Assembly: GCA_963833575.1 (NCBI GenBank)
Contig: CAWHXY010000008.1
Span: forward strand, 64,001 to 128,000
From: Candidatus Bathyarchaeota archaeon
GTDB lineage: Archaea > Thermoproteota > Bathyarchaeia > Bathyarchaeales > Bathycorpusculaceae
Direction: 5' to 3'
Length of the DNA stretch: 64,000 nt
Under the pieces are notes generated by a model, which was not told the DNA's origin, made no database searches, and was given only the letters and a program-made list of their open reading frames with translations. How positions within the stretch are numbered: position 1 is the first letter of the stretch; each line of letters starts with the position of its first letter. Shown in pieces: positions 1 to 64,000 of this stretch. The translations under genes were made by a program, and so were the position numbers.

Positions 1-925
1 TGGCGCCGCAGTTGTAGACGGTGCAGTCTATGACTCCGTTGTTGTTTCCGGCTTCTTCGTATGCTGCAATTATTCCGAAGCAGCGGACATTGTAAACAGT
101 GCAATTGTAGATTATGTCGTTGTTGCCGCTGTATGTTATTCCATCATTGAAGTTTGATCCGGTGAGCATAGTTTTGGCAGAGGGCAATTGGTTTAGTCCG
201 TTTCCGTTTATTGTTGCTCCTGTTACGGTTACGAAGTTGCCGTATATCCACATGATTTTGGTGTTTAGGTTGTTGATGGCTGTTAGGACTGCGCCTGGTT
301 GGAATGTTACTGTGACGCTGTTGATGTTGATGTTCCATGTTGCGTCTACTGTGTATGCGCCGCTTTTGATGCAGATGGTGTTGTCGCTGGTGGCTTTTCC
401 TGTTGTTCCTAGTAGGTAGTTGAATGCTGTGCTGGAGCTTGTGCTTGTGTAGATTGGGGTGTTGGCGGAGTTTAGTATTTGGTAGTTTGAGCCTGAGGTG
501 TCCATGGTGTAGGAGTATGTTCCTGTTGGTGTGGCGGTTGGTGTTGGTGTGGGTGTTGGTACTGATGTTGTTTTTGGGGCCAGAGTTGGGGTTGGTGTTG
601 GTGTTGGTGTGGCGGTTGGTGTTGGTGTGGGTGTTGGTGTGGCGGTTGGTGTTGGTGTGGGTGTTGGTGTTGGTGTGGCTATTGGTTTTGGTGTGGGTGT
701 TGGTGTGGCTATTGGTTTTGGTGTGGGTGTTGGTGTGGCTGTTGGAGTAGGGGTTGGCCACCAGTGGATGGGGTTCCACGTAAATGTTCTAGCTTGAACT
801 ATGCTTGACGGAAACGCTGATATCATGCTTAGGATTAAGAGCGTGCAGATTACTGGAACTGCAAGTTTTGTGAGTTTTTTGAGGTTTACATGATGAAGTG
901 TTTTCGCTAAGTTGTGTTTTTTCAT
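1..925 (-). CDS. Secreted Pro/Thr-linker protein with right-handed parallel beta-helix (pectin-lyase-like) domain; 3' end runs off the window
   Basis: Not in the ORF track; translated by hand from ATG at 925: MKKHNLAK...[25 protein letters not shown] (signal peptide), (PT)n linker, then [11 protein letters not shown]...IYNCTVYN...VIDCTVYNC beta-helix-like repeats; open to position 1. Confidence 0.8.
527..760 (-). repeat. Low-complexity (GGTGTT/GGTGTG)n tract encoding a Pro-Thr linker
   Basis: Hexamer tandem repeats read as [16 protein letters not shown] on the minus strand. Confidence 0.9.
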
Positions 926-1776
926 TTCTTTCTCTCTCTCTCTTCCCGAATTTTTGAAACCTTATCGGTTGCATCTGTTTTATAGATTCTTGAAAAATCC
1001 ATTACCAGAAATTGTCAACTTTAACGAATCTTTTGCGAAGTCAACTTGACAAAGTTTGCGAAATTTGATTTAACTTGACCCCTTAATGCTTCAGCTTGTG
1101 GCAAGATCATTAATAGTTGACACGTTTCTGATTAAAATTGTTTGAACTTGAATATTCGGGATGAAGAATAAGGAAATCCTGAATTCTCAGCACCATTCTG
1201 TTAAATTGTGCTCACTCACATGAAATTGCGAAGTTGTTAGGGGCTTATCATAAAGAAGATAGGTTTGGGAGATCACTCAAGGGATTGACAGGCATATTCA
1301 AAGTGTTAATCGTTGAGAAGGTTCACATATCTAACTCAACTATAATTATGATTAACTTAGTAAACAATGATCCAGTAAGGAGATATACAATGGAAACCAA
1401 TTTGGGTCAAATTGAGTTCTTATCACCAATGGAATAATTTATCATAAAGAACAGGTGTTTGGTAAATGATAATAGTTACTACCAAAACAAAATAGTAAGA
1501 GGGTTTACACAAAACACCGTCAATCCCCTCATTCTCGCAAAAAAAACAACTGGAATCCAAGAATGCCAACAGTGCAAATAAAACAAAGGTTGTTTTCGTT
1601 TGATCCGTTCAGTTAAACGTATGCGACTGTCTTATTTCCTCATTCAAAAGTATTTTGTTACATCTTAATTTCTGTATGGGCTTAAAGACTTAATAATTAA
1701 GAATTGCAAATAGTACTGACCGGGGGGGCAAAAAGTAGTTCAAAAAGGAAATGAGTTCTTTAAAAAGTTTCAACAC

Positions 1777-2478
1777 ATGATATGTGATGCTGCTTATGCT
1801 CAACCTCTTTCCAGATTTCTTTTTCTTAAAGAAGTTATCGAAAAAATAGTGCCCAGTGAAAAAATACAAGGATCCTATTTAGATATTGGTTGTAGCGAAG
1901 GCATTGCTTCCATGGTTCTGTCAAAACATTTTTCAGAAACAGTAAATACTGATATTGAAAAATGGGCGATTCGAAGTGGCAAGCAGAATTGCAAAAATAA
2001 TTGTATTAATGCTAATTTTATAGCTTCCGATGCGTTAAAATTACCTTTTGTGGATTCAAGCTTTGACGTTATAACATCGTTTTCGCTTATCGAGCATTTG
2101 AATAATCAGAATGAGCTTTTGCATGAAGCAAATAGACTTCTTCGGGAAAACGGAATTTTCATCATGCAAGTCCCCAACCGCAGTTTTTTTGTAGAACTGC
2201 ATACCGGCTTTCCTTTTCCCGCAATCATTCCTAATAAATTTTGGATTTTATATTGCAGATATCTTCTGAAGAGTGGTGAATATCAAGTAAAAAATCTGAA
2301 CAAGCATGAAGTTACTGAGCTCTGCAACTCTAACTTTAATCATACGTACGTTTTGGAGTGCAATTATACTGAGGATAATGTCCCTTTGACTTTTAGAATA
2401 ATATACAAGTTACTTAATAAAGTTGGCATTCTTCATGTTTTTCCTATGGGGTGGATTGCGTTTTGTACAAAAAATTAA
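1777..2478 (+). CDS. Class I SAM-dependent methyltransferase (Methyltransf_11-like)
   Basis: YLDIGCSEG motif I, DALKLPFVDSSFDVI, LIEHL, LLRENGIF. Confidence 0.9.
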   Translation: MICDAAYAQPLSRFLFLKEVIEKIVPSEKIQGSYLDIGCSEGIASMVLSKHFSETVNTDIEKWAIRSGKQNCKNNCINANFIASDALKLPFVDSSFDVITSFSLIEHLNNQNELLHEANRLLRENGIFIMQVPNRSFFVELHTGFPFPAIIPNKFWILYCRYLLKSGEYQVKNLNKHEVTELCNSNFNHTYVLECNYTEDNVPLTFRIIYKLLNKVGILHVFPMGWIAFCTKN

Positions 2479-2835
2479 GAAAATCGATAGTAGACTAGGC
2501 AGTGGTTAAGTCTCGGTTATACACACACGACTATAATCCAGGTGACAACTGTTTTCTCTATCTCCAACAATTCGAGATTTTCCAACGTTGATAATTCTGT
2601 CACTCTGTTTGCGAATAGGCACTAAGTCTTGCCCTTTATCGATAAACTTGGAAAGAAGGGAAAAGTAATAGGGTGAGAATGCAAAAGAGAAAGAATAATT
2701 AATAGGCTTCGCCTAAGCACTATCTTGTCCTTTTAGGGGACTTAGTTGCAAATTCAAAATGTAGGTTGCAGAAAGATTCTTAATCTTTAATTAGGTCTTT
2801 CGGTGTCGATTCAACTAAACTGATTCACAATTTGC

Positions 2836-4437
2836 CTAAGTTGCTGTCTCGCTATTAATTTGTGCTTGTAGGATTTTCATCAATTTCTCAATTAGGTTAA
2901 GCAAAAAACGTAGCGGTTTACTAAGAGGACCAAGAGCATCAACAATTTCCCGAAGATTTTTTAAGTCAGCCCAGTTAAGAGTTCGAGTAATTACAGCAGC
3001 AAAAATAAAAACAAAAAAGAAAACAATTACACCGATGACTAATTGTATCAGATTGGAGAAAGACAATTGAGAAATAAGCACGTAGGTTAAGACGGCAGCT
3101 ATTATTGACGAAAACAGAATCTTTGCAGAAGAAACCCAATCCACCGATACGCCAAATCGCTTTTTAATGAAAAGTAGACTTATGAGTAAACTTGGAAGCC
3201 CATCAATTAACGCGGTAACAATTAAACCTATAACGCCAAACTGAGAAATCAACACAAAACTCAAAGGAAAACCGATCACAATTGAAAGAATAGCCAATTT
3301 CAGGTTGAATGTTGTTTCACCTTGACCGTTTATCAGGTTGCCTGCACTCAAACTGCCAAAAGCAGCCAAAAGATAACTCATAGACAACAAGGCCAAAAAC
3401 AATGGCGCTTGAGTATACTTTTCTCCATATATGGTGCCAATAGCAGGTTGTGCAAGAGCAATAAGCAAAGCGGTAACTGGCACAACAATCAGCGCTGCGT
3501 ACTTAACCGAATACTGGAAAACATTCTTCAGAACCTCTTTATCTTTCAGATGATCCAATTTTGAAAAAGCGGGAAACAGCATAGTTGTTACGGGAGTAGC
3601 AAAGAAACCAATCAAAACCACGAAATTTAAGGCTACATTATAATTGCCGATAATAGCGTTATTGATAACATAGTATGCCAATATGTAACTATAGAACATA
3701 GTCAAAAATCCTGTGAGAATAGTGCCTATCGACAAAGGTAAACCATACCTTAGCATGATTTTAATATTTAATATGATTTCCAGTTTTCCATTAGTGGGTT
3801 TAGGCAAGGATTTGTACATAGTCCACATCAGAAGCACACCTGTTAAACCTGCAAATACGCTGCCAGCTATGAAACCTTCAACTGCTCCAAGAGTGCCCAA
3901 ACCTAAGAGTACAAGTGCAACTACCAGAATAGTTTTGACTACTGATTGAATTATCAACATGTAGCTGCAGAGGTGCATTTTCTCTAAACCTGTGAAAGCT
4001 GCAGTTGCCGCGTTTACCAGCGCACCAGCCAAGATGAAAAAGGAAGCGATCTGGATCAATGGAGATATAGCTGGTCGGTTAAAGCTTATAGCTAAATAAT
4101 GAGCGAGGAAAAAAGAAAGGATGGAGAGTGCTAGACCCAAAACAATCTCGAATAGTGTACCCGAAACAAAAACGCTTCTTATTTTAGCCACATTGTTTTC
4201 ACGGTTGTATTGTGCAGAGTATTTTACCATAGCCGTGTTGATGCCCCAATCCCTGAATGTAGAAATTAGGTTCGGGGCAGTAAGAGCAATTGCATACAGA
4301 CCATAATTATCTGGACCTAGAAGCCGAGCGATAATTATTATACCTACGGCTGAGATGACAGTGGAAGCAACTAAGCCCCAAAGAAGGTGAAAGCTACCTT
4401 TAGCTGAAACCCTTGCCATCTCTGTAGCCTTAGTCAT
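2836..4437 (-). CDS. Wzx-type oligosaccharide flippase (MOP superfamily)
   Basis: IARLLGPDNYGLY, IGNYNVA..LFPAFSK motifs and about 14 hydrophobic segments; start moved to MTKATEMARVSAKG at 4437. Confidence 0.9.
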   Translation of the reverse strand: MTKATEMARVSAKGSFHLLWGLVASTVISAVGIIIIARLLGPDNYGLYAIALTAPNLISTFRDWGINTAMVKYSAQYNRENNVAKIRSVFVSGTLFEIVLGLALSILSFFLAHYLAISFNRPAISPLIQIASFFILAGALVNAATAAFTGLEKMHLCSYMLIIQSVVKTILVVALVLLGLGTLGAVEGFIAGSVFAGLTGVLLMWTMYKSLPKPTNGKLEIILNIKIMLRYGLPLSIGTILTGFLTMFYSYILAYYVINNAIIGNYNVALNFVVLIGFFATPVTTMLFPAFSKLDHLKDKEVLKNVFQYSVKYAALIVVPVTALLIALAQPAIGTIYGEKYTQAPLFLALLSMSYLLAAFGSLSAGNLINGQGETTFNLKLAILSIVIGFPLSFVLISQFGVIGLIVTALIDGLPSLLISLLFIKKRFGVSVDWVSSAKILFSSIIAAVLTYVLISQLSFSNLIQLVIGVIVFFFVFIFAAVITRTLNWADLKNLREIVDALGPLSKPLRFLLNLIEKLMKILQAQINSETAT

Positions 4438-4959
4438 TTTCCAATCCCAATAGCTCTTAATTTGTTGATGAGTGATGTTTATCGCTTTTGGTTTTAATGC
4501 ATTAGAATTATCCACAATTTATCAATTGATTGCTTGTTGACGATGTGTTATCCTTTTTAGCATATTTGAGCTGAATATTCTGATAAAGAAAGAGTTTCTT
4601 TTCAGCCCTCATCTATTGAAAAGGCCGATTGCAAAGACGGAAATCTTCAGAACTCCGCGGCAATAGCATTAAGGCGCTTCAAGCTCAAAATAAAGGGAAC
4701 AAAATTGACTAAAATTTAGGCACGAAACGCGAAATAGTTCCAAGAGTAAATCCAAAAAAAGAACAAACATAAAATGCCCCCTCAAAAAATTACCAATCAT
4801 TTCTCTGAATTACTTAACCGAACTCTAGTTCTTAGCCCAAATGGATGAAGAAAGCTTATCTTCACCTAAACAAGCATTAGATTTAAGAATACTAAGATTC
4901 CAAAAAAGATTCATGCTTCAGATAAAGATATTAATTGAAGTGAGAACAAAGGTTAATAA

Positions 4960-5748
4960 ATGCCTCAACTCCAAAAAAAGAAAGTCAACCAAGATATAAA
5001 TACAGTGATTATGATAGGCGCAGTACTTATAACAGGCATAGTCATGATGCTGCTCTCGGTACTGAATGGTTCATCATTTCTAGCTATTCTGGGCGTTTCC
5101 GTATCATTTTGGAGTGTGCTGCTTCTCTTCTTTACTCCCACAAAACATGCATTTCTCGCCTTGTTGAAGGCCTCTGCGAACGCAGGTGGAAGCAACATTG
5201 AACGCTGCCTCATGGAGTTCAATTCGGCTGAAAAGGGCGTGTACTTACCCCCTCAAAACCTTCGAGACTTCGAATCTAGTCTCGTATTCGTACCTGAAAC
5301 AATCCAGACGCCTTTACCAATATCAGCTGAAAAGAGCGATAAGTTATTTACTGAAAAAAAAACTGGGCTGTTTATTACTCCCCCGGGACTTGCCCTTGCT
5401 ACAATGTTTGAACATGAACTCGGCTTGTCTTTCAGAAAAATCACTCTTCCTCAAATGCAGAAGGCTATTTTGAGATTGATTCGCAATCTGAAATTTGCGG
5501 AAAATGCCCAAATTCAGATTAAAGATAAATTAATAATCTTAGAAGTGACTGGCAGCATTTTTAATATGCTTTGCGACGAAACCAGAAATAATCAACCTCG
5601 AACTCACACGCAAGTCGGATGCATTTTAGCAAGTGCTTTCGCATGTGCATTTGCTAAAGCTTCAGATGAGCCGATAACAATCCAAAAAGATACGTTAAAC
5701 AATGATACCAAAACCCTGATTATTCAGTATAGTATAGGTGGAGTGTAA
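4960..5748 (+). CDS. Hypothetical membrane protein (2 N-terminal TM; C-terminal Cys-containing, possibly V4R-like domain)
   Basis: Long ORF with two TM helices and LC...VGCILASAFACA; the fold call is inference. Confidence 0.65.
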   Translation: MPQLQKKKVNQDINTVIMIGAVLITGIVMMLLSVLNGSSFLAILGVSVSFWSVLLLFFTPTKHAFLALLKASANAGGSNIERCLMEFNSAEKGVYLPPQNLRDFESSLVFVPETIQTPLPISAEKSDKLFTEKKTGLFITPPGLALATMFEHELGLSFRKITLPQMQKAILRLIRNLKFAENAQIQIKDKLIILEVTGSIFNMLCDETRNNQPRTHTQVGCILASAFACAFAKASDEPITIQKDTLNNDTKTLIIQYSIGGV

Positions 5749-5959
5749 AATGTTTCTTCCTCCATTAACTCTACAGGATATAAGTGTACTCCTTGCTGTC
5801 AGTGCTATCCTTCTCCTTATTACTGCAGAAATTGCCCCATATGCTTCAGGGGGGCAGACGTTAACTTCAGATATCAAGAAACTTCGCAACTTGGCTTTGG
5901 TACTCGGCATGTTGTTCTTGGCAACGATTATCCTAGAATATCTGCCACTAAACTTTTAA
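5738..5959 (+). CDS. Small 2-TM membrane protein
   Basis: Two hydrophobic helices; abuts the upstream gene (probable start MFLPP at 5750). Confidence 0.65.
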   Translation: MECKMFLPPLTLQDISVLLAVSAILLLITAEIAPYASGGQTLTSDIKKLRNLALVLGMLFLATIILEYLPLNF

Positions 5960-6311
5960 TTGCAAAGACTTTCGAAAACTCTGCAAACATAGATTCAATT
6001 GCATAATATTATCCTATTTCCTTAAAGAAATTGGATATGACTATTCTATTGAATCAAAAGAAAATTAAACAAATTAAGAAATTACTTATCCAATCTGACA
6101 ATAATAACGAAGCTTGCAGTTTGAAAATTTACAAGTTTTACGTGCAATCATGACAGACGGTATTTTATAAAAAAATGATCTTTGGCTGAACACGAAAGCT
6201 ACGCTCTAAAAGATATAAAAGTGTGGAAAGGTTAAAAAACATTGAGAACGGGTGTCTTCAATAGGCATTTACTCAATTTAAATCAAACATAAACATCAGA
6301 AGAAAAAAAGT

Positions 6312-9191
6312 ATGAAGAAACTACAAATCCTAATAATTGCGTTTCTACTTTCGTTATCGATCTTTGCATTCGTGAGCATGCAAGCCAAAGCTGCAAATGC
6401 ACCCATTAGTCTAAGTGTAAATTCAGGTTATGTTGGTGACAGTGTTACGGTTTCCGCAAACAGCGGTTTTGGTCCTGGTTCAGGGGTTACTATAACCATA
6501 AAGTTTGATGACGTCGCTCTGAACACTTCTCCGAGTCCAGTAACTACTAATGGCCTGGGCGGATTTACTGCTATCTTCACTGTTCCGACTGCAACTCCAG
6601 GCACGCACACTGTTACTGCAACAGACTCCAACAGCAACACAGGTTCAATAACGTTTACGGTTTATGCTCCTCCTGTTGTTGCTGTATCTCCTACATCGTG
6701 GAGTATGGACGTTAATCAATCTAAGACGTTTGTTGCTTCTGCAAGTGGTGGCTCTGGTACCTACTCGAGTTATCAATGGTATGTTGGTAGTTCTATTCAA
6801 TCTGGTGCGACTGCATCAACGTTCAATTATTCTCCTACATCTGCAGGTTCCTATTCGATACTCGTGACCGTTACTGACAGTTTAGGAAAAACTTCAGCTC
6901 AGTCTTCTCCTGCTGCCTCGGTTACTGTGAATTCTGCGTTGGTTGCTCCTACTGTGTCTGCTTCTGCGAGTACGATTAATCAGGGTCAAAATTGCAGTTT
7001 GTCTTCTGTTGCTGTGTCTACCGGTACTGGTCCGTATACGTATCAGTGGCTTGAGAAGGTTCCTGGCGCAAGTTCATACTCATTGATTAGCGGTGCAATT
7101 TCATCAACCTACTCTTTCATTACTTCTAGTTCTACGACTACTGGATCTTGGGGTTTTGAGCTTCAAGTTACTGACTCCGCTTCGGAAGTTGTTATCTCAA
7201 CCTCTGTGTCAGTAATAGTTAATGCAGTTCCAATTGTGAATGTAACGCCTATCTCATGGACTATGGACGTTGGTCAGTCTCTAACGTTCACGGCTACTCC
7301 AAGCGGCGGGTCAGGCAGTTACCCATCTACGGGTTATAAGTGGTATGTGGGTGGCGTTGTTCAGAGCGGCCAGACCGCGTCAACATTTAGTTATTCTCCC
7401 ACATCTGCAGGGGCTTTCTTGATTACTGTGACAGTTACTGATAGTCAAGGCGGGACTTCGGCTATATCTTCTGCTGCGACAGTAACTGTTAATGCTTCGC
7501 CGACCGTAAGTATTGCTCCCATTGGTCCTCTCACCTTAGGTTTTGCTCAAGTTCAGTCATTTACGGCTACTCCTAGTGGTGGTTCAGGTACTTTGTCTTA
7601 TCAGTGGTATTTAGACGGCATCGCGGTTGGCAACATTGCAACTTATTCTTATACTGCTGTTGCCGGTTCTCATCAAGTTTATGTTAATGTAACTGATAAC
7701 GCGAGTGCACCGTACATGGTTAAGTCTAACGTTGTTTCGATTACTGTGAATTCTGCGTTGGCTCCTCCTACTGTGTCTGCTTCGGTGAGTTCCGTTAAGC
7801 AGGGTGAGACTTGCAGTTTGTCTTCTGTTGCTGTGTCTACCGGTACTGGTCCGTATACGTATCAGTGGCTTGAGAAGGTTCCTGGCGCAAGTTCTTATTC
7901 GCCGATTAGTGGTGCGACTTCAACCAGTTATTCTTTTGTTACTGCGGATTCTACGATTCCGGGTGTTTGGAGTTTTAAGCTTAATGTTACTGATGCGGCT
8001 TTGGCAGTGGTTACTTCGAACTCTGTGTTGGTTACAGTGAATTCTGCTCCGCTAGATCACTTTGTATTTAGCTCCGTAGGTAACCAGATTGCAGGTACAT
8101 CATTTAGCATAACAATTACAGCTATGGACGCTCTAAACAATACACTTACGAATTACAGCGGAACCAACAATTTGAATGTTTCAACTGGAACTATTAGTCC
8201 ATCTAGCACCGGCGCCTTCTCGAATGGTGTTTGGAGTGGTTCAGTCACAGTCACAAAAGCTGGTTCAGGAATCTGGCTTTTCACATCTGTTTCTGGCATG
8301 TCTGGAACGAGTAGCAGTTTCACCGTTAACCCTAGTGTTCTTGACCATTTCACGTTCAGCACTGTTAGTGATCAAACTGTTGGTTCTGCTTTTACAATAA
8401 CCGTCACCGCTGAAGACGCGTTTAACAACGCGGTTACAGATTATGTTGGCACGCCTTCTTTGACCGTTTCAGCAGGATCCATTAATCCACAAACTATGCC
8501 TGCTTTCGTTAGCGGAGTAGGGTCCACTTCGATTACGATCAATAATGCCGGATCAAGCCTTACTATTACAGCTACTGATGGCACTCATACCGGCGGAAGT
8601 AACCCATTTACAATAACACTTAACCCAACTCCCACACCAACATCATCTCCCACTCAAACGTCAACGCCAACACTTTCTCCCACAACTAAACCCACAACCA
8701 CGCCTGCATCTTCATCAATTATAGCTCCGTTTGTTACAACCGTGCCAGCTATCACAGATAACGGAACAACAATTAATCTTGAAATCAGATCCAACACAAA
8801 CAGTTCACAAATATCCAGCGCCACAATCATAACAAATCAAACCATCAAAACAACCATAGTGTCTTTCACAATAACAGGACCAGATGGTCTATCAATCTTT
8901 AACAATGTGACTATTCCGAAGAATGCAATCTCATATGGAACAATCCCAGTTGTATTAGTGGACGATCAGTACGCTTCAAACCAGGGGTACGCGCAAGATG
9001 CCAATAACTTTTACGTCTGGTACGAAACGCAGTTTAGCACACATCAAGTGAAGATACAATTTGCAGCATCTTCCTCATTGCAACTGCCAATTTCGCCTGT
9101 GGTTATCGTCGGTGTAATCGTCACAGAAATCGTTTTAATCTACACGGCAATAGCCGTCCGTCGCTTAAGACGAAAGCCTGGCAACGAATAA
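6312..9191 (+). CDS. Membrane-anchored cell-surface protein with Ig-like/PKD-like repeats
   Basis: Signal peptide, Ser/Thr-rich beta-sandwich repeats (YQWY, VTVTDS), PT linker, C-terminal TM with basic tail RRLRRK. Confidence 0.85.
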   Translation: MKKLQILIIAFLLSLSIFAFVSMQAKAANAPISLSVNSGYVGDSVTVSANSGFGPGSGVTITIKFDDVALNTSPSPVTTNGLGGFTAIFTVPTATPGTHTVTATDSNSNTGSITFTVYAPPVVAVSPTSWSMDVNQSKTFVASASGGSGTYSSYQWYVGSSIQSGATASTFNYSPTSAGSYSILVTVTDSLGKTSAQSSPAASVTVNSALVAPTVSASASTINQGQNCSLSSVAVSTGTGPYTYQWLEKVPGASSYSLISGAISSTYSFITSSSTTTGSWGFELQVTDSASEVVISTSVSVIVNAVPIVNVTPISWTMDVGQSLTFTATPSGGSGSYPSTGYKWYVGGVVQSGQTASTFSYSPTSAGAFLITVTVTDSQGGTSAISSAATVTVNASPTVSIAPIGPLTLGFAQVQSFTATPSGGSGTLSYQWYLDGIAVGNIATYSYTAVAGSHQVYVNVTDNASAPYMVKSNVVSITVNSALAPPTVSASVSSVKQGETCSLSSVAVSTGTGPYTYQWLEKVPGASSYSPISGATSTSYSFVTADSTIPGVWSFKLNVTDAALAVVTSNSVLVTVNSAPLDHFVFSSVGNQIAGTSFSITITAMDALNNTLTNYSGTNNLNVSTGTISPSSTGAFSNGVWSGSVTVTKAGSGIWLFTSVSGMSGTSSSFTVNPSVLDHFTFSTVSDQTVGSAFTITVTAEDAFNNAVTDYVGTPSLTVSAGSINPQTMPAFVSGVGSTSITINNAGSSLTITATDGTHTGGSNPFTITLNPTPTPTSSPTQTSTPTLSPTTKPTTTPASSSIIAPFVTTVPAITDNGTTINLEIRSNTNSSQISSATIITNQTIKTTIVSFTITGPDGLSIFNNVTIPKNAISYGTIPVVLVDDQYASNQGYAQDANNFYVWYETQFSTHQVKIQFAASSSLQLPISPVVIVGVIVTEIVLIYTAIAVRRLRRKPGNE
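6992..7894 (+). repeat. Identical 84-bp intragenic direct repeat (6992-7075 and 7811-7894)
   Basis: ttgcagtttgtcttctgttg...cctggcgcaagttc is present twice, within a longer imperfect domain duplication. Confidence 0.9.
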
Positions 9192-9333
9192 ACTTGAACT
9201 TCAAAACTCAATTTTTAGGGAACCGTTTACATTCGTTTTGTAGTTTTGTTGTACAGGTATTCTTTTCTATGGGTGTTGTCACAACACTTTTAAGGTATGT
9301 ATTGTGATTTAAGACTTAAGATGTGCTAAAAGG

Positions 9334-9918
9334 ATGGATTTTAAAACTTTAAAAAAAGCCTCGCAATCATCCTCAAAAAAATCGACACACTTAAAAATCC
9401 TCAAAAAAATCAGCGCCATCAAGACTAACCTGAAGAAAATTAATGTAAAGCAGTTCAACTTAAAGAAAATTAATCTTAGAATAACAGGTGTCATCATACT
9501 AATGATTCTGGCGATATCACTCACCCTAACAACTTACGCAGCTTTAACAACAAACAAAACCGTCCTTTCAGCAGGAGGAGTAACTGTCACAGCAAACCTA
9601 GGAGTTTACTCAGACAACGCTTTTCAAAATAACTTAACATCAATAAATTGGGGTTCACCAACGCCTGGAACAAATGTCACCAGGACAATATACATCAAAA
9701 ACACTAGTAGCGGAGTATCTCTCGCATTAAGTATGGTGCCTATCGGTTGGATTCCAACAAACGCAAACGGACCAATAACCCTTACATGGGACCAAGAAGG
9801 CACAAGACTCTTACCTGGCCAATCAACTGCCGCAATGTTGACCTTGGTAATTTCACCGACCGTGGTTGATATTACGAATTTTAGCGTCTCAATCTCGATA
9901 CTAGGAACACAATACTAA
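9334..9918 (+). CDS. Exported/membrane-anchored small beta-sandwich protein with Lys-rich N-terminus
   Basis: Repeated LKKI, one hydrophobic helix, then NLGVYSD...SINWG...IYIKN beta-rich domain. Confidence 0.7.
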   Translation: MDFKTLKKASQSSSKKSTHLKILKKISAIKTNLKKINVKQFNLKKINLRITGVIILMILAISLTLTTYAALTTNKTVLSAGGVTVTANLGVYSDNAFQNNLTSINWGSPTPGTNVTRTIYIKNTSSGVSLALSMVPIGWIPTNANGPITLTWDQEGTRLLPGQSTAAMLTLVISPTVVDITNFSVSISILGTQY

Positions 9919-10448
9919 TAATGAAGTCTCAAACAAAACTACTTTTTTCTATAAAGAAAATCCTAATATTTCTTTAATAGTGCGTTTCTATTTTTTTCGA
10001 TGTTGAGTCTCAGCAAGTTTTCATGGATTGTAACTTTTTATGGATTTTTTGAGGCTAATCTTGAGCTCATTTGAAATCTTGGTCAATGAAGAACGAAGAG
10101 AAAAGATTTGTAAAAAACTTTTTCATTTGATTTAAGTTTGTATAATTTTCCTCCCGATAGAAGACTTCAATTTTGCTTTTCAACTGCAATAAAGAGTAAG
10201 TTGCCCTTAAAGTGCGTTCTTTAATCGTTTGTGTTGGCCTGTTTTCACTTGTACTGGACTAGAGTCTGTGGATTGCGAACAACTTGAATTTTGGATGGGG
10301 TATTAGCATTTTTGATTGATGTGTCTTTTTTGTATACATCAATTTTCGTAATATGTCAATGTTCGAAGTAACCGCTATATTAAGTCTCAATACACTTTTA
10401 ACTGTAGGTAAGTATTACAAAACGACATAAGGAGAAAAGGGCAATAAA

Positions 10449-10814
10449 ATGGACTACATGCAAATTGAGAACTTTCCAAAAATACGGCTGAACTTTAACT
10501 CTACGAGCTTTGATAAAACTATACTTGAAGCGTTAGATCAGACATTTTCAAAGTTAGGTGAGGAGGTTAAACAAAAGTTCTATTTCTTCTTAGACGTAAA
10601 CTTCAAAATAAGCAAAGAAAACATACCTGATCAAATAGGTGATTTTGTTTGTGCTCTCGAAAGTATTTTTGGGGCAAGTGCGTCGCTCCTCGAAATGGAT
10701 GTAATGAAAACTTTAAGGCAAAATGTTCCTTCTTTCACCTACGTAGCTGAGAGTCCTGAGATAAGCTTTGAGCGTTATTTATTCTCATTAAAGCAGTATA
10801 TTGAAAACACCTAA
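10449..10814 (+). CDS. DUF3227/NitrOD5-like small helical protein
   Basis: LEALDQTFSKLGEEVK..F.L...F.I.KE.IP....F...LESIFG pattern shared with 47252 and 50993; AGGAG upstream. Confidence 0.7.
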   Translation: MDYMQIENFPKIRLNFNSTSFDKTILEALDQTFSKLGEEVKQKFYFFLDVNFKISKENIPDQIGDFVCALESIFGASASLLEMDVMKTLRQNVPSFTYVAESPEISFERYLFSLKQYIENT

Positions 10815-11057
10815 ATATTTTCTTTATTTTTGGCTCTTTTTTGTGTATTTTTGTTCTACGGTTCTATTTTTTTGGTCTAGTCTGAGTTTGCATGGGGTTT
10901 CTTATGGTTTTTGGCTAGTTTTTTGGTTGTTTTTGTTTTTGGGGTGACTGTTTGTTATGCTTTGATATGCTAGTGGTATGTCTTAAGCTTTATATCGTGC
11001 TTTATTGTATATTGAGATACGTGCAACAATAGGTCTGATAAAGTACATATTGTACAC

Positions 11058-11486
11058 ATGCTCAACAAAAATACACGAGGAAAAAAAATGAACCTAACAC
11101 ACAAAAACGTTCAAACAAAACTTACCAAAGGCCTATTAGACCTAATAATTCTCCAATTGCTTGACACTCACCCAATGCACGGCTATGAGTTAATATCAAC
11201 AATCCGCAAAAGCTACGGCGTAACGTTTGGCGCAAGCACAATTTACCCATTGCTAAGCACAATGGAAAAAAAGAGCTATATAAAATGTGAATGGAACATG
11301 AATGGCGAGCGGCCGAGAAAGGTTTATGCGTTAACAAACGATGGGAAATCAATGCTTGATTACACTACCGGTTCACTTAAGACGATCTGCAGAACAATGG
11401 GAACAAGTAACGTTCAAGCTCATGAAGACCATCTGCAATTTAATATTGCGCCAGGTTCAAAGAACACTGACAATTTTGTTTTCTAA
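11058..11486 (+). CDS. PadR-family transcriptional regulator
   Basis: KGLLDLIILQLL..HPMHGYEL...STIYPLL..ME...RPRKVYALT..GK. Confidence 0.92.
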   Translation: MLNKNTRGKKMNLTHKNVQTKLTKGLLDLIILQLLDTHPMHGYELISTIRKSYGVTFGASTIYPLLSTMEKKSYIKCEWNMNGERPRKVYALTNDGKSMLDYTTGSLKTICRTMGTSNVQAHEDHLQFNIAPGSKNTDNFVF

Positions 11487-11641
11487 ATCACAACTTCTTC
11501 CCTATGAAATTGATATTAATGAGTAAGTTTAGCGGAGAAACTGAGTCTGTCGTTTTCTTGTATGGGCATTTTTGTTTTTGTCGATTATTAAGTTTCAGAT
11601 GCCTTTTCAAATCTAATATTCAAAGAATGTTTGTTTACATT

Positions 11642-11866
11642 TCAAGCTTGCAGCGTCTCATTATCAACGCTGACATCAATGCTTGATAAACAACATACGT
11701 CCAGCTGAATCTGCTTTAACACTTTAAGTCTATTTTCAAAAGCCGTAACAAGATCATCCAACAAAATCGTTCGCATTTCAGTTGAAAGCATACCCAAACT
11801 GCCATCTAAAGCGTCAGCTAAATTATTCTTCAGTTGCTTCCTATTTTTGCCCGTTAAATGATTTAT
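11642..11866 (-). CDS. Small hypothetical protein (about 74 aa), non-canonical or uncertain start
   Basis: Hand translation INHLTGKNRKQLKNNLADALDGSLGMLSTEMRTILLDDLVTAFENRLKVLKQIQL...; amphipathic helical composition; GGGGA RBS-like motif upstream of an ATA. Confidence 0.55.
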   Translation of the reverse strand: MNHLTGKNRKQLKNNLADALDGSLGMLSTEMRTILLDDLVTAFENRLKVLKQIQLDVCCLSSIDVSVDNETLQA

Positions 11867-12005
11867 TTTTTTACATCCCCTAATTGTTTCTTAGAGGTTT
11901 GAAGTATTGCAGTGGCTATATTAGTTCTTTATGAATTCAAAATCAGATGACAAAATTCTTTCCAGTAATATAGAATCTTTCATTTTTCTTTGCCAAAATT
12001 TTTTG

Positions 12006-12420
12006 TTTGTGTTTTAGGTTGCTTTTTTGGTTTAGGGTTTGAATTGGTTGCAGGTTGATACATTTTTTGACACAATTTGACACAAATTGACGTGATTTGA
12101 CATTTTTAGACAATCAAGGTACAAGGCGAAAATAGGCTCAATATCATTTTTTGACTAAACTTTGAAAGAGGATTTCGACGCAGTATTTTTCTAGTTGCTT
12201 TAACTTGGTTTCTTGATTTAGGTCTTGATTTGTTGCAGGTTGAGTGTCTTTTAGTCTAGTTTAATCTTTTTTTAATCTAGTTTGATCTAGTTTAAGCTAT
12301 TTTAGATTGGTCTTTGGATTGTTCTTTTTTTGGTCAGCTTGTGCCAGTGTGTTTCTTTTTGTAGGGCTTATTTTTGCAGGTTGTGTTGTTTTTCGTCAGC
12401 AATTGTCATTTTTCGAGGCA
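12006..12420. repeat. Intergenic cluster of three TTGCAGGTTG-core motifs, each followed by ~10-bp phased short repeats
   Basis: TTGCAGGTTG at 12048, 12233, 12374; T(T/A)GAC at 12067, 12077, 12087, 12097, 12107. Confidence 0.6.
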
Positions 12421-12740
12421 TATGGTTATCTTTAATGATTGAGTGAGAGGTTGGACTACAGTTAGGGATTCGAGATTATTTCGGGTGGTAAGCTGGAGTA
12501 AACTGATCCTGGACTATGGTTGGTCGATGCGAAATACGCGAGCGTTATGCTAAAAAGACCTCAAACAAACAAAGCTTTTTAATTCCACATTTAATTGCTT
12601 GGCAAACAGGAAAGTTTCGTCAGGCATCCTTTTAATGCTTCAGCCATTTCTTTTGTCCTTGTCGTTCACCGATATATGCACATGTTAACAAGTCTTTTAT
12701 TATCATGAAGCTGATTCAAACGCAAAAGGAGAAATAATTA

Positions 12741-12908
12741 ATGACAAAACCAAAAACAGTCTTCGAAAATGAAGACGCAGTCCGACTGCTAAACTACTTT
12801 ATCTCCTACAAAGAAATAGTAAACAAAACCAAAAATCATCCAGATAACGACCCCAACAACTTTAAAATATCGGTTTTGCCGCAAAAAGACTTGCCAGAAC
12901 TCAAATGA
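12741..12908 (+). CDS. Small hypothetical protein (55 aa)
   Basis: AGGAG RBS then ATG; MTKPKTVFENEDAVRLLNYFISYKEIVNK...; T-rich tract after the stop. Confidence 0.5.
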   Translation: MTKPKTVFENEDAVRLLNYFISYKEIVNKTKNHPDNDPNNFKISVLPQKDLPELK

Positions 12909-13066
12909 CCTGATTTCTTGTGTTTTTCAAAGATTTTAATTTACAGTTTGACAAGGGGTTCTTTTTTTTTGGTTTAATATCACACTGTAACTTCTGAGAA
13001 TCGCCTTTTTGATTGAGTTTTGCCAAGGTGGTACTTGAGCTCTCCTTTCAATGGAGATATCACCTG

Positions 13067-14518
13067 TCACAATTCTCTTTCTTTGTGCTGAGAAATCAAT
13101 TTTGTTTTAGTTCTTAGAACTGAAGGGATGACAGCTAAGGCATTTACGAATGCTAGCCATAGATAAGTCGTTTTTATGCTTTGGAGAAACATTTCTTTGC
13201 CAATGGTAAGTGTTGTGGTGTATCCTGCTGCTACTTGAGTAACTAGGGTGTATGGGATGGTTAGACTCATAATTAGTATTGCAAGGTTTAGACTGACCGC
13301 GAAGCCTACGTTTAGGAAAGTTGATCGTATTGCTGAGCCTACGCCTCGTTCGTCTGCGGGGCACGCGGTCATGACTGCGCTCATGTTGTGACTGCTGAAA
13401 AGACCCATCGATACGCCAAAAAGAACCATGTAAGTTAGAACGGTCAGATAAGATGTTGTCATGTTTACTGTTGAGAACAAGTAGAGTGAGAGGCTGGAGA
13501 GTGCGATGCCAGAGGTTGTGAAGGGTAAGTGGCTGTATTGGTCACTTAGTTTTCCGCTTATTGGTCCAGCGATGAGAAAGGCGACGTCGAAGGGGATAAT
13601 ACGTACTCCTGCCTCTAATGGGCTGAGACCTAAGACGAGTTGAAAGTAAAAACTTAGAAGCACCAATACAGCACCCCAAGCAAGCCCATTGATTAACAGC
13701 GCAATGAGACCTCCAGTGTATTCACGAATTTTTAGAAGTTTAAAGTTGACCAGAGGATTTAGACTTCTACGTTCTTGAAAAAGAAAACTTGCAAATGTTA
13801 CTATGCTTATGAGCACAAACGATGCTGTTAGAATTTGACTTCCAATGCCATATGCTGCAAAAGTCAGCGCAAGGAGAAGTGTGGATATCGAAGTTGAAAA
13901 TAATGCAAAGCCCGCCCAGTCAACGCTGAGAAATTTGTTTTTGCCATGGCGGTTTTTTGTGCCTGTTTCCTTTATGGTTCTATGGGCCCATATTGTGCCG
14001 ATTATACCCACTGGGATGTTTATGTAGAATAATGCTCGCCAATCGCCTAGAAATGTGATTATTATGCCGCTCAGCGTTAGGCCTGCCATGGCGCCGAATC
14101 TGAATCCTAGGTTGTTTATGCCTAAGGAGTAACCAAGTTCGTTAGGTGGAGTAGCGTCGGTAATTATGGCTATGCTGCTTGTAAGTATGATTCCTGCTCC
14201 CATGCCTTGGATGATGCGGAAGATTATGAGCTGCATTGGAGTAATGGAAAAACTGGTGAGAGCGGAGCCTATGGTGAAAATTAGGAAACCACTGGTATAT
14301 ACTCGTTTTCTGCCATAGAGGTCAGCGAAGCGACCTGTAAGAAGGAGAATGCCTATTGTGCCCATTATGTAGGCTTGGCTTATCCAGATGCCTTGTTCTG
14401 CGTCGGCTCCTATGGCGTGGATTACTTGGGGGAGGCCGATTATGACTATTCGTGCGTCGATTCCTGCCATTAGAACGCCGATGGTTGTTACGGTGAGGAC
14501 TAGCCACTTATACTTCAA
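13067..14518 (-). CDS. MFS transporter, 14-TM DHA2/EmrB-QacA-like
   Basis: GRFADLYGRKR motif A, FRIIQGMG, WRALFYINIPVG, DWAG. Confidence 0.93.
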   Translation of the reverse strand: MKYKWLVLTVTTIGVLMAGIDARIVIIGLPQVIHAIGADAEQGIWISQAYIMGTIGILLLTGRFADLYGRKRVYTSGFLIFTIGSALTSFSITPMQLIIFRIIQGMGAGIILTSSIAIITDATPPNELGYSLGINNLGFRFGAMAGLTLSGIIITFLGDWRALFYINIPVGIIGTIWAHRTIKETGTKNRHGKNKFLSVDWAGFALFSTSISTLLLALTFAAYGIGSQILTASFVLISIVTFASFLFQERRSLNPLVNFKLLKIREYTGGLIALLINGLAWGAVLVLLSFYFQLVLGLSPLEAGVRIIPFDVAFLIAGPISGKLSDQYSHLPFTTSGIALSSLSLYLFSTVNMTTSYLTVLTYMVLFGVSMGLFSSHNMSAVMTACPADERGVGSAIRSTFLNVGFAVSLNLAILIMSLTIPYTLVTQVAAGYTTTLTIGKEMFLQSIKTTYLWLAFVNALAVIPSVLRTKTKLISQHKEREL

Positions 14519-14706
14519 AGTTTAGGCATCTCGAAAGATTGTTCCCACATGGATTGAAGCGTGGTTTTAAAGTTTACCCAAGGAAAAGTAAGAATCGAGA
14601 TTTGTCCACAAACTACGAAAATTCGTTAGACCTGTTTTTTCGTCGCTAGTTTTGAGAGTTTCAAAAAAATTAAATTTTGAGCAATAGCTCCTTAGTTTTT
14701 GTCATG

Positions 14707-14802
14707 GCGGTGAATTCAAATGCTGGTTGTTTTAATTTGAGCTCCGGTCTCAGACAGATACAGGCTTGATTTGAAACCATACTCAAATTGAGGCTTCACC
14801 GC
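14707..14802. other. Nested inverted repeat / long hairpin of unknown role
   Basis: GCGGTGAA/TTCACCGC, AATTTGAG/CTCAAATT and GGTCTCAGA/TTTGAAACC arms are nested; T-run follows on +. Confidence 0.55.
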
Positions 14803-14818
14803 ATTTCTTTTTTTGTTA

Positions 14819-16162
14819 TTACAGATAAACAGTGTATACATGGTTGTCGGAAAAAGTCTGCTTCCGTATATTGCTGATTTTTGGGTGTCTAATTACAATC
14901 GCAAGAGTTAGTATGACTATTAGTAAGAGCATAACCGCCAGTTCGGGTAACTCTGGAACGGTAGGTGAAGGAGTGGAAGTTGGAGTTTGAATAAGTGTAG
15001 AAGGCGAAGTAGGTAAAACACCTAAAGCATAGACTTTATGGTCATTCGAGCCAACGTAAACTACGCCCCCCACAACAGCTGGAGATGAATAGACGTAGCT
15101 TCCTGTACTATAACTCCAGAGCTTGCTTCCACTTGTTGCATTGAGGGCGTAGACGTTGCAATCCCACGAACCAACATAGACAACTCCGTCGACGACAGCA
15201 GGGGAAGAATCAACATAACTGCCTGCAGTGAAATTCCAAAGTTGGGCGCCGTTATCTGCATTCAAAGCATAAACAGTATAGCCATCCTCTGAGCCAACAT
15301 AGACAATGCCCCCAGCAACAGCAGGACACGAATCAACCTCTCCACCGATGGTATAATTCCAGAGTTGGGTCCCACTGGAAGCATCCAAAGCATAAACGCC
15401 ATAACTTGAGCCTACATAGACTATTCCACCAATAACAGCAGGAGGCGAATCCACCCCTTCGTTAACAGGAGCGTACTTCCAGAGCCTTGCCCCATTGACT
15501 GCATTCAAAGCATAAACTCCCCCATCATTCGAAACGACGTAGACTACCCCGTCGACAATTGCTGGAGACGACTCAAAACTGCCGCCGGCACTGTAGTTCC
15601 AGACTTGCACGCCGTTAGCTGCATTCAAAGCATAAAAGGTACTGTCACTCGAACCTACGTAGACTACGCCGTTAAACACAGCTGGAGACGAATCAATTTT
15701 GCCTCCGGCGGTGTAATTCCAAAGCTTAACCCCGTTGGTTGCATTTAAAGCATAAACGTTATGGTCTTCTGAGCCAATATAGACTATGCCCCCGACAACA
15801 GCAGGTGATGACAAAACCCAGTTTCCTGTGGTGTAATTCCACAATTGGTTGCCGTTTGTAGTGTTTAAAGCATAAACATTATGGTCAAAAGAGCCGACGT
15901 AGACTATGCCGTCGACGACAGCAGGAGATGATTCTACCAAGCCACCGGTGGTGTAGCTCCAAAGTCTCGTAGAATTGAGCACTGAACTGCCTGAGACTAC
16001 ACCGCTGTGAGACAAATCAGCATGGAACATGGTCCAATCAGCGTTTGCAAATGGAATCAAAACTAAGCTGGAAATTAAAAATATTAAGGCAATAAATGCA
16101 AGAAGAATGATTGGAAATCTCATCAATACCACTTTTAAATAACAATTATCTAACACTGACAT
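14819..16162 (-). CDS. PQQ-like (BamB-type) beta-propeller surface protein with PEF-CTERM-like anchor
   Basis: Eight SSPAVVxGxVYVGSxDxxVYALNAxxGxxLWxY repeats; signal peptide; VPELP + TM + basic tail. Confidence 0.9.
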   Translation of the reverse strand: MSVLDNCYLKVVLMRFPIILLAFIALIFLISSLVLIPFANADWTMFHADLSHSGVVSGSSVLNSTRLWSYTTGGLVESSPAVVDGIVYVGSFDHNVYALNTTNGNQLWNYTTGNWVLSSPAVVGGIVYIGSEDHNVYALNATNGVKLWNYTAGGKIDSSPAVFNGVVYVGSSDSTFYALNAANGVQVWNYSAGGSFESSPAIVDGVVYVVSNDGGVYALNAVNGARLWKYAPVNEGVDSPPAVIGGIVYVGSSYGVYALDASSGTQLWNYTIGGEVDSCPAVAGGIVYVGSEDGYTVYALNADNGAQLWNFTAGSYVDSSPAVVDGVVYVGSWDCNVYALNATSGSKLWSYSTGSYVYSSPAVVGGVVYVGSNDHKVYALGVLPTSPSTLIQTPTSTPSPTVPELPELAVMLLLIVILTLAIVIRHPKISNIRKQTFSDNHVYTVYL

Positions 16163-16325
16163 TTAGTTCTAATCTTGGAACAGCTAAAGAATAGGCTGTT
16201 CTTCTTTTGGAACACTGAAAGCTTATTCAGCATTGAACTTCCACCCTCCAGCAAATCAGGCGGGAGAACGCATTAAACGATTCCTCTTTTGGATACATTA
16301 CTGCATTTCCTATTTTTTTGTTAAA

Positions 16326-16390
16326 TTAGGGTTTTAATCGTTTGCAGGTTGCGGTTTGAAAAGGTTCGGAAGGTCTAAAAAGGTTATAGA
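16326..16390. repeat. Copy of dispersed motif TTAGGGTTTTAATCGTTTGCAGGTTG plus phased GGT repeats
   Basis: Matches 12032-12057 and 31478-31501. Confidence 0.55.
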
Positions 16391-16636
16391 CTGGGAAAAT
16401 ACTGAAGGTCCACAAGATCAAGCGTATTTTGCAACTAAATTAAAGCTTTTTGAGTTAATTTGGACCCTTCTCGAATTCATGTCTTTTTAGTGTTTTTGTT
16501 CAAAGCTTATGCTATCAGAAAATCAGATGGCAGAAAAGCAAGTCCAGTAACTCTCAAACCTTTCTTTCTTAGAGGATTTCTGATATCCCAGAAGAGTGAA
16601 CCTTCACCATTCCTACCCTCGTGAAACAAACAAAGC

Positions 16637-17254
16637 TTATGCGAAGCAACCTGCTCCAACTAAGATTACAAAAAAGAGTATAGCGAAGTAGAAACTTAGT
16701 TTGCCAAGTTTGTAGTATCGCAATTTTGTTCTAGTTTTCCTTGAAATTGAAAAAGTCTCACGAACATGATCTCTATACGCCTTGCTCAATAAATCATTGG
16801 GACTGCTATTGAAATAACTGGTCCATAGATCGAGCTTCTCATCTGAAATTTCCTTGAAATAAAAAAGAGACTGAGGCTCAAAGGTTTTCTTGCCGTCTTT
16901 AATCTCAGTTTTGTCTTCATTCCGAAACCTTTTGCCTTGTCTGCCGATTCCACCAAGAGATGCTTCCAAAAAAATAAATATTCCAAGAGCAACAAAGATT
17001 GCGAATCCAGCAAAAGAGATTGAAATCAAGTTAAAGTGAGAATTCAAAAGATTAATTTGAACTGATAACTTTAAGTTTGCGAAAACTGCGAATGCAGTGG
17101 CTGCAGTAATAGACAGAAACGCCATCGCCTCCAATATTCTGCCAGCTTTCGTATCCTCATGCTCATTAAGTTCGGTTATATGTTCAAACATTTCCGCGAC
17201 GATTTTGTATTTTTGTTGCAAATCGTCTTTATCGATAGTGCTCACAAAATTCAA
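16637..17254 (-). CDS. Pycsar-effector-like (PycTM/DUF5706) membrane protein
   Basis: N-terminal helix ending EDTKAGRIL, two TMs, SLFYFKEI motif, ISRKTRTKLRYY before a third TM; this is the characteristic DUF5706 layout. Confidence 0.75.
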   Translation of the reverse strand: MNFVSTIDKDDLQQKYKIVAEMFEHITELNEHEDTKAGRILEAMAFLSITAATAFAVFANLKLSVQINLLNSHFNLISISFAGFAIFVALGIFIFLEASLGGIGRQGKRFRNEDKTEIKDGKKTFEPQSLFYFKEISDEKLDLWTSYFNSSPNDLLSKAYRDHVRETFSISRKTRTKLRYYKLGKLSFYFAILFFVILVGAGCFA

Positions 17255-17495
17255 AATGCATCAATGTTATATTTAACATTTCCCAGAAACTCAAAGTACA
17301 AAACCAAACTTCTCGAATTCATTTTGATAATAACTTTCTGCTTCTCATAATTTTCCGTGTCATAAGAGAGGCCAATGTCAGAAAGAACTATTTTGACACA
17401 TTAATATATCAATCAGAACATCCCCTCTTATTGTTTTAAGGGAAACGTAAAAAAAGTATTCAGATTAGTAATTCACTGTTTGAAGTGTTACAACT

Positions 17496-17927
17496 ATGTT
17501 ACGTAAACCTTGGAAGCTATCCGTTAAAATCCTGATCTTTGATAACAATGGAAAATTTTTGTTGTTAAGACGGTCACTAAACTCAAAGGGAAATCCTGGT
17601 AAATGGGAGCCACCGGGAGGAAAAATTGATCAAGGTGAAACCTTTGAAACAGCCCTTATGCGCGAGATTGAAGAAGAGACTGGCTTGACCGCTTCAATTC
17701 AGCATGTTGCCGGAACATCTGAATCCGAATTATCTAAAGTAAAGATAGTTCACCTGATTTTAGAAGGAAAATTAGAATCAGGACAAGTACATATTAGCGA
17801 AGAACACATAGAATTTGAATGGATCAAACCTGAGGAACTCAACAACTTTGACATAGCAGATTGGTTTATTCCTTTCGCAGTTGAATACATTGAAAAGAAA
17901 GCGTCAAGCTTAACCAGAAAAACCTAA
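17496..17927 (+). CDS. Nudix hydrolase
   Basis: Intact Nudix box GGKIDQGETFETALMREIEEETGL. Confidence 0.95.
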   Translation: MLRKPWKLSVKILIFDNNGKFLLLRRSLNSKGNPGKWEPPGGKIDQGETFETALMREIEEETGLTASIQHVAGTSESELSKVKIVHLILEGKLESGQVHISEEHIEFEWIKPEELNNFDIADWFIPFAVEYIEKKASSLTRKT

Positions 17928-17970
17928 GTTAGACTTCAAATAATTGTTCCTACTGACAAGGGAAGATTAA

Positions 17971-20457
17971 GTGAATTCAACGAAAGAAGATCAAGCTCAA
18001 CTGCTAAACGAGCAGGTTAACCAGTACACAAAGTTATTTTCAAATTACAAATTATTTGCTGATATCTTAGTTCAAATATTTGAGAAAGCTTCAACAAAAT
18101 ATGCGCCTTTAGCAATAGTACAAGCTCGCCCGAAATCAATTTCAAGTTTTGCCGAAAAAATTTTACGGAAAAATAAGTACACTGACCCTCTTAATCAAAT
18201 AACTGATTTATGCGGTGCCAGAGTCATCACACATATTCCTGAAGAAGTCGAGGAAATAGGCAAATATATTGAAAATAATTTTAATGTCGATTTCAATAAC
18301 AGTGTTGATGTAAACCAGAGATTAAAGCCCACAGAATTTGGCTATCGATCCGTTCATTACGTTGTGCAATTCAAAGAGGACATTTTTCCCAATAAAGATG
18401 TTCCCGTAAAGATTCCCGAAGAACTATTTGGTTTAAAGGCAGAAATTCAAGTAAGAACAATCTTGGAGCATTCCTGGGCTGATTTCAGTCATGATTTGAG
18501 CTATAAAGGCTCTTTTAAGATTCCTCAAAAATGGGAACGTGAACTTGCCGGATTAGCTGCCTCACTTGAATCTGCAGATAAAACCTACTCCCGAGTTCAT
18601 AATGGCCTCCAAGTTTATGCTTCCAACTTTGGAGCTTACATGTCTACAGAGCAAATGCAAAATGAAATTAGCCTTCAAGAGTTAGTTTTAGAAAACGATC
18701 CCAATAACTTTGAAGTCGCTCACCGAATAGGAAAAATAGCTATAGTAATGGGTGATTGGCAAAAAGCCATAAATGTTCTCTCCAAGTTCGTCAAATCCGA
18801 TTATCATCCTTTGATTAGAGACCTTGGCGTTGCGCTTTGTACATTCAATAAAGACAATAAAGACAGCACAGAATTCTCTCAAGGTAGAAAGTTTTTAGAA
18901 ATTGCTTGTGCTCCTCCAAATGAAGACATCGATGCACTAACATTTTTAGCAGGTACCTACAGGGGGGTTGACGAAGATAAAGCACGCGAACTTTACCAGC
19001 AAGCTTTTGCTCTCGATTCCACTAATCCTTATGTGCTCGGCAATTATTTAGAATCTGAACTAATCTGTGGACTCGATGTTCCTGCGTTATCCTTGGTTAA
19101 TCCCTTAATTGAGCTGGCAATTAAGAGAAGCCAAAGTCAAGCTGAAGTTGGCGTAAATCTGCAATGGGTATTTTATGATATTGGCCGGTTCTACCTATTT
19201 TTAGGAAAACCCTACGAAAGTCTCAGCGCCTATGCAAAAGCGATACAGGTGAGCTTAAATGATTGGGTCATCGAAGCTGCGCTTAGATCTATTGATCGAC
19301 TTGCAGTTGTAAAAAGTCAATTGACTGGATATGAATGGGTAAAACGGCTGCTTCTAATTGGATTATCATGCAAGTTTCCTGAGAGTGTTGCAGGAAAAAC
19401 TGCATTAAACAAGGCTAAAAAATTAGCCTCAACTAGACATGAACGGCTTAGTGGCGCAATAGTTATTGTGGCCGGCGGAGTCAGCTCCGAAGTTGAACTT
19501 CAAATGTTAACGTACCAGGGCCTTATGTTGGAGGCTTTTTGGGACTTTAAAGGTACAATAATTTCTGGAGGTACAATCTCAGGCATTAGCGGATTAATAG
19601 GGCAAGTGCAAGAAAAATATGCGAGCACAATTAAGACAGTTGGTTACATTCCGAAACCAACCAAAGCAGCATTGATAGATAAACGCTACTGTCAAATTCG
19701 CTTCACTGAGGGTGAAAACTTTAGCCCAACAGAGCCTCTTCAGTATTGGATAGACCTTGTTGACTCAGGCATTAACTGTAATGATGTTAAGCTTTTGGGA
19801 ATAAATGGAGGAATCATATCTTCCATAGAATACAAAATAGCGTTGGCACTTGGAGCGAGCACAGCTATTATTGAGGATGGCAAAATGGAAAAAGAAACGC
19901 TGTTCTCAGATAAAAATTGGAATACTCTGAAGAATTTTGTTCCTATGCTTAATGATTCTTTGACAGCTTGGGCTTTTGTTCAGTCGGGCGCAAAAAAACT
20001 GGACCCAGCCAGCCGAGAACAACTAGGCCAAATTATCCACAAGAACTATCTAGATGCATCTTCACAAAAGAAAAGTCTTGACCCCTCACTGCAGAATTGG
20101 CACAATTTAAAAGATGATTTGAAGGAATCAAATTGCCAGCAAGCTGATCACATAATAGAAAAGCTCAATCGCATTAATTGTTCCACACGTTTAGTAACCG
20201 ACCGTGATATTTCACTTATGCAGTTCTCAAATAGTGAAGTAGAAACAATGGCGCAAATGGAGCACGCCCGATGGAATGTTGAACGCTTTCTTGATGGATG
20301 GCGAAAAGGGCCAAAAGATGTAAGCAGGAAAATCAGCCCCTATCTAGTTTCCTGGTCAGAACTACCGGAGGATATTAAAGACTATGATAGAGATGCTGTC
20401 AAAAAAATTCCTGAAGTTCTAGCAAACATGAACTTGGAAGTAAGGCGCACAAAATAA
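17971..20457 (+). CDS. RelA/SpoT-type alarmone synthetase domain + TPR-like region + SLOG-like domain + RyR repeats
   Basis: SYNTH motifs RPKSISSFAEKILRK, DLCGARV, GYRSVHY, EIQVRTILEHSWADFSHDLSYK; SLOG-like IISGGTISGI and NGGIISSIEYKIAL; RyR AQMEHARW..ER..DGW..G.KD...K.SPYLVSWSELPE..KDYDR; no HD hydrolase domain. Confidence 0.88.
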   Translation: MNSTKEDQAQLLNEQVNQYTKLFSNYKLFADILVQIFEKASTKYAPLAIVQARPKSISSFAEKILRKNKYTDPLNQITDLCGARVITHIPEEVEEIGKYIENNFNVDFNNSVDVNQRLKPTEFGYRSVHYVVQFKEDIFPNKDVPVKIPEELFGLKAEIQVRTILEHSWADFSHDLSYKGSFKIPQKWERELAGLAASLESADKTYSRVHNGLQVYASNFGAYMSTEQMQNEISLQELVLENDPNNFEVAHRIGKIAIVMGDWQKAINVLSKFVKSDYHPLIRDLGVALCTFNKDNKDSTEFSQGRKFLEIACAPPNEDIDALTFLAGTYRGVDEDKARELYQQAFALDSTNPYVLGNYLESELICGLDVPALSLVNPLIELAIKRSQSQAEVGVNLQWVFYDIGRFYLFLGKPYESLSAYAKAIQVSLNDWVIEAALRSIDRLAVVKSQLTGYEWVKRLLLIGLSCKFPESVAGKTALNKAKKLASTRHERLSGAIVIVAGGVSSEVELQMLTYQGLMLEAFWDFKGTIISGGTISGISGLIGQVQEKYASTIKTVGYIPKPTKAALIDKRYCQIRFTEGENFSPTEPLQYWIDLVDSGINCNDVKLLGINGGIISSIEYKIALALGASTAIIEDGKMEKETLFSDKNWNTLKNFVPMLNDSLTAWAFVQSGAKKLDPASREQLGQIIHKNYLDASSQKKSLDPSLQNWHNLKDDLKESNCQQADHIIEKLNRINCSTRLVTDRDISLMQFSNSEVETMAQMEHARWNVERFLDGWRKGPKDVSRKISPYLVSWSELPEDIKDYDRDAVKKIPEVLANMNLEVRRTK

Positions 20458-20659
20458 TGCGCTCGTGAACTGGATTAGATGACCCGTTTAAGCTTAATTT
20501 TCACGCAAAAACTAAGTTTTTTTTAGCTTAGCGTCGTTCATACATTTACAGTTGATTGAGAATAAAGGATTTTTCGAATCTTTAGTTACCTTAAATTCTT
20601 TAAATCGATAAAGTACTTAGGTATGTTACAGTGAGGTAAATAACAGAGGTATTTCCTAG

Positions 20660-21664
20660 ATGGGAAAAATTCGGGTATTCATTAGTTCTTCTTTAACTGA
20701 ACTTGAAAGCGAAAGGGAAATCGCTCAAGAGACTATTGCTCAACTAAACTTAGAGCCTGTAATGTTTGAAAGTCTTCCTGCAATGGACAAAACATTGGAA
20801 AACGCATATGTAGATGCAATAAAGGAAGCTCATATCTTTGTTTTAATTCTTTGGAAGGACCTGACAGAAGCGGTTGAAAGAGAATATAATGTAGCTAATG
20901 AATATGGGATCCCAATTCTAATGATAGTTAAAATTCCAACTTTCAGGGAAGCAAGAACTCAACGACTTGAAAATCTAATAAATATCGCGGCAAACCAGAA
21001 TCTACAGAGTAATAATCACATTGTTCCATTTCGCAAGAACTTTCGAACGCTTAGTCAACTTGAGAACGTGTTAAAAGAAGGAGTAATGAAACTTGTTTCT
21101 GACAGATTCACAGAACCAGTTTTAACAACAACTAACGTCGATCTAATCTTGGAGACTAATCTAAATATGGTCCAAAACGCTAGAAGAAGACTTCTTGTAG
21201 TTGCTAAAACACCAATACTTCTTTTTGGGCCGCGACCGTATAATTCACCGCACAAAAACTTTGCGAAAAACAAGTTCTATGACGCCTTAATTGCTTGGAT
21301 AGAGAATATGAAAAAAGATGAAAACAAAAAAATGCTCTATCTATATTCTGTTGAAGATACCTATAATGAAATGAAAGAAAACCAGCTTGAACAGTTTGTA
21401 AAAGTTAACGTAGAAAAATACAAGAAAATTGAAGAAGAAACAAACGGACGATTTGAACTCGGATCAATCCAAGAATTTCCAGGTCGCATATGTATTAGTG
21501 ACAATAATTTTGGAATATCATTTAGAGCGCCAAAAGGAAAAGTTGTTTATGTTAATCGTCAAGATGCAAGTTTTTCCTCAAATCTCTTTCAAGCTCTCCG
21601 TGATTGCCGAGGCTCTTCTGAAGCAACCTTGACTAATTTATTAAAGGAACTAAAACTGCAATAG
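20660..21664 (+). CDS. DUF4062 (TIR/NDT-like) domain protein with uncharacterised C-terminal alpha/beta domain
   Basis: RVFISSSLTELESERE...LEPVMFE...AVEREYNVA..GIPIL. Confidence 0.82.
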   Translation: MGKIRVFISSSLTELESEREIAQETIAQLNLEPVMFESLPAMDKTLENAYVDAIKEAHIFVLILWKDLTEAVEREYNVANEYGIPILMIVKIPTFREARTQRLENLINIAANQNLQSNNHIVPFRKNFRTLSQLENVLKEGVMKLVSDRFTEPVLTTTNVDLILETNLNMVQNARRRLLVVAKTPILLFGPRPYNSPHKNFAKNKFYDALIAWIENMKKDENKKMLYLYSVEDTYNEMKENQLEQFVKVNVEKYKKIEEETNGRFELGSIQEFPGRICISDNNFGISFRAPKGKVVYVNRQDASFSSNLFQALRDCRGSSEATLTNLLKELKLQ

Positions 21665-21901
21665 CGCACGCTATGTCTAGATGAGACAAACGATGGTTGA
21701 AAGAGTAGTTGCTTCTTTCTAAATTCAAAAGAACCTGCTGGTCGAATCCTTAATCAAGAAAGATTTAGATCGTAAAATTACATATAACTAAGCAATCGGT
21801 TGCATTGGCTTTCACTATTATAAAGTTTGTTGCAGAAAAATTAATGAAGATATTTATTGCAGCGTCGCGAGCTACTGGTAGATGAGGAGAGGGAGTGCTG
21901 G

Positions 21902-24900
21902 ATGAGTAAAATTAGGAGATTAATAGCTAAAGCTATGGTATTACTTTTTATTGCGTTGTTTATTTTTCCAATGCTAAATTCTTCCGTAACTGTACATGCA
22001 GCAGAGAATTACCAATACGTAACACAATGGGGCAGTTATGGGTCTGGACCCGGCCAATTCAATGAACCTCTTGGTGTTGCTGTAGACAGTTCAGGAAACG
22101 TCTACGTGGCAGATTGGGGATCTAATAATCGTGTTCAGAAGTTTACTAGTAACGGGGGGTTCATTCTATCGTGGGGAGGCACTGGGTCAGGTAATGGCCA
22201 ATTCAACAATCCTGGTCAGATTGCTGTTGACAGTTCAGGAAACGTCTACGTAGCTGATGCTGCTAATAATCGTGTTCAGAAATTCACTAGCAATGGCGCA
22301 TTCGTTTCATCGTTGGGAGGTTTCTTTAATCCTATCGGAATCGCTGTTGACAGTTCAGGAAACGTCTATGTTCTTGACTCATATAATGATCGGGTGGTAA
22401 AGTTTACTGGCAACGGTGTGTTAATTACATCATGGGGGACCTCTAGTGCAGGTTGGTGCGATGCTGTTGACAGTTCAGGAAACGTCTACGTAGTTGAGCC
22501 TTACATTAATCTTGTTGAAAAGTTCACTAGCACGGGTGTGTTCATTACATCATGGGGAGGCGGTGGTTCAGGTAATGGTCAATTCAGCAATCCGACTGGA
22601 ATTGCTACGGATAGTCAAGATAACGTCTACGTAACTGATACCTACAACCATCGAGTACAAAAGTTTACTAGTAGTGGCGTTTTCATTACTCAATGGAGCA
22701 TTGCAGGCTCTGGTTGGGGTGTTGCTGTTGACAGTTCAGGAAACGTCTACGTAACAGACTATAGCAATATTTGTGTACAAAAGTTCTCTATGCAAGGTAA
22801 CCCGAATCCTGCTCCGGCTGTAGCTTGGAGCCAAACTTACAACGGAATCAGTCTAAATGGTGCAAATTCGGTGGTTCAAACTAATGATGGTGGTTATGCT
22901 TTAACCGGCTCAGCAGACGTTGCAAACAATATTAGTACTACAATCTGGAAACCGTGGCTTATTAAGACGGACTCTAACGGCATGATGCTTTGGAACCAAA
23001 CCTACACCGAAGGGCTTGATTACATTGAACCATATTCACTAGCTAAAACTTCAGATGGCGGATATATGATACTTTGTGGTACAAATACTAATGTTGGCAA
23101 CCCTTGTTACAGGTTGATTAAAACTGATTCAAATGGCAATATGCTTTGGAATAAAACCTATGCAGTAAATCAGTTCGATGCGTTGGGTTCTGTCATCCAG
23201 ACGACTGACGGAGGATATGCCTTTATAGGAACAATGAGTCAACTTGGAAATTCAAATTCATACGCTATGCTTATCAAAACCGATTCCCAGGGCAACATGC
23301 TTTGGAATAAAACATACGGAGGTTTGTATTCCAATGAAGCAGATTCTTTTGTGCAAAACATTGATGGCGGTTACACGATAACAGGGGCTTCAAGTCCATC
23401 TGGAAATAATGAAGCTTGGCTTTTCAGAACTGATTTGAACGGAAATATTTTATGGAGCAAAACGTACGGAATGGGTTTGGATGCATCTTCAAACAGGCTC
23501 ATCTTGACAAGTGATGGTGGTTATGCTTTTGGGGGAACCACAGGCCCTAACTACTTTGGTACTCTTTGGAAGACAGATGCGAATGGAAATCAACAATGGA
23601 ACCAAACATATGTTGGAGCAAACTACTATGGAGTATTTTCTCTTTGTCAAACCAAAGATGGAGGATTTGCACTTATGGGTAGTCCAGGAAACGGTACAGC
23701 CCTTAATCTTCTTGTCAGAACAGACTCTTCTGGCAAAATGTTATGGGATCAATCATATTCTCAATACCTCTCAAACGCCCAGATTAACGCAATGATACTG
23801 ACAAATGATGGATGTTATGCTTTTGCAGGTTCAGTTGTGGATAATTCTGGCAACTCTAGTCCTTTCTTAATGAAGACAGATCCAGAACAAAACACTTCTA
23901 CTACACAAGTTTTACAAATAGGGAATCTGGTTGTAGGAAATCCTGCAAATTCGACTTGGAACTGCAAAGTAACTGACAACGCTACAGGAAATGTAATAAG
24001 CGAATTCACTCTTCCAGCTGCAGGAACAAGCGGTAGCTACACAAACACTGTCCAGTTAAGCAATGGCGGAAGTTACATCGTTTTTGAAGAACCACAACTC
24101 GGTTACCATACAAGTATGCAAATTAATGCCTCACAGGTTGATAGTTTTCAATTCACCGTCAATGTAAACGCAGGTGACAGTCTACAAGTCCTCTTTAATA
24201 ATACTGCCTTGGCTCCTGGATCGTTAGAATTGCCTCCGCCAAGTAGTATGAACTTTTCTATACCTCCTTTAACTCTAATTCCGATCCAAGCCGCATGGAA
24301 CCCAGACGCAAACAACGACGGTACGCTCGATCTCGTAGTCAACAAAACAATGGCGATAATCATCAACTTCACGGTACCAGTTAACCCAACTGATATAGTC
24401 AATCTCTCCGTTAAGTTTGATCAACAAGTATTCACAAAAACAGTTTACGGAGCAATTTTACAGGCAGATTCAATTATTCCTTTTTGCCCAATAACGCCAA
24501 AAAATCTTGGGAACAAAGCCCTCAACGGCACATATCAAATCAACAGTGCTTCTCCAATTAATTTTCCATCCTTGACCGTTAAGGTAAGACAAACTACCGA
24601 TTTACCTTTGGTCTATGGCTACTTTACAAGAAGCAACTACGGAACAGTATCGCAAACAGAATATTCACAAATGGCAAACACTTCAACTGTTTTCATAAAA
24701 GCAACATACCCGGTTACGAACGTTCCCGTCAATGAGAGTTATATCGGTTTAGCAGGCAACTCAAACAGTGGCGGTGGTTATTCTGGTGCAACAAAGGATC
24801 TATCGCTAGTCTTGGGTCCATACGCCAAATCCCATATGGGCCAATACACTAACGCCATTGGCATCGCAATTGAACCTGCTAGCTACTTCACCTACAATGG

Positions 24901-27160
24901 ATTAACGGGCGGTGCTGGATGGACTCCTAATCAAAATACCAAGGCTAGTTTGGTACTGGATGGCGGCTATACTGAAGCAGCTCATGAAGTAGGGCACTCG
25001 TTCGGATTATACATCGGAGCTGTTCCAGAGTACTACCTAATACCAGGTCTTGCTGGAACAAATGTCAGCGGGGTTTACCCTGACATTGATCAGTGGAGAA
25101 CAGGTCTGGACATCATGGATAGATCTAGTCAATCTGGAAACAATTGGGCAAGCACTGGCACATACAATCAATTGTTTAATTGGACCCGAGGAAACTTCAC
25201 TGACCCAGACATTCTCATAGCTAGCGGCATAATTTACAAGAACGGTACCGTTGACCTTTCCACTAGTTGGCTCGAAGTATCCCAAGGCATCCCAGACATT
25301 ATAGCACCTGGCAACTATTCACTTCAATTTTTAGCTGCCAATGGGACAGTTCTGGGTTCAATCACCTTTGACGCTCAAAGTCCTTTGAATTATGACGGTG
25401 CACCTTTCTGTTTTGCAACTGTTTATCCAAAAGGCACAAGCTACGTTAATGTTCTAAATACGGCTAATCAGGCCGCTCCACCAAAAACTCTTGCAACGGT
25501 TCAAGCAGAAGATATCGTAAAGCTAAACAACAGCGTCACGTTCGCTGAAACCGGATTACCCTTGGGCACCTCTTGGAGCGTGACTCTTGGTAGTAAAACT
25601 CTTTCCTCAACGAATTCTACTATCGCATTCACAGGTCTTGCTTATGGTAATTATGATTGGAATTCATCGACTGAAATTTCTGGTGGCGCTGGAATTAGAT
25701 ATGACGCTTCAGTTGCGTCGGGAACAATTGACGTGGAAGGCAATGTTTCCTCGACCATTGCTTACATTACCCAATATCAAGTATCCTTAGCAGTTGACCC
25801 TTCAGGTGCAGGAAGTGCTAATCCAGCCAGCGCCAACTACTATAATGTAGGTACTCAGATTCCAATTTCAGCAGCAGCCAATGATCAATATCAGTTTTTA
25901 GATTGGAGCTCAAATAGCCCATCCATAGTTTTAGCGAATGTCGCTTCGCCATCAACTTCAGCAACTATCAACGGCCCTGGCACAGTTACCTGCGCATTTG
26001 CTTCCACCATCGGCAACAGCGTGGCTTTTGCCGAAACAGGGTTGCCCTCTGGAAAACCTTGGAATGTTACTTTAGGAGGTCAGACGTTGTCTTCCACAAC
26101 TGGCGCGATCGTGTTCACTAATCTGGCTTCGGGAAGCTACAGTTGGAGCACGCCATCTATAATTTCTGGAAGTACAGGAACAAGATATGCAGCTTCAATC
26201 ACGTCAGGAACGTTAAACGTGGCGGGACAAACATCAACTAGCATTACATACACTACTCAATACCAAGTATCTTTCACAATGAACACAGTGGGGTCAGGCG
26301 TAATCAACCCAGCAACAGTCACCTTCTTTGATTCTGGTTCCAAAATCTCAATTTCCGCAACCCCAAAACCAGGCTTCACACTCTACATATGGTCTTCAAA
26401 CACACCTTCAATAACATTCACCAACAGCTCAGCAGCAACCACAACCGCAACCATAACCGGACCCGGCACTGTCACCGCCAACTTTGCCCTACTCGTCGGA
26501 GGTAACAAGCAGATCACCCTTACCGGAAGCAATAATGCGGTAATTATAACCGGCGGAAGTAACCAGATTAACGCGGTACAAGCCTCAGCTACAACTATTG
26601 TCAAAACCGGAGCAGGAAACAACATCATCAACTTAGGCAACGGCAATAATAAGGTGATAGAAACTGCAGATGGCAATGACATAATTTCAACGGGCAACGG
26701 CGACAATGTCCTATCTATTCTGGGAAACGGCAACAACCAAATCACAACAGGTAGCGGAAACGACGTCATCCAAATAACCGGAAACGGAAACAACATCATT
26801 AAAGCAGGTGACGGCGACAATCAAGTCACGGTTAAAGGCTATGGCAACAACCAAATTACAGCTGGGTCTGGAAGTGATGTCATTGTTGCAGGTGATGGAA
26901 ACAACATTATCAAAGCTGGTGATGGCAACAACAAAGTGACACTAGGAAAAGGCAATAACCTGGTCACAACTGGAACAGGTGGCGACGAAGTGACAGTTGG
27001 AAACGGAAACAACAACATTCAAACTGGAGCCGGAGATGATACCATCACCGTTGGCAAAGGCAACAACTACGTCGATGGAGGCGCTGATTACGACATCTGT
27101 TTGCACGGTACAGGGAATAACACGATACTGAACTGCGAAAAAGGAGTAATAGCAAAGTAA
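21902..27160 (+). CDS. Giant secreted protein: NHL propeller + second propeller + HExxH metallopeptidase-like domain + thermopsin-C/InlB-B-like repeats + RTX-like Gly/Asn repeats
   Basis: Signal peptide after MSKIRR; AVDSSGNVYVAD..NNRVQKF; QTxDGGY repeats; AAHEVGHSFGL; FAETGLPxGxxWxVTL; GxGNNxIxx nonapeptides. Confidence 0.85.
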   Translation: MSKIRRLIAKAMVLLFIALFIFPMLNSSVTVHAAENYQYVTQWGSYGSGPGQFNEPLGVAVDSSGNVYVADWGSNNRVQKFTSNGGFILSWGGTGSGNGQFNNPGQIAVDSSGNVYVADAANNRVQKFTSNGAFVSSLGGFFNPIGIAVDSSGNVYVLDSYNDRVVKFTGNGVLITSWGTSSAGWCDAVDSSGNVYVVEPYINLVEKFTSTGVFITSWGGGGSGNGQFSNPTGIATDSQDNVYVTDTYNHRVQKFTSSGVFITQWSIAGSGWGVAVDSSGNVYVTDYSNICVQKFSMQGNPNPAPAVAWSQTYNGISLNGANSVVQTNDGGYALTGSADVANNISTTIWKPWLIKTDSNGMMLWNQTYTEGLDYIEPYSLAKTSDGGYMILCGTNTNVGNPCYRLIKTDSNGNMLWNKTYAVNQFDALGSVIQTTDGGYAFIGTMSQLGNSNSYAMLIKTDSQGNMLWNKTYGGLYSNEADSFVQNIDGGYTITGASSPSGNNEAWLFRTDLNGNILWSKTYGMGLDASSNRLILTSDGGYAFGGTTGPNYFGTLWKTDANGNQQWNQTYVGANYYGVFSLCQTKDGGFALMGSPGNGTALNLLVRTDSSGKMLWDQSYSQYLSNAQINAMILTNDGCYAFAGSVVDNSGNSSPFLMKTDPEQNTSTTQVLQIGNLVVGNPANSTWNCKVTDNATGNVISEFTLPAAGTSGSYTNTVQLSNGGSYIVFEEPQLGYHTSMQINASQVDSFQFTVNVNAGDSLQVLFNNTALAPGSLELPPPSSMNFSIPPLTLIPIQAAWNPDANNDGTLDLVVNKTMAIIINFTVPVNPTDIVNLSVKFDQQVFTKTVYGAILQADSIIPFCPITPKNLGNKALNGTYQINSASPINFPSLTVKVRQTTDLPLVYGYFTRSNYGTVSQTEYSQMANTSTVFIKATYPVTNVPVNESYIGLAGNSNSGGGYSGATKDLSLVLGPYAKSHMGQYTNAIGIAIEPASYFTYNGLTGGAGWTPNQNTKASLVLDGGYTEAAHEVGHSFGLYIGAVPEYYLIPGLAGTNVSGVYPDIDQWRTGLDIMDRSSQSGNNWASTGTYNQLFNWTRGNFTDPDILIASGIIYKNGTVDLSTSWLEVSQGIPDIIAPGNYSLQFLAANGTVLGSITFDAQSPLNYDGAPFCFATVYPKGTSYVNVLNTANQAAPPKTLATVQAEDIVKLNNSVTFAETGLPLGTSWSVTLGSKTLSSTNSTIAFTGLAYGNYDWNSSTEISGGAGIRYDASVASGTIDVEGNVSSTIAYITQYQVSLAVDPSGAGSANPASANYYNVGTQIPISAAANDQYQFLDWSSNSPSIVLANVASPSTSATINGPGTVTCAFASTIGNSVAFAETGLPSGKPWNVTLGGQTLSSTTGAIVFTNLASGSYSWSTPSIISGSTGTRYAASITSGTLNVAGQTSTSITYTTQYQVSFTMNTVGSGVINPATVTFFDSGSKISISATPKPGFTLYIWSSNTPSITFTNSSAATTTATITGPGTVTANFALLVGGNKQITLTGSNNAVIITGGSNQINAVQASATTIVKTGAGNNIINLGNGNNKVIETADGNDIISTGNGDNVLSILGNGNNQITTGSGNDVIQITGNGNNIIKAGDGDNQVTVKGYGNNQITAGSGSDVIVAGDGNNIIKAGDGNNKVTLGKGNNLVTTGTGGDEVTVGNGNNNIQTGAGDDTITVGKGNNYVDGGADYDICLHGTGNNTILNCEKGVIAK
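22085..22749 (+). repeat. Five identical 20-mers (GACAGTTCAGGAAACGTCTA) in the NHL blades
   Basis: Copies start at 22085, 22229, 22349, 22469, 22730. Confidence 0.85.
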
Positions 27161-27181
27161 CAGGCGTTCAATTTTTCAAAC

Positions 27182-27628
27182 ATGAATTTGGAGGTGAAAA
27201 TAGAAATGAAAAGAAATATGATCATAATTGGAACAACCCTCATATTGATATCAATGCTGGCTTCCATAGCCCTGGCAGCGGCGTCAAACGTCTACTACCC
27301 CGACTTGCAGATTCAACTAAAAGGAGTAATCTGGACCATACCTACTGATATTAACCTAGATGGCAAGCCCGATTTTAACAGTTACCTATTGATAAGAAGC
27401 TCCGTTGTGGCTACTGTTTTCGTCGACACAAACAATGACGGACTGATTGACACTACCGTTGTTGTCCATCCGCTTGTAATCCTAATAGATAAGAATGACA
27501 TCTACCTCGTTTTCTGCCCAAGCAGTCTTCCAACAGGCGTGGCGCTCAAGACTTTGGTGACAGCAAACCTCCAAGGTGGAGACTCAATCGTCGCAACAGG
27601 TCCAGGATTCACATATCGAATCAAATAG
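27182..27628 (+). CDS. Small secreted protein with two DxNxDG Ca-binding-like loops
   Basis: Signal peptide (start probably MKRNM, after GGAGGTG); DINLDGKPD and DTNNDGLID. Confidence 0.75.
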   Translation: MNLEVKIEMKRNMIIIGTTLILISMLASIALAAASNVYYPDLQIQLKGVIWTIPTDINLDGKPDFNSYLLIRSSVVATVFVDTNNDGLIDTTVVVHPLVILIDKNDIYLVFCPSSLPTGVALKTLVTANLQGGDSIVATGPGFTYRIK

Positions 27629-27633
27629 CATAT

Positions 27634-27675
27634 TGGAGCTATCTTTGCTCCCCATTCCTGTTTTTTGGAGCAACT
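27634..27675 (+). terminator. Possible hairpin/T-tract terminator
   Basis: GGAGC...GCTCC and alternative TTGCTCC...GGAGCAA stems around a T run. Confidence 0.35.
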
Positions 27676-27706
27676 TCTGAAACATTTTATTAACAGTCTC
27701 ATATAA

Positions 27707-30700
27707 TTGGATTCGTTAAGTCACACTGTATCAGGAAAAGGATTGTTTATGGGCACTATTCGCGCAGAAAAGGAATACAAGTGGCTGGAAGCAGCGAAAG
27801 CTCATGAACAAAAGGCAAAAACAGAAACAAACAAAAATGTCGCCGCAGAATCTTTTAAAAAAATAGGATTCTGGTACAGTTTAGCCTCAAGGCAAGCTCA
27901 CAGCCCAGAGGAATTCAAGAAACTTAGGAAACTATCAATCGAAGCTTACGAAACGGCCGCCAAACTTTTTCGTGAGAGTACAGCTACAGAAAAAGAAGGA
28001 AGAAGCGCAGATTGTCTAGTAATGGCCGACTACACGAGATCGTGGCTCGCTCCTAACTCTGTTCAGAAATGCGAAATAATTCACAAATGTATCTCCAATG
28101 GGCAAAATGCTTTAGAAGCGTTCAAAAAGATAACCGAGAATTTGAACTACGCCAGAACATGCAACCTTCTAGCCCAGTGCATGTTTGACTTAGTTTCTAT
28201 TACTTCTCAAACAGAAGAAAAACTCGAAGTTGCCAAAAAAGGATTACTTTACGTAATGGATGCAGTCTCAGTTTTGTCTAATTTTGACGAAAAAGGTGAG
28301 TTGATCACTTCCTTCTCCTTGGCTAGTCTTCTCAGTTGGCACATTGCAAACCTTAGCGATCAGGAAGAGGAGAGAAAAGATTTAACGAAGAAATGTTTGA
28401 GTTATGCAACTGATGCTGCAACTCTTGCGAACCAGACAGTTAACCCTTATTCTTGCATCATGTCTTTATGGGCAAAAGCGTTGTCTTCTTTCTATTTCGG
28501 AGAAAAAACCCAGGATTCCTCAAAATATACGCAAAAAATGTTCAAGCTAAGCTCAATCATTGAAGACAATTACTTCAAGGGTGTCGCGTGCTATCTGGAG
28601 GCTTACATTAAAAATTGGAGCGTCGAGGAAGAAGAAGACATTGATAAGAAAAAGAAAGCTTACAACGAAATTATTACCTCTTCAGAAGCAGCAATACAAT
28701 ACTACCAATTGGTCTGTCAGGATTCGGATATCGCAGAAGCCTATTTGTTTTATGCAGAAAGCTACTTATCGTTGGCAAACGAAATCGCCATCTCCATAAA
28801 AGATAAAAAAGATTTTTCCGAAAAATCTGTTAGGATTGGAGAGGAAGGGTTGAAGTTTGCCGTTAGTTCCGGGTCAGTTGATGCAATGCTTTCTACCGTT
28901 CACGCCCTTAGCAAAGCTTATCATTATCGTTCTAAACTCGAACCCGGAATCGATAAGAAACTTGAACTGTTGAAAAACGCTTTAGGCTACAGAGAAGAAA
29001 GCCTAAGGATTGGAGAACAAGCTTTTTCGTCCAACTTCTGGATTTTAGGCGTTGCCATGATCTATGAAGCATTAATAAAAGTGGACTTGGCCAAACTTGA
29101 AGAAAATCAAATCACCAAAGCCACCTACTTAAAAGAAGCAGTTAGAGATATGGAAAGCGGCGTATCTTACAGTAACAAATGGCTCAAAACCTGCTCCGTA
29201 CCCTCACTTGTAACAGTCGCAGCAAACTATGAAGATAGGTTCGGGGGAATGCTTGCTGAACAATACCAACAAACTTGCCAAAAAGAGGATCTGGTCAACG
29301 CAAACAAAACCTACAGCGAAGCCGCAACAAAGTTCAAAGAAGTTGATTTACCCAGTCGAGTAGCAGAATCCTATTGGAAAATTGCTATAAACCTCGATCT
29401 ATTAAGCGAGAACGCTCAAGCTGCGGAGAACTTTGAGAAAGCCTTTTCCTGGTACAAAACAGCGGCTCGAAAAATCGACCAGTTCAACGACTTCTATATC
29501 GATTATGCGTCCTATATGAAAGCATGGAGCGAAATCGAAAATGCCAAATATGCACATAACAATGATAAATACTCAATCGCTGCGAGCCATTATCAAGAAA
29601 CTTCCAATCTTCTCAAACAATCGAAATCCTGGAACTACTTGTCTTCAAACTTTCTTGCTTGGTCACTTCTGGAGCAAGCGGAAGACCTAAGCAGAAAAGA
29701 CAATTGCCGAGAATCTATAATAGCATTCAAGAAATCTGTAGAAACCTTTCGAGAATCCGCGCGAATCTTGCATAATGAATTGGGCAGAATCAACAAGGTT
29801 GATGAACAAAATCTAGTCAAGAGACTAATACACGCATCAAACAATAGGGTCGAATATAGTAATGGAAGAATCGCAATTGAAGAAGCGATAATTTCTGACA
29901 AGCAAGGCGACCACGACAATAGCTCCCGAAAATATGAATCTGCAGCAGAAATCTTTAGAAAAATTGTCCAGATCGATCCGCAGCAAACGGGAAAAGAAGC
30001 TGAACCACTCTTCTATCTCTGCCAAGCATGGCAAAAAATGACTTTGGCGGAGGCCAGGAGCTCTCCCATATTGTACGAGGAAGCAGCAGACCTATTCAAG
30101 CTTGCAAACAAATTCTCGACCAAAGAATCAACTAGCCTATTAGCGTTGGGACACAGCAACTTTTGCAAAGCAATGGAAGCCGGAGCAGAATTTGAAATGA
30201 CAAGAAGCACAACCATGTACGAACAAACAACTAAACATATGAGTTCAGCAGCTAACTATTATCTACGCGCTGGTTTTGAATCGGCCTCGGATTTCACAAA
30301 AGCCACTCAACGCTTATTCGACGCATACGTATTCATGGACACGGCTAAACGTGAAAAAGACCCGCAGAGAGAAGCAAAGTACTATTTGATGGCGGAAAAA
30401 GTGTTGCAAATATCTGCTGAATGTTTTACTAAAGCAGGGCACATTGAAAAAAATGATCAAGTCCAACGTCTACTTAGGAAAGTCAGAGATGAGAAGGAAA
30501 TAGTACTTTCCTTGAATGAAATCTTTAATGCTTCAAGTATTGCGTCGTCAACAGCGAGTTTCGCGACTATAGGACCAAACGAGGAAGAGGCGGTTGGTTT
30601 AGAAAGGTTCGAGCATGGAGACATACAAGCAAAGTTAGATCAAAAAGAAATTGAAACTAACTTGGAAAGTGCCATAAGTCTTGAATTAAAGATTGTAAAC

Positions 30701-31372
30701 GTAGGCAAAGAATCTGTTCGAATGACGAAAATTGAAAAAGTCGTGCCAGCTGGATTTCAAGTAATAACTAAACCAGACTACTGTTCTATTGAGGGCAGTG
30801 CCCTTGTTATGATGGGAAAGAAACTAGGTCCTCTTAAAACTGAAATAATAAGGATTACTTTGAAATCGTCTGAAAAAAGTCCAGTTGAAATTAAGCCTAG
30901 AATTGTTTGCGTTGATGAAACGGGGCTACAAGCAAGCTATGATGTTGAATCAGCCTATGACGTATTTATCAGTTATTCCCAAAATGATAAAAAAGTAGCC
31001 GATGCAATATGCTCCACTTTGGAGAGCCAGGAGATTCGATGTTGGATAGCCCCTCGTAACGTGAATATTAGTAAACCCTTTCTAAGCGAGATTATTCACG
31101 CCCTAAACAATAGCCAGATCTTTGTACTAGTATTCAGCAACAATGCAAACCACTCGAACCATGTTATCAGAGAAACAGAATTAGCAGTCCATAGAGGAAT
31201 TACAATCATACCCTTTCGAATAGAAAACGTCTTGCCAATAGAAAGTATGGAATATTTGATTTCTATTTCACAATGGCTCGACGCAACGACTGTTCCAATT
31301 GAGAAACATTTGCAGAAACTTGTAGAAACCGTACAAGCACTTTTATCAAACAATATCGAAACGCATGATTAG
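27707..31372 (+). CDS. Large TPR-like solenoid + Ig-like domain + C-terminal TIR domain
   Basis: About 950 aa of Ala/Tyr/Glu-rich helical repeats; LELKIVNVGKE beta-sandwich; TIR YDVFISYSQND...CWIAPRNV...SNHVIRETELA...IIPFRIE. Confidence 0.88.
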   Translation: MDSLSHTVSGKGLFMGTIRAEKEYKWLEAAKAHEQKAKTETNKNVAAESFKKIGFWYSLASRQAHSPEEFKKLRKLSIEAYETAAKLFRESTATEKEGRSADCLVMADYTRSWLAPNSVQKCEIIHKCISNGQNALEAFKKITENLNYARTCNLLAQCMFDLVSITSQTEEKLEVAKKGLLYVMDAVSVLSNFDEKGELITSFSLASLLSWHIANLSDQEEERKDLTKKCLSYATDAATLANQTVNPYSCIMSLWAKALSSFYFGEKTQDSSKYTQKMFKLSSIIEDNYFKGVACYLEAYIKNWSVEEEEDIDKKKKAYNEIITSSEAAIQYYQLVCQDSDIAEAYLFYAESYLSLANEIAISIKDKKDFSEKSVRIGEEGLKFAVSSGSVDAMLSTVHALSKAYHYRSKLEPGIDKKLELLKNALGYREESLRIGEQAFSSNFWILGVAMIYEALIKVDLAKLEENQITKATYLKEAVRDMESGVSYSNKWLKTCSVPSLVTVAANYEDRFGGMLAEQYQQTCQKEDLVNANKTYSEAATKFKEVDLPSRVAESYWKIAINLDLLSENAQAAENFEKAFSWYKTAARKIDQFNDFYIDYASYMKAWSEIENAKYAHNNDKYSIAASHYQETSNLLKQSKSWNYLSSNFLAWSLLEQAEDLSRKDNCRESIIAFKKSVETFRESARILHNELGRINKVDEQNLVKRLIHASNNRVEYSNGRIAIEEAIISDKQGDHDNSSRKYESAAEIFRKIVQIDPQQTGKEAEPLFYLCQAWQKMTLAEARSSPILYEEAADLFKLANKFSTKESTSLLALGHSNFCKAMEAGAEFEMTRSTTMYEQTTKHMSSAANYYLRAGFESASDFTKATQRLFDAYVFMDTAKREKDPQREAKYYLMAEKVLQISAECFTKAGHIEKNDQVQRLLRKVRDEKEIVLSLNEIFNASSIASSTASFATIGPNEEEAVGLERFEHGDIQAKLDQKEIETNLESAISLELKIVNVGKESVRMTKIEKVVPAGFQVITKPDYCSIEGSALVMMGKKLGPLKTEIIRITLKSSEKSPVEIKPRIVCVDETGLQASYDVESAYDVFISYSQNDKKVADAICSTLESQEIRCWIAPRNVNISKPFLSEIIHALNNSQIFVLVFSNNANHSNHVIRETELAVHRGITIIPFRIENVLPIESMEYLISISQWLDATTVPIEKHLQKLVETVQALLSNNIETHD

Positions 31373-31451
31373 GTAAATTAGGTAACTGCAAACAATTTCG
31401 CATATTACATCTGTTTTAGGAACAAAGCTATCAAATCGCATTTTTCTGTTC

Positions 31452-31560
31452 TTTGTATTTTGGGCTGCTTTTTTGTTTTAGGGTTTTAAATTGTTTACAA
31501 GCAGTTCTAGAATTGTCTCTATTTATCTATCATTGTCGAGATTTTGTCTTTGTTTGTTCC
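31452..31560. repeat. Copy of dispersed intergenic motif plus phased TTGTC repeats
   Basis: 41/50 identical by hand alignment to 12006-12054; TT(G/A)TC at 31513, 31523, 31533, 31544. Confidence 0.55.
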
Positions 31561-31588
31561 CAAATAATCAGTTCTTTGTTGATTGTGT

Positions 31589-31741
31589 TTATGGTTTAAG
31601 GAGCCTTATGGTTCCTTTTGAGTCGGATGTTGATTGTTGTGGTCTTGAGCGTTCAACCTGCTTTGCATATATGCCCCATTCGCCGCATATTTTTTCCAGT
31701 TCAATGGAAATATTTTCTTCTGATTCGTAATTGGACTCCAT
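31589..31741 (-). CDS. Small hypothetical protein (50 aa)
   Basis: MESNYESEENISIELEKICGEWGIYAKQVERS...; GGCGAG RBS-like and CTTATAT TATA-like elements upstream. Confidence 0.45.
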   Translation of the reverse strand: MESNYESEENISIELEKICGEWGIYAKQVERSRPQQSTSDSKGTIRLLKP

Positions 31742-31943
31742 TTGTTCTCGCCTATTTTAAGTATTAATCAAGAAGATATAAGACAGTTATTTCAAAGCAA
31801 AGAGTATATCAATATTGGGAATACAATTTGAACGATCTTCTAGAATGAGATTCTATGTTTAGCTAAGCTTGCAATTGCAGCAAAAAAGTTCTTTGCTTTA
31901 ATTATTGAAAAAATAAAAGTTGAAAAATAAAAAGGGTTGGTTT

Positions 31944-34109
31944 TTATGGTTCTTTTTTGAAGTCTATTTGTTTTTTGAGTTCTTTCAGTTTCTTAACGTT
32001 AGGCGTTGTTTTGCGTTTTATTAGAAGCATGCTGCTGACAATTGCAATAACCACTGCAGCTATTACAACAGATATTACAACTAAGTTGTTGGTGCTTGAA
32101 TTGTTATTGCTACCGTTGCTGCTGACTAGTGGCACATGAAGTGTCAAAGGCTGAGCATTATAACTGGGGATAGTTTCATTTAGCTGCGTGTATCCATCCT
32201 TAATTATTTTGAATACATATGATCCTGCTGTTGCGTTTTGGAAAGTAACTGAGCCTGATGCATCTGTTACATTGGTCAGTGTTGCCATTCCTGTTGGTTG
32301 AGTGGTTGACGAGACAAGTACGTTAGTTAATGGGGTTCCTTGGCTATCTTCAATGAGTAAGGTTATTGTTCCTGTAGCTGGTGCCGGTGTGGGTGTAGGT
32401 GTGGGCGATGGAGTTGGGGTTGGTGTTGGGGTGGGCGCTGGAGCAGGTGTCACTGTTACTTGTGTAGTTCCTTGGGCGTTTAAGTATCCTGTTTTTGAGC
32501 CACTTACTGTAATTGTGCAGCTTGTTGTCGTAGTGAAACTTGGAGCTGCAAAGCTTGCGTTATAGTATCCGTTTCCTTGATCTGTAACTGCGGTGAACGA
32601 TCCGCCATTGTTTGATGCGAAGTTTATAGTAGCGCCTGCTACTGGGCCTCCGTTAGCCGTTACATAAGCAGTTATTTCCGAAGATAATGCATTATTGACG
32701 CTTGTGGGATTAGCCGTTACTGATATCTGAAGAGGTGAATAATCAATTAGGTAAGTCGTTATTTGACCTTGCCCAGTACTGTATCCTGATGATTGTGCTG
32801 TGATTGCAATTTGGCCTGGAGCATTTGTAACTGTTAGGCTTCCAGTGGCTTGCGTATCTCCTGAGGGAATTACAAGGGTTTGGCTAACTGATGCAACGCC
32901 AGGATTTTGTGAGAATAGATTTACGCTTACATCTACTTCAGGGTTTTTTGCAGGGCGTCCCTGTGAATCTTGAAGCTGCACTATGATCGCGGAGTATGTT
33001 TTGTTATCAGATGGCAGGACTGGTGGAACTGCATAGACAGCTAACTTTGGCGGAATAAACTCCACCGTACTTATTTGTTGTGAATCGGGGTTCCAGTCTG
33101 TCGCGGCAGCAACGATATTTGTCACTCCTGCCTTGTAAGTGGAGTTGAACGTTGCTACTTCATAGGTTGAGAATTGTGAAGTTGCCCCAATTGTTAGGGT
33201 GGAATTTGTTTGCCCTATGTTAGTATCAGTTGACACCAAAGTGATTGCGACATTTGAGGTTGTATTTGCTATATTCCCTGCACTGTCTTGTAATTCAACT
33301 GCAATTTGTGGATATGAGTTATTATCTGCGAGAATGTGATTGGGTCCTACAAAGATTTTTAGATATTTAGGATTAACTGGATCGGTTGTAACACTTTTTG
33401 TTGTAATTGATAATTGTTTCGATGCGTATCCGTTTGCCATTGTGGAAATAATTGCCGCTCTTACGCTAGGTGTTGTAGTTGTAGTGAAATTGGCAATTGC
33501 ATAAGTTTGCCCATAGGGGATTGTGACATTAGTAACTGTTCCTACGTCATTTTCTGAGCATGAAAGGGTTACATTTACGCCGTTTGGTGGTGCCCTTTGT
33601 GGCAAACCACTTGAATCTTGCAGCTGAACCATTATGGCTGGATAAGTTCCTCCGTCAGCCGGTAGGGTTGATGGAAATCCATATATCGCTATTGATGAGG
33701 GTACGGGCGTAACTGTGATTACAGTTGCTTGCACAGTTGCGTAATCTGTTGCGGAAGCTGTTATTATTGTACTTCCAGGAGCTAAAGTCGCGTAGAAGTT
33801 AGCTGAAACAAATGTAGCATTTTTAGGTATGGTGACTGACGAATCTACAGTTCCAATGAAAGTGTTTTGAGATGTCAGGCTTACTGCTGTATCTTGTAGT
33901 GCTCGAGCGGGTTGCCCATTAGAATCCTGCAATTGCAAGAAAATACAGTTGTATACACTCCCATCAGCAAGTACACTAGTTGGACCAACGTAAATGCTGA
34001 GTTTGGAAGGTCCTGCTGCTGATGCTAAAGAAGTATTCTGATTAAAAACTAAAAATGCTGAAGTTAAAATTAAGATAGCTATTGAAATGGTAATTATTTT
34101 CTTTTTCAT
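31944..34109 (-). CDS. Membrane-anchored surface protein with invasin/Big_1-like Ig repeats
   Basis: Signal peptide; four LPADG...VQLQDS.G.P repeats; PT linker; carboxypeptidase-regulatory-like domain; C-terminal TM + basic tail. Confidence 0.85.
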   Translation of the reverse strand: MKKKIITISIAILILTSAFLVFNQNTSLASAAGPSKLSIYVGPTSVLADGSVYNCIFLQLQDSNGQPARALQDTAVSLTSQNTFIGTVDSSVTIPKNATFVSANFYATLAPGSTIITASATDYATVQATVITVTPVPSSIAIYGFPSTLPADGGTYPAIMVQLQDSSGLPQRAPPNGVNVTLSCSENDVGTVTNVTIPYGQTYAIANFTTTTTPSVRAAIISTMANGYASKQLSITTKSVTTDPVNPKYLKIFVGPNHILADNNSYPQIAVELQDSAGNIANTTSNVAITLVSTDTNIGQTNSTLTIGATSQFSTYEVATFNSTYKAGVTNIVAAATDWNPDSQQISTVEFIPPKLAVYAVPPVLPSDNKTYSAIIVQLQDSQGRPAKNPEVDVSVNLFSQNPGVASVSQTLVIPSGDTQATGSLTVTNAPGQIAITAQSSGYSTGQGQITTYLIDYSPLQISVTANPTSVNNALSSEITAYVTANGGPVAGATINFASNNGGSFTAVTDQGNGYYNASFAAPSFTTTTSCTITVSGSKTGYLNAQGTTQVTVTPAPAPTPTPTPTPSPTPTPTPAPATGTITLLIEDSQGTPLTNVLVSSTTQPTGMATLTNVTDASGSVTFQNATAGSYVFKIIKDGYTQLNETIPSYNAQPLTLHVPLVSSNGSNNNSSTNNLVVISVVIAAVVIAIVSSMLLIKRKTTPNVKKLKELKKQIDFKKEP

Positions 34110-34540
34110 TTTTCTTTTCCTCTGTTTTTATCTTCTTTTTTCGAAACCTTGTTTTTCTTAATATTTTGAGAAATGTTTTTTGGTTTTTTTGAACTATTTT
34201 GAGAAGACTGTTTTTCTGAGCCATTTTTTATTTTTTGGCAGAGTGTACATGAAATATTAGATATTTCTATATGATAATGAAGCGACGGCTCTTCACAATC
34301 TTTTATTCGGCACTCAGCAACAATTGGAATTTTATTTTTTACTTCCTCTTCTAAAAGATAAAAACTGCATTGCCCATTTTTCGCGTGTTCACAACTTGAT
34401 TTTCTCATTTCTCCGAAAAATGTAGCGTTAGATAATATTTCTATTAAGGTTAAGACTTCTTGTTTTTTCTGTCTTTCGATTATGTCGACACGTTTATTTA
34501 GCTCGTCTATGTCCGTGACCATTCGGAATCTTACATCCAA
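34106..34540 (-). CDS. Hypothetical Cys-rich (putative metal-binding) protein with basic tail
   Basis: CEHAKNGQC, ECRIKDC, CTLC; 4-bp overlap with the downstream gene. Confidence 0.65.
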   Translation of the reverse strand: MDVRFRMVTDIDELNKRVDIIERQKKQEVLTLIEILSNATFFGEMRKSSCEHAKNGQCSFYLLEEEVKNKIPIVAECRIKDCEEPSLHYHIEISNISCTLCQKIKNGSEKQSSQNSSKKPKNISQNIKKNKVSKKEDKNRGKEK

Positions 34541-34612
34541 TGGTAAATTGAAGAAGTTCTCTTATATACTAAGAAAATAACAAGATTTCTAAGGTGGCTA
34601 CCGAATAAGAAT

Positions 34613-35431
34613 TTATTTCTTGTGAATAGACTGCGCATATTGTATCTTTTGGTTAGGTTCACATGCAATTAATATGGTTAGATTTTCATTTTTTATGGCT
34701 TTCATTAATGTTCTGATTTTTGCTTCGTTGGAGTAGACAGTTCTTGGGGAGATGCCGAATATTTCTCCAATTTTTTCTTTGGAAATCTTTTGTTTTTTGC
34801 ATGCGTAATAGAAGGCGCCTGCCGCTAGTCCAACTGGGTTTCCGCCAGACCTTCTTATTTTCTGAAGTGCATTTTCTGCATTGAGGATAAGTTCTTTGTC
34901 CGGTGTTATTTTTCCCGCGTATTCGTGTAAGTAGTCTATGGCTGTTTTTCGTGGAATTCTTGTTCGTTCTTTTTTGGTTTTAAGGGTTTTGTTGAGTAGC
35001 CATGCTTGTTTCATTACTGTTCTTTGATCAAGGCTTAGGTCTTTGCTTATTTCTTTGATGGGACGCATTTTATCGTATTCTTTGAGTATGAGGTGCATTA
35101 GGGCCGCGATTGTTGCTCTTTTGTTTTTTGAGAGTTTTTGTGATTTAAAAAGTGAATGATTTTGTGTTCTAATCGTTCGAGCAGCTTCTTCCCTGTACGG
35201 GTAATTAGGAATGTTAAGTTGACAAGAGATAGATCTTAAAAGCGTTAACCATTCTTTGAGCGTTTCTGAGTCTTCTTCGTTCCAGTTTGAATACCATTCA
35301 GGAGTCCACTGAGTGTAACCCTTAAAAGACGGAGTCTCATCTATAACCAACCCGCATTTGCTGCAGATTTTTTCTCCTTCGACGCCTTCAGGATAAAGAA
35401 CAATAATATTTTCGCACGTGTGGGACTTCAA
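34613..35431 (-). CDS. tfb: Divergent transcription factor B (TFB/TFIIB) paralogue
   Basis: N-terminal Zn ribbon (HTC...GEKICSKCGLV), two cyclin-like repeats, GGNPVGLAAGAFYYAC and C-terminal HTH SKEKIGEIFGISPRTV. Confidence 0.8.
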   Translation of the reverse strand: MKSHTCENIIVLYPEGVEGEKICSKCGLVIDETPSFKGYTQWTPEWYSNWNEEDSETLKEWLTLLRSISCQLNIPNYPYREEAARTIRTQNHSLFKSQKLSKNKRATIAALMHLILKEYDKMRPIKEISKDLSLDQRTVMKQAWLLNKTLKTKKERTRIPRKTAIDYLHEYAGKITPDKELILNAENALQKIRRSGGNPVGLAAGAFYYACKKQKISKEKIGEIFGISPRTVYSNEAKIRTLMKAIKNENLTILIACEPNQKIQYAQSIHKK

Positions 35432-35716
35432 GTTTCTCGCTCTTTTTTAATTTTCTTATAAGCACCTGGAAATTTGATATCCTTAGGTTGACAGAAGCAT
35501 TTATAAAACTTAAGAACTCAGAATATATTAATTCGATACTTTGATTAATACTATTTATTAAAAAACAAAAATATTACTAGTGAAATTATTTGATAATGCT
35601 TTATTCTTCAATTTTAGCCAATAAGATTACGGCTAAATTCGAAAATATGAGACACATACGAAGGATTTCCGTTAGTTTCTTAAATTATATATCGAATTTT
35701 GGAATATTCGTCAGAT

Positions 35717-35736
35717 AAAAACATGGTATATAATGT
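35717..35736 (+). promoter_or_regulatory. Candidate BRE/TATA element for the pilin gene
   Basis: AAAAACATGGTATATAAT upstream of the GGAGGTG RBS (35773-35779). Confidence 0.35.
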
Positions 35737-35790
35737 CACTCTTTCAATAAAATGTCAAATGGGAAATTTAACGGAGGTGCAAAAGAAAAA

Positions 35791-36255
35791 ATGAAAAGTT
35801 TTAGACGAAATATGAAAGGCATATCACCAATATTCGCAACTCTCATACTAATCGCAATCGCAGTTATTGCTGGAGTAGTAGTTTACATGTTTACAAGCGG
35901 AACACTAGCAACCATGACAAGCGGTGGAACAGCAGCACAAGAAAAAATTTCAGTTCAAGGATCGAGTATTGTCGCAAGTAGTGGTGTGGCTACGTTGTAT
36001 GTTGAGCAGACCAGTGGTCCGGCTGCAACACCAAACAGCATAATAATTAAAGACTCATCCGGAACTACGCTCGGCGTCGTTACAGTTTCAGTAAGTCCAG
36101 CTGCAGATACAGGCTTAGCAAGTGGAACGATGTACACTATTACTGGTGGAGCCTATTCTGGTGCTACTACCCTCACAGCGGGTACACAATATACTCTTAC
36201 GCTAACAACTAAAGCAGGCGGCAGTTTCGTATCAACAGGAGTAGTTGCAACTTAG
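35791..36255 (+). CDS. Archaeal type IV pilin (probable major pilin)
   Basis: Class III signal RRNMKG|ISPIFATLILIAIAVIAGVVVY; strong RBS; own terminator. Confidence 0.92.
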   Translation: MKSFRRNMKGISPIFATLILIAIAVIAGVVVYMFTSGTLATMTSGGTAAQEKISVQGSSIVASSGVATLYVEQTSGPAATPNSIIIKDSSGTTLGVVTVSVSPAADTGLASGTMYTITGGAYSGATTLTAGTQYTLTLTTKAGGSFVSTGVVAT

Positions 36256-36295
36256 TTTGAACGGCATTTTCTTTTCCGTTGAACTTTTTTTTTAT
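36255..36295 (+). terminator. Hairpin + poly-T terminator
   Basis: AACGG...CCGTT stem followed by a T9 run right after the pilin stop. Confidence 0.6.
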
Positions 36296-37303
36296 CTCTA
36301 ACTCGGACACTTTTCTATAGTCAATTAAGAGTTAATTTTAAAATCTGAAACCAAATACTTCAAATTATTTTTCTGAAGAATTCAACCGATTAGAACACGT
36401 GACTTATAGATGGTAAATTACAGATATCCCACTATCTGAAAATACGTCTAACATAAAGTAAAATTAATTAGAACAACTCTGAAAGATGTTAAATAAATTT
36501 TTATAGTGTTCGACGAAAAGCTTGTTTGTTCCAATAATATCAAACCCATTAGCAAAATTCTCCAAAAAGGCGCTCAGCTATTATTTATCAATTGAAACTA
36601 AATCAGCAATTTTCAAAAATAAAACTTTGGCGTTTCATTTCTTGCTTCAGCAATCAAATATTTTTTTAGGCATTCTTCGTAGTTTTCGCATTTGCCAGGC
36701 TCTGAGCAGTTGAATAGTCCTTCGCAATCAAGAATTGATTTCTCTACTTTGAATTGATGATTATGGGTGAATTTGTCTCAAGATTATGAGCAACAATTTT
36801 TTGATTATGTTTTTTCTCTTTCACATAATGAAGGAAAAAAAAAGAAATACCATAAGTTTTTTGAATTGTCAAACATGAGTAATAAACCATAGTCTAAATC
36901 AAAAAATAGACGGATCTAAAAAATAGAATTAATAAAATCTATTTCTAGAAAGCTATGAGTTTTCCCTGTTTTATTTCTGTATCTTGCACGTTTCGGTTCG
37001 GGTTTGAAGGATAGTGGTAAATCGTCATTTTTTCAATTTCCAAATGAAATAGCCTCATTTATTTGGCTACAAATGCTGCGTTATGATATTTTTGTACCAT
37101 AAAATTCTATAATTTTGCCTGATATTATTAAATTTGAAATAGTATTTATCAAAGCGGTATTGCCCCGTTTTAATCTTATTTGCCTGTGAAAAATCGTAGT
37201 TTATTAACACTCTCTAGTAATGAAATGGCGGCAAGATGAAAAATGAAGTTTCGGCCAATTAGTAGTGAGACAAGAAGAGGAAAGTATTAAGGTAAACTGT
37301 TAG

Positions 37304-37861
37304 GTGCGGTATTTGAGAAAACTAAATGTTTGGTTACGAAATAAGCATGCGCTTAGTCCAATATTTGCTACCGTATTGTTAGCTTCAATCATAATTATTT
37401 TCGGCTCTGTTGCATATTACTATTCGAGTAATCTTACCAGAACAGCCACTAACAGTTATGTAAGTTCTTTGTCTGACAGTCAGCAATCTATTTCTGAGCG
37501 AATAGGCTTTGAAAACGTAGTTGAAATTAATTCTACTAATCCTGTAACATTAAGGATTTGTATAATCGATTCTGGAAGCGCGAATAATGTTCAAATTGCT
37601 TCTGTTTTTCTGTATTTTAGTTCCAACAATACCCTTTTTGGGCAACCAATTCAAGGTAGTGTTAGACTTTCTGGAGGTAGTCATATTTTCCCATTATTTT
37701 TTATTGACAATAGAACATCAATTCAAAGTAATAGTCTGAACGTAGGGAGCGAAGGATACTTTACTGTTCCATTACCTAGAGTGTTACAATCTGGAACAGA
37801 ATATACTATTCATGTAATTACTCAGCGTGGGAGTGCTTTTGACTATGAATTTACACCTTAA
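37304..37861 (+). CDS. Type IV pilin-like protein (minor)
   Basis: RNKHA|LSPIFATVLLASIII class III signal; ERIGFE; C-terminal TIHVITQRGS. Confidence 0.85.
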   Translation: MRYLRKLNVWLRNKHALSPIFATVLLASIIIIFGSVAYYYSSNLTRTATNSYVSSLSDSQQSISERIGFENVVEINSTNPVTLRICIIDSGSANNVQIASVFLYFSSNNTLFGQPIQGSVRLSGGSHIFPLFFIDNRTSIQSNSLNVGSEGYFTVPLPRVLQSGTEYTIHVITQRGSAFDYEFTP

Positions 37862-40800
37862 ACTGCATCGAAACAATAAAGGAATCGGCACAATATTTGG
37901 AATGGTATTTTTCTTACTAATAGTTATGATTGTTTTCGCCAGCTTAATGATTATTCTCAACCAAAACACTGGTCTACAACAAACTGTAATGCAGACAAAT
38001 CAACTGGACCAGAATAAAGCAAGTGAACAGCTAACAATATCTCAACAACCAAACTCAAACCTTTACACAAACATTGGCTCAACCAGCGTAACTGTCAATT
38101 TTAATATCACCAATTCTGGAACACTCCCCGTTCAAGTCATCCGCCTATGGATTGAAGACTTAAACAACTCAGCAACGGGATATTTGCCCATTTTACCCAC
38201 AGACAAAATCTACTCGTTAACACCAGGAGAGTCTCAGCTTTACAGTGGCAGCGTCCAAATTACGCTTGCTAATTCTAATGATACCCTCATATTTTGGGTT
38301 GAAACTACAAGAGGGAACCAATTTACACTTCAACAATTAAATGGTGTTTCTCCATTTAGCGTTTACCAAAGTCTTTCAAATGTCTTTGGAGATTTTCTTC
38401 CATATTATCACTCAATCCAATGGTCCATTGTTACGAAGCAAGGAAGTAACTATGTAGCAGGACCTTGGCACGATGGTTGGATCATAAATCCGAACTCAGG
38501 TAGTTACGTTGCATTCCGAATTAACTTAACCTATTGGGGTCAAAATACCCTGAGAATTGATAATGATACTAATATATGGCTTGAAAATTTTCCGGGGTCA
38601 GTGTATGATGTAGGTTATCAAGAAGATGAACTCCCTCTCCTCTACATCTCTAACTACACAGCAAGCACGCAGATTTTTAGTATATATACGGGTCATGAAA
38701 TGACAGTTACACCATCACCGATCGGAACTAACATTACATTATATTTCGCTACTCTCCAAACAGCGGACGATAATGGGCTTCCAATAAATCCACAAACTCC
38801 CAGCGGCTACGAACTTGAAGATATTGAACCAACGGTAATAATGACTGCCACAATTTATGGGATGTCTCCAAGCACATACGCGCAGTCTTTTCTACTGTAT
38901 GCAGCTCAATCCCGTACTTTAGGTATAGACGCAACTCCGCCCTACGGACCCGTCGGGACTACTGAATCGGTGGATGGAACATCCTTCCAGGCTCGTACGA
39001 CCATTTCACTGTTTTATGATTCAACTCCTATAACGATTCCGACAACCACAACAAATACCGCAGGAAACTTCGGTCCAGTAACATTTATCATACCGCCCTC
39101 GGTAGCTGGTACTCACACAATAACTGCCGTCGATTCAAGCCCAAGTCATAACACAGCCATTGCACCTTTCACAGTTATTCCAACAATAACCTTAAGTCAA
39201 ACTCAAGGTCCAAAAAACACACCTGTCACCGTAACAGGAACTGGCTTTGCGGCCAACTCAAATGTCGGAATTACGTTTGGTGGAAATGCAGTAGCAACCA
39301 CTCCCGTAGTAGTTACAACAGACGGTTTTGGTTCATTCACGGCAACATTTTTAGTTCCAGCCTCAGTCGCTGGTGCTACCCCTGTCGCCGCAACTGATGC
39401 CAGCGGCAACACGGCTTCTTCTAATTTCGGAGTAACTATTGCGTCGATTAGTCTGGCTCCACCAAATGCAAAAGTAGGTGCAACGGTTACAGTAAGTGGA
39501 TCCAACTTCATATCTAATTCACCTATAACTATAGCACTAGATGGAGTTCAAGTAGCAACAACTACGGCCATCGCTACTGGTGCTATTCCGGGAGGAGTAA
39601 CATTTACCGTGCCAGCTACTCCAGCTGGAGCTCATACTATCACCGCTACAGATTCGACCAACAACATTGCAACAGCTACATTGACAGTTACACCAAATAC
39701 CATTATAGCTCCAACAAGTGGTCCCTACGGAACCTCTGTCTCCATAACAGGACAAGGTTTCGCCGCTTCTTCACCTATCACCTTGAGTTTCAATGGAGCC
39801 AACATCGCAACTTCCCCATTATCACTGCAAACTGATAATACAGGCTCATTCTCCGGCTCATTTATCGTGCCTTCTTCATCAGCAGGCGCACAACCTGTTC
39901 TTTCTTCAGACGGTACAAACTCGTATTCAAACACTTTCACTGTTATTACCCGAGCCATTACATTAAATCCAACAAGCGGGCCTAACGGCGCTACAATAAC
40001 AGTCACAGGATCAAACTTCGAACCCATCCAAGTAATATCCTTGAGTTTCGACGCCTCATCACTTACAACATTTCCAACTACAGTTATTAGTAGCGGCACT
40101 GGAGCGTTCTCTTGCACATTTAATGTCCCGAACACTTCTGTCGGCAGCCACACGGTGAATGCAGGTGACACTGTGCCTAATGCGGTCTCTGCAACCTTCG
40201 GAGACGTAGCTTCCTCACTAACCCTTAACCCGAATAATGGTCCTATTGGCACAAGAGTTACTGTGACTGGCTCTAACTTCTTGCCTAATTCGCCTTTAAC
40301 GGTAACTTACAATGGGGTTACGGTTGTCACGCCCAATCCAACTTCCTCAAGTACCGGCACAATTCCGAATGGCGTATCTTTCCCCGTTCCCGCATCCACT
40401 TTCGGTCCTCATTCAGTTGTAGTTACAGACGGATTCGGAAATTCAGCTACAGCTACCTACACTGTAAATGCTGCCTCTTTGGCCTTAAACCCAGTAAGTG
40501 GGCTCATTGGCACCAGCATTACAGCGACAGGTCAGGGCTTTGCAGCCTCTTCACTCGTAACGATAACTTTCCCAGGATACAGTATTACCACTACGCCAAC
40601 TCCAGTGCAAACTGACACATCCGGCTCATTCGCTTGCTCCTTCAATAATCCGTCATTCGTATCCGGCGCCTACATAATCCAAGCTTCAGATGGTACCCAT
40701 ACAGCCCCGGCAACATTCACAGTCAATCCAGACGTTGCCATTACTCTATCAGTAACAGGTTTTCCGTCACCAGTAACAGCTGGAACCGCAGCAAGTGTGA

Positions 40801-42080
40801 CAGTAACTGCAAGGGATACATATGGCAATATTGCAACAGGTTATCGTGGTACGGTTCATTTCACTTCAAGTGATGGTCAGGCTGTTTTGCCTGCTAACTA
40901 TGTGTTTGTATCTGGTGATAATGGTGTTCATACTTTCACCAATGGGGTTACTTTGAAGACGGTTGGCACTCAGTCGGTTACGGCTACTGACACGGTGACC
41001 GGTTCAATTACTGGGTCCCAGATAGGTATAATTGTTACTCCTGGTGCTCTTGATCATTTCACTTTCAGCGCTATCTCGACGCCTCAGACTGCTGGTACTG
41101 CTATTACGGGTGTTACGATCACAGCTGTGGACGCTAACGGTAATACGGTTACGAGTTATGTGAGTTCGACGACTTTGACTGAGACTGCTGGTGGGGTTGG
41201 CGGAAGTGTTACGCAGTCGCCGGTTACGTTTGCTGGCGGTATATGGTCTGGCTCGTTGACTGTGACCAAGTCAGGCTCCGGCGTTACTATCACTGCTACT
41301 GGTGGTTCTCCAAGCAAGACTGGTACGAGTAACTCCTTCACGGTGAATCCTGGTGCTTTAGCAAAGTTTGCGTTTGCCACGATAAGCACTCAGACTACGG
41401 GTACGGCTTACAGCATTACTGTTACTGCTCAGGATGCTAACGGGAATACTGTTACGAGTTATGTTGGGAACCCAGGTTTGATTTCGTCTTCTTGGGTTGG
41501 TACTAAGAATTTGGGTGCATTTACCAGCGGAACTAGGACTGGTTCGGTTACGTCAACTGTAGCTGGTTCAACCACAATTACTGCTACTGACGGTGTTACT
41601 GGTACAAGTAACTCGTTCACAGTATTAGGAACATTCGGCAACACAAATACTGGAACGAACTATCAAGATGTAAGCAACCTAATCAGAGGTTCACCTTACG
41701 TTGCCCCCGCAACTGGCACTTTACAGAGCATAACTGCATACATTTATGTTACTAGCACGAGCAGAAACATTCAAGCAGCATTATACACAACTTCAGGTGC
41801 TCTCTTAGGTACTTCAAATGTTGTTACTGGAATTAGTGGCGGGGCGCAATCTGTCACGTTTTCCTTCAATACCAAGCCAAGTCTGACTGCTGGAACAACA
41901 TATGAACTAGTCTTGTCAGCTAACTCAGGAGGGTCAGATGTCTATCTTTACTATAGCGGAACAGGAGCGTCAGGTGTTGGCTATCATACTGGCACAGTTA
42001 CATTCAATACATGGCCAAGCGTAACATTCACTGCTGACACTTATCAATACTGCATCTACGGCACATATTCAATCCCTTAA
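37827..42080 (+). CDS. Giant pilin-like adhesin with IPT/TIG and other Ig-like repeats
   Basis: RNNKG|IGTIFGMVFFLLIV class III-like signal, pilin-like WVETTRGN, many PTSGPxGTxVTVTGxxF repeats; no C-terminal TM. Confidence 0.85.
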   Translation: MGVLLTMNLHLKLHRNNKGIGTIFGMVFFLLIVMIVFASLMIILNQNTGLQQTVMQTNQLDQNKASEQLTISQQPNSNLYTNIGSTSVTVNFNITNSGTLPVQVIRLWIEDLNNSATGYLPILPTDKIYSLTPGESQLYSGSVQITLANSNDTLIFWVETTRGNQFTLQQLNGVSPFSVYQSLSNVFGDFLPYYHSIQWSIVTKQGSNYVAGPWHDGWIINPNSGSYVAFRINLTYWGQNTLRIDNDTNIWLENFPGSVYDVGYQEDELPLLYISNYTASTQIFSIYTGHEMTVTPSPIGTNITLYFATLQTADDNGLPINPQTPSGYELEDIEPTVIMTATIYGMSPSTYAQSFLLYAAQSRTLGIDATPPYGPVGTTESVDGTSFQARTTISLFYDSTPITIPTTTTNTAGNFGPVTFIIPPSVAGTHTITAVDSSPSHNTAIAPFTVIPTITLSQTQGPKNTPVTVTGTGFAANSNVGITFGGNAVATTPVVVTTDGFGSFTATFLVPASVAGATPVAATDASGNTASSNFGVTIASISLAPPNAKVGATVTVSGSNFISNSPITIALDGVQVATTTAIATGAIPGGVTFTVPATPAGAHTITATDSTNNIATATLTVTPNTIIAPTSGPYGTSVSITGQGFAASSPITLSFNGANIATSPLSLQTDNTGSFSGSFIVPSSSAGAQPVLSSDGTNSYSNTFTVITRAITLNPTSGPNGATITVTGSNFEPIQVISLSFDASSLTTFPTTVISSGTGAFSCTFNVPNTSVGSHTVNAGDTVPNAVSATFGDVASSLTLNPNNGPIGTRVTVTGSNFLPNSPLTVTYNGVTVVTPNPTSSSTGTIPNGVSFPVPASTFGPHSVVVTDGFGNSATATYTVNAASLALNPVSGLIGTSITATGQGFAASSLVTITFPGYSITTTPTPVQTDTSGSFACSFNNPSFVSGAYIIQASDGTHTAPATFTVNPDVAITLSVTGFPSPVTAGTAASVTVTARDTYGNIATGYRGTVHFTSSDGQAVLPANYVFVSGDNGVHTFTNGVTLKTVGTQSVTATDTVTGSITGSQIGIIVTPGALDHFTFSAISTPQTAGTAITGVTITAVDANGNTVTSYVSSTTLTETAGGVGGSVTQSPVTFAGGIWSGSLTVTKSGSGVTITATGGSPSKTGTSNSFTVNPGALAKFAFATISTQTTGTAYSITVTAQDANGNTVTSYVGNPGLISSSWVGTKNLGAFTSGTRTGSVTSTVAGSTTITATDGVTGTSNSFTVLGTFGNTNTGTNYQDVSNLIRGSPYVAPATGTLQSITAYIYVTSTSRNIQAALYTTSGALLGTSNVVTGISGGAQSVTFSFNTKPSLTAGTTYELVLSANSGGSDVYLYYSGTGASGVGYHTGTVTFNTWPSVTFTADTYQYCIYGTYSIP

Positions 42081-42578
42081 ACGCGCACAAGTACTAGGAG
42101 AAATAGCGATCTCTCAAGAGCACTTTAGCCTTTATTATCAAATCAATTCCCCCTCCAATCTAAGTGCCCATCCTCAGCTCTGCTAAAACAACACGCTATT
42201 GCGCAACCGAGTTCCCAAGAAAAAAGTTACCAACGCGGCGTCCTTTCTAAAACACCGAATATTTCTGCACTTCGTATAGGGGTGGGATGAGTACACAACT
42301 ATAGCATATATACTATTTCAGCCGTCAGACCAATCCGACGATAGGACCTGAGCCGACATTACACATTCTAAATCTCTTACAGCAGATCAAAAGCCCTTGT
42401 CAAATTCATTTGTCACCGCGTTGGCTCGGATGTTAACCTTTGGGTAAGTATCGCAACCCCCAAGCAGACGCTCACCCTTCTCGATTCTCAATATTAGCTT
42501 TCGCACATCTCCCGCAAGTCTCACCAACGATTAAGGATAGCAAACTAAACAAGCGCTTGATAGCTAAACCAAATTTAC

Positions 42579-44243
42579 ATGGTTTATATTGACTCTTTAG
42601 GAATTAATGATGTGGTCGCTAAATTGAAGATATGGAAACGTGAAAAGAAGTCTGAGCAATCACTAGTACCAGCAGAGAATGCTTCAGTTATAGATGAAAC
42701 TATGCCTGGTCCAGCTGTAGAAGATCATGTAGATGCGGCTGGTGGTTCAGAGGTTCCTGAAACTTTCAAAGAGCATTATCCTCTTTTGCTTCCTTTTTCG
42801 TATGCGGCGATTGTTGAAGACGAAAAAAGTGAAGTAAAATATTCGCTTCTCGAGCCAACTTTAACAGAATTAGATAACCAGATGTTAACTGAGCTAAAGA
42901 ATATTCTTTGGGATGAACTTGCAATTAACACAAAAGGCTTCAAAACGGGAGAGGAAGCCGAAGAATTTTTAAAATATAAAATTTTAGAAACAGCGATAAA
43001 ATATCGCATTAACGTTGATGCTAACACACTGGGTAAATATCAATATTATATTAGCCGAGATTTTTTGGGTTTTGGAAAAATCGATGGCATCATGAGGGAT
43101 GATAACATTGAAGACGTTTCCTGTGACGGCACTAACTCACCTGTTTTCGTTTGGCACAGAAAATACGAATCTATACCGTCAAACGTTAAATTTGAAACTC
43201 ACCAAGAACTAGAAAACTTCGTGTTCAAATTGGCCTATCTTTGCGGAAGGCACATTTCTATTGCTCAACCAATCCTTGACGGAACACTATCGGATGGGAG
43301 CAGAGCCCAGGTAACTTACGGAACTGAAGTTACACCTAAAGGCAGCACCTTCACCATCAGAAAATTCAAAAAGACCCCTCTAACAATTACGGACTTAATA
43401 ATTTACAAGGCGCTATCACCTGAAATCGCCGCTTACTACTGGTTCTTAATAGAAAACAGGCATTCAGTCATGATCGGCGGAGACATTGGTGGAGGAAAAA
43501 CCTCAATGCTCAACGCGATCAGCCTTTTCATTAGGCCAACTCTAAAAATTGTAAGCATTGAAGACACTCAGGAAATCAGGTTACCTCATAAGAACTGGGA
43601 AATGATGGTTACAAGGCAAGGTCTTGGTACGGGCGCTGGAGCAGTTGGTGAAGCAGGAATCGGCAGCATCAGCATGTTCGATCTACTACGCGCTGCGTTG
43701 AGACAAAGACCTGACTTTATTATTGTTGGAGAAATCAGAGGCGAAGAAGCGTATGCTCTCTTCCAAGCTATGGCTACGGGGCACTTAGGCTTAACAACTA
43801 TTCACGCAGAACATGTTCAAGGCGTCTTGCACAGGTTAACAACAAAACCAATGAACATTCCACAAACCCAAGTGGAAAACCTGAACGCAATCTCAATAGT
43901 GCGACGTTTGGTTGTAAACAACGTTTCGTTAAGAAGAACTATAAGTGTTTCAGAAATGATCGGTTGGGATCGAGAGAAAAACGATTTCAAAGTTCAAGAC
44001 ATATTCAAATGGGACACGGAAAAAGACATTTATGTAAAAATGGGGAGAAGCCCATTGCTTGATAGAATCGCAGCGCAGTGGGGATACTCAGAAGATGAAA
44101 TTGATCAAGAACTGCTTATGCGGCAAACAATTCTCGAATACATGGTCAGAAAACACTTGCGCTCTTACGAAGATGTCTCCAAATTAGTCTTAGACTACTT
44201 CGCCGACCCACAACAAGTATATCGAAAAGCAAAAGTGAGCTAA
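42579..44243 (+). CDS. Type II/IV secretion system ATPase (VirB11/ArlI/TadA-like pilus assembly ATPase)
   Basis: Walker A GDIGGGKT, SIEDTQEI, ALRQRPDFIIVGEIRGEEA, MATGH...TIHA. Confidence 0.95.
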   Translation: MVYIDSLGINDVVAKLKIWKREKKSEQSLVPAENASVIDETMPGPAVEDHVDAAGGSEVPETFKEHYPLLLPFSYAAIVEDEKSEVKYSLLEPTLTELDNQMLTELKNILWDELAINTKGFKTGEEAEEFLKYKILETAIKYRINVDANTLGKYQYYISRDFLGFGKIDGIMRDDNIEDVSCDGTNSPVFVWHRKYESIPSNVKFETHQELENFVFKLAYLCGRHISIAQPILDGTLSDGSRAQVTYGTEVTPKGSTFTIRKFKKTPLTITDLIIYKALSPEIAAYYWFLIENRHSVMIGGDIGGGKTSMLNAISLFIRPTLKIVSIEDTQEIRLPHKNWEMMVTRQGLGTGAGAVGEAGIGSISMFDLLRAALRQRPDFIIVGEIRGEEAYALFQAMATGHLGLTTIHAEHVQGVLHRLTTKPMNIPQTQVENLNAISIVRRLVVNNVSLRRTISVSEMIGWDREKNDFKVQDIFKWDTEKDIYVKMGRSPLLDRIAAQWGYSEDEIDQELLMRQTILEYMVRKHLRSYEDVSKLVLDYFADPQQVYRKAKVS

Positions 44244-44245
44244 CA

Positions 44246-45127
44246 ATGAAATTTGAACCCTGGTCAACTGCATATGACTTGCTTAACAAGAGATTAGAAA
44301 GGGTATACCCTCAATTTCAAGAGCTCCACGTTCAACTTAAACAAGGCGGCACGCTGATAGCATTCAAAGCCTACGTTGCTTTTATGATTTTGACCTCGAT
44401 AATTGCTTTTGCAGTATCAATCCCAACATCTTTTATTCTTATACCTCTTATAACAGGTATTCCATTTCTCTCAACGTTGAATTTGTTATTTACTTTAGTT
44501 GTAGCAGTCTCGGCATCAATGATAACACTGTTAATAATGTACATCTATCCTGGAATGAAAGCTAGCAATAGAAGCGGACCAATAGACAGGAACCTACCCT
44601 ACATAACAAACTTCTTAACTTTGCTTTCAAGCTCAAATGTTCCACCAAGCCTCATATTCGAATCGATGGCTAAGATTGATAGTCTCAAAGAAGTACGTTT
44701 AGAATTTAGCAACATTATACGTGACATAGAAGTCTTCGGCAGTGACCTCATGAGTTCAATAGTCGAAAACGCCAAATTAACACCGAATGATACACTCGGC
44801 GAAATTCTTGAAGGCTATGTCGCAACAGTAAGAACAGGCGGTAACCCAACTGAATACCTAAAAATCACAACTGAAGCAGTTACAAAGAATCGTATGGGCA
44901 AATTAGATATGATGCTAGAATCTCTTGCAGCTTCAGCTGAAATTTACATAATGATGTTAGTTGCGGCTCCATTGCTTTTCGTAGTTCTTTTTGTTACTTT
45001 AGGCATGATAGGCAGCGGTTCAATTGCAGGTATAAGCATGTCACTAATTCTTTACTTACTCACCTATGTTGGAATCCCAATAATGGGTGCAATAATGATG
45101 GTGATAATGTCAACATTCGAAAAGTGA
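44246..45127 (+). CDS. Type II secretion F-family (TadC/ArlJ-like) pilus membrane platform protein
   Basis: IDRNLPY, IIRDIEVFGSD, TP...TGG pattern with TM helices; follows the ATPase. Confidence 0.9.
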   Translation: MKFEPWSTAYDLLNKRLERVYPQFQELHVQLKQGGTLIAFKAYVAFMILTSIIAFAVSIPTSFILIPLITGIPFLSTLNLLFTLVVAVSASMITLLIMYIYPGMKASNRSGPIDRNLPYITNFLTLLSSSNVPPSLIFESMAKIDSLKEVRLEFSNIIRDIEVFGSDLMSSIVENAKLTPNDTLGEILEGYVATVRTGGNPTEYLKITTEAVTKNRMGKLDMMLESLAASAEIYIMMLVAAPLLFVVLFVTLGMIGSGSIAGISMSLILYLLTYVGIPIMGAIMMVIMSTFEK

Positions 45128-45134
45128 TAACTTA

Positions 45135-45962
45135 ATGAGAATGACTAAACAAGCGACAAAAAGAATATCTATTATTTCAGCAGCTGCAGCGATAGCTTTC
45201 TTCATAGTTGCACTGTATTTCTACCTTCTTTCCCCAACTTTGGATTATATGATGGTAATTGCTTTAACAATAGGTGTTGCGCCTCCAAGCATCGTAGGAA
45301 TCTTACACAACAGATGGAAACTCAAGATTGAAAAAGCAACCCCCGAATTCTTAAGAGATTTAGCCACTGCCTCAAGAACTGGGATACCCTTACAGGTAGC
45401 TTTGGAGCACGCTTCAAAAAGAATGTATGGTCCGCTTACACACGAACTAAAGATATTGGTTGCACATATGAGCTGGGGCATGAACTTTGATGAAGCCCTG
45501 ATAGAATTTAGCGATAGAATAGATTTGCCTCTAATCAAAAAAGCCGCCGTCCTTATTAACGAAGCTGGACGACATGGCGGAGATCTTTCAGACATCTTTG
45601 ATTCCACCGCAAAATACCTCGAAAACATTAATGCTTGGAGTCTAAAGAGAAGACAACAGACAATGCCATATGTTCTAATATTTTACTTCTCAGTCTTCAT
45701 GTTCTTGTTTATCATCATAATTATTTCAAATATGATGTTTGCTCCCCTGAGCCAATCGGCCGCGGGTGCGTCGTCTTTCATTAAGCCAATAATATCACAG
45801 GCGCAGTCAAAACGATTATTCCTACATGCCTCTTTAATAGAATCTCTGTTCGGAGGCTTAATTGCAGGAAAAATCAATGAAGATTCATTTGTTGATGGAT
45901 TAAAACACGTAACTGTTTTAGCTATTGCCTCAGGCGTAGCATTTTACCTGTTTCTCCATTAA
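45135..45962 (+). CDS. Type II secretion F-family (TadC-like) pilus membrane platform protein
   Basis: PEFLRDLA...GIPL..AL, YGPL..E, WG..F.EAL, GLIAGKI. Confidence 0.92.
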   Translation: MRMTKQATKRISIISAAAAIAFFIVALYFYLLSPTLDYMMVIALTIGVAPPSIVGILHNRWKLKIEKATPEFLRDLATASRTGIPLQVALEHASKRMYGPLTHELKILVAHMSWGMNFDEALIEFSDRIDLPLIKKAAVLINEAGRHGGDLSDIFDSTAKYLENINAWSLKRRQQTMPYVLIFYFSVFMFLFIIIIISNMMFAPLSQSAAGASSFIKPIISQAQSKRLFLHASLIESLFGGLIAGKINEDSFVDGLKHVTVLAIASGVAFYLFLH

Positions 45963-46021
45963 ACAAAATGGCGCAAATTATTGAATGTGAATAATGTCCA
46001 AGAATAGGAGTCGAAGAACCA

Positions 46022-47206
46022 ATGAAAAAAACTCAAGAACAAAAAACAGATACCAAACCAGCAGAGCCGCTAAATAGCAGTTCAATTAAAAAAGACGCAT
46101 TTGCCGATGTGTCAGCAGAAGACAAAATCGAACTTGAGCGAAGAGAAGCATACATAGAACACAAAACGCGAAATCTCCTAAGACATCTGCTGCAAGGTGG
46201 AGACAAAGAGGAAATAATTCCTACTTACACTCCAGGCTCAGGATACATGTACAAAGTAACCAATAACGGTTCAAACGAGACAGATGAATTCTCAAAAGAT
46301 TGTCTAGAAGACCTGGATCGTCTTGATATACTTCACAAAAGTTTCTTCGATTCAATAAATATTTGCCCAAACTGCGAATCAACAGTCATGACTCTGCACA
46401 ATAGATGTCCAAAATGCAAAAGTCACAATGTTGAAAAAACTAGCCTAACAGAACATATTCCATGCGGATACATAGATCAGAAAGACAAGTACATACAAAA
46501 TAAATGTCCAAAGTGTGGCGAACTGCTTATCGAAGGTCAGTATAGAAATATGGGCCGTTGGTACATATGCCAAGAATGCAATGAAAAATTTGAAAATCCA
46601 GAATTTGACCTAGTTTGCCGTAACTGCAACAAAAACTTCTCAATTAAACAAGCACAAGTAACAGTAATACCCAAGTTCTCATTAAACGCGAACAGAAAGA
46701 AGGAAATACGCCAGAACGTTGCAAGCCTAGAAAGCATCAGAGCAATCTTAAGTGACTTAGATTTTACAGTCGACATTCCTGGATTTGCAATTGGACAAAA
46801 AAGTGGAATGCAACATCACTTTAGCTTATTGGCTAAAAAAACGATCAATGGAAAAGAAATCATTGTTGCTCTTGATCATGCAGTCAGCGAATCTGAAGTT
46901 CAAGCATCACCATTAATTCTGTATATTTACAAAACTTCAGAATTGAAAGTTGACATACCAATCTTTATTGCGATGCCAGCATTAAGTGAAACTGCAAAAA
47001 AGATAGCTCAAGGTCACGACATTCTTTTAATTGAGGGTTCAACCGAGGGTAAAGAAGAAATCGAGAAAATTAAGCTCGAGATTGAGAACAGAATAGAGCG
47101 CATGAATCAAAAAGGAACAAACAGCAACGATCCGCTAGATGATCCGCCAGAAAACAAACCTGAAACAAAATCTTTCTTTGGCAAGCTAATGGGAAAAAAG
47201 CGATGA
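46022..47206 (+). CDS. TackOD1-like multi-zinc-finger protein with degenerate PD-(D/E)XK-like C-terminal domain
   Basis: CPNC..CPKC..EHIPCG..CPKC..CQEC..CRNC array; GQKSGMQHHFSLL resembles the GxSGxxHxFD nuclease motif but lacks the Asp. Confidence 0.75.
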   Translation: MKKTQEQKTDTKPAEPLNSSSIKKDAFADVSAEDKIELERREAYIEHKTRNLLRHLLQGGDKEEIIPTYTPGSGYMYKVTNNGSNETDEFSKDCLEDLDRLDILHKSFFDSINICPNCESTVMTLHNRCPKCKSHNVEKTSLTEHIPCGYIDQKDKYIQNKCPKCGELLIEGQYRNMGRWYICQECNEKFENPEFDLVCRNCNKNFSIKQAQVTVIPKFSLNANRKKEIRQNVASLESIRAILSDLDFTVDIPGFAIGQKSGMQHHFSLLAKKTINGKEIIVALDHAVSESEVQASPLILYIYKTSELKVDIPIFIAMPALSETAKKIAQGHDILLIEGSTEGKEEIEKIKLEIENRIERMNQKGTNSNDPLDDPPENKPETKSFFGKLMGKKR

Positions 47207-47251
47207 CCAAAAAACACCCAAACGTTAACCATAAATCAAGGAAGAAATCAA

Positions 47252-47701
47252 ATGTCAAAATTAACGACCTTCGAGCAAAATGCCAACGAAAAAAATGAGG
47301 TAGTTACAATGGGCATATTAATTGATGGTAAGAATTCGCTAGAAGAAAAGTTTGACACACTCTTAGTTGAAGCCATTGACGAAGCTATAACATCTTTGGG
47401 TGAACCTGTTAAGAACACATTGTATTTTCATTTGGATAATGATTTTAAGATTACAAAAGAAACTATTGCTGGGCATATTGATGAATTTTCAGGGGTAATT
47501 CATAAGATCTTTGGGCTTGGCGCAAGTCGACTTGAAGTTAAATCTTTAAAGAATCTTTATTCAAAAATTCAACCGAATAGTCAATTACCTGAATTTGTTT
47601 GTTCATTATCAAAATGGATCGAAATGGAAATATCATTTAATGAATATGTAAATAATATTCGAAAGAATTTTTTGACATTAAATAATGAGGCCGTTAGCTG
47701 A
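47252..47701 (+). CDS. DUF3227/NitrOD5-like protein
   Basis: LVEAIDEAITSLGEPVKNTLYFHL...IHKIFGLGASRLE. Confidence 0.72.
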   Translation: MSKLTTFEQNANEKNEVVTMGILIDGKNSLEEKFDTLLVEAIDEAITSLGEPVKNTLYFHLDNDFKITKETIAGHIDEFSGVIHKIFGLGASRLEVKSLKNLYSKIQPNSQLPEFVCSLSKWIEMEISFNEYVNNIRKNFLTLNNEAVS

Positions 47702-47865
47702 GAATTTGCATAATTAGCGAATTACTCTTTTTGACTCCAGCCAATTGTTTGTCAATTTTTGATCCGCGTAGTTTTCTTCTGCTTAAGTCTCTTAAGTCGC
47801 TATGATAAAATTCGATAAATTTTCTTGTAGAATTAATATAAGAAAAAAATAGAAAAAACTATTTT

Positions 47866-48324
47866 TTAAAGGTTTAATTCATCTACTGAAATTTCTTTTA
47901 CGCGCGTTTCAATGAATTCTACTACTTTCATTTCACTAAAGTTCTTTTCTTCTTCTTGTAGTCGCAACTGATCTTTTACTGTACTCAGTAGTTTTTCAAC
48001 ATCAACGGGCTTAATTAGGTATGCGTCTGCGTTTTTGTTTAAGGCTGTAATTGCATTTTGCATTGAAGGGTAACCTGTCACCATTATTTTTCTGGTCCTT
48101 GGAACATTATCTTTCATTAGTTTTAGCAGTTCTACGCCTTCCATGTCTGGCAATCTAATGTCCAAAAGGGCAATGTTGTAGGCTGTTTTCTCTGTCATTT
48201 TGATAGCTTCATATCCAGTAGACGCTACATCTACATTGTATCCTTCGTCCTCAAGTATTATTTTCACTGTATTCCTTATGCTTTCGTCATCGTCCACAAT
48301 TAAAATCCTGGCACATTTATCCAA
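47866..48324 (-). CDS. Response regulator, essentially a stand-alone REC domain
   Basis: ILIVDDD, LLDIRLPDMEG, VTG, YLIKP. Confidence 0.95.
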   Translation of the reverse strand: MDKCARILIVDDDESIRNTVKIILEDEGYNVDVASTGYEAIKMTEKTAYNIALLDIRLPDMEGVELLKLMKDNVPRTRKIMVTGYPSMQNAITALNKNADAYLIKPVDVEKLLSTVKDQLRLQEEEKNFSEMKVVEFIETRVKEISVDELNL

Positions 48325-50632
48325 AATTCTTCACCTCCATTTCTTTTTGTAAAATTGGTAGAGTAACGGTGAATGTTGTCCCTGCATCTTTACATGTTTG
48401 AACGGTTATTGTTCCTTCATGCGCTTCGACGATACGTTTGCAAATTGCTAATCCGAAACCCATTCCTTGAGCTTTTGTAGTAAATAATGGTGAGAAAAGT
48501 TTGGGCAAAACTTCATCAGAGATTCCCATTCCCGTGTCAGCAAAAGAGATTTCCAGACGGTCAGCTACTTGTTTACTGGCAACTGATAATGTGCCCCCGT
48601 TAGGCATCGCATCGATGGCATTTTTAATGAGATTAATAAAAACGCGTTTTATTCTATCTTCGTCGACGTTTATCTCGGCGCTCGCCAGATTATTTGCAAT
48701 TTTTACTTTTTCTGGAACTCGAACCATTGCTAGGGCTTCAGATAGTAATTCTCCAAGTGGAATGTCTTTCCGGTCTAAACGAATTTCTCTTGAATAATCT
48801 AGAAGGTCATTAATTATTTTGTTTGAATGCTCTACACACTTGTTTATGGTTTCAATCATTTCTTTGGCTTGATTTTCTGGAATATCTGCGCCCTTCTTTT
48901 TTAGGTAATATGCTGAGTTTTTAATGCCAGCTAGAGGGTTACGTAAATCGTGTCCAATCATGCCAGCCAATTCGCCGATTGCAGCTAACCTCTCAGACTT
49001 AATTATTTGAGCGTGCGCCTCTTCAAGCTGCTTTGTTTTTTGCAAAACCAAATCTTCGAGATCCTTAGAGTACTTCTCTAATTTGTCCTCCATCTCTTTT
49101 CTTTGAGTGATGTCATTCAAAAGTGCAAGAGTTCCCAAGTTTTTTCCTTGATCATCAGGAATTTGAGAGACTGCAATACTGGCGTAAATGTGAGATCCAT
49201 CTTTCCGGATAAAATCAGACTCAAATTTTCCACTAATTCCATTAGCATAATTATCTAAGTATTCTTTTGCGGAGGTCACTTTGCTTACGTCAATAAACTC
49301 CAAGGCACTCTTACCCACCATCTCACTTTGAGCGTATCCTAACATATCGGCCATTCGAGGATTTACGAACCTTGTAACATAATTTCTGTCAAATGCCCAC
49401 ACGCCTTCTTCTGCAAGCTCAACTAGTTGACGATATTGTGCCTCACTATCTTTCAAAGTATTTTCAACTTTTCTAATTTCTGTAATATCGCGGAAAATAC
49501 AGTGTAGGAACGTTTTTCCACCAAATTTTATGACTTTGGTGTTAACCAAAACATTCTTGATTGACCCATCTTTGGATCGTTGAAGAGTTTCAAATTCTCC
49601 TCCCCCTATTCTTGACACTTCAACCAAATGCCGCGTAAATTCATTTTTGGATTCCTTAGCTTCAATATCTGGAATTGTGAGATTTCCAAACTCTTCTCTT
49701 GAATACCCCAGTTGCTGATGAGCAAAATCGTTAAATTCAATTAATTCAGCGGTTTTCGGATCAACAATCAGCACACCTATTGGAGCTTGATCAAACAAAG
49801 CGTGGTAACGCTGTTCCGCATCTCTTAACATTTCCTCAGCTTCTTTTCTTGAGGTGATGTCTTTTACTACTCCAACAGCGTTCCATTTTCCACCTATTTT
49901 AATTGGTGAAAGTGATAACTCAGCTGGAAACTCGCTGCCGTCTTTGCGACTTGCGATTAATTGTACGTTTCCTATTGTGAAATAGCCTGTGCCAGTTTCA
50001 GTAAAGATTTCTACGCTTGTCTTAATACGTTCAATTGCTTCTTTGCACATGGTTTTAGGAACTATCAGTTCATGCACCTTCTTGCCAATAGCCTCAGATG
50101 ATGAATACCCAAATGTTTTTTCAGCGCCTGGGTTCCAATAAGTAATTTTGGTTTCTTCATCCACTAAAATCATAGGATCCTTAATTGAATTTGTAATGGC
50201 GTAAAATTTTTCTACGTTTTCCCGCGAATCCTCTTTAAGTCGTTTTTGAACGTTTTTTCCTTCAGTAATATCGTGAAAAATAGCCATGTCTAATGTTTGT
50301 CCACTGTATCTAATTCGATTTCCTTTAACTTCTAAATATCTACTTTGTCCATTCTTGTCATATATTTTAATCTCGTAAGGAGTAATAACTGAGCCAGCAA
50401 ACCTTTTTTCGGTATTTTTTGATAACAACGATTTGAATTCTTCACTTACAAAATCCAATTCTGTAATACCCTTTGATAGTAACTGCTCCTTAGTGTAACC
50501 TGTGTATTTTCCTATTGCGTCATTTGCAGACACTATTGTGCCTTTAGAATCAACGACCAAGGCGGGGTCAGGAATTAGATCTATTAGAGTTGACAAAGAA
50601 TCATTTTTTCTACGATTTTTGTTCTCTTGCAT
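48317..50632 (-). CDS. Cytoplasmic multi-PAS sensor histidine kinase
   Basis: Four PAS/PAC domains, H-box GHDLRNPL, NLIKNAIDAM, DTGMGI, FTTKAQGMGFGL. Confidence 0.95.
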   Translation of the reverse strand: MQENKNRRKNDSLSTLIDLIPDPALVVDSKGTIVSANDAIGKYTGYTKEQLLSKGITELDFVSEEFKSLLSKNTEKRFAGSVITPYEIKIYDKNGQSRYLEVKGNRIRYSGQTLDMAIFHDITEGKNVQKRLKEDSRENVEKFYAITNSIKDPMILVDEETKITYWNPGAEKTFGYSSSEAIGKKVHELIVPKTMCKEAIERIKTSVEIFTETGTGYFTIGNVQLIASRKDGSEFPAELSLSPIKIGGKWNAVGVVKDITSRKEAEEMLRDAEQRYHALFDQAPIGVLIVDPKTAELIEFNDFAHQQLGYSREEFGNLTIPDIEAKESKNEFTRHLVEVSRIGGGEFETLQRSKDGSIKNVLVNTKVIKFGGKTFLHCIFRDITEIRKVENTLKDSEAQYRQLVELAEEGVWAFDRNYVTRFVNPRMADMLGYAQSEMVGKSALEFIDVSKVTSAKEYLDNYANGISGKFESDFIRKDGSHIYASIAVSQIPDDQGKNLGTLALLNDITQRKEMEDKLEKYSKDLEDLVLQKTKQLEEAHAQIIKSERLAAIGELAGMIGHDLRNPLAGIKNSAYYLKKKGADIPENQAKEMIETINKCVEHSNKIINDLLDYSREIRLDRKDIPLGELLSEALAMVRVPEKVKIANNLASAEINVDEDRIKRVFINLIKNAIDAMPNGGTLSVASKQVADRLEISFADTGMGISDEVLPKLFSPLFTTKAQGMGFGLAICKRIVEAHEGTITVQTCKDAGTTFTVTLPILQKEMEVKNFG

Positions 50633-50643
50633 CTACTCTTCCT

Positions 50644-50790
50644 CTAATTCCATGATTTCGTACTATCCTTAATGTCAAGCTTCAACGCTTTTTTTCTGCA
50701 TGTTTTGAAATAGGATGATGGGTCGTTTAGAGCGTGGACTGAAACCTTGTCATGAATCTCTGAAATGTTCGTGTTTGTAGAAGTACTCAT
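50644..50790 (-). CDS. Possible small protein (48 aa) upstream of the kinase
   Basis: ATG-started ORF MSTSTNTNISEIHDK... ends 11 bp before the kinase start. Confidence 0.3.
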   Translation of the reverse strand: MSTSTNTNISEIHDKVSVHALNDPSSYFKTCRKKALKLDIKDSTKSWN

Positions 50791-50992
50791 TCTGTCACGT
50801 GAATTATGATAATTCATGATTGTTTGCTACCACTCTCTGAACTGATTTGAATTCAAGTTAGCGGAAACAAAATAAAGGTTTACGGATTTTAGATACATAG
50901 GGTAAATTCACGGTTCACTGCATAAGTTTCTTTACGTAACTCTTCTGAGCAAAAGTAATCTTAATTCAACAACCGTTTTTTTGCCCAAGGCA

Positions 50993-51562
50993 TTATTTTG
51001 TGCCTTGCCTTTTTTCAAGATAACTTTTGCGTGCGGCATAGACATAGTCGCAAAATGACATATCCGTCATTACCCATTTTGATAGGGGCCACTCATATTC
51101 TGGCAATTCGATATTGGTGCTTATTTTTGTATGAAGATTTTTCATGAGATTAATTTCAAAGCGGCTTGCTCCAAAACCAAAAATCTTGTGTATTATGTCT
51201 GAAAATTCATCGATTTGTTTAGGAATTTCCTTTTTTGGAATGTTAAAGCTGTTTTCTAATTGGAAGTATACTGTATTTTTTACTGGTTCTCCCAATAATG
51301 ATAATGTTTCGTCAACTGCCTCACTTAAGAGTTCATCAAACTTTGTTCGTGCCGTATTGCTAATTTGAGCGCATGTTTTGCTATCGACATTATTCGTTTT
51401 TTCAGTTTTCTCGGAGTCAAACAATCCTAAATCTAACAAATCCGATTCATCAATGGAGAGTGAGCTTGTTTCTAACGAACAATTAATGCTTTTTGAATTT
51501 GAAAAATCATTTTGGGTTTGACCCTGATTTTCGTTTTTTCCATACACTGTTAGTTTCGGCAT
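50993..51562 (-). CDS. DUF3227/NitrOD5-like protein with disordered N-terminus
   Basis: FDELLSEAVDETLSLLGEPVKNTVYFQL...IIHKIFGFGASRFE; close paralogue of 47252. Confidence 0.72.
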   Translation of the reverse strand: MPKLTVYGKNENQGQTQNDFSNSKSINCSLETSSLSIDESDLLDLGLFDSEKTEKTNNVDSKTCAQISNTARTKFDELLSEAVDETLSLLGEPVKNTVYFQLENSFNIPKKEIPKQIDEFSDIIHKIFGFGASRFEINLMKNLHTKISTNIELPEYEWPLSKWVMTDMSFCDYVYAARKSYLEKRQGTK

Positions 51563-51886
51563 ACTCTCTTCCCTTAATTTACCTTGATCTCTTTTTTCTA
51601 AGCGCTTGAGTTGTTATGCTTACTATTGTGGTAGATAGAAAATACTTGTGTCTTATATATAAAGATTTAAGATACATATTTTAGATGAAGATTAGCCATA
51701 CACGTCGACAAAATTTGTTTTTTAGAATTTTTTTACTGTCTCCCAGAATGCCTTTAATGATGTATGGTTAACCGACGTATGAGTCCCAAATAGCCCTTTT
51801 AGAATTAACAAAACAAATCAAAACCCCCTAATCAATACCATGCATCTTAATAACTCGAAAACAAACAAAATGACGAGGTACAAGCC

Positions 51887-52714
51887 TTGCTAGACATGAT
51901 AACCCTTCTTCTAATTTCTATAGCAGTTGGATTACTTGGCTCCCTTACTGGTCTCGGAGGCGCAAGTATCCTAACCCCCATTTTGGTTTTGCTTGGCATC
52001 CCCATCAAGGAGGCTGTCGCATGCGGAATGGTTGCAATCATTGCTACATCAAGCGGATCAGCCGCATCATTTGTCAGAGAAAGAATTACAAACATCAAAC
52101 TGGCGATGTACCTTGAAATGTTTACCATTATCGGTGCAATTGCCGGCGCAACAATCACCCTAATAATAGCGCCAGTTTTCCTTTATTTCTTATTTGCAGC
52201 CTTCCTGCTTACCTCTTTCGTTAAAGTAAGAAGTTCGTTTAAAGCTTATACTATTCCTGAAAAACAAGACAGAGTTTCAAAATGGCTTGGTCTTGAAGGA
52301 AGTTACTATGATGAATCCACAAAACAAGTAATCAAGTATAGATGCACGAACTCGATTCTGGGGGGCTTAGGCATGTTTGTTGCTGGGCTTGCTGCGGGGA
52401 TGCTTGGAATAGGCGCTGGAGCATTCAAAGTAATTGTGCATGAGAAAGTTCTAAAAATGCCTGCCAAAGTATCAAGCGCCACGAGCAGCTTCATTATAGG
52501 CATGACTGCACTGGCTGGCGTGAGTGTTTACCTTTTTTCGGGTCTTCTCAATGTGACTTTAATGGCGCCGATGGCTGTTGGTGTAACAGTTGGCGCTGTG
52601 GTCGGCGGAAGAGTTCTGAATAAAATTCGTGATCGGAACCTCAAGATACTTTTCCTTGTAATCGTCACGTTGCTGATTATTCAGATGCTCTACAAAGGAG
52701 TGACAGCTCTATGA
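51887..52714 (+). CDS. Sulfite exporter TauE/SafE family protein
   Basis: GSLTGLGGASILTP, GMLGIGAG, KVSSATS. Confidence 0.92.
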   Translation: MLDMITLLLISIAVGLLGSLTGLGGASILTPILVLLGIPIKEAVACGMVAIIATSSGSAASFVRERITNIKLAMYLEMFTIIGAIAGATITLIIAPVFLYFLFAAFLLTSFVKVRSSFKAYTIPEKQDRVSKWLGLEGSYYDESTKQVIKYRCTNSILGGLGMFVAGLAAGMLGIGAGAFKVIVHEKVLKMPAKVSSATSSFIIGMTALAGVSVYLFSGLLNVTLMAPMAVGVTVGAVVGGRVLNKIRDRNLKILFLVIVTLLIIQMLYKGVTAL

Positions 52715-53103
52715 ATTCTCCCGGCTTAGGTAGTGGCGAGTCAAAACTGGAAACCATCATAAGCTACATACTCGCAATAGGTGTTGTCGTCAGCGTATTA
52801 TTCGAGGTCATTGGCATAACGCTTTACTACGGCTCCTTTGGAAACCTGAGGATTTCACAAGACAAAAGCGTTTTTATTAGCGGACAAAACTTTTTCGCTT
52901 TTATAATTGACCAAACGCAACACTTGTTCGGAGTACAAAACGCTCTTCTCTTCATAACGCTGGGACTTATTATCTTGATTTTGACACCTTATATCCGAGC
53001 ATTAACTTCAGCCATCTTTTTTGCATCGGAAAAACACTACAAATACTTCTTGATAACACTCTTCGTAATTATGGTCCTGACATTGAGTTTGGCATTACAT
53101 TAG
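52711..53103 (+). CDS. DUF1634-family membrane protein
   Basis: LE..IS..L..GV..S and GLIILILTPYIR; typical TauE partner, overlapping start/stop. Confidence 0.85.
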   Translation: MNSPGLGSGESKLETIISYILAIGVVVSVLFEVIGITLYYGSFGNLRISQDKSVFISGQNFFAFIIDQTQHLFGVQNALLFITLGLIILILTPYIRALTSAIFFASEKHYKYFLITLFVIMVLTLSLALH

Positions 53104-53198
53104 TTAATTTGAATTATTGTATGATCTGTGCTGAAACACAAATCAATAGACGCTTAACTCTATATTACCCTTCAACAATAATTGAAAGTTGAAGCATT

Positions 53199-53822
53199 AT
53201 GGCTGAAGAAAAAGAGCGTGCTACTCCGAAGTCTCGCATTGAATCGCTTTCAGACTTAATTTTTGGCTTAGTGCTTTCCATAGGTGCCTTGACCTTAATA
53301 GGGCAGCCACCAAGCGATTTTCCGCAACTCATTTTAGACATATTATATTTTGCTTTCAGCTTTTTGATTCTAATCAGCGTTTGGTACTCATACACACGCA
53401 CTATGTCTCAACTGCGCATTGAAACGCCAATGATGGTTAACCTAAATATTTTGTTGTTGTTTTTCGTTTCTGTTGAACCTTTTCTTTTCAACGAATTGCA
53501 TTCTACCTTTGAAGAGAATGTTTCTATTGTTTATGCTTTCGACTTGGGCGGATTATTCATTATTCAGGCTTTGCTTGCCAACTCTGTCCTCACAGATAAA
53601 AACACCATTAGATCCGACAGAATACTTCAAAGTTATACAATTCGGAGAAATACACTTTTGCTGGGTGCTGCGCTTTTCTTTATTTCAGCGTTACCATTTT
53701 TCTGGTCCTGGGCTATAACGATAAACGACACTTTGACTATTCCTTTAAGAATCATACTTTGGCTAATCACGCTTTTCACCCCAACTATTAGACGTTTATG
53801 GGAAAAAAGGCTCAAAAACTAA
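53199..53822 (+). CDS. TMEM175-family potassium channel
   Basis: RIESLSDLIFGLVLSI (RxxxFSD-type motif), six TMs. Confidence 0.85.
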   Translation: MAEEKERATPKSRIESLSDLIFGLVLSIGALTLIGQPPSDFPQLILDILYFAFSFLILISVWYSYTRTMSQLRIETPMMVNLNILLLFFVSVEPFLFNELHSTFEENVSIVYAFDLGGLFIIQALLANSVLTDKNTIRSDRILQSYTIRRNTLLLGAALFFISALPFFWSWAITINDTLTIPLRIILWLITLFTPTIRRLWEKRLKN

Positions 53823-54016
53823 TAAAGTGGATGTTAAGACCTGAGAATTTGTTGCTCAATATTTTGGATTCATAATTGCTTTATTTTGCTTTTGTCTTTA
53901 GTTGATTTCAGCTTTGAACCCATTATTGACAACGAAGAAAAGGAGCGCGAAATACCAAAAAAATAGTTGAAGTCTGTCATCCTTAAATTGTTGACAACGT
54001 ACCAAGGGAAAAATGA

Positions 54017-56227
54017 ATGAACAAAGACACCATGAATGAAAATCGGAAAGAAGAAAACAAGGGTGGCAAGCTTCACGAGATAATTGACAGCCTCGGCGAT
54101 ATCTTATTTATCATGGATAAAAACCGGATAATCATAGATGTCAATAAAAGCGCTTGTGATTTATTCAAGAAAAAACCCGAAGAATTGATTGGTAAGCATT
54201 GTTACGAGGTAGTTCACCAAGCTAATTGTCCTTGGCCTAATTGTCCAGCAACGAAAACTTTTGAAACCAAACAAATAATCACCGAAGAAGTAAATGATCC
54301 AAATTTAGGAATTCCATTATTGGTTACAACCTCTCCAATCCTGAATGAACAAGGCAACGTCTCCCAGGTTATTCATATTGCTAAAGATATTTCTTCAATT
54401 AAACTAGCGGAAACAGATCTGCATATTGCCGCGATCCTATTTGACGCTGTATCCGACTCAATACTAGTTCATGATTTGGATGGAAAAATAGTTTATTTCA
54501 ATGAAGCGGCTTACAAGACAAGAGGTTTCACAAAAAATGAATTTCAAACGTTATCTATCCAAGACTTAGAAGTGCCTGATAATCCTAGATTTTTTGGAGA
54601 CAGAATGAAAAATCTTTTTGAGAAAGGTGATGTCACCTTTGAAGCTGTAAACCTTCGGAAAGATAAGAAAGTCATCCCGGTTGAGATCCATGCGCGAGTA
54701 TTTGATTCAGACAACCGAAAACTGATTCTAAGCGTAGCTAGAGACATTTCAGAAAGGAAAGCAATTGAAGAAGAACTATTTGAAAATCATGCAAAATATA
54801 AAACTACGTTCGAGTCATCAATGGATGCATTGATGCTACTTGATGAAAACTCTTTTTTAGACTGCAACTCTATGGCTCTTAGTCTTTTTGGCTTCTCTTT
54901 AGTGGACGAGTTTACAAAAAATCACCCCGCCGATTTGTCCCCTGACTTTCAGCCTGATGGTACATCCTCTCGTGAATCTGCAATTTCTCATATTAACAAA
55001 GCGCTTCAAGATGGCAAAGACAGTTATTTTTGGGTTCATAAGCGGAAGGATGGTACTCTTTTTCAAGCTGATGTGCTCCTTTCGCGAGTCTTTTTGAAAC
55101 ACAGGAACATAGTGCAGGCTACTGTGCGGGATGTAACGCAGCAAAGAGAGGCAGAGGAACAACTTAAGCTGGCAGAAGAAAAATACAGAACTTTGCTTAA
55201 TACAGCTAATGTTATTGTTCAATCTGTCAATGCAGATAGTAAGTATATTTTTGTTAACGAAGAATGGAAAAAAGCATTAGGCTACTCTGAAACGGACCTA
55301 AAAGATATTACTATGGCGAATGTAGTCAGAAAAGATCACCTTCAATATTGTATGGACGTTTTTAAGCAAATACGGAATGGAGCCTGTATTCATGATGTTG
55401 AGACCGTTTTTGTTGCTAAAGATGGACGCGAGATTACTGTAAGCGGAAATGCCTGCCCAATTCTAAAGGATGGAAAATTTATTTCTACCGTATCATTCTT
55501 TGTCGACATTACTGAACGCAAAAAAGATGAAGAAAAACTCAGAGAAAACAGCCGCAGAATAGAAATGATGAATGAAAAGTTACGCGTTGTAGGTAGCTTG
55601 ACTAGGCATGATGTTCGAAACAAACTCGGCGCTATAACTGGCTATTCTTACATTCTTAAGAAAAGACACGCGGATCAAGCTGACATGGTGGACTATCTTG
55701 ACAAAATGGTGCAAGCTGTTAACTCTTCGGTCAAGATTTTTGATTTTGCGAAAATGTACGAGCAACTCGGGGTAGAGAAACTGAGTTTAATTGATGTCAA
55801 AAAAGCTGTAGATCAAGCGGAGGAGCTTTTTTCTGAGCCTCTTAAGTTCAAAGTGATCAATGAATGCAGTGGTTTGAAGTTGTTTGCGGATTCGTTCTTA
55901 AGACAAATGTTCTACAACCTACTGGATAATACAAGGAAATATGGCGAAAAAGCCACAACGGTAAGAGTACACTGTGAAAGCGTTGATGAAGGCGTCATGA
56001 AATTGATTTATGAAGATGACGGTGTTGGCATTTCTAATGAAAATAAAATGCGTCTTTTCAAAGAAGGCTTTAGCACGGGCGGAAGTACCGGATTTGGTTT
56101 GTTCTTAATTAAGAAGATGATGGAAGTTTATGGCTGGACTATTGAAGAAAATGGTGAATTGGGTAAAGGGGTAAGATTCCAAATAACCATTCCGAACCTT
56201 AACTCAAACAAAAAAGTAAGTTACTAA
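54017..56227 (+). CDS. Cytoplasmic multi-PAS sensor histidine kinase
   Basis: Four PAS domains (the first with CYEVVH...CPWPNCP), H-box TRHDVRNKL, NLLDN, EDDGVGI, TGFGLFL. Confidence 0.93.
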   Translation: MNKDTMNENRKEENKGGKLHEIIDSLGDILFIMDKNRIIIDVNKSACDLFKKKPEELIGKHCYEVVHQANCPWPNCPATKTFETKQIITEEVNDPNLGIPLLVTTSPILNEQGNVSQVIHIAKDISSIKLAETDLHIAAILFDAVSDSILVHDLDGKIVYFNEAAYKTRGFTKNEFQTLSIQDLEVPDNPRFFGDRMKNLFEKGDVTFEAVNLRKDKKVIPVEIHARVFDSDNRKLILSVARDISERKAIEEELFENHAKYKTTFESSMDALMLLDENSFLDCNSMALSLFGFSLVDEFTKNHPADLSPDFQPDGTSSRESAISHINKALQDGKDSYFWVHKRKDGTLFQADVLLSRVFLKHRNIVQATVRDVTQQREAEEQLKLAEEKYRTLLNTANVIVQSVNADSKYIFVNEEWKKALGYSETDLKDITMANVVRKDHLQYCMDVFKQIRNGACIHDVETVFVAKDGREITVSGNACPILKDGKFISTVSFFVDITERKKDEEKLRENSRRIEMMNEKLRVVGSLTRHDVRNKLGAITGYSYILKKRHADQADMVDYLDKMVQAVNSSVKIFDFAKMYEQLGVEKLSLIDVKKAVDQAEELFSEPLKFKVINECSGLKLFADSFLRQMFYNLLDNTRKYGEKATTVRVHCESVDEGVMKLIYEDDGVGISNENKMRLFKEGFSTGGSTGFGLFLIKKMMEVYGWTIEENGELGKGVRFQITIPNLNSNKKVSY

Positions 56228-56482
56228 GCTGAAAAAAAAGGGTCAAGTTACACATAATCGAGTTTTCAGACAAGAAACTCGTCATATCAAAGCGTGAGTT
56301 GAACTGAGTTCTTAATTAATGCTCGCTCAGGGACAAAGATCTCAACTTTTTCTTTCTCTTGTCGTTTTTTGCTTTCAACGAGATCGGTTGCTACACAATT
56401 TGGTAAAGTGCACATGCTTTCCATTTTGAAAACTCTATCTATTAGATTTTATGAATTACGAATCCACTTTAAAGCTGTCAAA

Positions 56483-57352
56483 CTAAGCAATTTTTTTGCT
56501 GATGTTATTTTGATTTCTATTTGCAGCATGCAAGACATGCCCGCCTTTCTCTGGAACGGAGGCGGCAAAATCTGGAATGAAACGTGCAAACATCTGCATT
56601 GGTCCCTCATCTTCGATTTCATCAAAACCCATTGTCATTAATTGGGCAACAAGTTTGTCTGTTTCAAAGTAGGTAACGAAAGCTTCGCCCACTTTGGATA
56701 CATGTGCGGCTCGTCTCTCATGAGCGACACGCATTTTAGGCGAGAACGAAGTTGGCGGATTGCTGTAGTCGAACACTACATGTGCTCCGTTGGGTAAACT
56801 AGCAATGAAATCGAGGGTCGACCATATAGCCGGCTCCGTTAGGTATGGTACGACTCCAAGCCAAGTGAAGAACGTCTGTTGCTCAAGATCAAATTCCGAG
56901 GCTTTCAGCTTCTCTGCTATGGTCTCGCGTTCGAAATCAACTGGAACAAAAAACAGTGAATCAGGTAACTTGATTGCCGCTTCTGTGAGAAGCTGGCGTT
57001 TCCAGACCTGCGTTGCCGAATGATCCACTTCAAAGATGCGTAAGCGGTCGCCAAACGGATTGCGGTAGGCATAGGTATCTAGTCCCGCGCCGAGTACCAC
57101 AAGTTGACGAACACCGTGTTTCACGGCGACGGCCAGAGCATCCTCGGCGAACCTTGTCCTCATTGCAATGAAGAGGCGCATCCGTTTTCTAGACCGATTT
57201 AGTTCAGCCTCGTGAACCAAACATTTGGCGTCTTTACCGAGAATGCGAAGAGCGAGTGGATCGGCAAATATGCATCCGTTCTCCAAGATTTGATGAGCGG
57301 CACGGTGGGCGGCCGCCGCTAGAGCCGTCCGGCTTGGTAGCCCCGATTCCAT
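56483..57352 (-). CDS. Class I SAM-dependent methyltransferase (LCM/TIGR00027-like)
   Basis: SRTALAAAAHRA, RTRFAED, QLVVLGAGLDT, FEVDH, WLGVVPYL. Confidence 0.9.
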   Translation of the reverse strand: MESGLPSRTALAAAAHRAAHQILENGCIFADPLALRILGKDAKCLVHEAELNRSRKRMRLFIAMRTRFAEDALAVAVKHGVRQLVVLGAGLDTYAYRNPFGDRLRIFEVDHSATQVWKRQLLTEAAIKLPDSLFFVPVDFERETIAEKLKASEFDLEQQTFFTWLGVVPYLTEPAIWSTLDFIASLPNGAHVVFDYSNPPTSFSPKMRVAHERRAAHVSKVGEAFVTYFETDKLVAQLMTMGFDEIEDEGPMQMFARFIPDFAASVPEKGGHVLHAANRNQNNISKKIA

Positions 57353-57536
57353 CAATTTATGTTTATCCAAATGCAATATTACAGTTCCCCAAATGCAATT
57401 TGCCGTTTTGAAAATCTGAAATCCTCATGCAGATTGTCTTCGGTAATGGCATGCGTAATGTATAACAAAGCAAAAAATTAAATTTAATGCTCAATCTGAA
57501 GAAAAAAACCTGAAAAAATACCTTTGTGCAGATAAT

Positions 57537-57614
57537 TGGCGGGCCCGACGGGAATTGAACCCGCGACCTACGGATTAAGAGTCCGCCGCTCTAGCCTGAC
57601 TGAGCCACGGGCCC
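57537..57614 (-). tRNA. tRNA-Lys (CTT), CCA encoded, no intron
   Basis: GGGCCCG acceptor stem, anticodon arm GCGGA-CT-CTT-AA-TCCGT, T arm GCGGGTTCAATTCCCGT, 3' GCCA. Confidence 0.97.
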
Positions 57615-57724
57615 GCATGGCTTCGCTTTTGAAAAAGGTTTCATTGAATAATATAGAGCTTACGGTTTGCTGTTGCAGCTTGATGCAATGAAAAACTAAT
57701 AACGGTGTAGCGCTTTAATCTTTA

Positions 57725-58663
57725 ATGGAGATTTTTGTGGCAAATTCTTTGGGCGAAGTTTTTGTTTTAAAAACTACTGACCGAGCTGCTGGCGTTCCTT
57801 CGATAGTTAGTAAGTTGGGCTTAGATGATTATTCTCGGAAGACGGTTGCTTTGAAGGCTAATTTTAACAGTGCAGACCCCTTTCCCGCCTCAACTCATAT
57901 AGATACATTAAGAGCCCTTGTTGGAACCCTGAAAAAAGCTGGGGCAGGCGAAATAACTTTAGCTGAACGAAGCGGCATGGGGGAGACTGAACAAGTTTTG
58001 AATGAAATGGGCGTTTTTGCGCTGTCAAAGGAATTGAGATTTAATGCAGTTGTCCTAGATGACGTTGGCCAAGAAGATTGGCTTAAAGTTGAGCGGAAAG
58101 GTACTCATTGGATTAAAGGATTCTACATGGCCAAAGTATTTCACGATGCTGACAAAGTTGTTCAAACTTGCTGCTTAAAGACACACAGGTTCGGCGGGCA
58201 CTTCACCCTTTCACTTAAAAACTCTGTTGGCTTAGTGGCAAAGAAGGTTCCAAATGGACTGTACGATTACATGTGGGAACTGCATAGTTCTCCTAATCAG
58301 CGTCGAATGATTGCGGAAATAAACAACAATTACAATGTGGATTTTGTTTTGATGGACGGCATAAAAGCCTTCGTAACTGGGGGACCAGACAAGGGCACAT
58401 TAGTTGAGCCTAACCTTTTGCTAGCAAGCCGTGACCGAGTAGCCATAGACGCGGTTGGAGTAGCAATTCTTAAAATGCATGGAGCCAAAGGAAAAATCGG
58501 CGAAGCAGACGTTTTTGAGCAAGATCAACTCAAAAGGGCGGCTGAGCTGGGGTTCGGAGTAAAATCCGCCGATGAAATAAAATTGATATCTTTAAATGAT
58601 GAAAACCGAGTTGAAACAGAGCAAATCGAGCGGGTTCTCAAAGCAGAGGATTCTAAACATTAA
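57725..58663 (+). CDS. DUF362 domain protein
   Basis: VALKANFN, TLAERSG, LKTHRFGGHFTLSLKNSVG, DRVAIDAVG. Confidence 0.88.
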   Translation: MEIFVANSLGEVFVLKTTDRAAGVPSIVSKLGLDDYSRKTVALKANFNSADPFPASTHIDTLRALVGTLKKAGAGEITLAERSGMGETEQVLNEMGVFALSKELRFNAVVLDDVGQEDWLKVERKGTHWIKGFYMAKVFHDADKVVQTCCLKTHRFGGHFTLSLKNSVGLVAKKVPNGLYDYMWELHSSPNQRRMIAEINNNYNVDFVLMDGIKAFVTGGPDKGTLVEPNLLLASRDRVAIDAVGVAILKMHGAKGKIGEADVFEQDQLKRAAELGFGVKSADEIKLISLNDENRVETEQIERVLKAEDSKH

Positions 58664-59318
58664 GTATGTCCGGTTTATCGCTTGCTATACCGTCTACACC
58701 TTTCTTAGCATATTCTTTGACACCTTCAGGCTTGTTTATTGTCCAAACCACCACTTTTAAGCCGTTTTCATGTGCTTTCTCAACATTACCTGTATGCGTG
58801 AACCTGTAGAGAGGCAAAAGATAGTTAGCTTTCAACTCTAAAGCAGCTCTAACTGGGTTTTTGTGAGTGGCATAAATTAATCCCGTCTCAACATTTGCGT
58901 TTAGTTCTCTGATTTTTTTGAGTGCTTCCTCAAGAAAAGAAGTTATTACAACATTTTTCTCTAAACCTTTCTCTTTGACTATAGAGAGCACTTGATCTTC
59001 AAAGCCAGTTTCCTTCAACTCAACAAACACCTTTACTTTCTTATCTAGAAAATCCAGCACTTCCTCTAAAGTTGGAATCTTCTCGCCACTGCCAGCATCA
59101 AAACCTTTGATTTCCTCAAGAGTAAAAGCACTTACCAAGCCCTCGCAGTTAGTGGTCCGCTTAACATCAGCATCATGGATGACAACAAGATGATTGTCCT
59201 TAGTTTTTCTAACCTCTAGCTCGACTGCGTCTACACCGATTTCTAACGCTTTCTTAAAACTTGAAAGCGTATTCTCGGGCGCATGAGCTCTAGCGCCTCG
59301 GTGACCAATACGTAACAT
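58653..59318 (-). CDS. Glycerophosphodiester phosphodiesterase
   Basis: GHRGA..APENTL, VVIHD..V.RTT, IPTLEE, ELK, WTIN. Confidence 0.93.
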   Translation of the reverse strand: MLRIGHRGARAHAPENTLSSFKKALEIGVDAVELEVRKTKDNHLVVIHDADVKRTTNCEGLVSAFTLEEIKGFDAGSGEKIPTLEEVLDFLDKKVKVFVELKETGFEDQVLSIVKEKGLEKNVVITSFLEEALKKIRELNANVETGLIYATHKNPVRAALELKANYLLPLYRFTHTGNVEKAHENGLKVVVWTINKPEGVKEYAKKGVDGIASDKPDILNV

Positions 59319-59346
59319 AATAACAGGTATTCAAAGAGCCAATAAT

Positions 59347-59871
59347 ATGTTTTGTAAAACTCTTCGTGATCAAATGCTTATATATTGTTCGTACCTCACT
59401 CAAAAGTCGAGTGTGCCACTGATGTCTTCTAACGAAAAAATCTCTCTAAACCCAATAGGTTATGTAAAGACCGAAGCTATTGGCGATGAAATCAAAGATA
59501 AATCTAGAATATCCCAGATTGTCATTAACAAAGAATTAGTTCAAGCCCTAGAGGGCATAAGTGAGTTTTCGCATCTTTTCGTGATATTTTTTATGAGCCA
59601 TGTCCCAGAAGATAAGCGAATAATTCTCAAGGTTCATCCAAGGGGCAGGATGGATATGCCTTTGTTAGGAGTTTTTGCCACGAGAACCAACATGCGCCCG
59701 AACCCAATAGGTTTGACTTTGGTGGAATTGTTAAAAGTGGAAAACAATACTTTGACTGTTCGTGGTCTCGACGCCTTCAACGGCACAGCTATCTTGGACA
59801 TTAAACCCTATGACTCATGGGATACAGTTGAGAAAACAAGAGTTCCTGGCTGGTGGCTTAAGCTAAATTAG
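59347..59871 (+). CDS. trmO: tRNA m6t6A37 methyltransferase TrmO/TsaA
   Basis: PIGYV, GVFATR...RPNPIGL, GLDAFNGT.ILDIKPY; true start probably MSSNEK. Confidence 0.9.
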   Translation: MFCKTLRDQMLIYCSYLTQKSSVPLMSSNEKISLNPIGYVKTEAIGDEIKDKSRISQIVINKELVQALEGISEFSHLFVIFFMSHVPEDKRIILKVHPRGRMDMPLLGVFATRTNMRPNPIGLTLVELLKVENNTLTVRGLDAFNGTAILDIKPYDSWDTVEKTRVPGWWLKLN

Positions 59872-59885
59872 AAAGAGTGACGAAT

Positions 59886-60386
59886 TCACATTAACTCTTT
59901 GAATCGATATTCGGTGTCGAGCACGTTTAAAAGTTCTGTTTTAAGCTCCTCACCTTTGACGCCAGAAGCCTTAACGCTCTCAAATTCTTCAGCAAGCTCT
60001 GTCTCTTTGCAAACGCCTTTCAGCCAAGCTTCAAAATCGCCTCGGAGAAGATGAAATTCAAGAGAATCTACGCTGATCTGTTTGATAATTTTGTAAAAAT
60101 CTCCAAGTGAATTCGCAGTTAAACCAGCAGGTTGATCAATGCCGTAATAAAAGCGAAAACCCATTTCATCCGACACCTTCGTGAACGCTTTAAGTGCTGC
60201 TTTTCCTTTGTCAGTTATGCCAAAACCGTTTCCAATTTTTTGCAGAAACCCCTCTTTTGCTAATTCTTGAATTTGCTGAATTGTTTGGGCAGGGCTCAAA
60301 TTTATCTTCTTAGCGAACATGTTAATGTCCATGCGGTTTTTGGCTTCACTCATCGTTTTTAAAACTTTAAATTCTTCTTCATTCAA
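59886..60386 (-). CDS. wHTH + DUF5752-like domain protein
   Basis: N-terminal winged helix (ITDKGK); FRFY...ANSL.DF...SLEFHL.RGDFEAWL. Confidence 0.75.
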   Translation of the reverse strand: MNEEEFKVLKTMSEAKNRMDINMFAKKINLSPAQTIQQIQELAKEGFLQKIGNGFGITDKGKAALKAFTKVSDEMGFRFYYGIDQPAGLTANSLGDFYKIIKQISVDSLEFHLLRGDFEAWLKGVCKETELAEEFESVKASGVKGEELKTELLNVLDTEYRFKELM

Positions 60387-60651
60387 ACGGACATCCCTAC
60401 CTTCACTATTTCATTCACACCTAATACTGACAAACGGAAATTTAAATCTCTTAACAAGATCCTTTAAACATTAACGTCGGAACATTCCAACTTCACATCT
60501 TTTACAATTTCACCCGAACTATAATGATGCAAGGACAAATTTCCAATCCAAGATTTCAGGTCAATTCATAGATTAGACCCCTAATGTTACTGGAAAATGA
60601 CTAAAATATTTATAATTGATAAAAAAATAAACAACAATCCAGTGAGCACAC

Positions 60652-61008
60652 TTGAAGAACAATTACATAATTATTTTAGTGACCTGCAAGGATAAGTTGG
60701 AAGCAGAAAAAATAACCCAGTCACTTTTGGAGCAACGTTTGATTGCGTGTGGAAACATCGTTAGTCCTGTCACTTCATTTTTTCACTGGCACGGCAGAAT
60801 TGACATAGCCGAAGAATGCCTGATTGTTATGAAATCACGTCTGGATCTTTTTGAGCAAATTGCTGAACAAGTAAAGAGCTTGCATAGTTATGATGTTCCG
60901 GAGATTCTGGCTCTTCCAATTGTTGAAGGATCGAAAATTTACATAGATTGGATGAACGACGTGCTTAAACCCATTGAAGTCAAGCGTCAAGCAAAACGTT
61001 CATTGTAA
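60652..61008 (+). CDS. cutA: Divalent-cation tolerance protein CutA
   Basis: LIACGNI...SFFHWHG.I..AEE...HSYDVPEI. Confidence 0.93.
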   Translation: MKNNYIIILVTCKDKLEAEKITQSLLEQRLIACGNIVSPVTSFFHWHGRIDIAEECLIVMKSRLDLFEQIAEQVKSLHSYDVPEILALPIVEGSKIYIDWMNDVLKPIEVKRQAKRSL

Positions 61009-61150
61009 CCAAAAGAAAAATTGGATCTCAAAAATAATCTGGCGGTACCTGCTTCTTTAAAAAAGATCTTTCGCCTCAATTACTCAATTTCCATTTAATA
61101 GACCGAAGCAAGTTTTGAATGTACGTTTTTGTACTGATAAGCCTTAAATA

Positions 61151-62605
61151 ATGCATCAACGTATGCTTGTGAACTGTTGGAAGCATGACAAATGGGGAAT
61201 CGCCTTTGGCACACAAACAGCAACAACCAAACCAGCTGATCCCCTAAAAATCAAAAAAATCAAATTATCCCAACAACCCCTCGAAATATTCTCAAAACTC
61301 CAAAAACAATACCAAACAACCTACCTTCTAGAATCCATCGAAGGACCAGAAAAACTAGCCCAATATTCATTCATCGGCTTTGACCCAAGAACAACCATTC
61401 AATGCACGCATGGAAAAGTGGAAATTAGAAACACAAAAACTGGTGGTTGTTTTACCCAAACAACAAAGGATCCACTGCAACTTATTGAAAACCTCCTAAA
61501 AGACGATACCTTAACAGATAGCGAACTCCGGTTTGTTGGAGGTGCAGTCGGTTACATCTCTTATGATGCAGTGCGTTACTGGGAAAAGCTCCCAGAAAAA
61601 TCACCTGACGATCTGGGGTTCCCTGACTTGGAAATGGGCATATTTGACGATGGATTTATCTTCAATCACCTGCAAAAACAGGCTTTCTACTATTACCGAG
61701 GCGAAGACCGCCTACCTGAAGTCGAAAGCTTGCTAAAGCAAACCGTTGAAACGGAAGAATTAGCTTTCACTCAACCTAAAGTAAATACAAAAAAAGAAAG
61801 CTATGAACGAGCAGTTGAAAAAGCAAAAGAATACATCATCGCAGGAGACATCTTCCAAGTTGTGCTCTCTAAACGCTACCAACTAGAAATTGACGGCAGC
61901 CTAATTCCATTTTATCAAGCATTACGAAGAATTAACCCTTCACCCTACATGTATTTCTACAAGTCAGGCGACCGTCAAATTGTAGGTTCTAGCCCCGAGA
62001 TGCTTGTTCGAGTTGAAAACAGAATTGTTGAGACTTTCCCCATTGCCGGCACAAAACCCATTGCCGATGACCCAATAGAAAACAACAAATTAGCTTGTGA
62101 ACTGCTGACTGATCCCAAGGAATGCGCTGAGCACGTTATGCTTGTTGATTTAGCACGTAACGATGTTGGCAAAATTTCCAAGTATGGAAGCGTTCACGTA
62201 GCTGAATTCATGAAAGTCCACAAGTACAGTCATGTACAACATATTGTATCACAAGTAGTAGGCGAATTGAAAGAAAATCTTCAAAGTTATGATGCTTTGA
62301 GGGCTGTTTTTCCGGCTGGAACGGTTTCTGGAGCACCAAAAGTACGTGCAATGGAAATAATCGATGAACTTGAGCCAGCGAAGCGTGGACCTTATGCAGG
62401 AGCTGTAGGCTATTTCTCATACAACGGTAATGCCGACTTCGCCATAACTATCCGCACTCTGTTCGCTGACAAAAACCAAGCGTACATTCAAGCTGGCGCC
62501 GGAATCGTAGCTGATTCAATTCCGGAACGTGAGTGGTTTGAAACCGATCACAAAGCCAAAGCGTTGATGGAGGCTCTTGAAAGGTCACGAGGCGCTAAAG
62601 CATGA
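61151..62605 (+). CDS. trpE: Anthranilate synthase component I (start uncertain)
   Basis: LLES, GDIFQVVLS, NPSPYM, SSPEML, PIAGT, EHVMLVDLARND, PAGTVSGAPK. Confidence 0.95.
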   Translation: MHQRMLVNCWKHDKWGIAFGTQTATTKPADPLKIKKIKLSQQPLEIFSKLQKQYQTTYLLESIEGPEKLAQYSFIGFDPRTTIQCTHGKVEIRNTKTGGCFTQTTKDPLQLIENLLKDDTLTDSELRFVGGAVGYISYDAVRYWEKLPEKSPDDLGFPDLEMGIFDDGFIFNHLQKQAFYYYRGEDRLPEVESLLKQTVETEELAFTQPKVNTKKESYERAVEKAKEYIIAGDIFQVVLSKRYQLEIDGSLIPFYQALRRINPSPYMYFYKSGDRQIVGSSPEMLVRVENRIVETFPIAGTKPIADDPIENNKLACELLTDPKECAEHVMLVDLARNDVGKISKYGSVHVAEFMKVHKYSHVQHIVSQVVGELKENLQSYDALRAVFPAGTVSGAPKVRAMEIIDELEPAKRGPYAGAVGYFSYNGNADFAITIRTLFADKNQAYIQAGAGIVADSIPEREWFETDHKAKALMEALERSRGAKA

Positions 62606-63192
62606 AGGTACTTGTGATCGATAACTATGATTCATTCGTTTACAATCTTGTACAGTACATAGGTGAACTCGACGCAGAAGTCATAGTTTACCGCAATAAC
62701 GAGGTAACACTAAAACAGCTAAATGAGCTTAAACCAGATCGAATTGTAATTTCTCCAGGCCCCGGCAGACCTGAGGATGACCGGTATTTTGGCGTTTGCA
62801 CAAACATTCTGCAGAATATGAGCCAGACTATTCCAACTTTAGGAGTCTGCTTAGGTCACCAAGGCATAATCAATGCCTACGGCGGAAAAATTGTGCATGC
62901 AAAGCGGCTTTTGCACGGCAAAACCTGCACGATAAAACATGACCAAAAAGGAATATTTGATGGTGTTAGAAATCCTTTTACAGCGACAAGATATCATTCC
63001 CTTGCTGGTGAACGATGTTCTATTCCTTCATGCTTGGAAATTTCTGCAGAATGCATCGATGACGGCGAAATTATGGGGGTTAGACACATCAAATTCCCGA
63101 TTGACGGGGTGCAATTTCATCCTGAATCTATTCTCTGCGAAGATGGCAAACTAATAATTAAAAACTTCTTAGATAGGAAGCGATCGCCGTGA
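62602..63192 (+). CDS. trpG: Anthranilate synthase component II
   Basis: IDNYDSF, ISPGPG, GVCLGHQ, RYHSL, QFHPES. Confidence 0.96.
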   Translation: MKVLVIDNYDSFVYNLVQYIGELDAEVIVYRNNEVTLKQLNELKPDRIVISPGPGRPEDDRYFGVCTNILQNMSQTIPTLGVCLGHQGIINAYGGKIVHAKRLLHGKTCTIKHDQKGIFDGVRNPFTATRYHSLAGERCSIPSCLEISAECIDDGEIMGVRHIKFPIDGVQFHPESILCEDGKLIIKNFLDRKRSP

Positions 63193-64000
63193 TTAGGGAA
63201 GGCATACAGAAACTCATTGAAGGTTACAGCCTAACTAGTGGGGAATCAGGAGAAATAATGCGTGAGGTCATGTCGGGCAAAGCAACTAACTCGCAGACAG
63301 CGGCCTTTCTAACTGCATTGCGAATGAAGGGCGAAGCTGTTGAGGAACTCATCGCGTTCGCGTCCGTAATGCGAGAACACGGTAGCCAAATACATCCCCA
63401 TGTAGAAAACCGTTTAGTCGATACATGTGGAACAGGGGGAGATAAAATAAAAACTTTCAACGTGAGCACAACGGCTGCCTTTGTTATTGCAGGAGCTGGA
63501 GTTGCAGTTGCTAAACATGGAAATAGAGCGGTCACGAGTAAATGCGGAAGCGCCGACGTACTTGAAAGGCTCGGTCTTAACCTTAACTTGGAGCCAAAAG
63601 CAGTGGAGCGTATTATAGAAAAAGTTGGGGTGGGTTTTATGTTTGCTCCTGCTTTCAATCCAGCCATGAAGTATGCAGTTGAGCCGAGAAGTGAAATCGG
63701 CATTCGTACCGTATTCAATCTTCTTGGGCCGTTAACTAATCCGGCATGCGCTAATGCCCAATTACTCGGTGTCTACGACGCTAAACTGGTAACACCGATG
63801 GCTTATGCACTACAGCAGCTGGGATGTGAAGAAGCCATGGTTGTCCACGGAATAGACGGCTTAGACGAAGTATCAACTGTCGGCAACACAGCTATTGCAC
63901 ATTTAAGATCCGGAGAAGTCACAGAACTTGAAGTCTCTCCTGCTGATTTTGGAGTCAAAAGAGCCTGTGCCACCGATCTAAAAGTAGCGACGCTTGAAGA
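63189..64000 (+). CDS. trpD: Anthranilate phosphoribosyltransferase (truncated by window end)
   Basis: GTG overlapping the trpG stop; MIREGIQKL...DTCGTGGD...FNVST...KHGNRAVTSKCGSAD...RTVFNLLGPLTNP. Confidence 0.96.
   Translation, partial: MIREGIQKLIEGYSLTSGESGEIMREVMSGKATNSQTAAFLTALRMKGEAVEELIAFASVMREHGSQIHPHVENRLVDTCGTGGDKIKTFNVSTTAAFVIAGAGVAVAKHGNRAVTSKCGSADVLERLGLNLNLEPKAVERIIEKVGVGFMFAPAFNPAMKYAVEPRSEIGIRTVFNLLGPLTNPACANAQLLGVYDAKLVTPMAYALQQLGCEEAMVVHGIDGLDEVSTVGNTAIAHLRSGEVTELEVSPADFGVKRACATDLKVATLE

What the first reader, a model, noticed from the sequence alone, without database searches (positions are those of the whole stretch)
16637..21664. Candidate alarmone-based nucleotide-signalling defence system in an archaeon: PycTM-like effector, Nudix, RelA/SpoT-TPR-SLOG-RyR and DUF4062
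Seen: four adjacent genes that all handle or respond to nucleotides. A DUF5706/PycTM-like membrane protein is divergent (241-bp gap) from an intact Nudix hydrolase, which lies 43 bp from a synthetase-only RelA/SpoT homologue, followed by a DUF4062 protein. Known: PycTM is the membrane effector of Pycsar and normally sits beside a PycC cyclase; SLOG is the signal-binding domain of Thoeris ThsA; DUF4062 has a TIR/NDT-like fold; some Nudix enzymes degrade (p)ppGpp; archaea lack the canonical stringent response. Inference: the cluster has writer/eraser/effector logic like CBASS or Pycsar, but with an RSH as the writer. In model A the RSH makes (p)ppNpp that triggers PycTM and/or DUF4062, and Nudix erases it. 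In model B a TIR-like enzyme makes an NAD-derived signal read by SLOG, which switches on a toxic synthetase. I do not recognise this combination as a named system.
Basis: partly seen in the sequence, partly recalled or inferred. Interest (0 to 1): 0.9.

Follow-up and report, generated by a model that had tools for sequence, protein, structure and literature searches.

The report
TIR-linked SLOG-gated alarmone synthetase with Nudix
An archaeal accessory gene cluster pairs a Nudix hydrolase with a large RelA/SpoT-type enzyme carrying a signal-sensing SLOG domain, next to TIR-like genes, and this uncharacterised pairing recurs in many bacteria and archaea and looks like an antiviral signalling system with a new kind of effector.

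Summary
All four genes lie at the stated coordinates, with the stated 241-bp and 43-bp gaps and the stated domains.

In 81 other loci that encode the same 828-aa RelA/SpoT-TPR-SLOG-RyR protein:
- The conserved partner is the Nudix gene. It occurs in 47 of 81 loci and is directly adjacent on the same strand in 43.
- TIR proteins (31 of 81) or DUF4062 proteins (18 of 81) occur in 42 of 81 loci.
- A 2TM-TrkA_N-RyR channel-like protein occurs in 24 of 81.
- The PycTM-like gene recurs in only 2 of 81, so it is an accessory gene.

The genome has exactly one hit each to RelA_SpoT, RyR, TIR_2 and DUF4062, and all four fall within 13.4 kb.

A confident structure model shows a SLOG fold of the LOG, TRPM2 and ThsA kind, followed by a RyR repeat.

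My best reading, at confidence 0.5, is a Thoeris-like system. TIR-like enzymes make a signal, the SLOG domain senses it and switches on the synthetase, and Nudix keeps the product in check.

The full-length gene was found in 1 of 41 sampled genomes of the genus and 1 of 401 of the phylum, so it is an accessory gene. I found no description of this system in the literature I could search. I rate it a new variant of a known kind, interest about 0.7.

The parts
16637..17254 (-). PycTM-like (DUF5706 family) membrane protein, 205 aa, with 3 hydrophobic segments. A lineage-specific accessory and candidate pore-forming effector.
   Evidence: PADLOC PycTM at E 6.4e-9. 19 of 51 relatives match PF18967. 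Hydrophobic segments start at residues 40, 72 and 181. Homologues lie beside an RSH gene in L003 and L037 only. Synteny with L003 ends 35 bp beyond its stop codon.
17255..17495 (.). 241-bp divergent intergenic region between the PycTM-like gene and the Nudix gene. Presumed promoter region; this is inference only.
   Evidence: Sequence read. The bacterial-type promoter scan gave no more sites than shuffles, and archaeal promoters are not covered by that tool.
17496..17927 (+). Nudix hydrolase of the MutT/NudG type, 143 aa. The conserved partner of the RSH.
   Evidence: PF00293 at E 1.8e-23. Nearest solved relatives are 3grn, a MutT-related protein (4.5e-25), NudI and a CTP pyrophosphohydrolase. 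Best NCBIfam match is the pyrimidine (d)NTP diphosphatase, below its cut-off. Nudix-box residues G41 G42 K43 E48 E57 E60 E61 are invariant in alignment A5. Adjacent on the same strand in 43 of 81 loci.
17971..20457 (+). 828-aa RelA/SpoT synthetase-TPR-SLOG-RyR protein, the centre of the system.
   Evidence: There are at least 764 homologues, many at about 50% identity over the full length, from bacteria and archaea. M1 is invariant in A1, which supports the GTG start.
18127..18510 (+). RelA_SpoT synthetase domain (residues 53-180).
   Evidence: PF04607 at E 3e-19. R53, K55, S59, E62, K63, D79, G82, R84, E158, Q160, T163 and H167 are invariant in 23 homologues. Nearest solved relatives are the small alarmone synthetases RelQ/RelP.
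18685..19254 (+). TPR repeat region (residues about 239-428).
   Evidence: Several TPR Pfam families at E 3e-6 to 1e-3, each below its curated cut-off except TPR_2.
19450..19992 (+). SLOG domain of the LSDAT_prok type (residues about 494-674). Predicted ligand sensor.
   Evidence: PF18171 in 55 of 59 family members. AF2 pLDDT 91.1. VIA-align: TM1055 Z 16.9, LOG 14.2, TRPM2 domain 13.5, DprA 12.4, ThsA 10.0-10.1. Foldseek also returns TRPM2, TRPM4 and TRPM8.
20206..20445 (+). RyR domain (residues 746-825).
   Evidence: PF02026 at E 4e-13. Profile against PDB ryanodine-receptor repeats: 4e-23. Foldseek best matches are RyR3 Repeat12 crystal structures, some solved with ATP, ADP or AMP-PCP.
20660..21664 (+). 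DUF4062 (TIR/N-glycosidase-like) N-terminal domain plus a PLD-fold C-terminal domain, 334 aa. Candidate signal maker or sensor.
   Evidence: PF13271 at E 4e-12. AF2 pLDDT 84.6. Foldseek: N-terminal part resembles BcmB, DNPH1 and TIR domains; C-terminal part resembles PLD, NucT and the TrmBL2 C-domain. No invariant histidine among 26 homologues, so the PLD-like domain is probably not catalytic. The orthologue lies beside the RSH in L003.
21857..27160 (+). 1767-aa secreted NHL/RTX repeat protein. Probably a passenger and not part of the mechanism.
   Evidence: Pfam NHL, RTX and Flg_new_2. Signal-peptide-like N-terminus. A homologue occurs only in L003, at 68% identity against 90-95% for its neighbours.
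27182..27628 (+). 148-aa protein with one N-terminal hydrophobic segment and no family match. Probably a passenger.
   Evidence: A homologue occurs only in L003 (69% identity).
27707..31372 (+). 1221-aa cytoplasmic protein with a C-terminal TIR domain (nt 30962-31321). Likely the signal-generating sensor of the system.
   Evidence: TIR_2 at E 7.2e-19. It is the only TIR_2 hit in the genome. No hydrophobic segments. The catalytic-position Glu is invariant in 39 aligned TIR domains that include this one. Its TIR domain is 43-56% identical to TIR domains of genes in the RSH loci L025, L014, L011, L030 and L002.

Best explanation
This is a Thoeris-like, TIR-dependent nucleotide-signalling conflict system whose effector is a regulated RelA/SpoT-type pyrophosphokinase.

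Shown by the analyses:
- The conserved core is a two-gene unit, a MutT-type Nudix hydrolase and an 828-aa protein. That protein has an intact small-alarmone-synthetase-like catalytic domain, then TPR repeats, a SLOG domain and a RyR domain.
- TIR-family or DUF4062 proteins are its most frequent additional neighbours.

Inferred:
- The TIR-like proteins are the 1221-aa TIR protein at 27707 and perhaps the DUF4062/PLD-like protein at 20660. They detect an invader through their large non-catalytic parts and convert NAD into an ADP-ribose-derived signal.
- The SLOG domain binds this signal, as the SLOG domains of ThsA and TRPM2 bind ADPR-type ligands. Binding releases the synthetase from autoinhibition by the TPR/SLOG/RyR half.
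- The synthetase then transfers pyrophosphate from ATP to a purine nucleotide, giving a (pp)pApp- or (p)ppGpp-type product, or to tRNA 3' ends as some toxic RSH enzymes do. This stops growth.
- The co-transcribed Nudix enzyme hydrolyses the product (or the signal) at a low rate. This prevents self-poisoning and resets the system.
- The PycTM-like membrane protein is an optional extra effector in this lineage. The 2TM-TrkA_N-RyR channel-like protein may fill that role in other lineages.
For: 1. Nudix occurs in 47 of 81 RSH loci. It is immediately upstream on the same strand in 33 and immediately downstream in 10. Among the 50 loci with at least 500 bp on both sides, 34 have it adjacent.
2. TIR occurs in 31 of 81 loci, DUF4062 in 18 of 81, and one or the other in 42 of 81. 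Among the 50 loci with at least 4 kb of flank, 31 have one. In 31 loci the gene lies within 600 bp of the RSH.
3. Of the 39 TIR domains checked, 37 match Pfam TIR_2 and 15 match ThsB_TIR. One Glu column is invariant.
4. In L002, from a Dehalococcoidales genome, the order is TIR (5948-7534), Nudix (7553-7963), RSH (from 8001), with gaps of 18 and 37 bp.
5. In the window's genome the single TIR_2, DUF4062, RyR and RelA_SpoT hits all fall within 13.4 kb.
6. The window's TIR domain is 43-56% identical to RSH-linked TIR domains elsewhere.
7. The SLOG fold matches TRPM2 at Z 13.5 and ThsA at Z 10. Its glycine-rich motifs are conserved.
8. The synthetase catalytic motifs are invariant and the Nudix box is invariant.
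9. Distribution is patchy: the full-length gene is in 1 of 41 sampled genus members, 1 of 401 sampled phylum members and 2 of 401 Chloroflexota. Relatives across bacteria and archaea are still about 50% identical.
10. The Nudix enzyme is of the MutT/NudI/CTP-pyrophosphohydrolase type, not the ADP-ribose pyrophosphatase type. This fits a nucleoside-polyphosphate substrate.
11. At least one of Nudix, a second RyR protein, TIR, DUF4062 or PycTM-like is present in 72 of 81 loci. All 9 loci without any have under 800 bp of flank on at least one side.
Against: - No biochemical or genetic data exist. The direction of signalling (TIR to SLOG to RSH) is inferred by analogy only.
- In the window the TIR gene is 7.2 kb from the RSH, behind a 5.3-kb surface-protein gene, so it is not adjacent.
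- 19 of the 50 loci with at least 4 kb of flank show no TIR or DUF4062 gene. A TIR partner is therefore either not obligatory or is encoded further away.
- The TIR protein matches no ThsB model in PADLOC at E <= 0.001, only a SAVED_TIR model over 80 residues.
- TIR and STAND genes also cluster in defence islands for reasons unrelated to function.
- The nearest solved RSH relatives are housekeeping RelQ/RelP enzymes. No solved toxic RSH appeared at E <= 0.01.
- The role of the RyR domain is unexplained.
- The window protein itself scores only E 0.04 for the Pfam SLOG model.
Confidence: 0.5

Rival explanations
1. Alarmone as second messenger. The RSH is a signal writer, not the killing enzyme. 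Its product gates membrane effectors: the PycTM-like protein here and the 2TM-TrkA_N-RyR channel-like protein elsewhere. Nudix erases the message. The TPR-SLOG part senses infection or an upstream TIR signal.
For: - A PycTM-like gene lies next to the RSH in the window, L003 and L037.
- In L037 it arrived as a 2-kb insertion directly downstream of an RSH gene. The backbone is otherwise 99.4-99.9% identical to L004. Its DNA is 81% identical to the window's PycTM region, against 64% for the RSH.
- No class III cyclase (PF00211) was found in the genome, so the PycTM-like protein has no canonical Pycsar partner.
- A second protein carrying the same RyR module lies beside the RSH in 24 of 81 loci. 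15 of these have two or more predicted TM segments, and 6 of 7 tested have a TrkA_N domain.
- Titles of the matched RyR repeat structures show complexes with ATP, ADP or AMP-PCP.
Against: - The PycTM-like gene is in only 2 of 81 other loci.
- Of the 81 loci, 25 carry a PycTM-like gene or a second RyR protein and 56 show neither, so the RSH must work without them in most lineages. Many contigs are short, which weakens this point.
- The PycTM-like protein has no RyR or other recognisable ligand-binding domain.
- No alarmone-gated pore is known (from my own knowledge).
Confidence: 0.2
2. A self-contained toxin-antitoxin-like pair. The RSH is a toxic synthetase and Nudix is an enzymatic antitoxin that degrades its product, like the small alarmone hydrolase antitoxin of toxSAS modules. 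The TIR, DUF4062 and PycTM genes are separate defence genes that merely share an island.
For: - Nudix-RSH adjacency is very tight and widely conserved (43 of 81 loci adjacent, gaps typically about 40 bp).
- 18 of 81 loci show Nudix as the only recognised partner.
- Passages of bioRxiv 10.1101/575399 describe an alarmone hydrolase acting as a type IV antitoxin of toxSAS.
Against: - The protein has 828 aa with a conserved SLOG sensor and a RyR domain, unlike single-domain toxSAS.
- TIR/DUF4062 genes lie within 600 bp in 31 loci and belong to a shared TIR subfamily.
- The only TIR and the only DUF4062 gene of the genome lie in this locus.
Confidence: 0.15
3. A physiological, non-defence second-messenger module, for example stress or ion-homeostasis control. 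An alarmone-type nucleotide would regulate a TrkA_N/RCK-type channel, by analogy with c-di-AMP control of potassium transport.
For: - 2TM-TrkA_N-RyR channel-like genes are adjacent in 24 of 81 loci.
- The nearest solved RSH relatives are housekeeping RelQ/RelP enzymes.
- The window contains no classical defence genes such as restriction or CRISPR genes among those I scanned.
Against: - Distribution is extremely patchy: 1 of 41 in the genus, 1 of 401 in the phylum, 2 of 401 in Chloroflexota.
- The RSH is associated with TIR, DUF4062-STAND-TPR and WD40 proteins.
- The window's genome has no TrkA_N-RyR partner; its only RyR hit is the RSH itself.
Confidence: 0.1

Closest known systems
Thoeris (ThsB TIR sensor plus ThsA SLOG-bearing effector)
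   Same: - A TIR-domain protein with the conserved catalytic-position Glu.
- A separate protein in which a SLOG domain is fused to an enzymatic effector domain. The SLOG model aligns to ThsA SLOG at Z 10.
- 15 of 39 RSH-linked TIR domains match the ThsB_TIR model.
- Accessory, patchy distribution.
   Different: - The effector domain is a RelA/SpoT synthetase, not SIR2, Macro-TM, caspase-like, SLATT and so on. The passages I read of bioRxiv 10.64898/2025.12.03.692087 list Thoeris types up to IX and mention no RelA, Nudix or RyR.
- The SLOG is of the LSDAT/TRPM type, with TPR and RyR domains around it.
- A conserved Nudix gene is added.
- TIR partners are often fused to STAND NTPase-TPR or WD40.
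- In the window the TIR gene is 7.2 kb away.
toxSAS toxin-antitoxin modules (FaRel, CapRel, PhRel and others)
   Same: A synthetase-only RSH is encoded next to a small conserved partner gene. One described antitoxin class is an enzyme that degrades the toxin's product (passages of bioRxiv 10.1101/575399).
   Different: - toxSAS are small single-domain proteins. This one has 828 aa with sensor domains.
- The partner is a Nudix hydrolase, not an SAH or a protein antitoxin.
- No solved toxSAS appeared among sequence matches at E <= 0.01.
Pycsar (PycC cyclase plus PycTM effector)
   Same: The 205-aa membrane protein belongs to the PycTM/DUF5706 family.
   Different: There is no PycC-type cyclase next to it or anywhere in the genome. 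The neighbouring nucleotide enzyme is an RSH.
TRPM2 channel (N-terminal SLOG/MHR1-2 plus C-terminal NUDT9H Nudix) and the ryanodine-receptor Repeat12
   Same: The SLOG model aligns to TRPM2 at Z 13.3-13.5 and to other TRPM channels. The Pfam family is named 'SLOG in TRPM, prokaryote'. SLOG and Nudix occur together, as in TRPM2. The RyR domain matches RyR repeats at E 4e-23.
   Different: These are soluble prokaryotic proteins. Nudix is a separate gene of MutT type, not ADPR-pyrophosphatase type. There is no channel in the window, although channel-like RyR proteins are neighbours elsewhere.
Computationally predicted TIR-SLOG-2TM (SLATT) nucleotide networks (Burroughs et al. 2015, NAR)
   Same: General logic: a TIR-class enzyme makes a nucleotide signal, SLOG senses it, and 2TM or enzymatic effectors act, with Nudix as a processing enzyme. 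I saw this only as summarised in passages of PMC9503650 and PMC7159879.
   Different: The 2015 paper is not held. I could not check whether it already describes the RSH-TPR-SLOG-RyR architecture or its Nudix partner, and it may. No experimental work on this architecture turned up in my searches.

Membership tests
RelA/SpoT homologue (RSH) synthetase | RelA_SpoT nucleotidyltransferase domain with conserved catalytic motifs | tested here: met
   PF04607 at E 3e-19, above its cut-off. R53, K55, S59, K63, D79, G82, R84, E158, Q160, T163 and H167 are invariant in 23 homologues. That these residues are the catalytic motifs is recalled knowledge.
Long RSH (Rel/RelA/SpoT stringent factors) | HD hydrolase domain and TGS/ACT regulatory domains | tested here: not met
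   The Pfam scan at E <= 0.01 shows only RelA_SpoT, TPR families and RyR.
toxSAS toxin-antitoxin | Small single-domain RSH toxin | tested here: not met
   828 aa with TPR, SLOG and RyR domains.
toxSAS toxin-antitoxin | Conserved adjacent small partner gene | tested here: met
   Nudix is adjacent on the same strand in 43 of 81 loci. The partner family (Nudix) is not one I know to be described for toxSAS.
toxSAS toxin-antitoxin | Toxicity neutralised by the partner | not testable with these tools
   Needs expression assays.
Thoeris | TIR-domain protein with catalytic Glu encoded with the effector | tested here: inconclusive
   A TIR_2 protein is present and the Glu is conserved, but it lies 7.2 kb downstream in the window. 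It is directly adjacent in other loci, for example L002, L011, L014 and L025.
Thoeris | Effector carrying a signal-binding domain (SLOG in type I) | tested here: met
   SLOG fold at Z 10-16.9, including ThsA 7uxs and 7uxt. LSDAT_prok in 55 of 59 relatives.
Thoeris | Effector module of a described type (SIR2, Macro-TM, caspase-like, DUF2270, SLATT, CMP hydrolase and others) | tested here: not met
   The effector domain is a RelA/SpoT synthetase. The described types are as listed in the passages of bioRxiv 10.64898/2025.12.03.692087 that I read.
Thoeris | TIR-made ADPR-derived signal and phage protection | not testable with these tools
   Needs LC-MS and infection assays.
Pycsar | PycTM-family effector | tested here: met
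   PADLOC PDLC02363 at E 6.4e-9 over 3-150 of 154 positions. 19 of 51 relatives match PF18967. The window protein itself does not reach the Pfam model.
Pycsar | Adjacent PycC pyrimidine cyclase (class III cyclase fold) | tested here: not met
   No PF00211 match in the whole genome (94% complete), while 4 of the 14 control genomes matched. None among the window ORFs I scanned.
Nudix hydrolase | Nudix box GX5EX7REUXEEXGU | tested here: met
   PF00293 at E 1.8e-23. G41, G42, E48, E57, E60 and E61 are invariant and R56 is present in 36 of 42 copies.
SLOG superfamily (LSDAT_prok) | SLOG Rossmannoid fold with glycine-rich nucleotide-binding loops | tested here: met
   G33, G59, G65 and G144 are invariant in A2.
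DUF4062 (TIR/N-glycosidase-like) | PF13271 match and a flavodoxin-like, TIR-class fold | tested here: met
   E 4e-12, above the cut-off. Foldseek matches BcmB, DNPH1 and RPP1 TIR.

The most novel reading that the evidence does not exclude
This would be a two-tier immune signalling cascade. A TIR-made NAD-derived signal is read by the SLOG domain of the RSH. The RSH converts it into an alarmone-type nucleotide, which acts as a second immune messenger and not simply as a poison. This messenger opens membrane effectors, namely the PycTM-like pore here and RyR-domain-bearing 2TM-RCK channels elsewhere. The RyR domain is the receptor for the messenger, and Nudix is the built-in eraser. That would make (p)ppNpp-type nucleotides an immune messenger class in archaea and bacteria. 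It would also place the SLOG+Nudix pair of TRPM2 and the nucleotide-binding RyR repeat together in one prokaryotic ancestral system.
Probability: 0.2. Interest if true: 0.9.

Novelty: new variant of a known kind. Interest (0 to 1): 0.7.

Why it matters
If the reading is right, this is a widespread but untested family of TIR/SLOG immune systems. There are at least 764 homologues, in many bacterial phyla and in archaea. Its output is a regulated alarmone-type synthetase held in check by a Nudix enzyme. That links two fields that have been studied separately: stringent-response-type nucleotides and TIR/NAD immune signalling.

It would also give a function to RSH enzymes in archaea, where (p)ppGpp synthetases are said to be rare and the alarmone was not detected in model species (passages of PMC10249747).

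The locus carries prokaryotic versions of two animal channel modules side by side, together with a Nudix gene: the TRPM-type SLOG and the ryanodine-receptor repeat. This makes the ligand-binding roles of these modules directly testable on small soluble proteins.

The recurrent 2TM-TrkA_N-RyR neighbour is a candidate nucleotide-gated channel effector.

Tried and rejected
- **RSH-Nudix binding:** Complex prediction on the whole RSH (A1) with Nudix (A5) gave no verdict (score 0.00, controls not run). It says nothing either way.
- **Expression:** The look-up of sequencing runs listed no RNA holder.
- **Empty site in relatives:** I searched 41 genus genomes with the left flank (13067-16600) and the right flank (31400-35500). 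Both flanks belong to multi-copy families (PQQ propellers, surface proteins) and match at 64-85% in many places. No clean empty site could be defined. The left flank of L003 has no real counterpart in the genome.
- **Promoter and terminator scan:** no more sites than in shuffles, and the scan is not designed for archaea.
- **First clustering of neighbours:** single-linkage BLAST merged Nudix with RyR proteins (cluster 0, '63 loci'). I dropped that figure and use the phmmer/HMM count of 47 of 81.
- **Unbiased Pfam tally of other neighbours:** I took 114 unclassified ORFs of at least 130 aa within 2.5 kb and scanned 111 of them. I left out three rows by hand: the two PycTM-like ORFs and the L003 NHL protein. 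The tally was dominated by WD40 families (8 of 111) and showed no further common partner among the 25 families listed.
- **ESM Atlas search with the N-terminal 1080 residues of the TIR protein:** only unnamed archaeal clusters came back.
- **PADLOC:** the RSH hits PDC-S33 and the Nudix hits PDC-S07, both candidate models, at the domain level only. A search found no paper holding 'PDC-S33'. Passages of PMC12988326 mention PDC-S07 once, without describing it.
- **Literature:** searches found no description of an RSH-SLOG-RyR/Nudix system. Burroughs et al. 2015 could not be read. Table S1 of the 2025 Thoeris preprint lists genes associated with TIR genes and might include this architecture.
- **Limits of my own methods:** ORF calls in the loci are my own (at least 70 aa, first start codon). 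The TM calls use a crude hydropathy rule, not a trained predictor.

Full report
**What is there**

The four ORFs named in the finding exist exactly as described.
- A 205-aa membrane protein lies on the minus strand at 16637-17254.
- After a 241-bp divergent gap comes a 143-aa Nudix hydrolase (17496-17927).
- 43 bp further on is an 828-aa protein (17971-20457).
- 202 bp after that is a 334-aa DUF4062 protein (20660-21664).

Pfam, NCBIfam and PADLOC confirm the domains.
- Nudix: E 1.8e-23.
- RSH protein: RelA_SpoT (E 3e-19, no HD hydrolase domain), TPR repeats and RyR (E 4e-13).
- DUF4062: E 4e-12.
- The membrane protein hits the PADLOC PycTM model at E 6.4e-9 but not Pfam PF18967.

The PycTM assignment rests partly on relatives. 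Six of its nine close homologues carry PF18967 precomputed, one of them from a Bathyarchaeia assembly. Among 51 relatives drawn match PF18967. It is a divergent member of that family.

The host is an archaeon. The archaeal SSU model scores 1486 bits over its full length.

**The SLOG claim**

The window protein reaches only E 0.04 against LSDAT_prok. I aligned residues 470-828 with 58 homologues taken from the fetched loci (A2).
- 55 of the 59 sequences match LSDAT_prok and all 59 match RyR.
- The AlphaFold2 model of this half is confident: pLDDT 91.1, pTM 0.89.
- An all-against-representatives structure search put SLOG-superfamily proteins at the top: TM1055 Z 16.9, MCP 16.2, LOG 14.2, a TRPM2 domain 13.5, DprA 12.4, ThsA 10.0-10.1, ShosA and YpsA 10.0. 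These cover model residues 25-205.
- Foldseek returned TRPM2, TRPM4 and TRPM8, and for the C-terminal part ryanodine-receptor Repeat12 structures, several solved with ATP, ADP or AMP-PCP.

- The synthetase motifs are invariant in 23 homologues.
- The nearest solved relatives are the small alarmone synthetases RelQ and RelP.

**The other proteins**

- The Nudix enzyme is closest to MutT-related, NudI and CTP-pyrophosphohydrolase enzymes.
- The DUF4062 protein model (pLDDT 84.6) has two domains. The N-terminal domain has a flavodoxin-like fold resembling CMP N-glycosidase BcmB, DNPH1 and TIR domains. The C-terminal domain has a phospholipase-D fold resembling NucT, PLD3, F13 and the TrmBL2 C-domain.
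- No histidine is invariant among 26 homologues, so the PLD-like domain is probably a binding module and not an enzyme.

**A missed component**

All seven ORFs from 17496 to 31372 run in the same direction. The last is a 1221-aa cytoplasmic protein at 27707-31372 with a C-terminal TIR_2 domain (E 7.2e-19; no hydrophobic segments).

Between it and the DUF4062 gene lie a 1767-aa secreted NHL/RTX protein and a 148-aa protein. Both look like passengers.
- Among the 81 other loci they have homologues only in L003.
- There they are 68-69% identical, while the neighbouring genes are 90-95% identical.

Whole-genome family searches give exactly one hit each for RelA_SpoT, RyR, TIR_2 and DUF4062, all inside window 17971-31372. 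By my own rough arithmetic, two further singletons falling this close to the RSH in 2.75 Mb has a chance of the order of 1e-4 or less.

**Recurrence elsewhere**

The RSH architecture is common in metagenomes. At least 764 proteins match, many at about 50% identity over the full length. They carry names from Altiarchaeales, Chloroflexota, Proteobacteria, Planctomycetes, Omnitrophica and Eisenbacteria assemblies.

I fetched one genome locus (L002) and 80 metagenome loci (L003-L082). That scan kept only the best 80 of 527 confirmed relatives. I called ORFs myself. Counts are out of these 81 loci.

- **Nudix:** 47 loci. It is immediately upstream on the same strand in 33, immediately downstream in 10 and further away in 4. 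Of the 50 loci with at least 500 bp on both sides, 34 have it adjacent.
- **TIR:** 31 loci. **DUF4062:** 18 loci. One or the other: 42 loci; both: 7. Among the 50 loci with at least 4 kb of flank, 31 have one. In 31 loci the gene is within 600 bp of the RSH.
- **Checks on my TIR model:** of the 39 TIR domains checked (38 from the loci plus the window's), 37 match Pfam TIR_2 and 15 match ThsB_TIR. One glutamate column is invariant across all 39.
- **Architecture of the partners:** many DUF4062 and TIR partners are fused to STAND NTPase-TPR or WD40 modules.
- **A compact operon:** in L002 the order is TIR, Nudix, RSH, with gaps of 18 and 37 bp.
- **A shared TIR subfamily:** the window's TIR domain is 43-56% identical to TIR domains in these loci. 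This argues for a dedicated TIR subfamily and against random island neighbours.

**A further partner: RyR-bearing channel-like proteins**

A second protein carrying the same helical-plus-RyR module lies beside the RSH in 24 loci.
- 15 of these proteins have two or more N-terminal hydrophobic segments.
- Six of the seven I scanned have a TrkA_N (RCK) domain.
- They therefore resemble 2TM-RCK channels with an added RyR domain.

The window's genome has none.

At least one of Nudix, second RyR protein, TIR, DUF4062 or PycTM-like is present in 72 of 81 loci. Each of the nine loci without any has under 800 bp of flank on at least one side.

**The PycTM-like gene**

It recurs in only two loci.
- L003 is a 93%-identical relative with the same gene order. 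Its synteny with the window ends 35 bp beyond the PycTM stop codon, so the gene lies at the edge of the shared block.
- L037 is more informative. L037 and L004 share a backbone that is 99.4-99.9% identical and carries an RSH-KaiC fusion. L037 has an extra 2.0 kb directly downstream of the RSH, with a RyR-only ORF and the PycTM-like gene.
- That PycTM DNA is 81% identical to the window's, against 64% for the RSH.

The gene has therefore landed next to RSH genes more than once, in different positions. That suggests a real but optional functional tie.

Matching 'longest contig' lengths and sources hint at one more PycTM-RSH contig and four more contigs that carry both the RSH and the 334-aa DUF4062 protein. 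In those four the RSH is 80, 77, 64 and 55% identical to the window's. This is inference only.

No class III cyclase was found in the genome, so the PycTM-like protein has no Pycsar partner.

**Distribution**

- The full-length RSH was found in 1 of 41 sampled genomes of the genus. One other genome has only a 366-aa RSH.
- It was found in 1 of 401 sampled genomes of the phylum. Four others have 329-371-aa RSH proteins that match only the synthetase domain.
- It was found in 2 of 401 sampled Chloroflexota.

This is the pattern of a horizontally moving accessory gene.

**Mechanism**

1. TIR-class proteins with large sensor parts make an NAD-derived signal.
2. The SLOG domain of the RSH reads the signal and the synthetase is switched on.
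3. The MutT-type Nudix hydrolase limits or resets the output.

Shown: the architecture, the intact catalytic motifs, the folds and the gene associations. Inferred: the identity of the signal, the direction of signalling, the product of the synthetase and the substrate of Nudix.

Most loci have no membrane partner. I therefore take the RSH to be the terminal effector and the membrane proteins to be add-ons (confidence 0.5).

The rivals are:
- a cascade in which the RSH product gates the membrane proteins (0.2);
- a self-contained RSH-Nudix toxin-antitoxin pair in a defence island (0.15);
- a physiological messenger module (0.1).

**Evidence against my reading**

- The window's TIR gene is 7.2 kb from the RSH.
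- 19 of the 50 loci with at least 4 kb of flank lack TIR and DUF4062.
- The TIR protein hits no ThsB model in PADLOC at E <= 0.001.
- The closest solved RSH enzymes are housekeeping ones.

**Comparison with known systems, and novelty**

The locus shares the TIR-plus-SLOG-effector design of Thoeris but fails the test of having a described effector type. It shares the RSH-plus-small-partner design of toxSAS modules but is not a small single-domain toxin. It contains a PycTM-family protein but no cyclase, so it is not Pycsar.

The general TIR-SLOG-2TM-Nudix logic was predicted computationally by Burroughs et al. 2015. I know this only from how later papers summarise it (passages of PMC9503650, and PMC7159879). 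I could not read the 2015 paper, and it may already list this architecture.

Full-text searches found no description or experiment on an RSH-SLOG-RyR/Nudix system. The passages I read of the 2025 preprint on new Thoeris types mention no RelA, Nudix or RyR, and I did not see its supplements.

I rate the finding a new variant of a known kind, with interest about 0.7.

Noticed in passing
L011:235-2187, L013:3416-5233, L020:621-3611, L044:3682-5436, L047:4436-6229, L055:6432-8453 and others: Proteins of about 580-680 aa lie directly beside the RSH in 24 of 81 loci. They have two N-terminal hydrophobic segments, a TrkA_N (RCK) domain and a C-terminal RyR module homologous to that of the RSH. They resemble 2TM-RCK channels with a RyR domain. 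No PADLOC match for the one tested.
   Followed up: partly
L004:3550-6873, L005:5989-9312, L037:3-2528; proteins P0008-P0010: A sub-branch of the RSH family (59-61% identical to the window's) carries an extra C-terminal KaiC/RecA-like ATPase domain (PF06745), giving about 1055 aa.
   Followed up: no
L035, L049, L054, L057, L059, L061, L065, L066, L070, L072, L077, L080: RSH variants end with a stop codon after about residue 660-680 and so lack the RyR domain (12 loci). In L054, L061, L065 and L070 a RyR-bearing ORF lies upstream; it shows two RyR matches in L061, L065 and L070, while L054's fragment shows one.
   Followed up: partly
L037:2716-4716 versus L004:7045-7060: Two metagenome contigs 99.4-99.9% identical differ by a 2.0-kb insertion that carries a RyR-only ORF and the PycTM-like gene. 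The RyR-only ORF is 69-73% identical in DNA to the 3' ends of RSH genes, as if it were a remnant of another RSH locus.
   Followed up: partly
window 21857-27160 and 27182-27628: The secreted NHL/RTX giant protein and the small protein after it are only 68-69% identical to their L003 counterparts, while flanking genes are 90-95% identical. The L003 giant protein is also shorter, 1408 aa. These look like fast-evolving surface proteins sitting inside the gene row.
   Followed up: no
window 13095-14604 versus G000:C4:17203-18712: The MFS transporter gene left of the locus has a 91%-identical second copy on another contig of the same genome.
   Followed up: no
G552:C10:447548-449994 (L093, L094): In one Chloroflexota genome the RSH homologue is split into two overlapping ORFs of 628 and 410 aa. 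This is either a frameshift or a genuine split.
   Followed up: no
L085-L088 (G264, G077, G305, G001): Four archaeal genomes of the same phylum encode short (329-371 aa) RSH proteins that are 32-37% identical to the synthetase domain only. This looks like a separate archaeal small-RSH family that I did not examine.
   Followed up: no
window 46022-47206, 48317-50632, 54017-56227: A TackOD1 (thaumarchaeal output domain) protein and two multi-PAS histidine kinases lie further along the window. They are unrelated to the finding.
   Followed up: no
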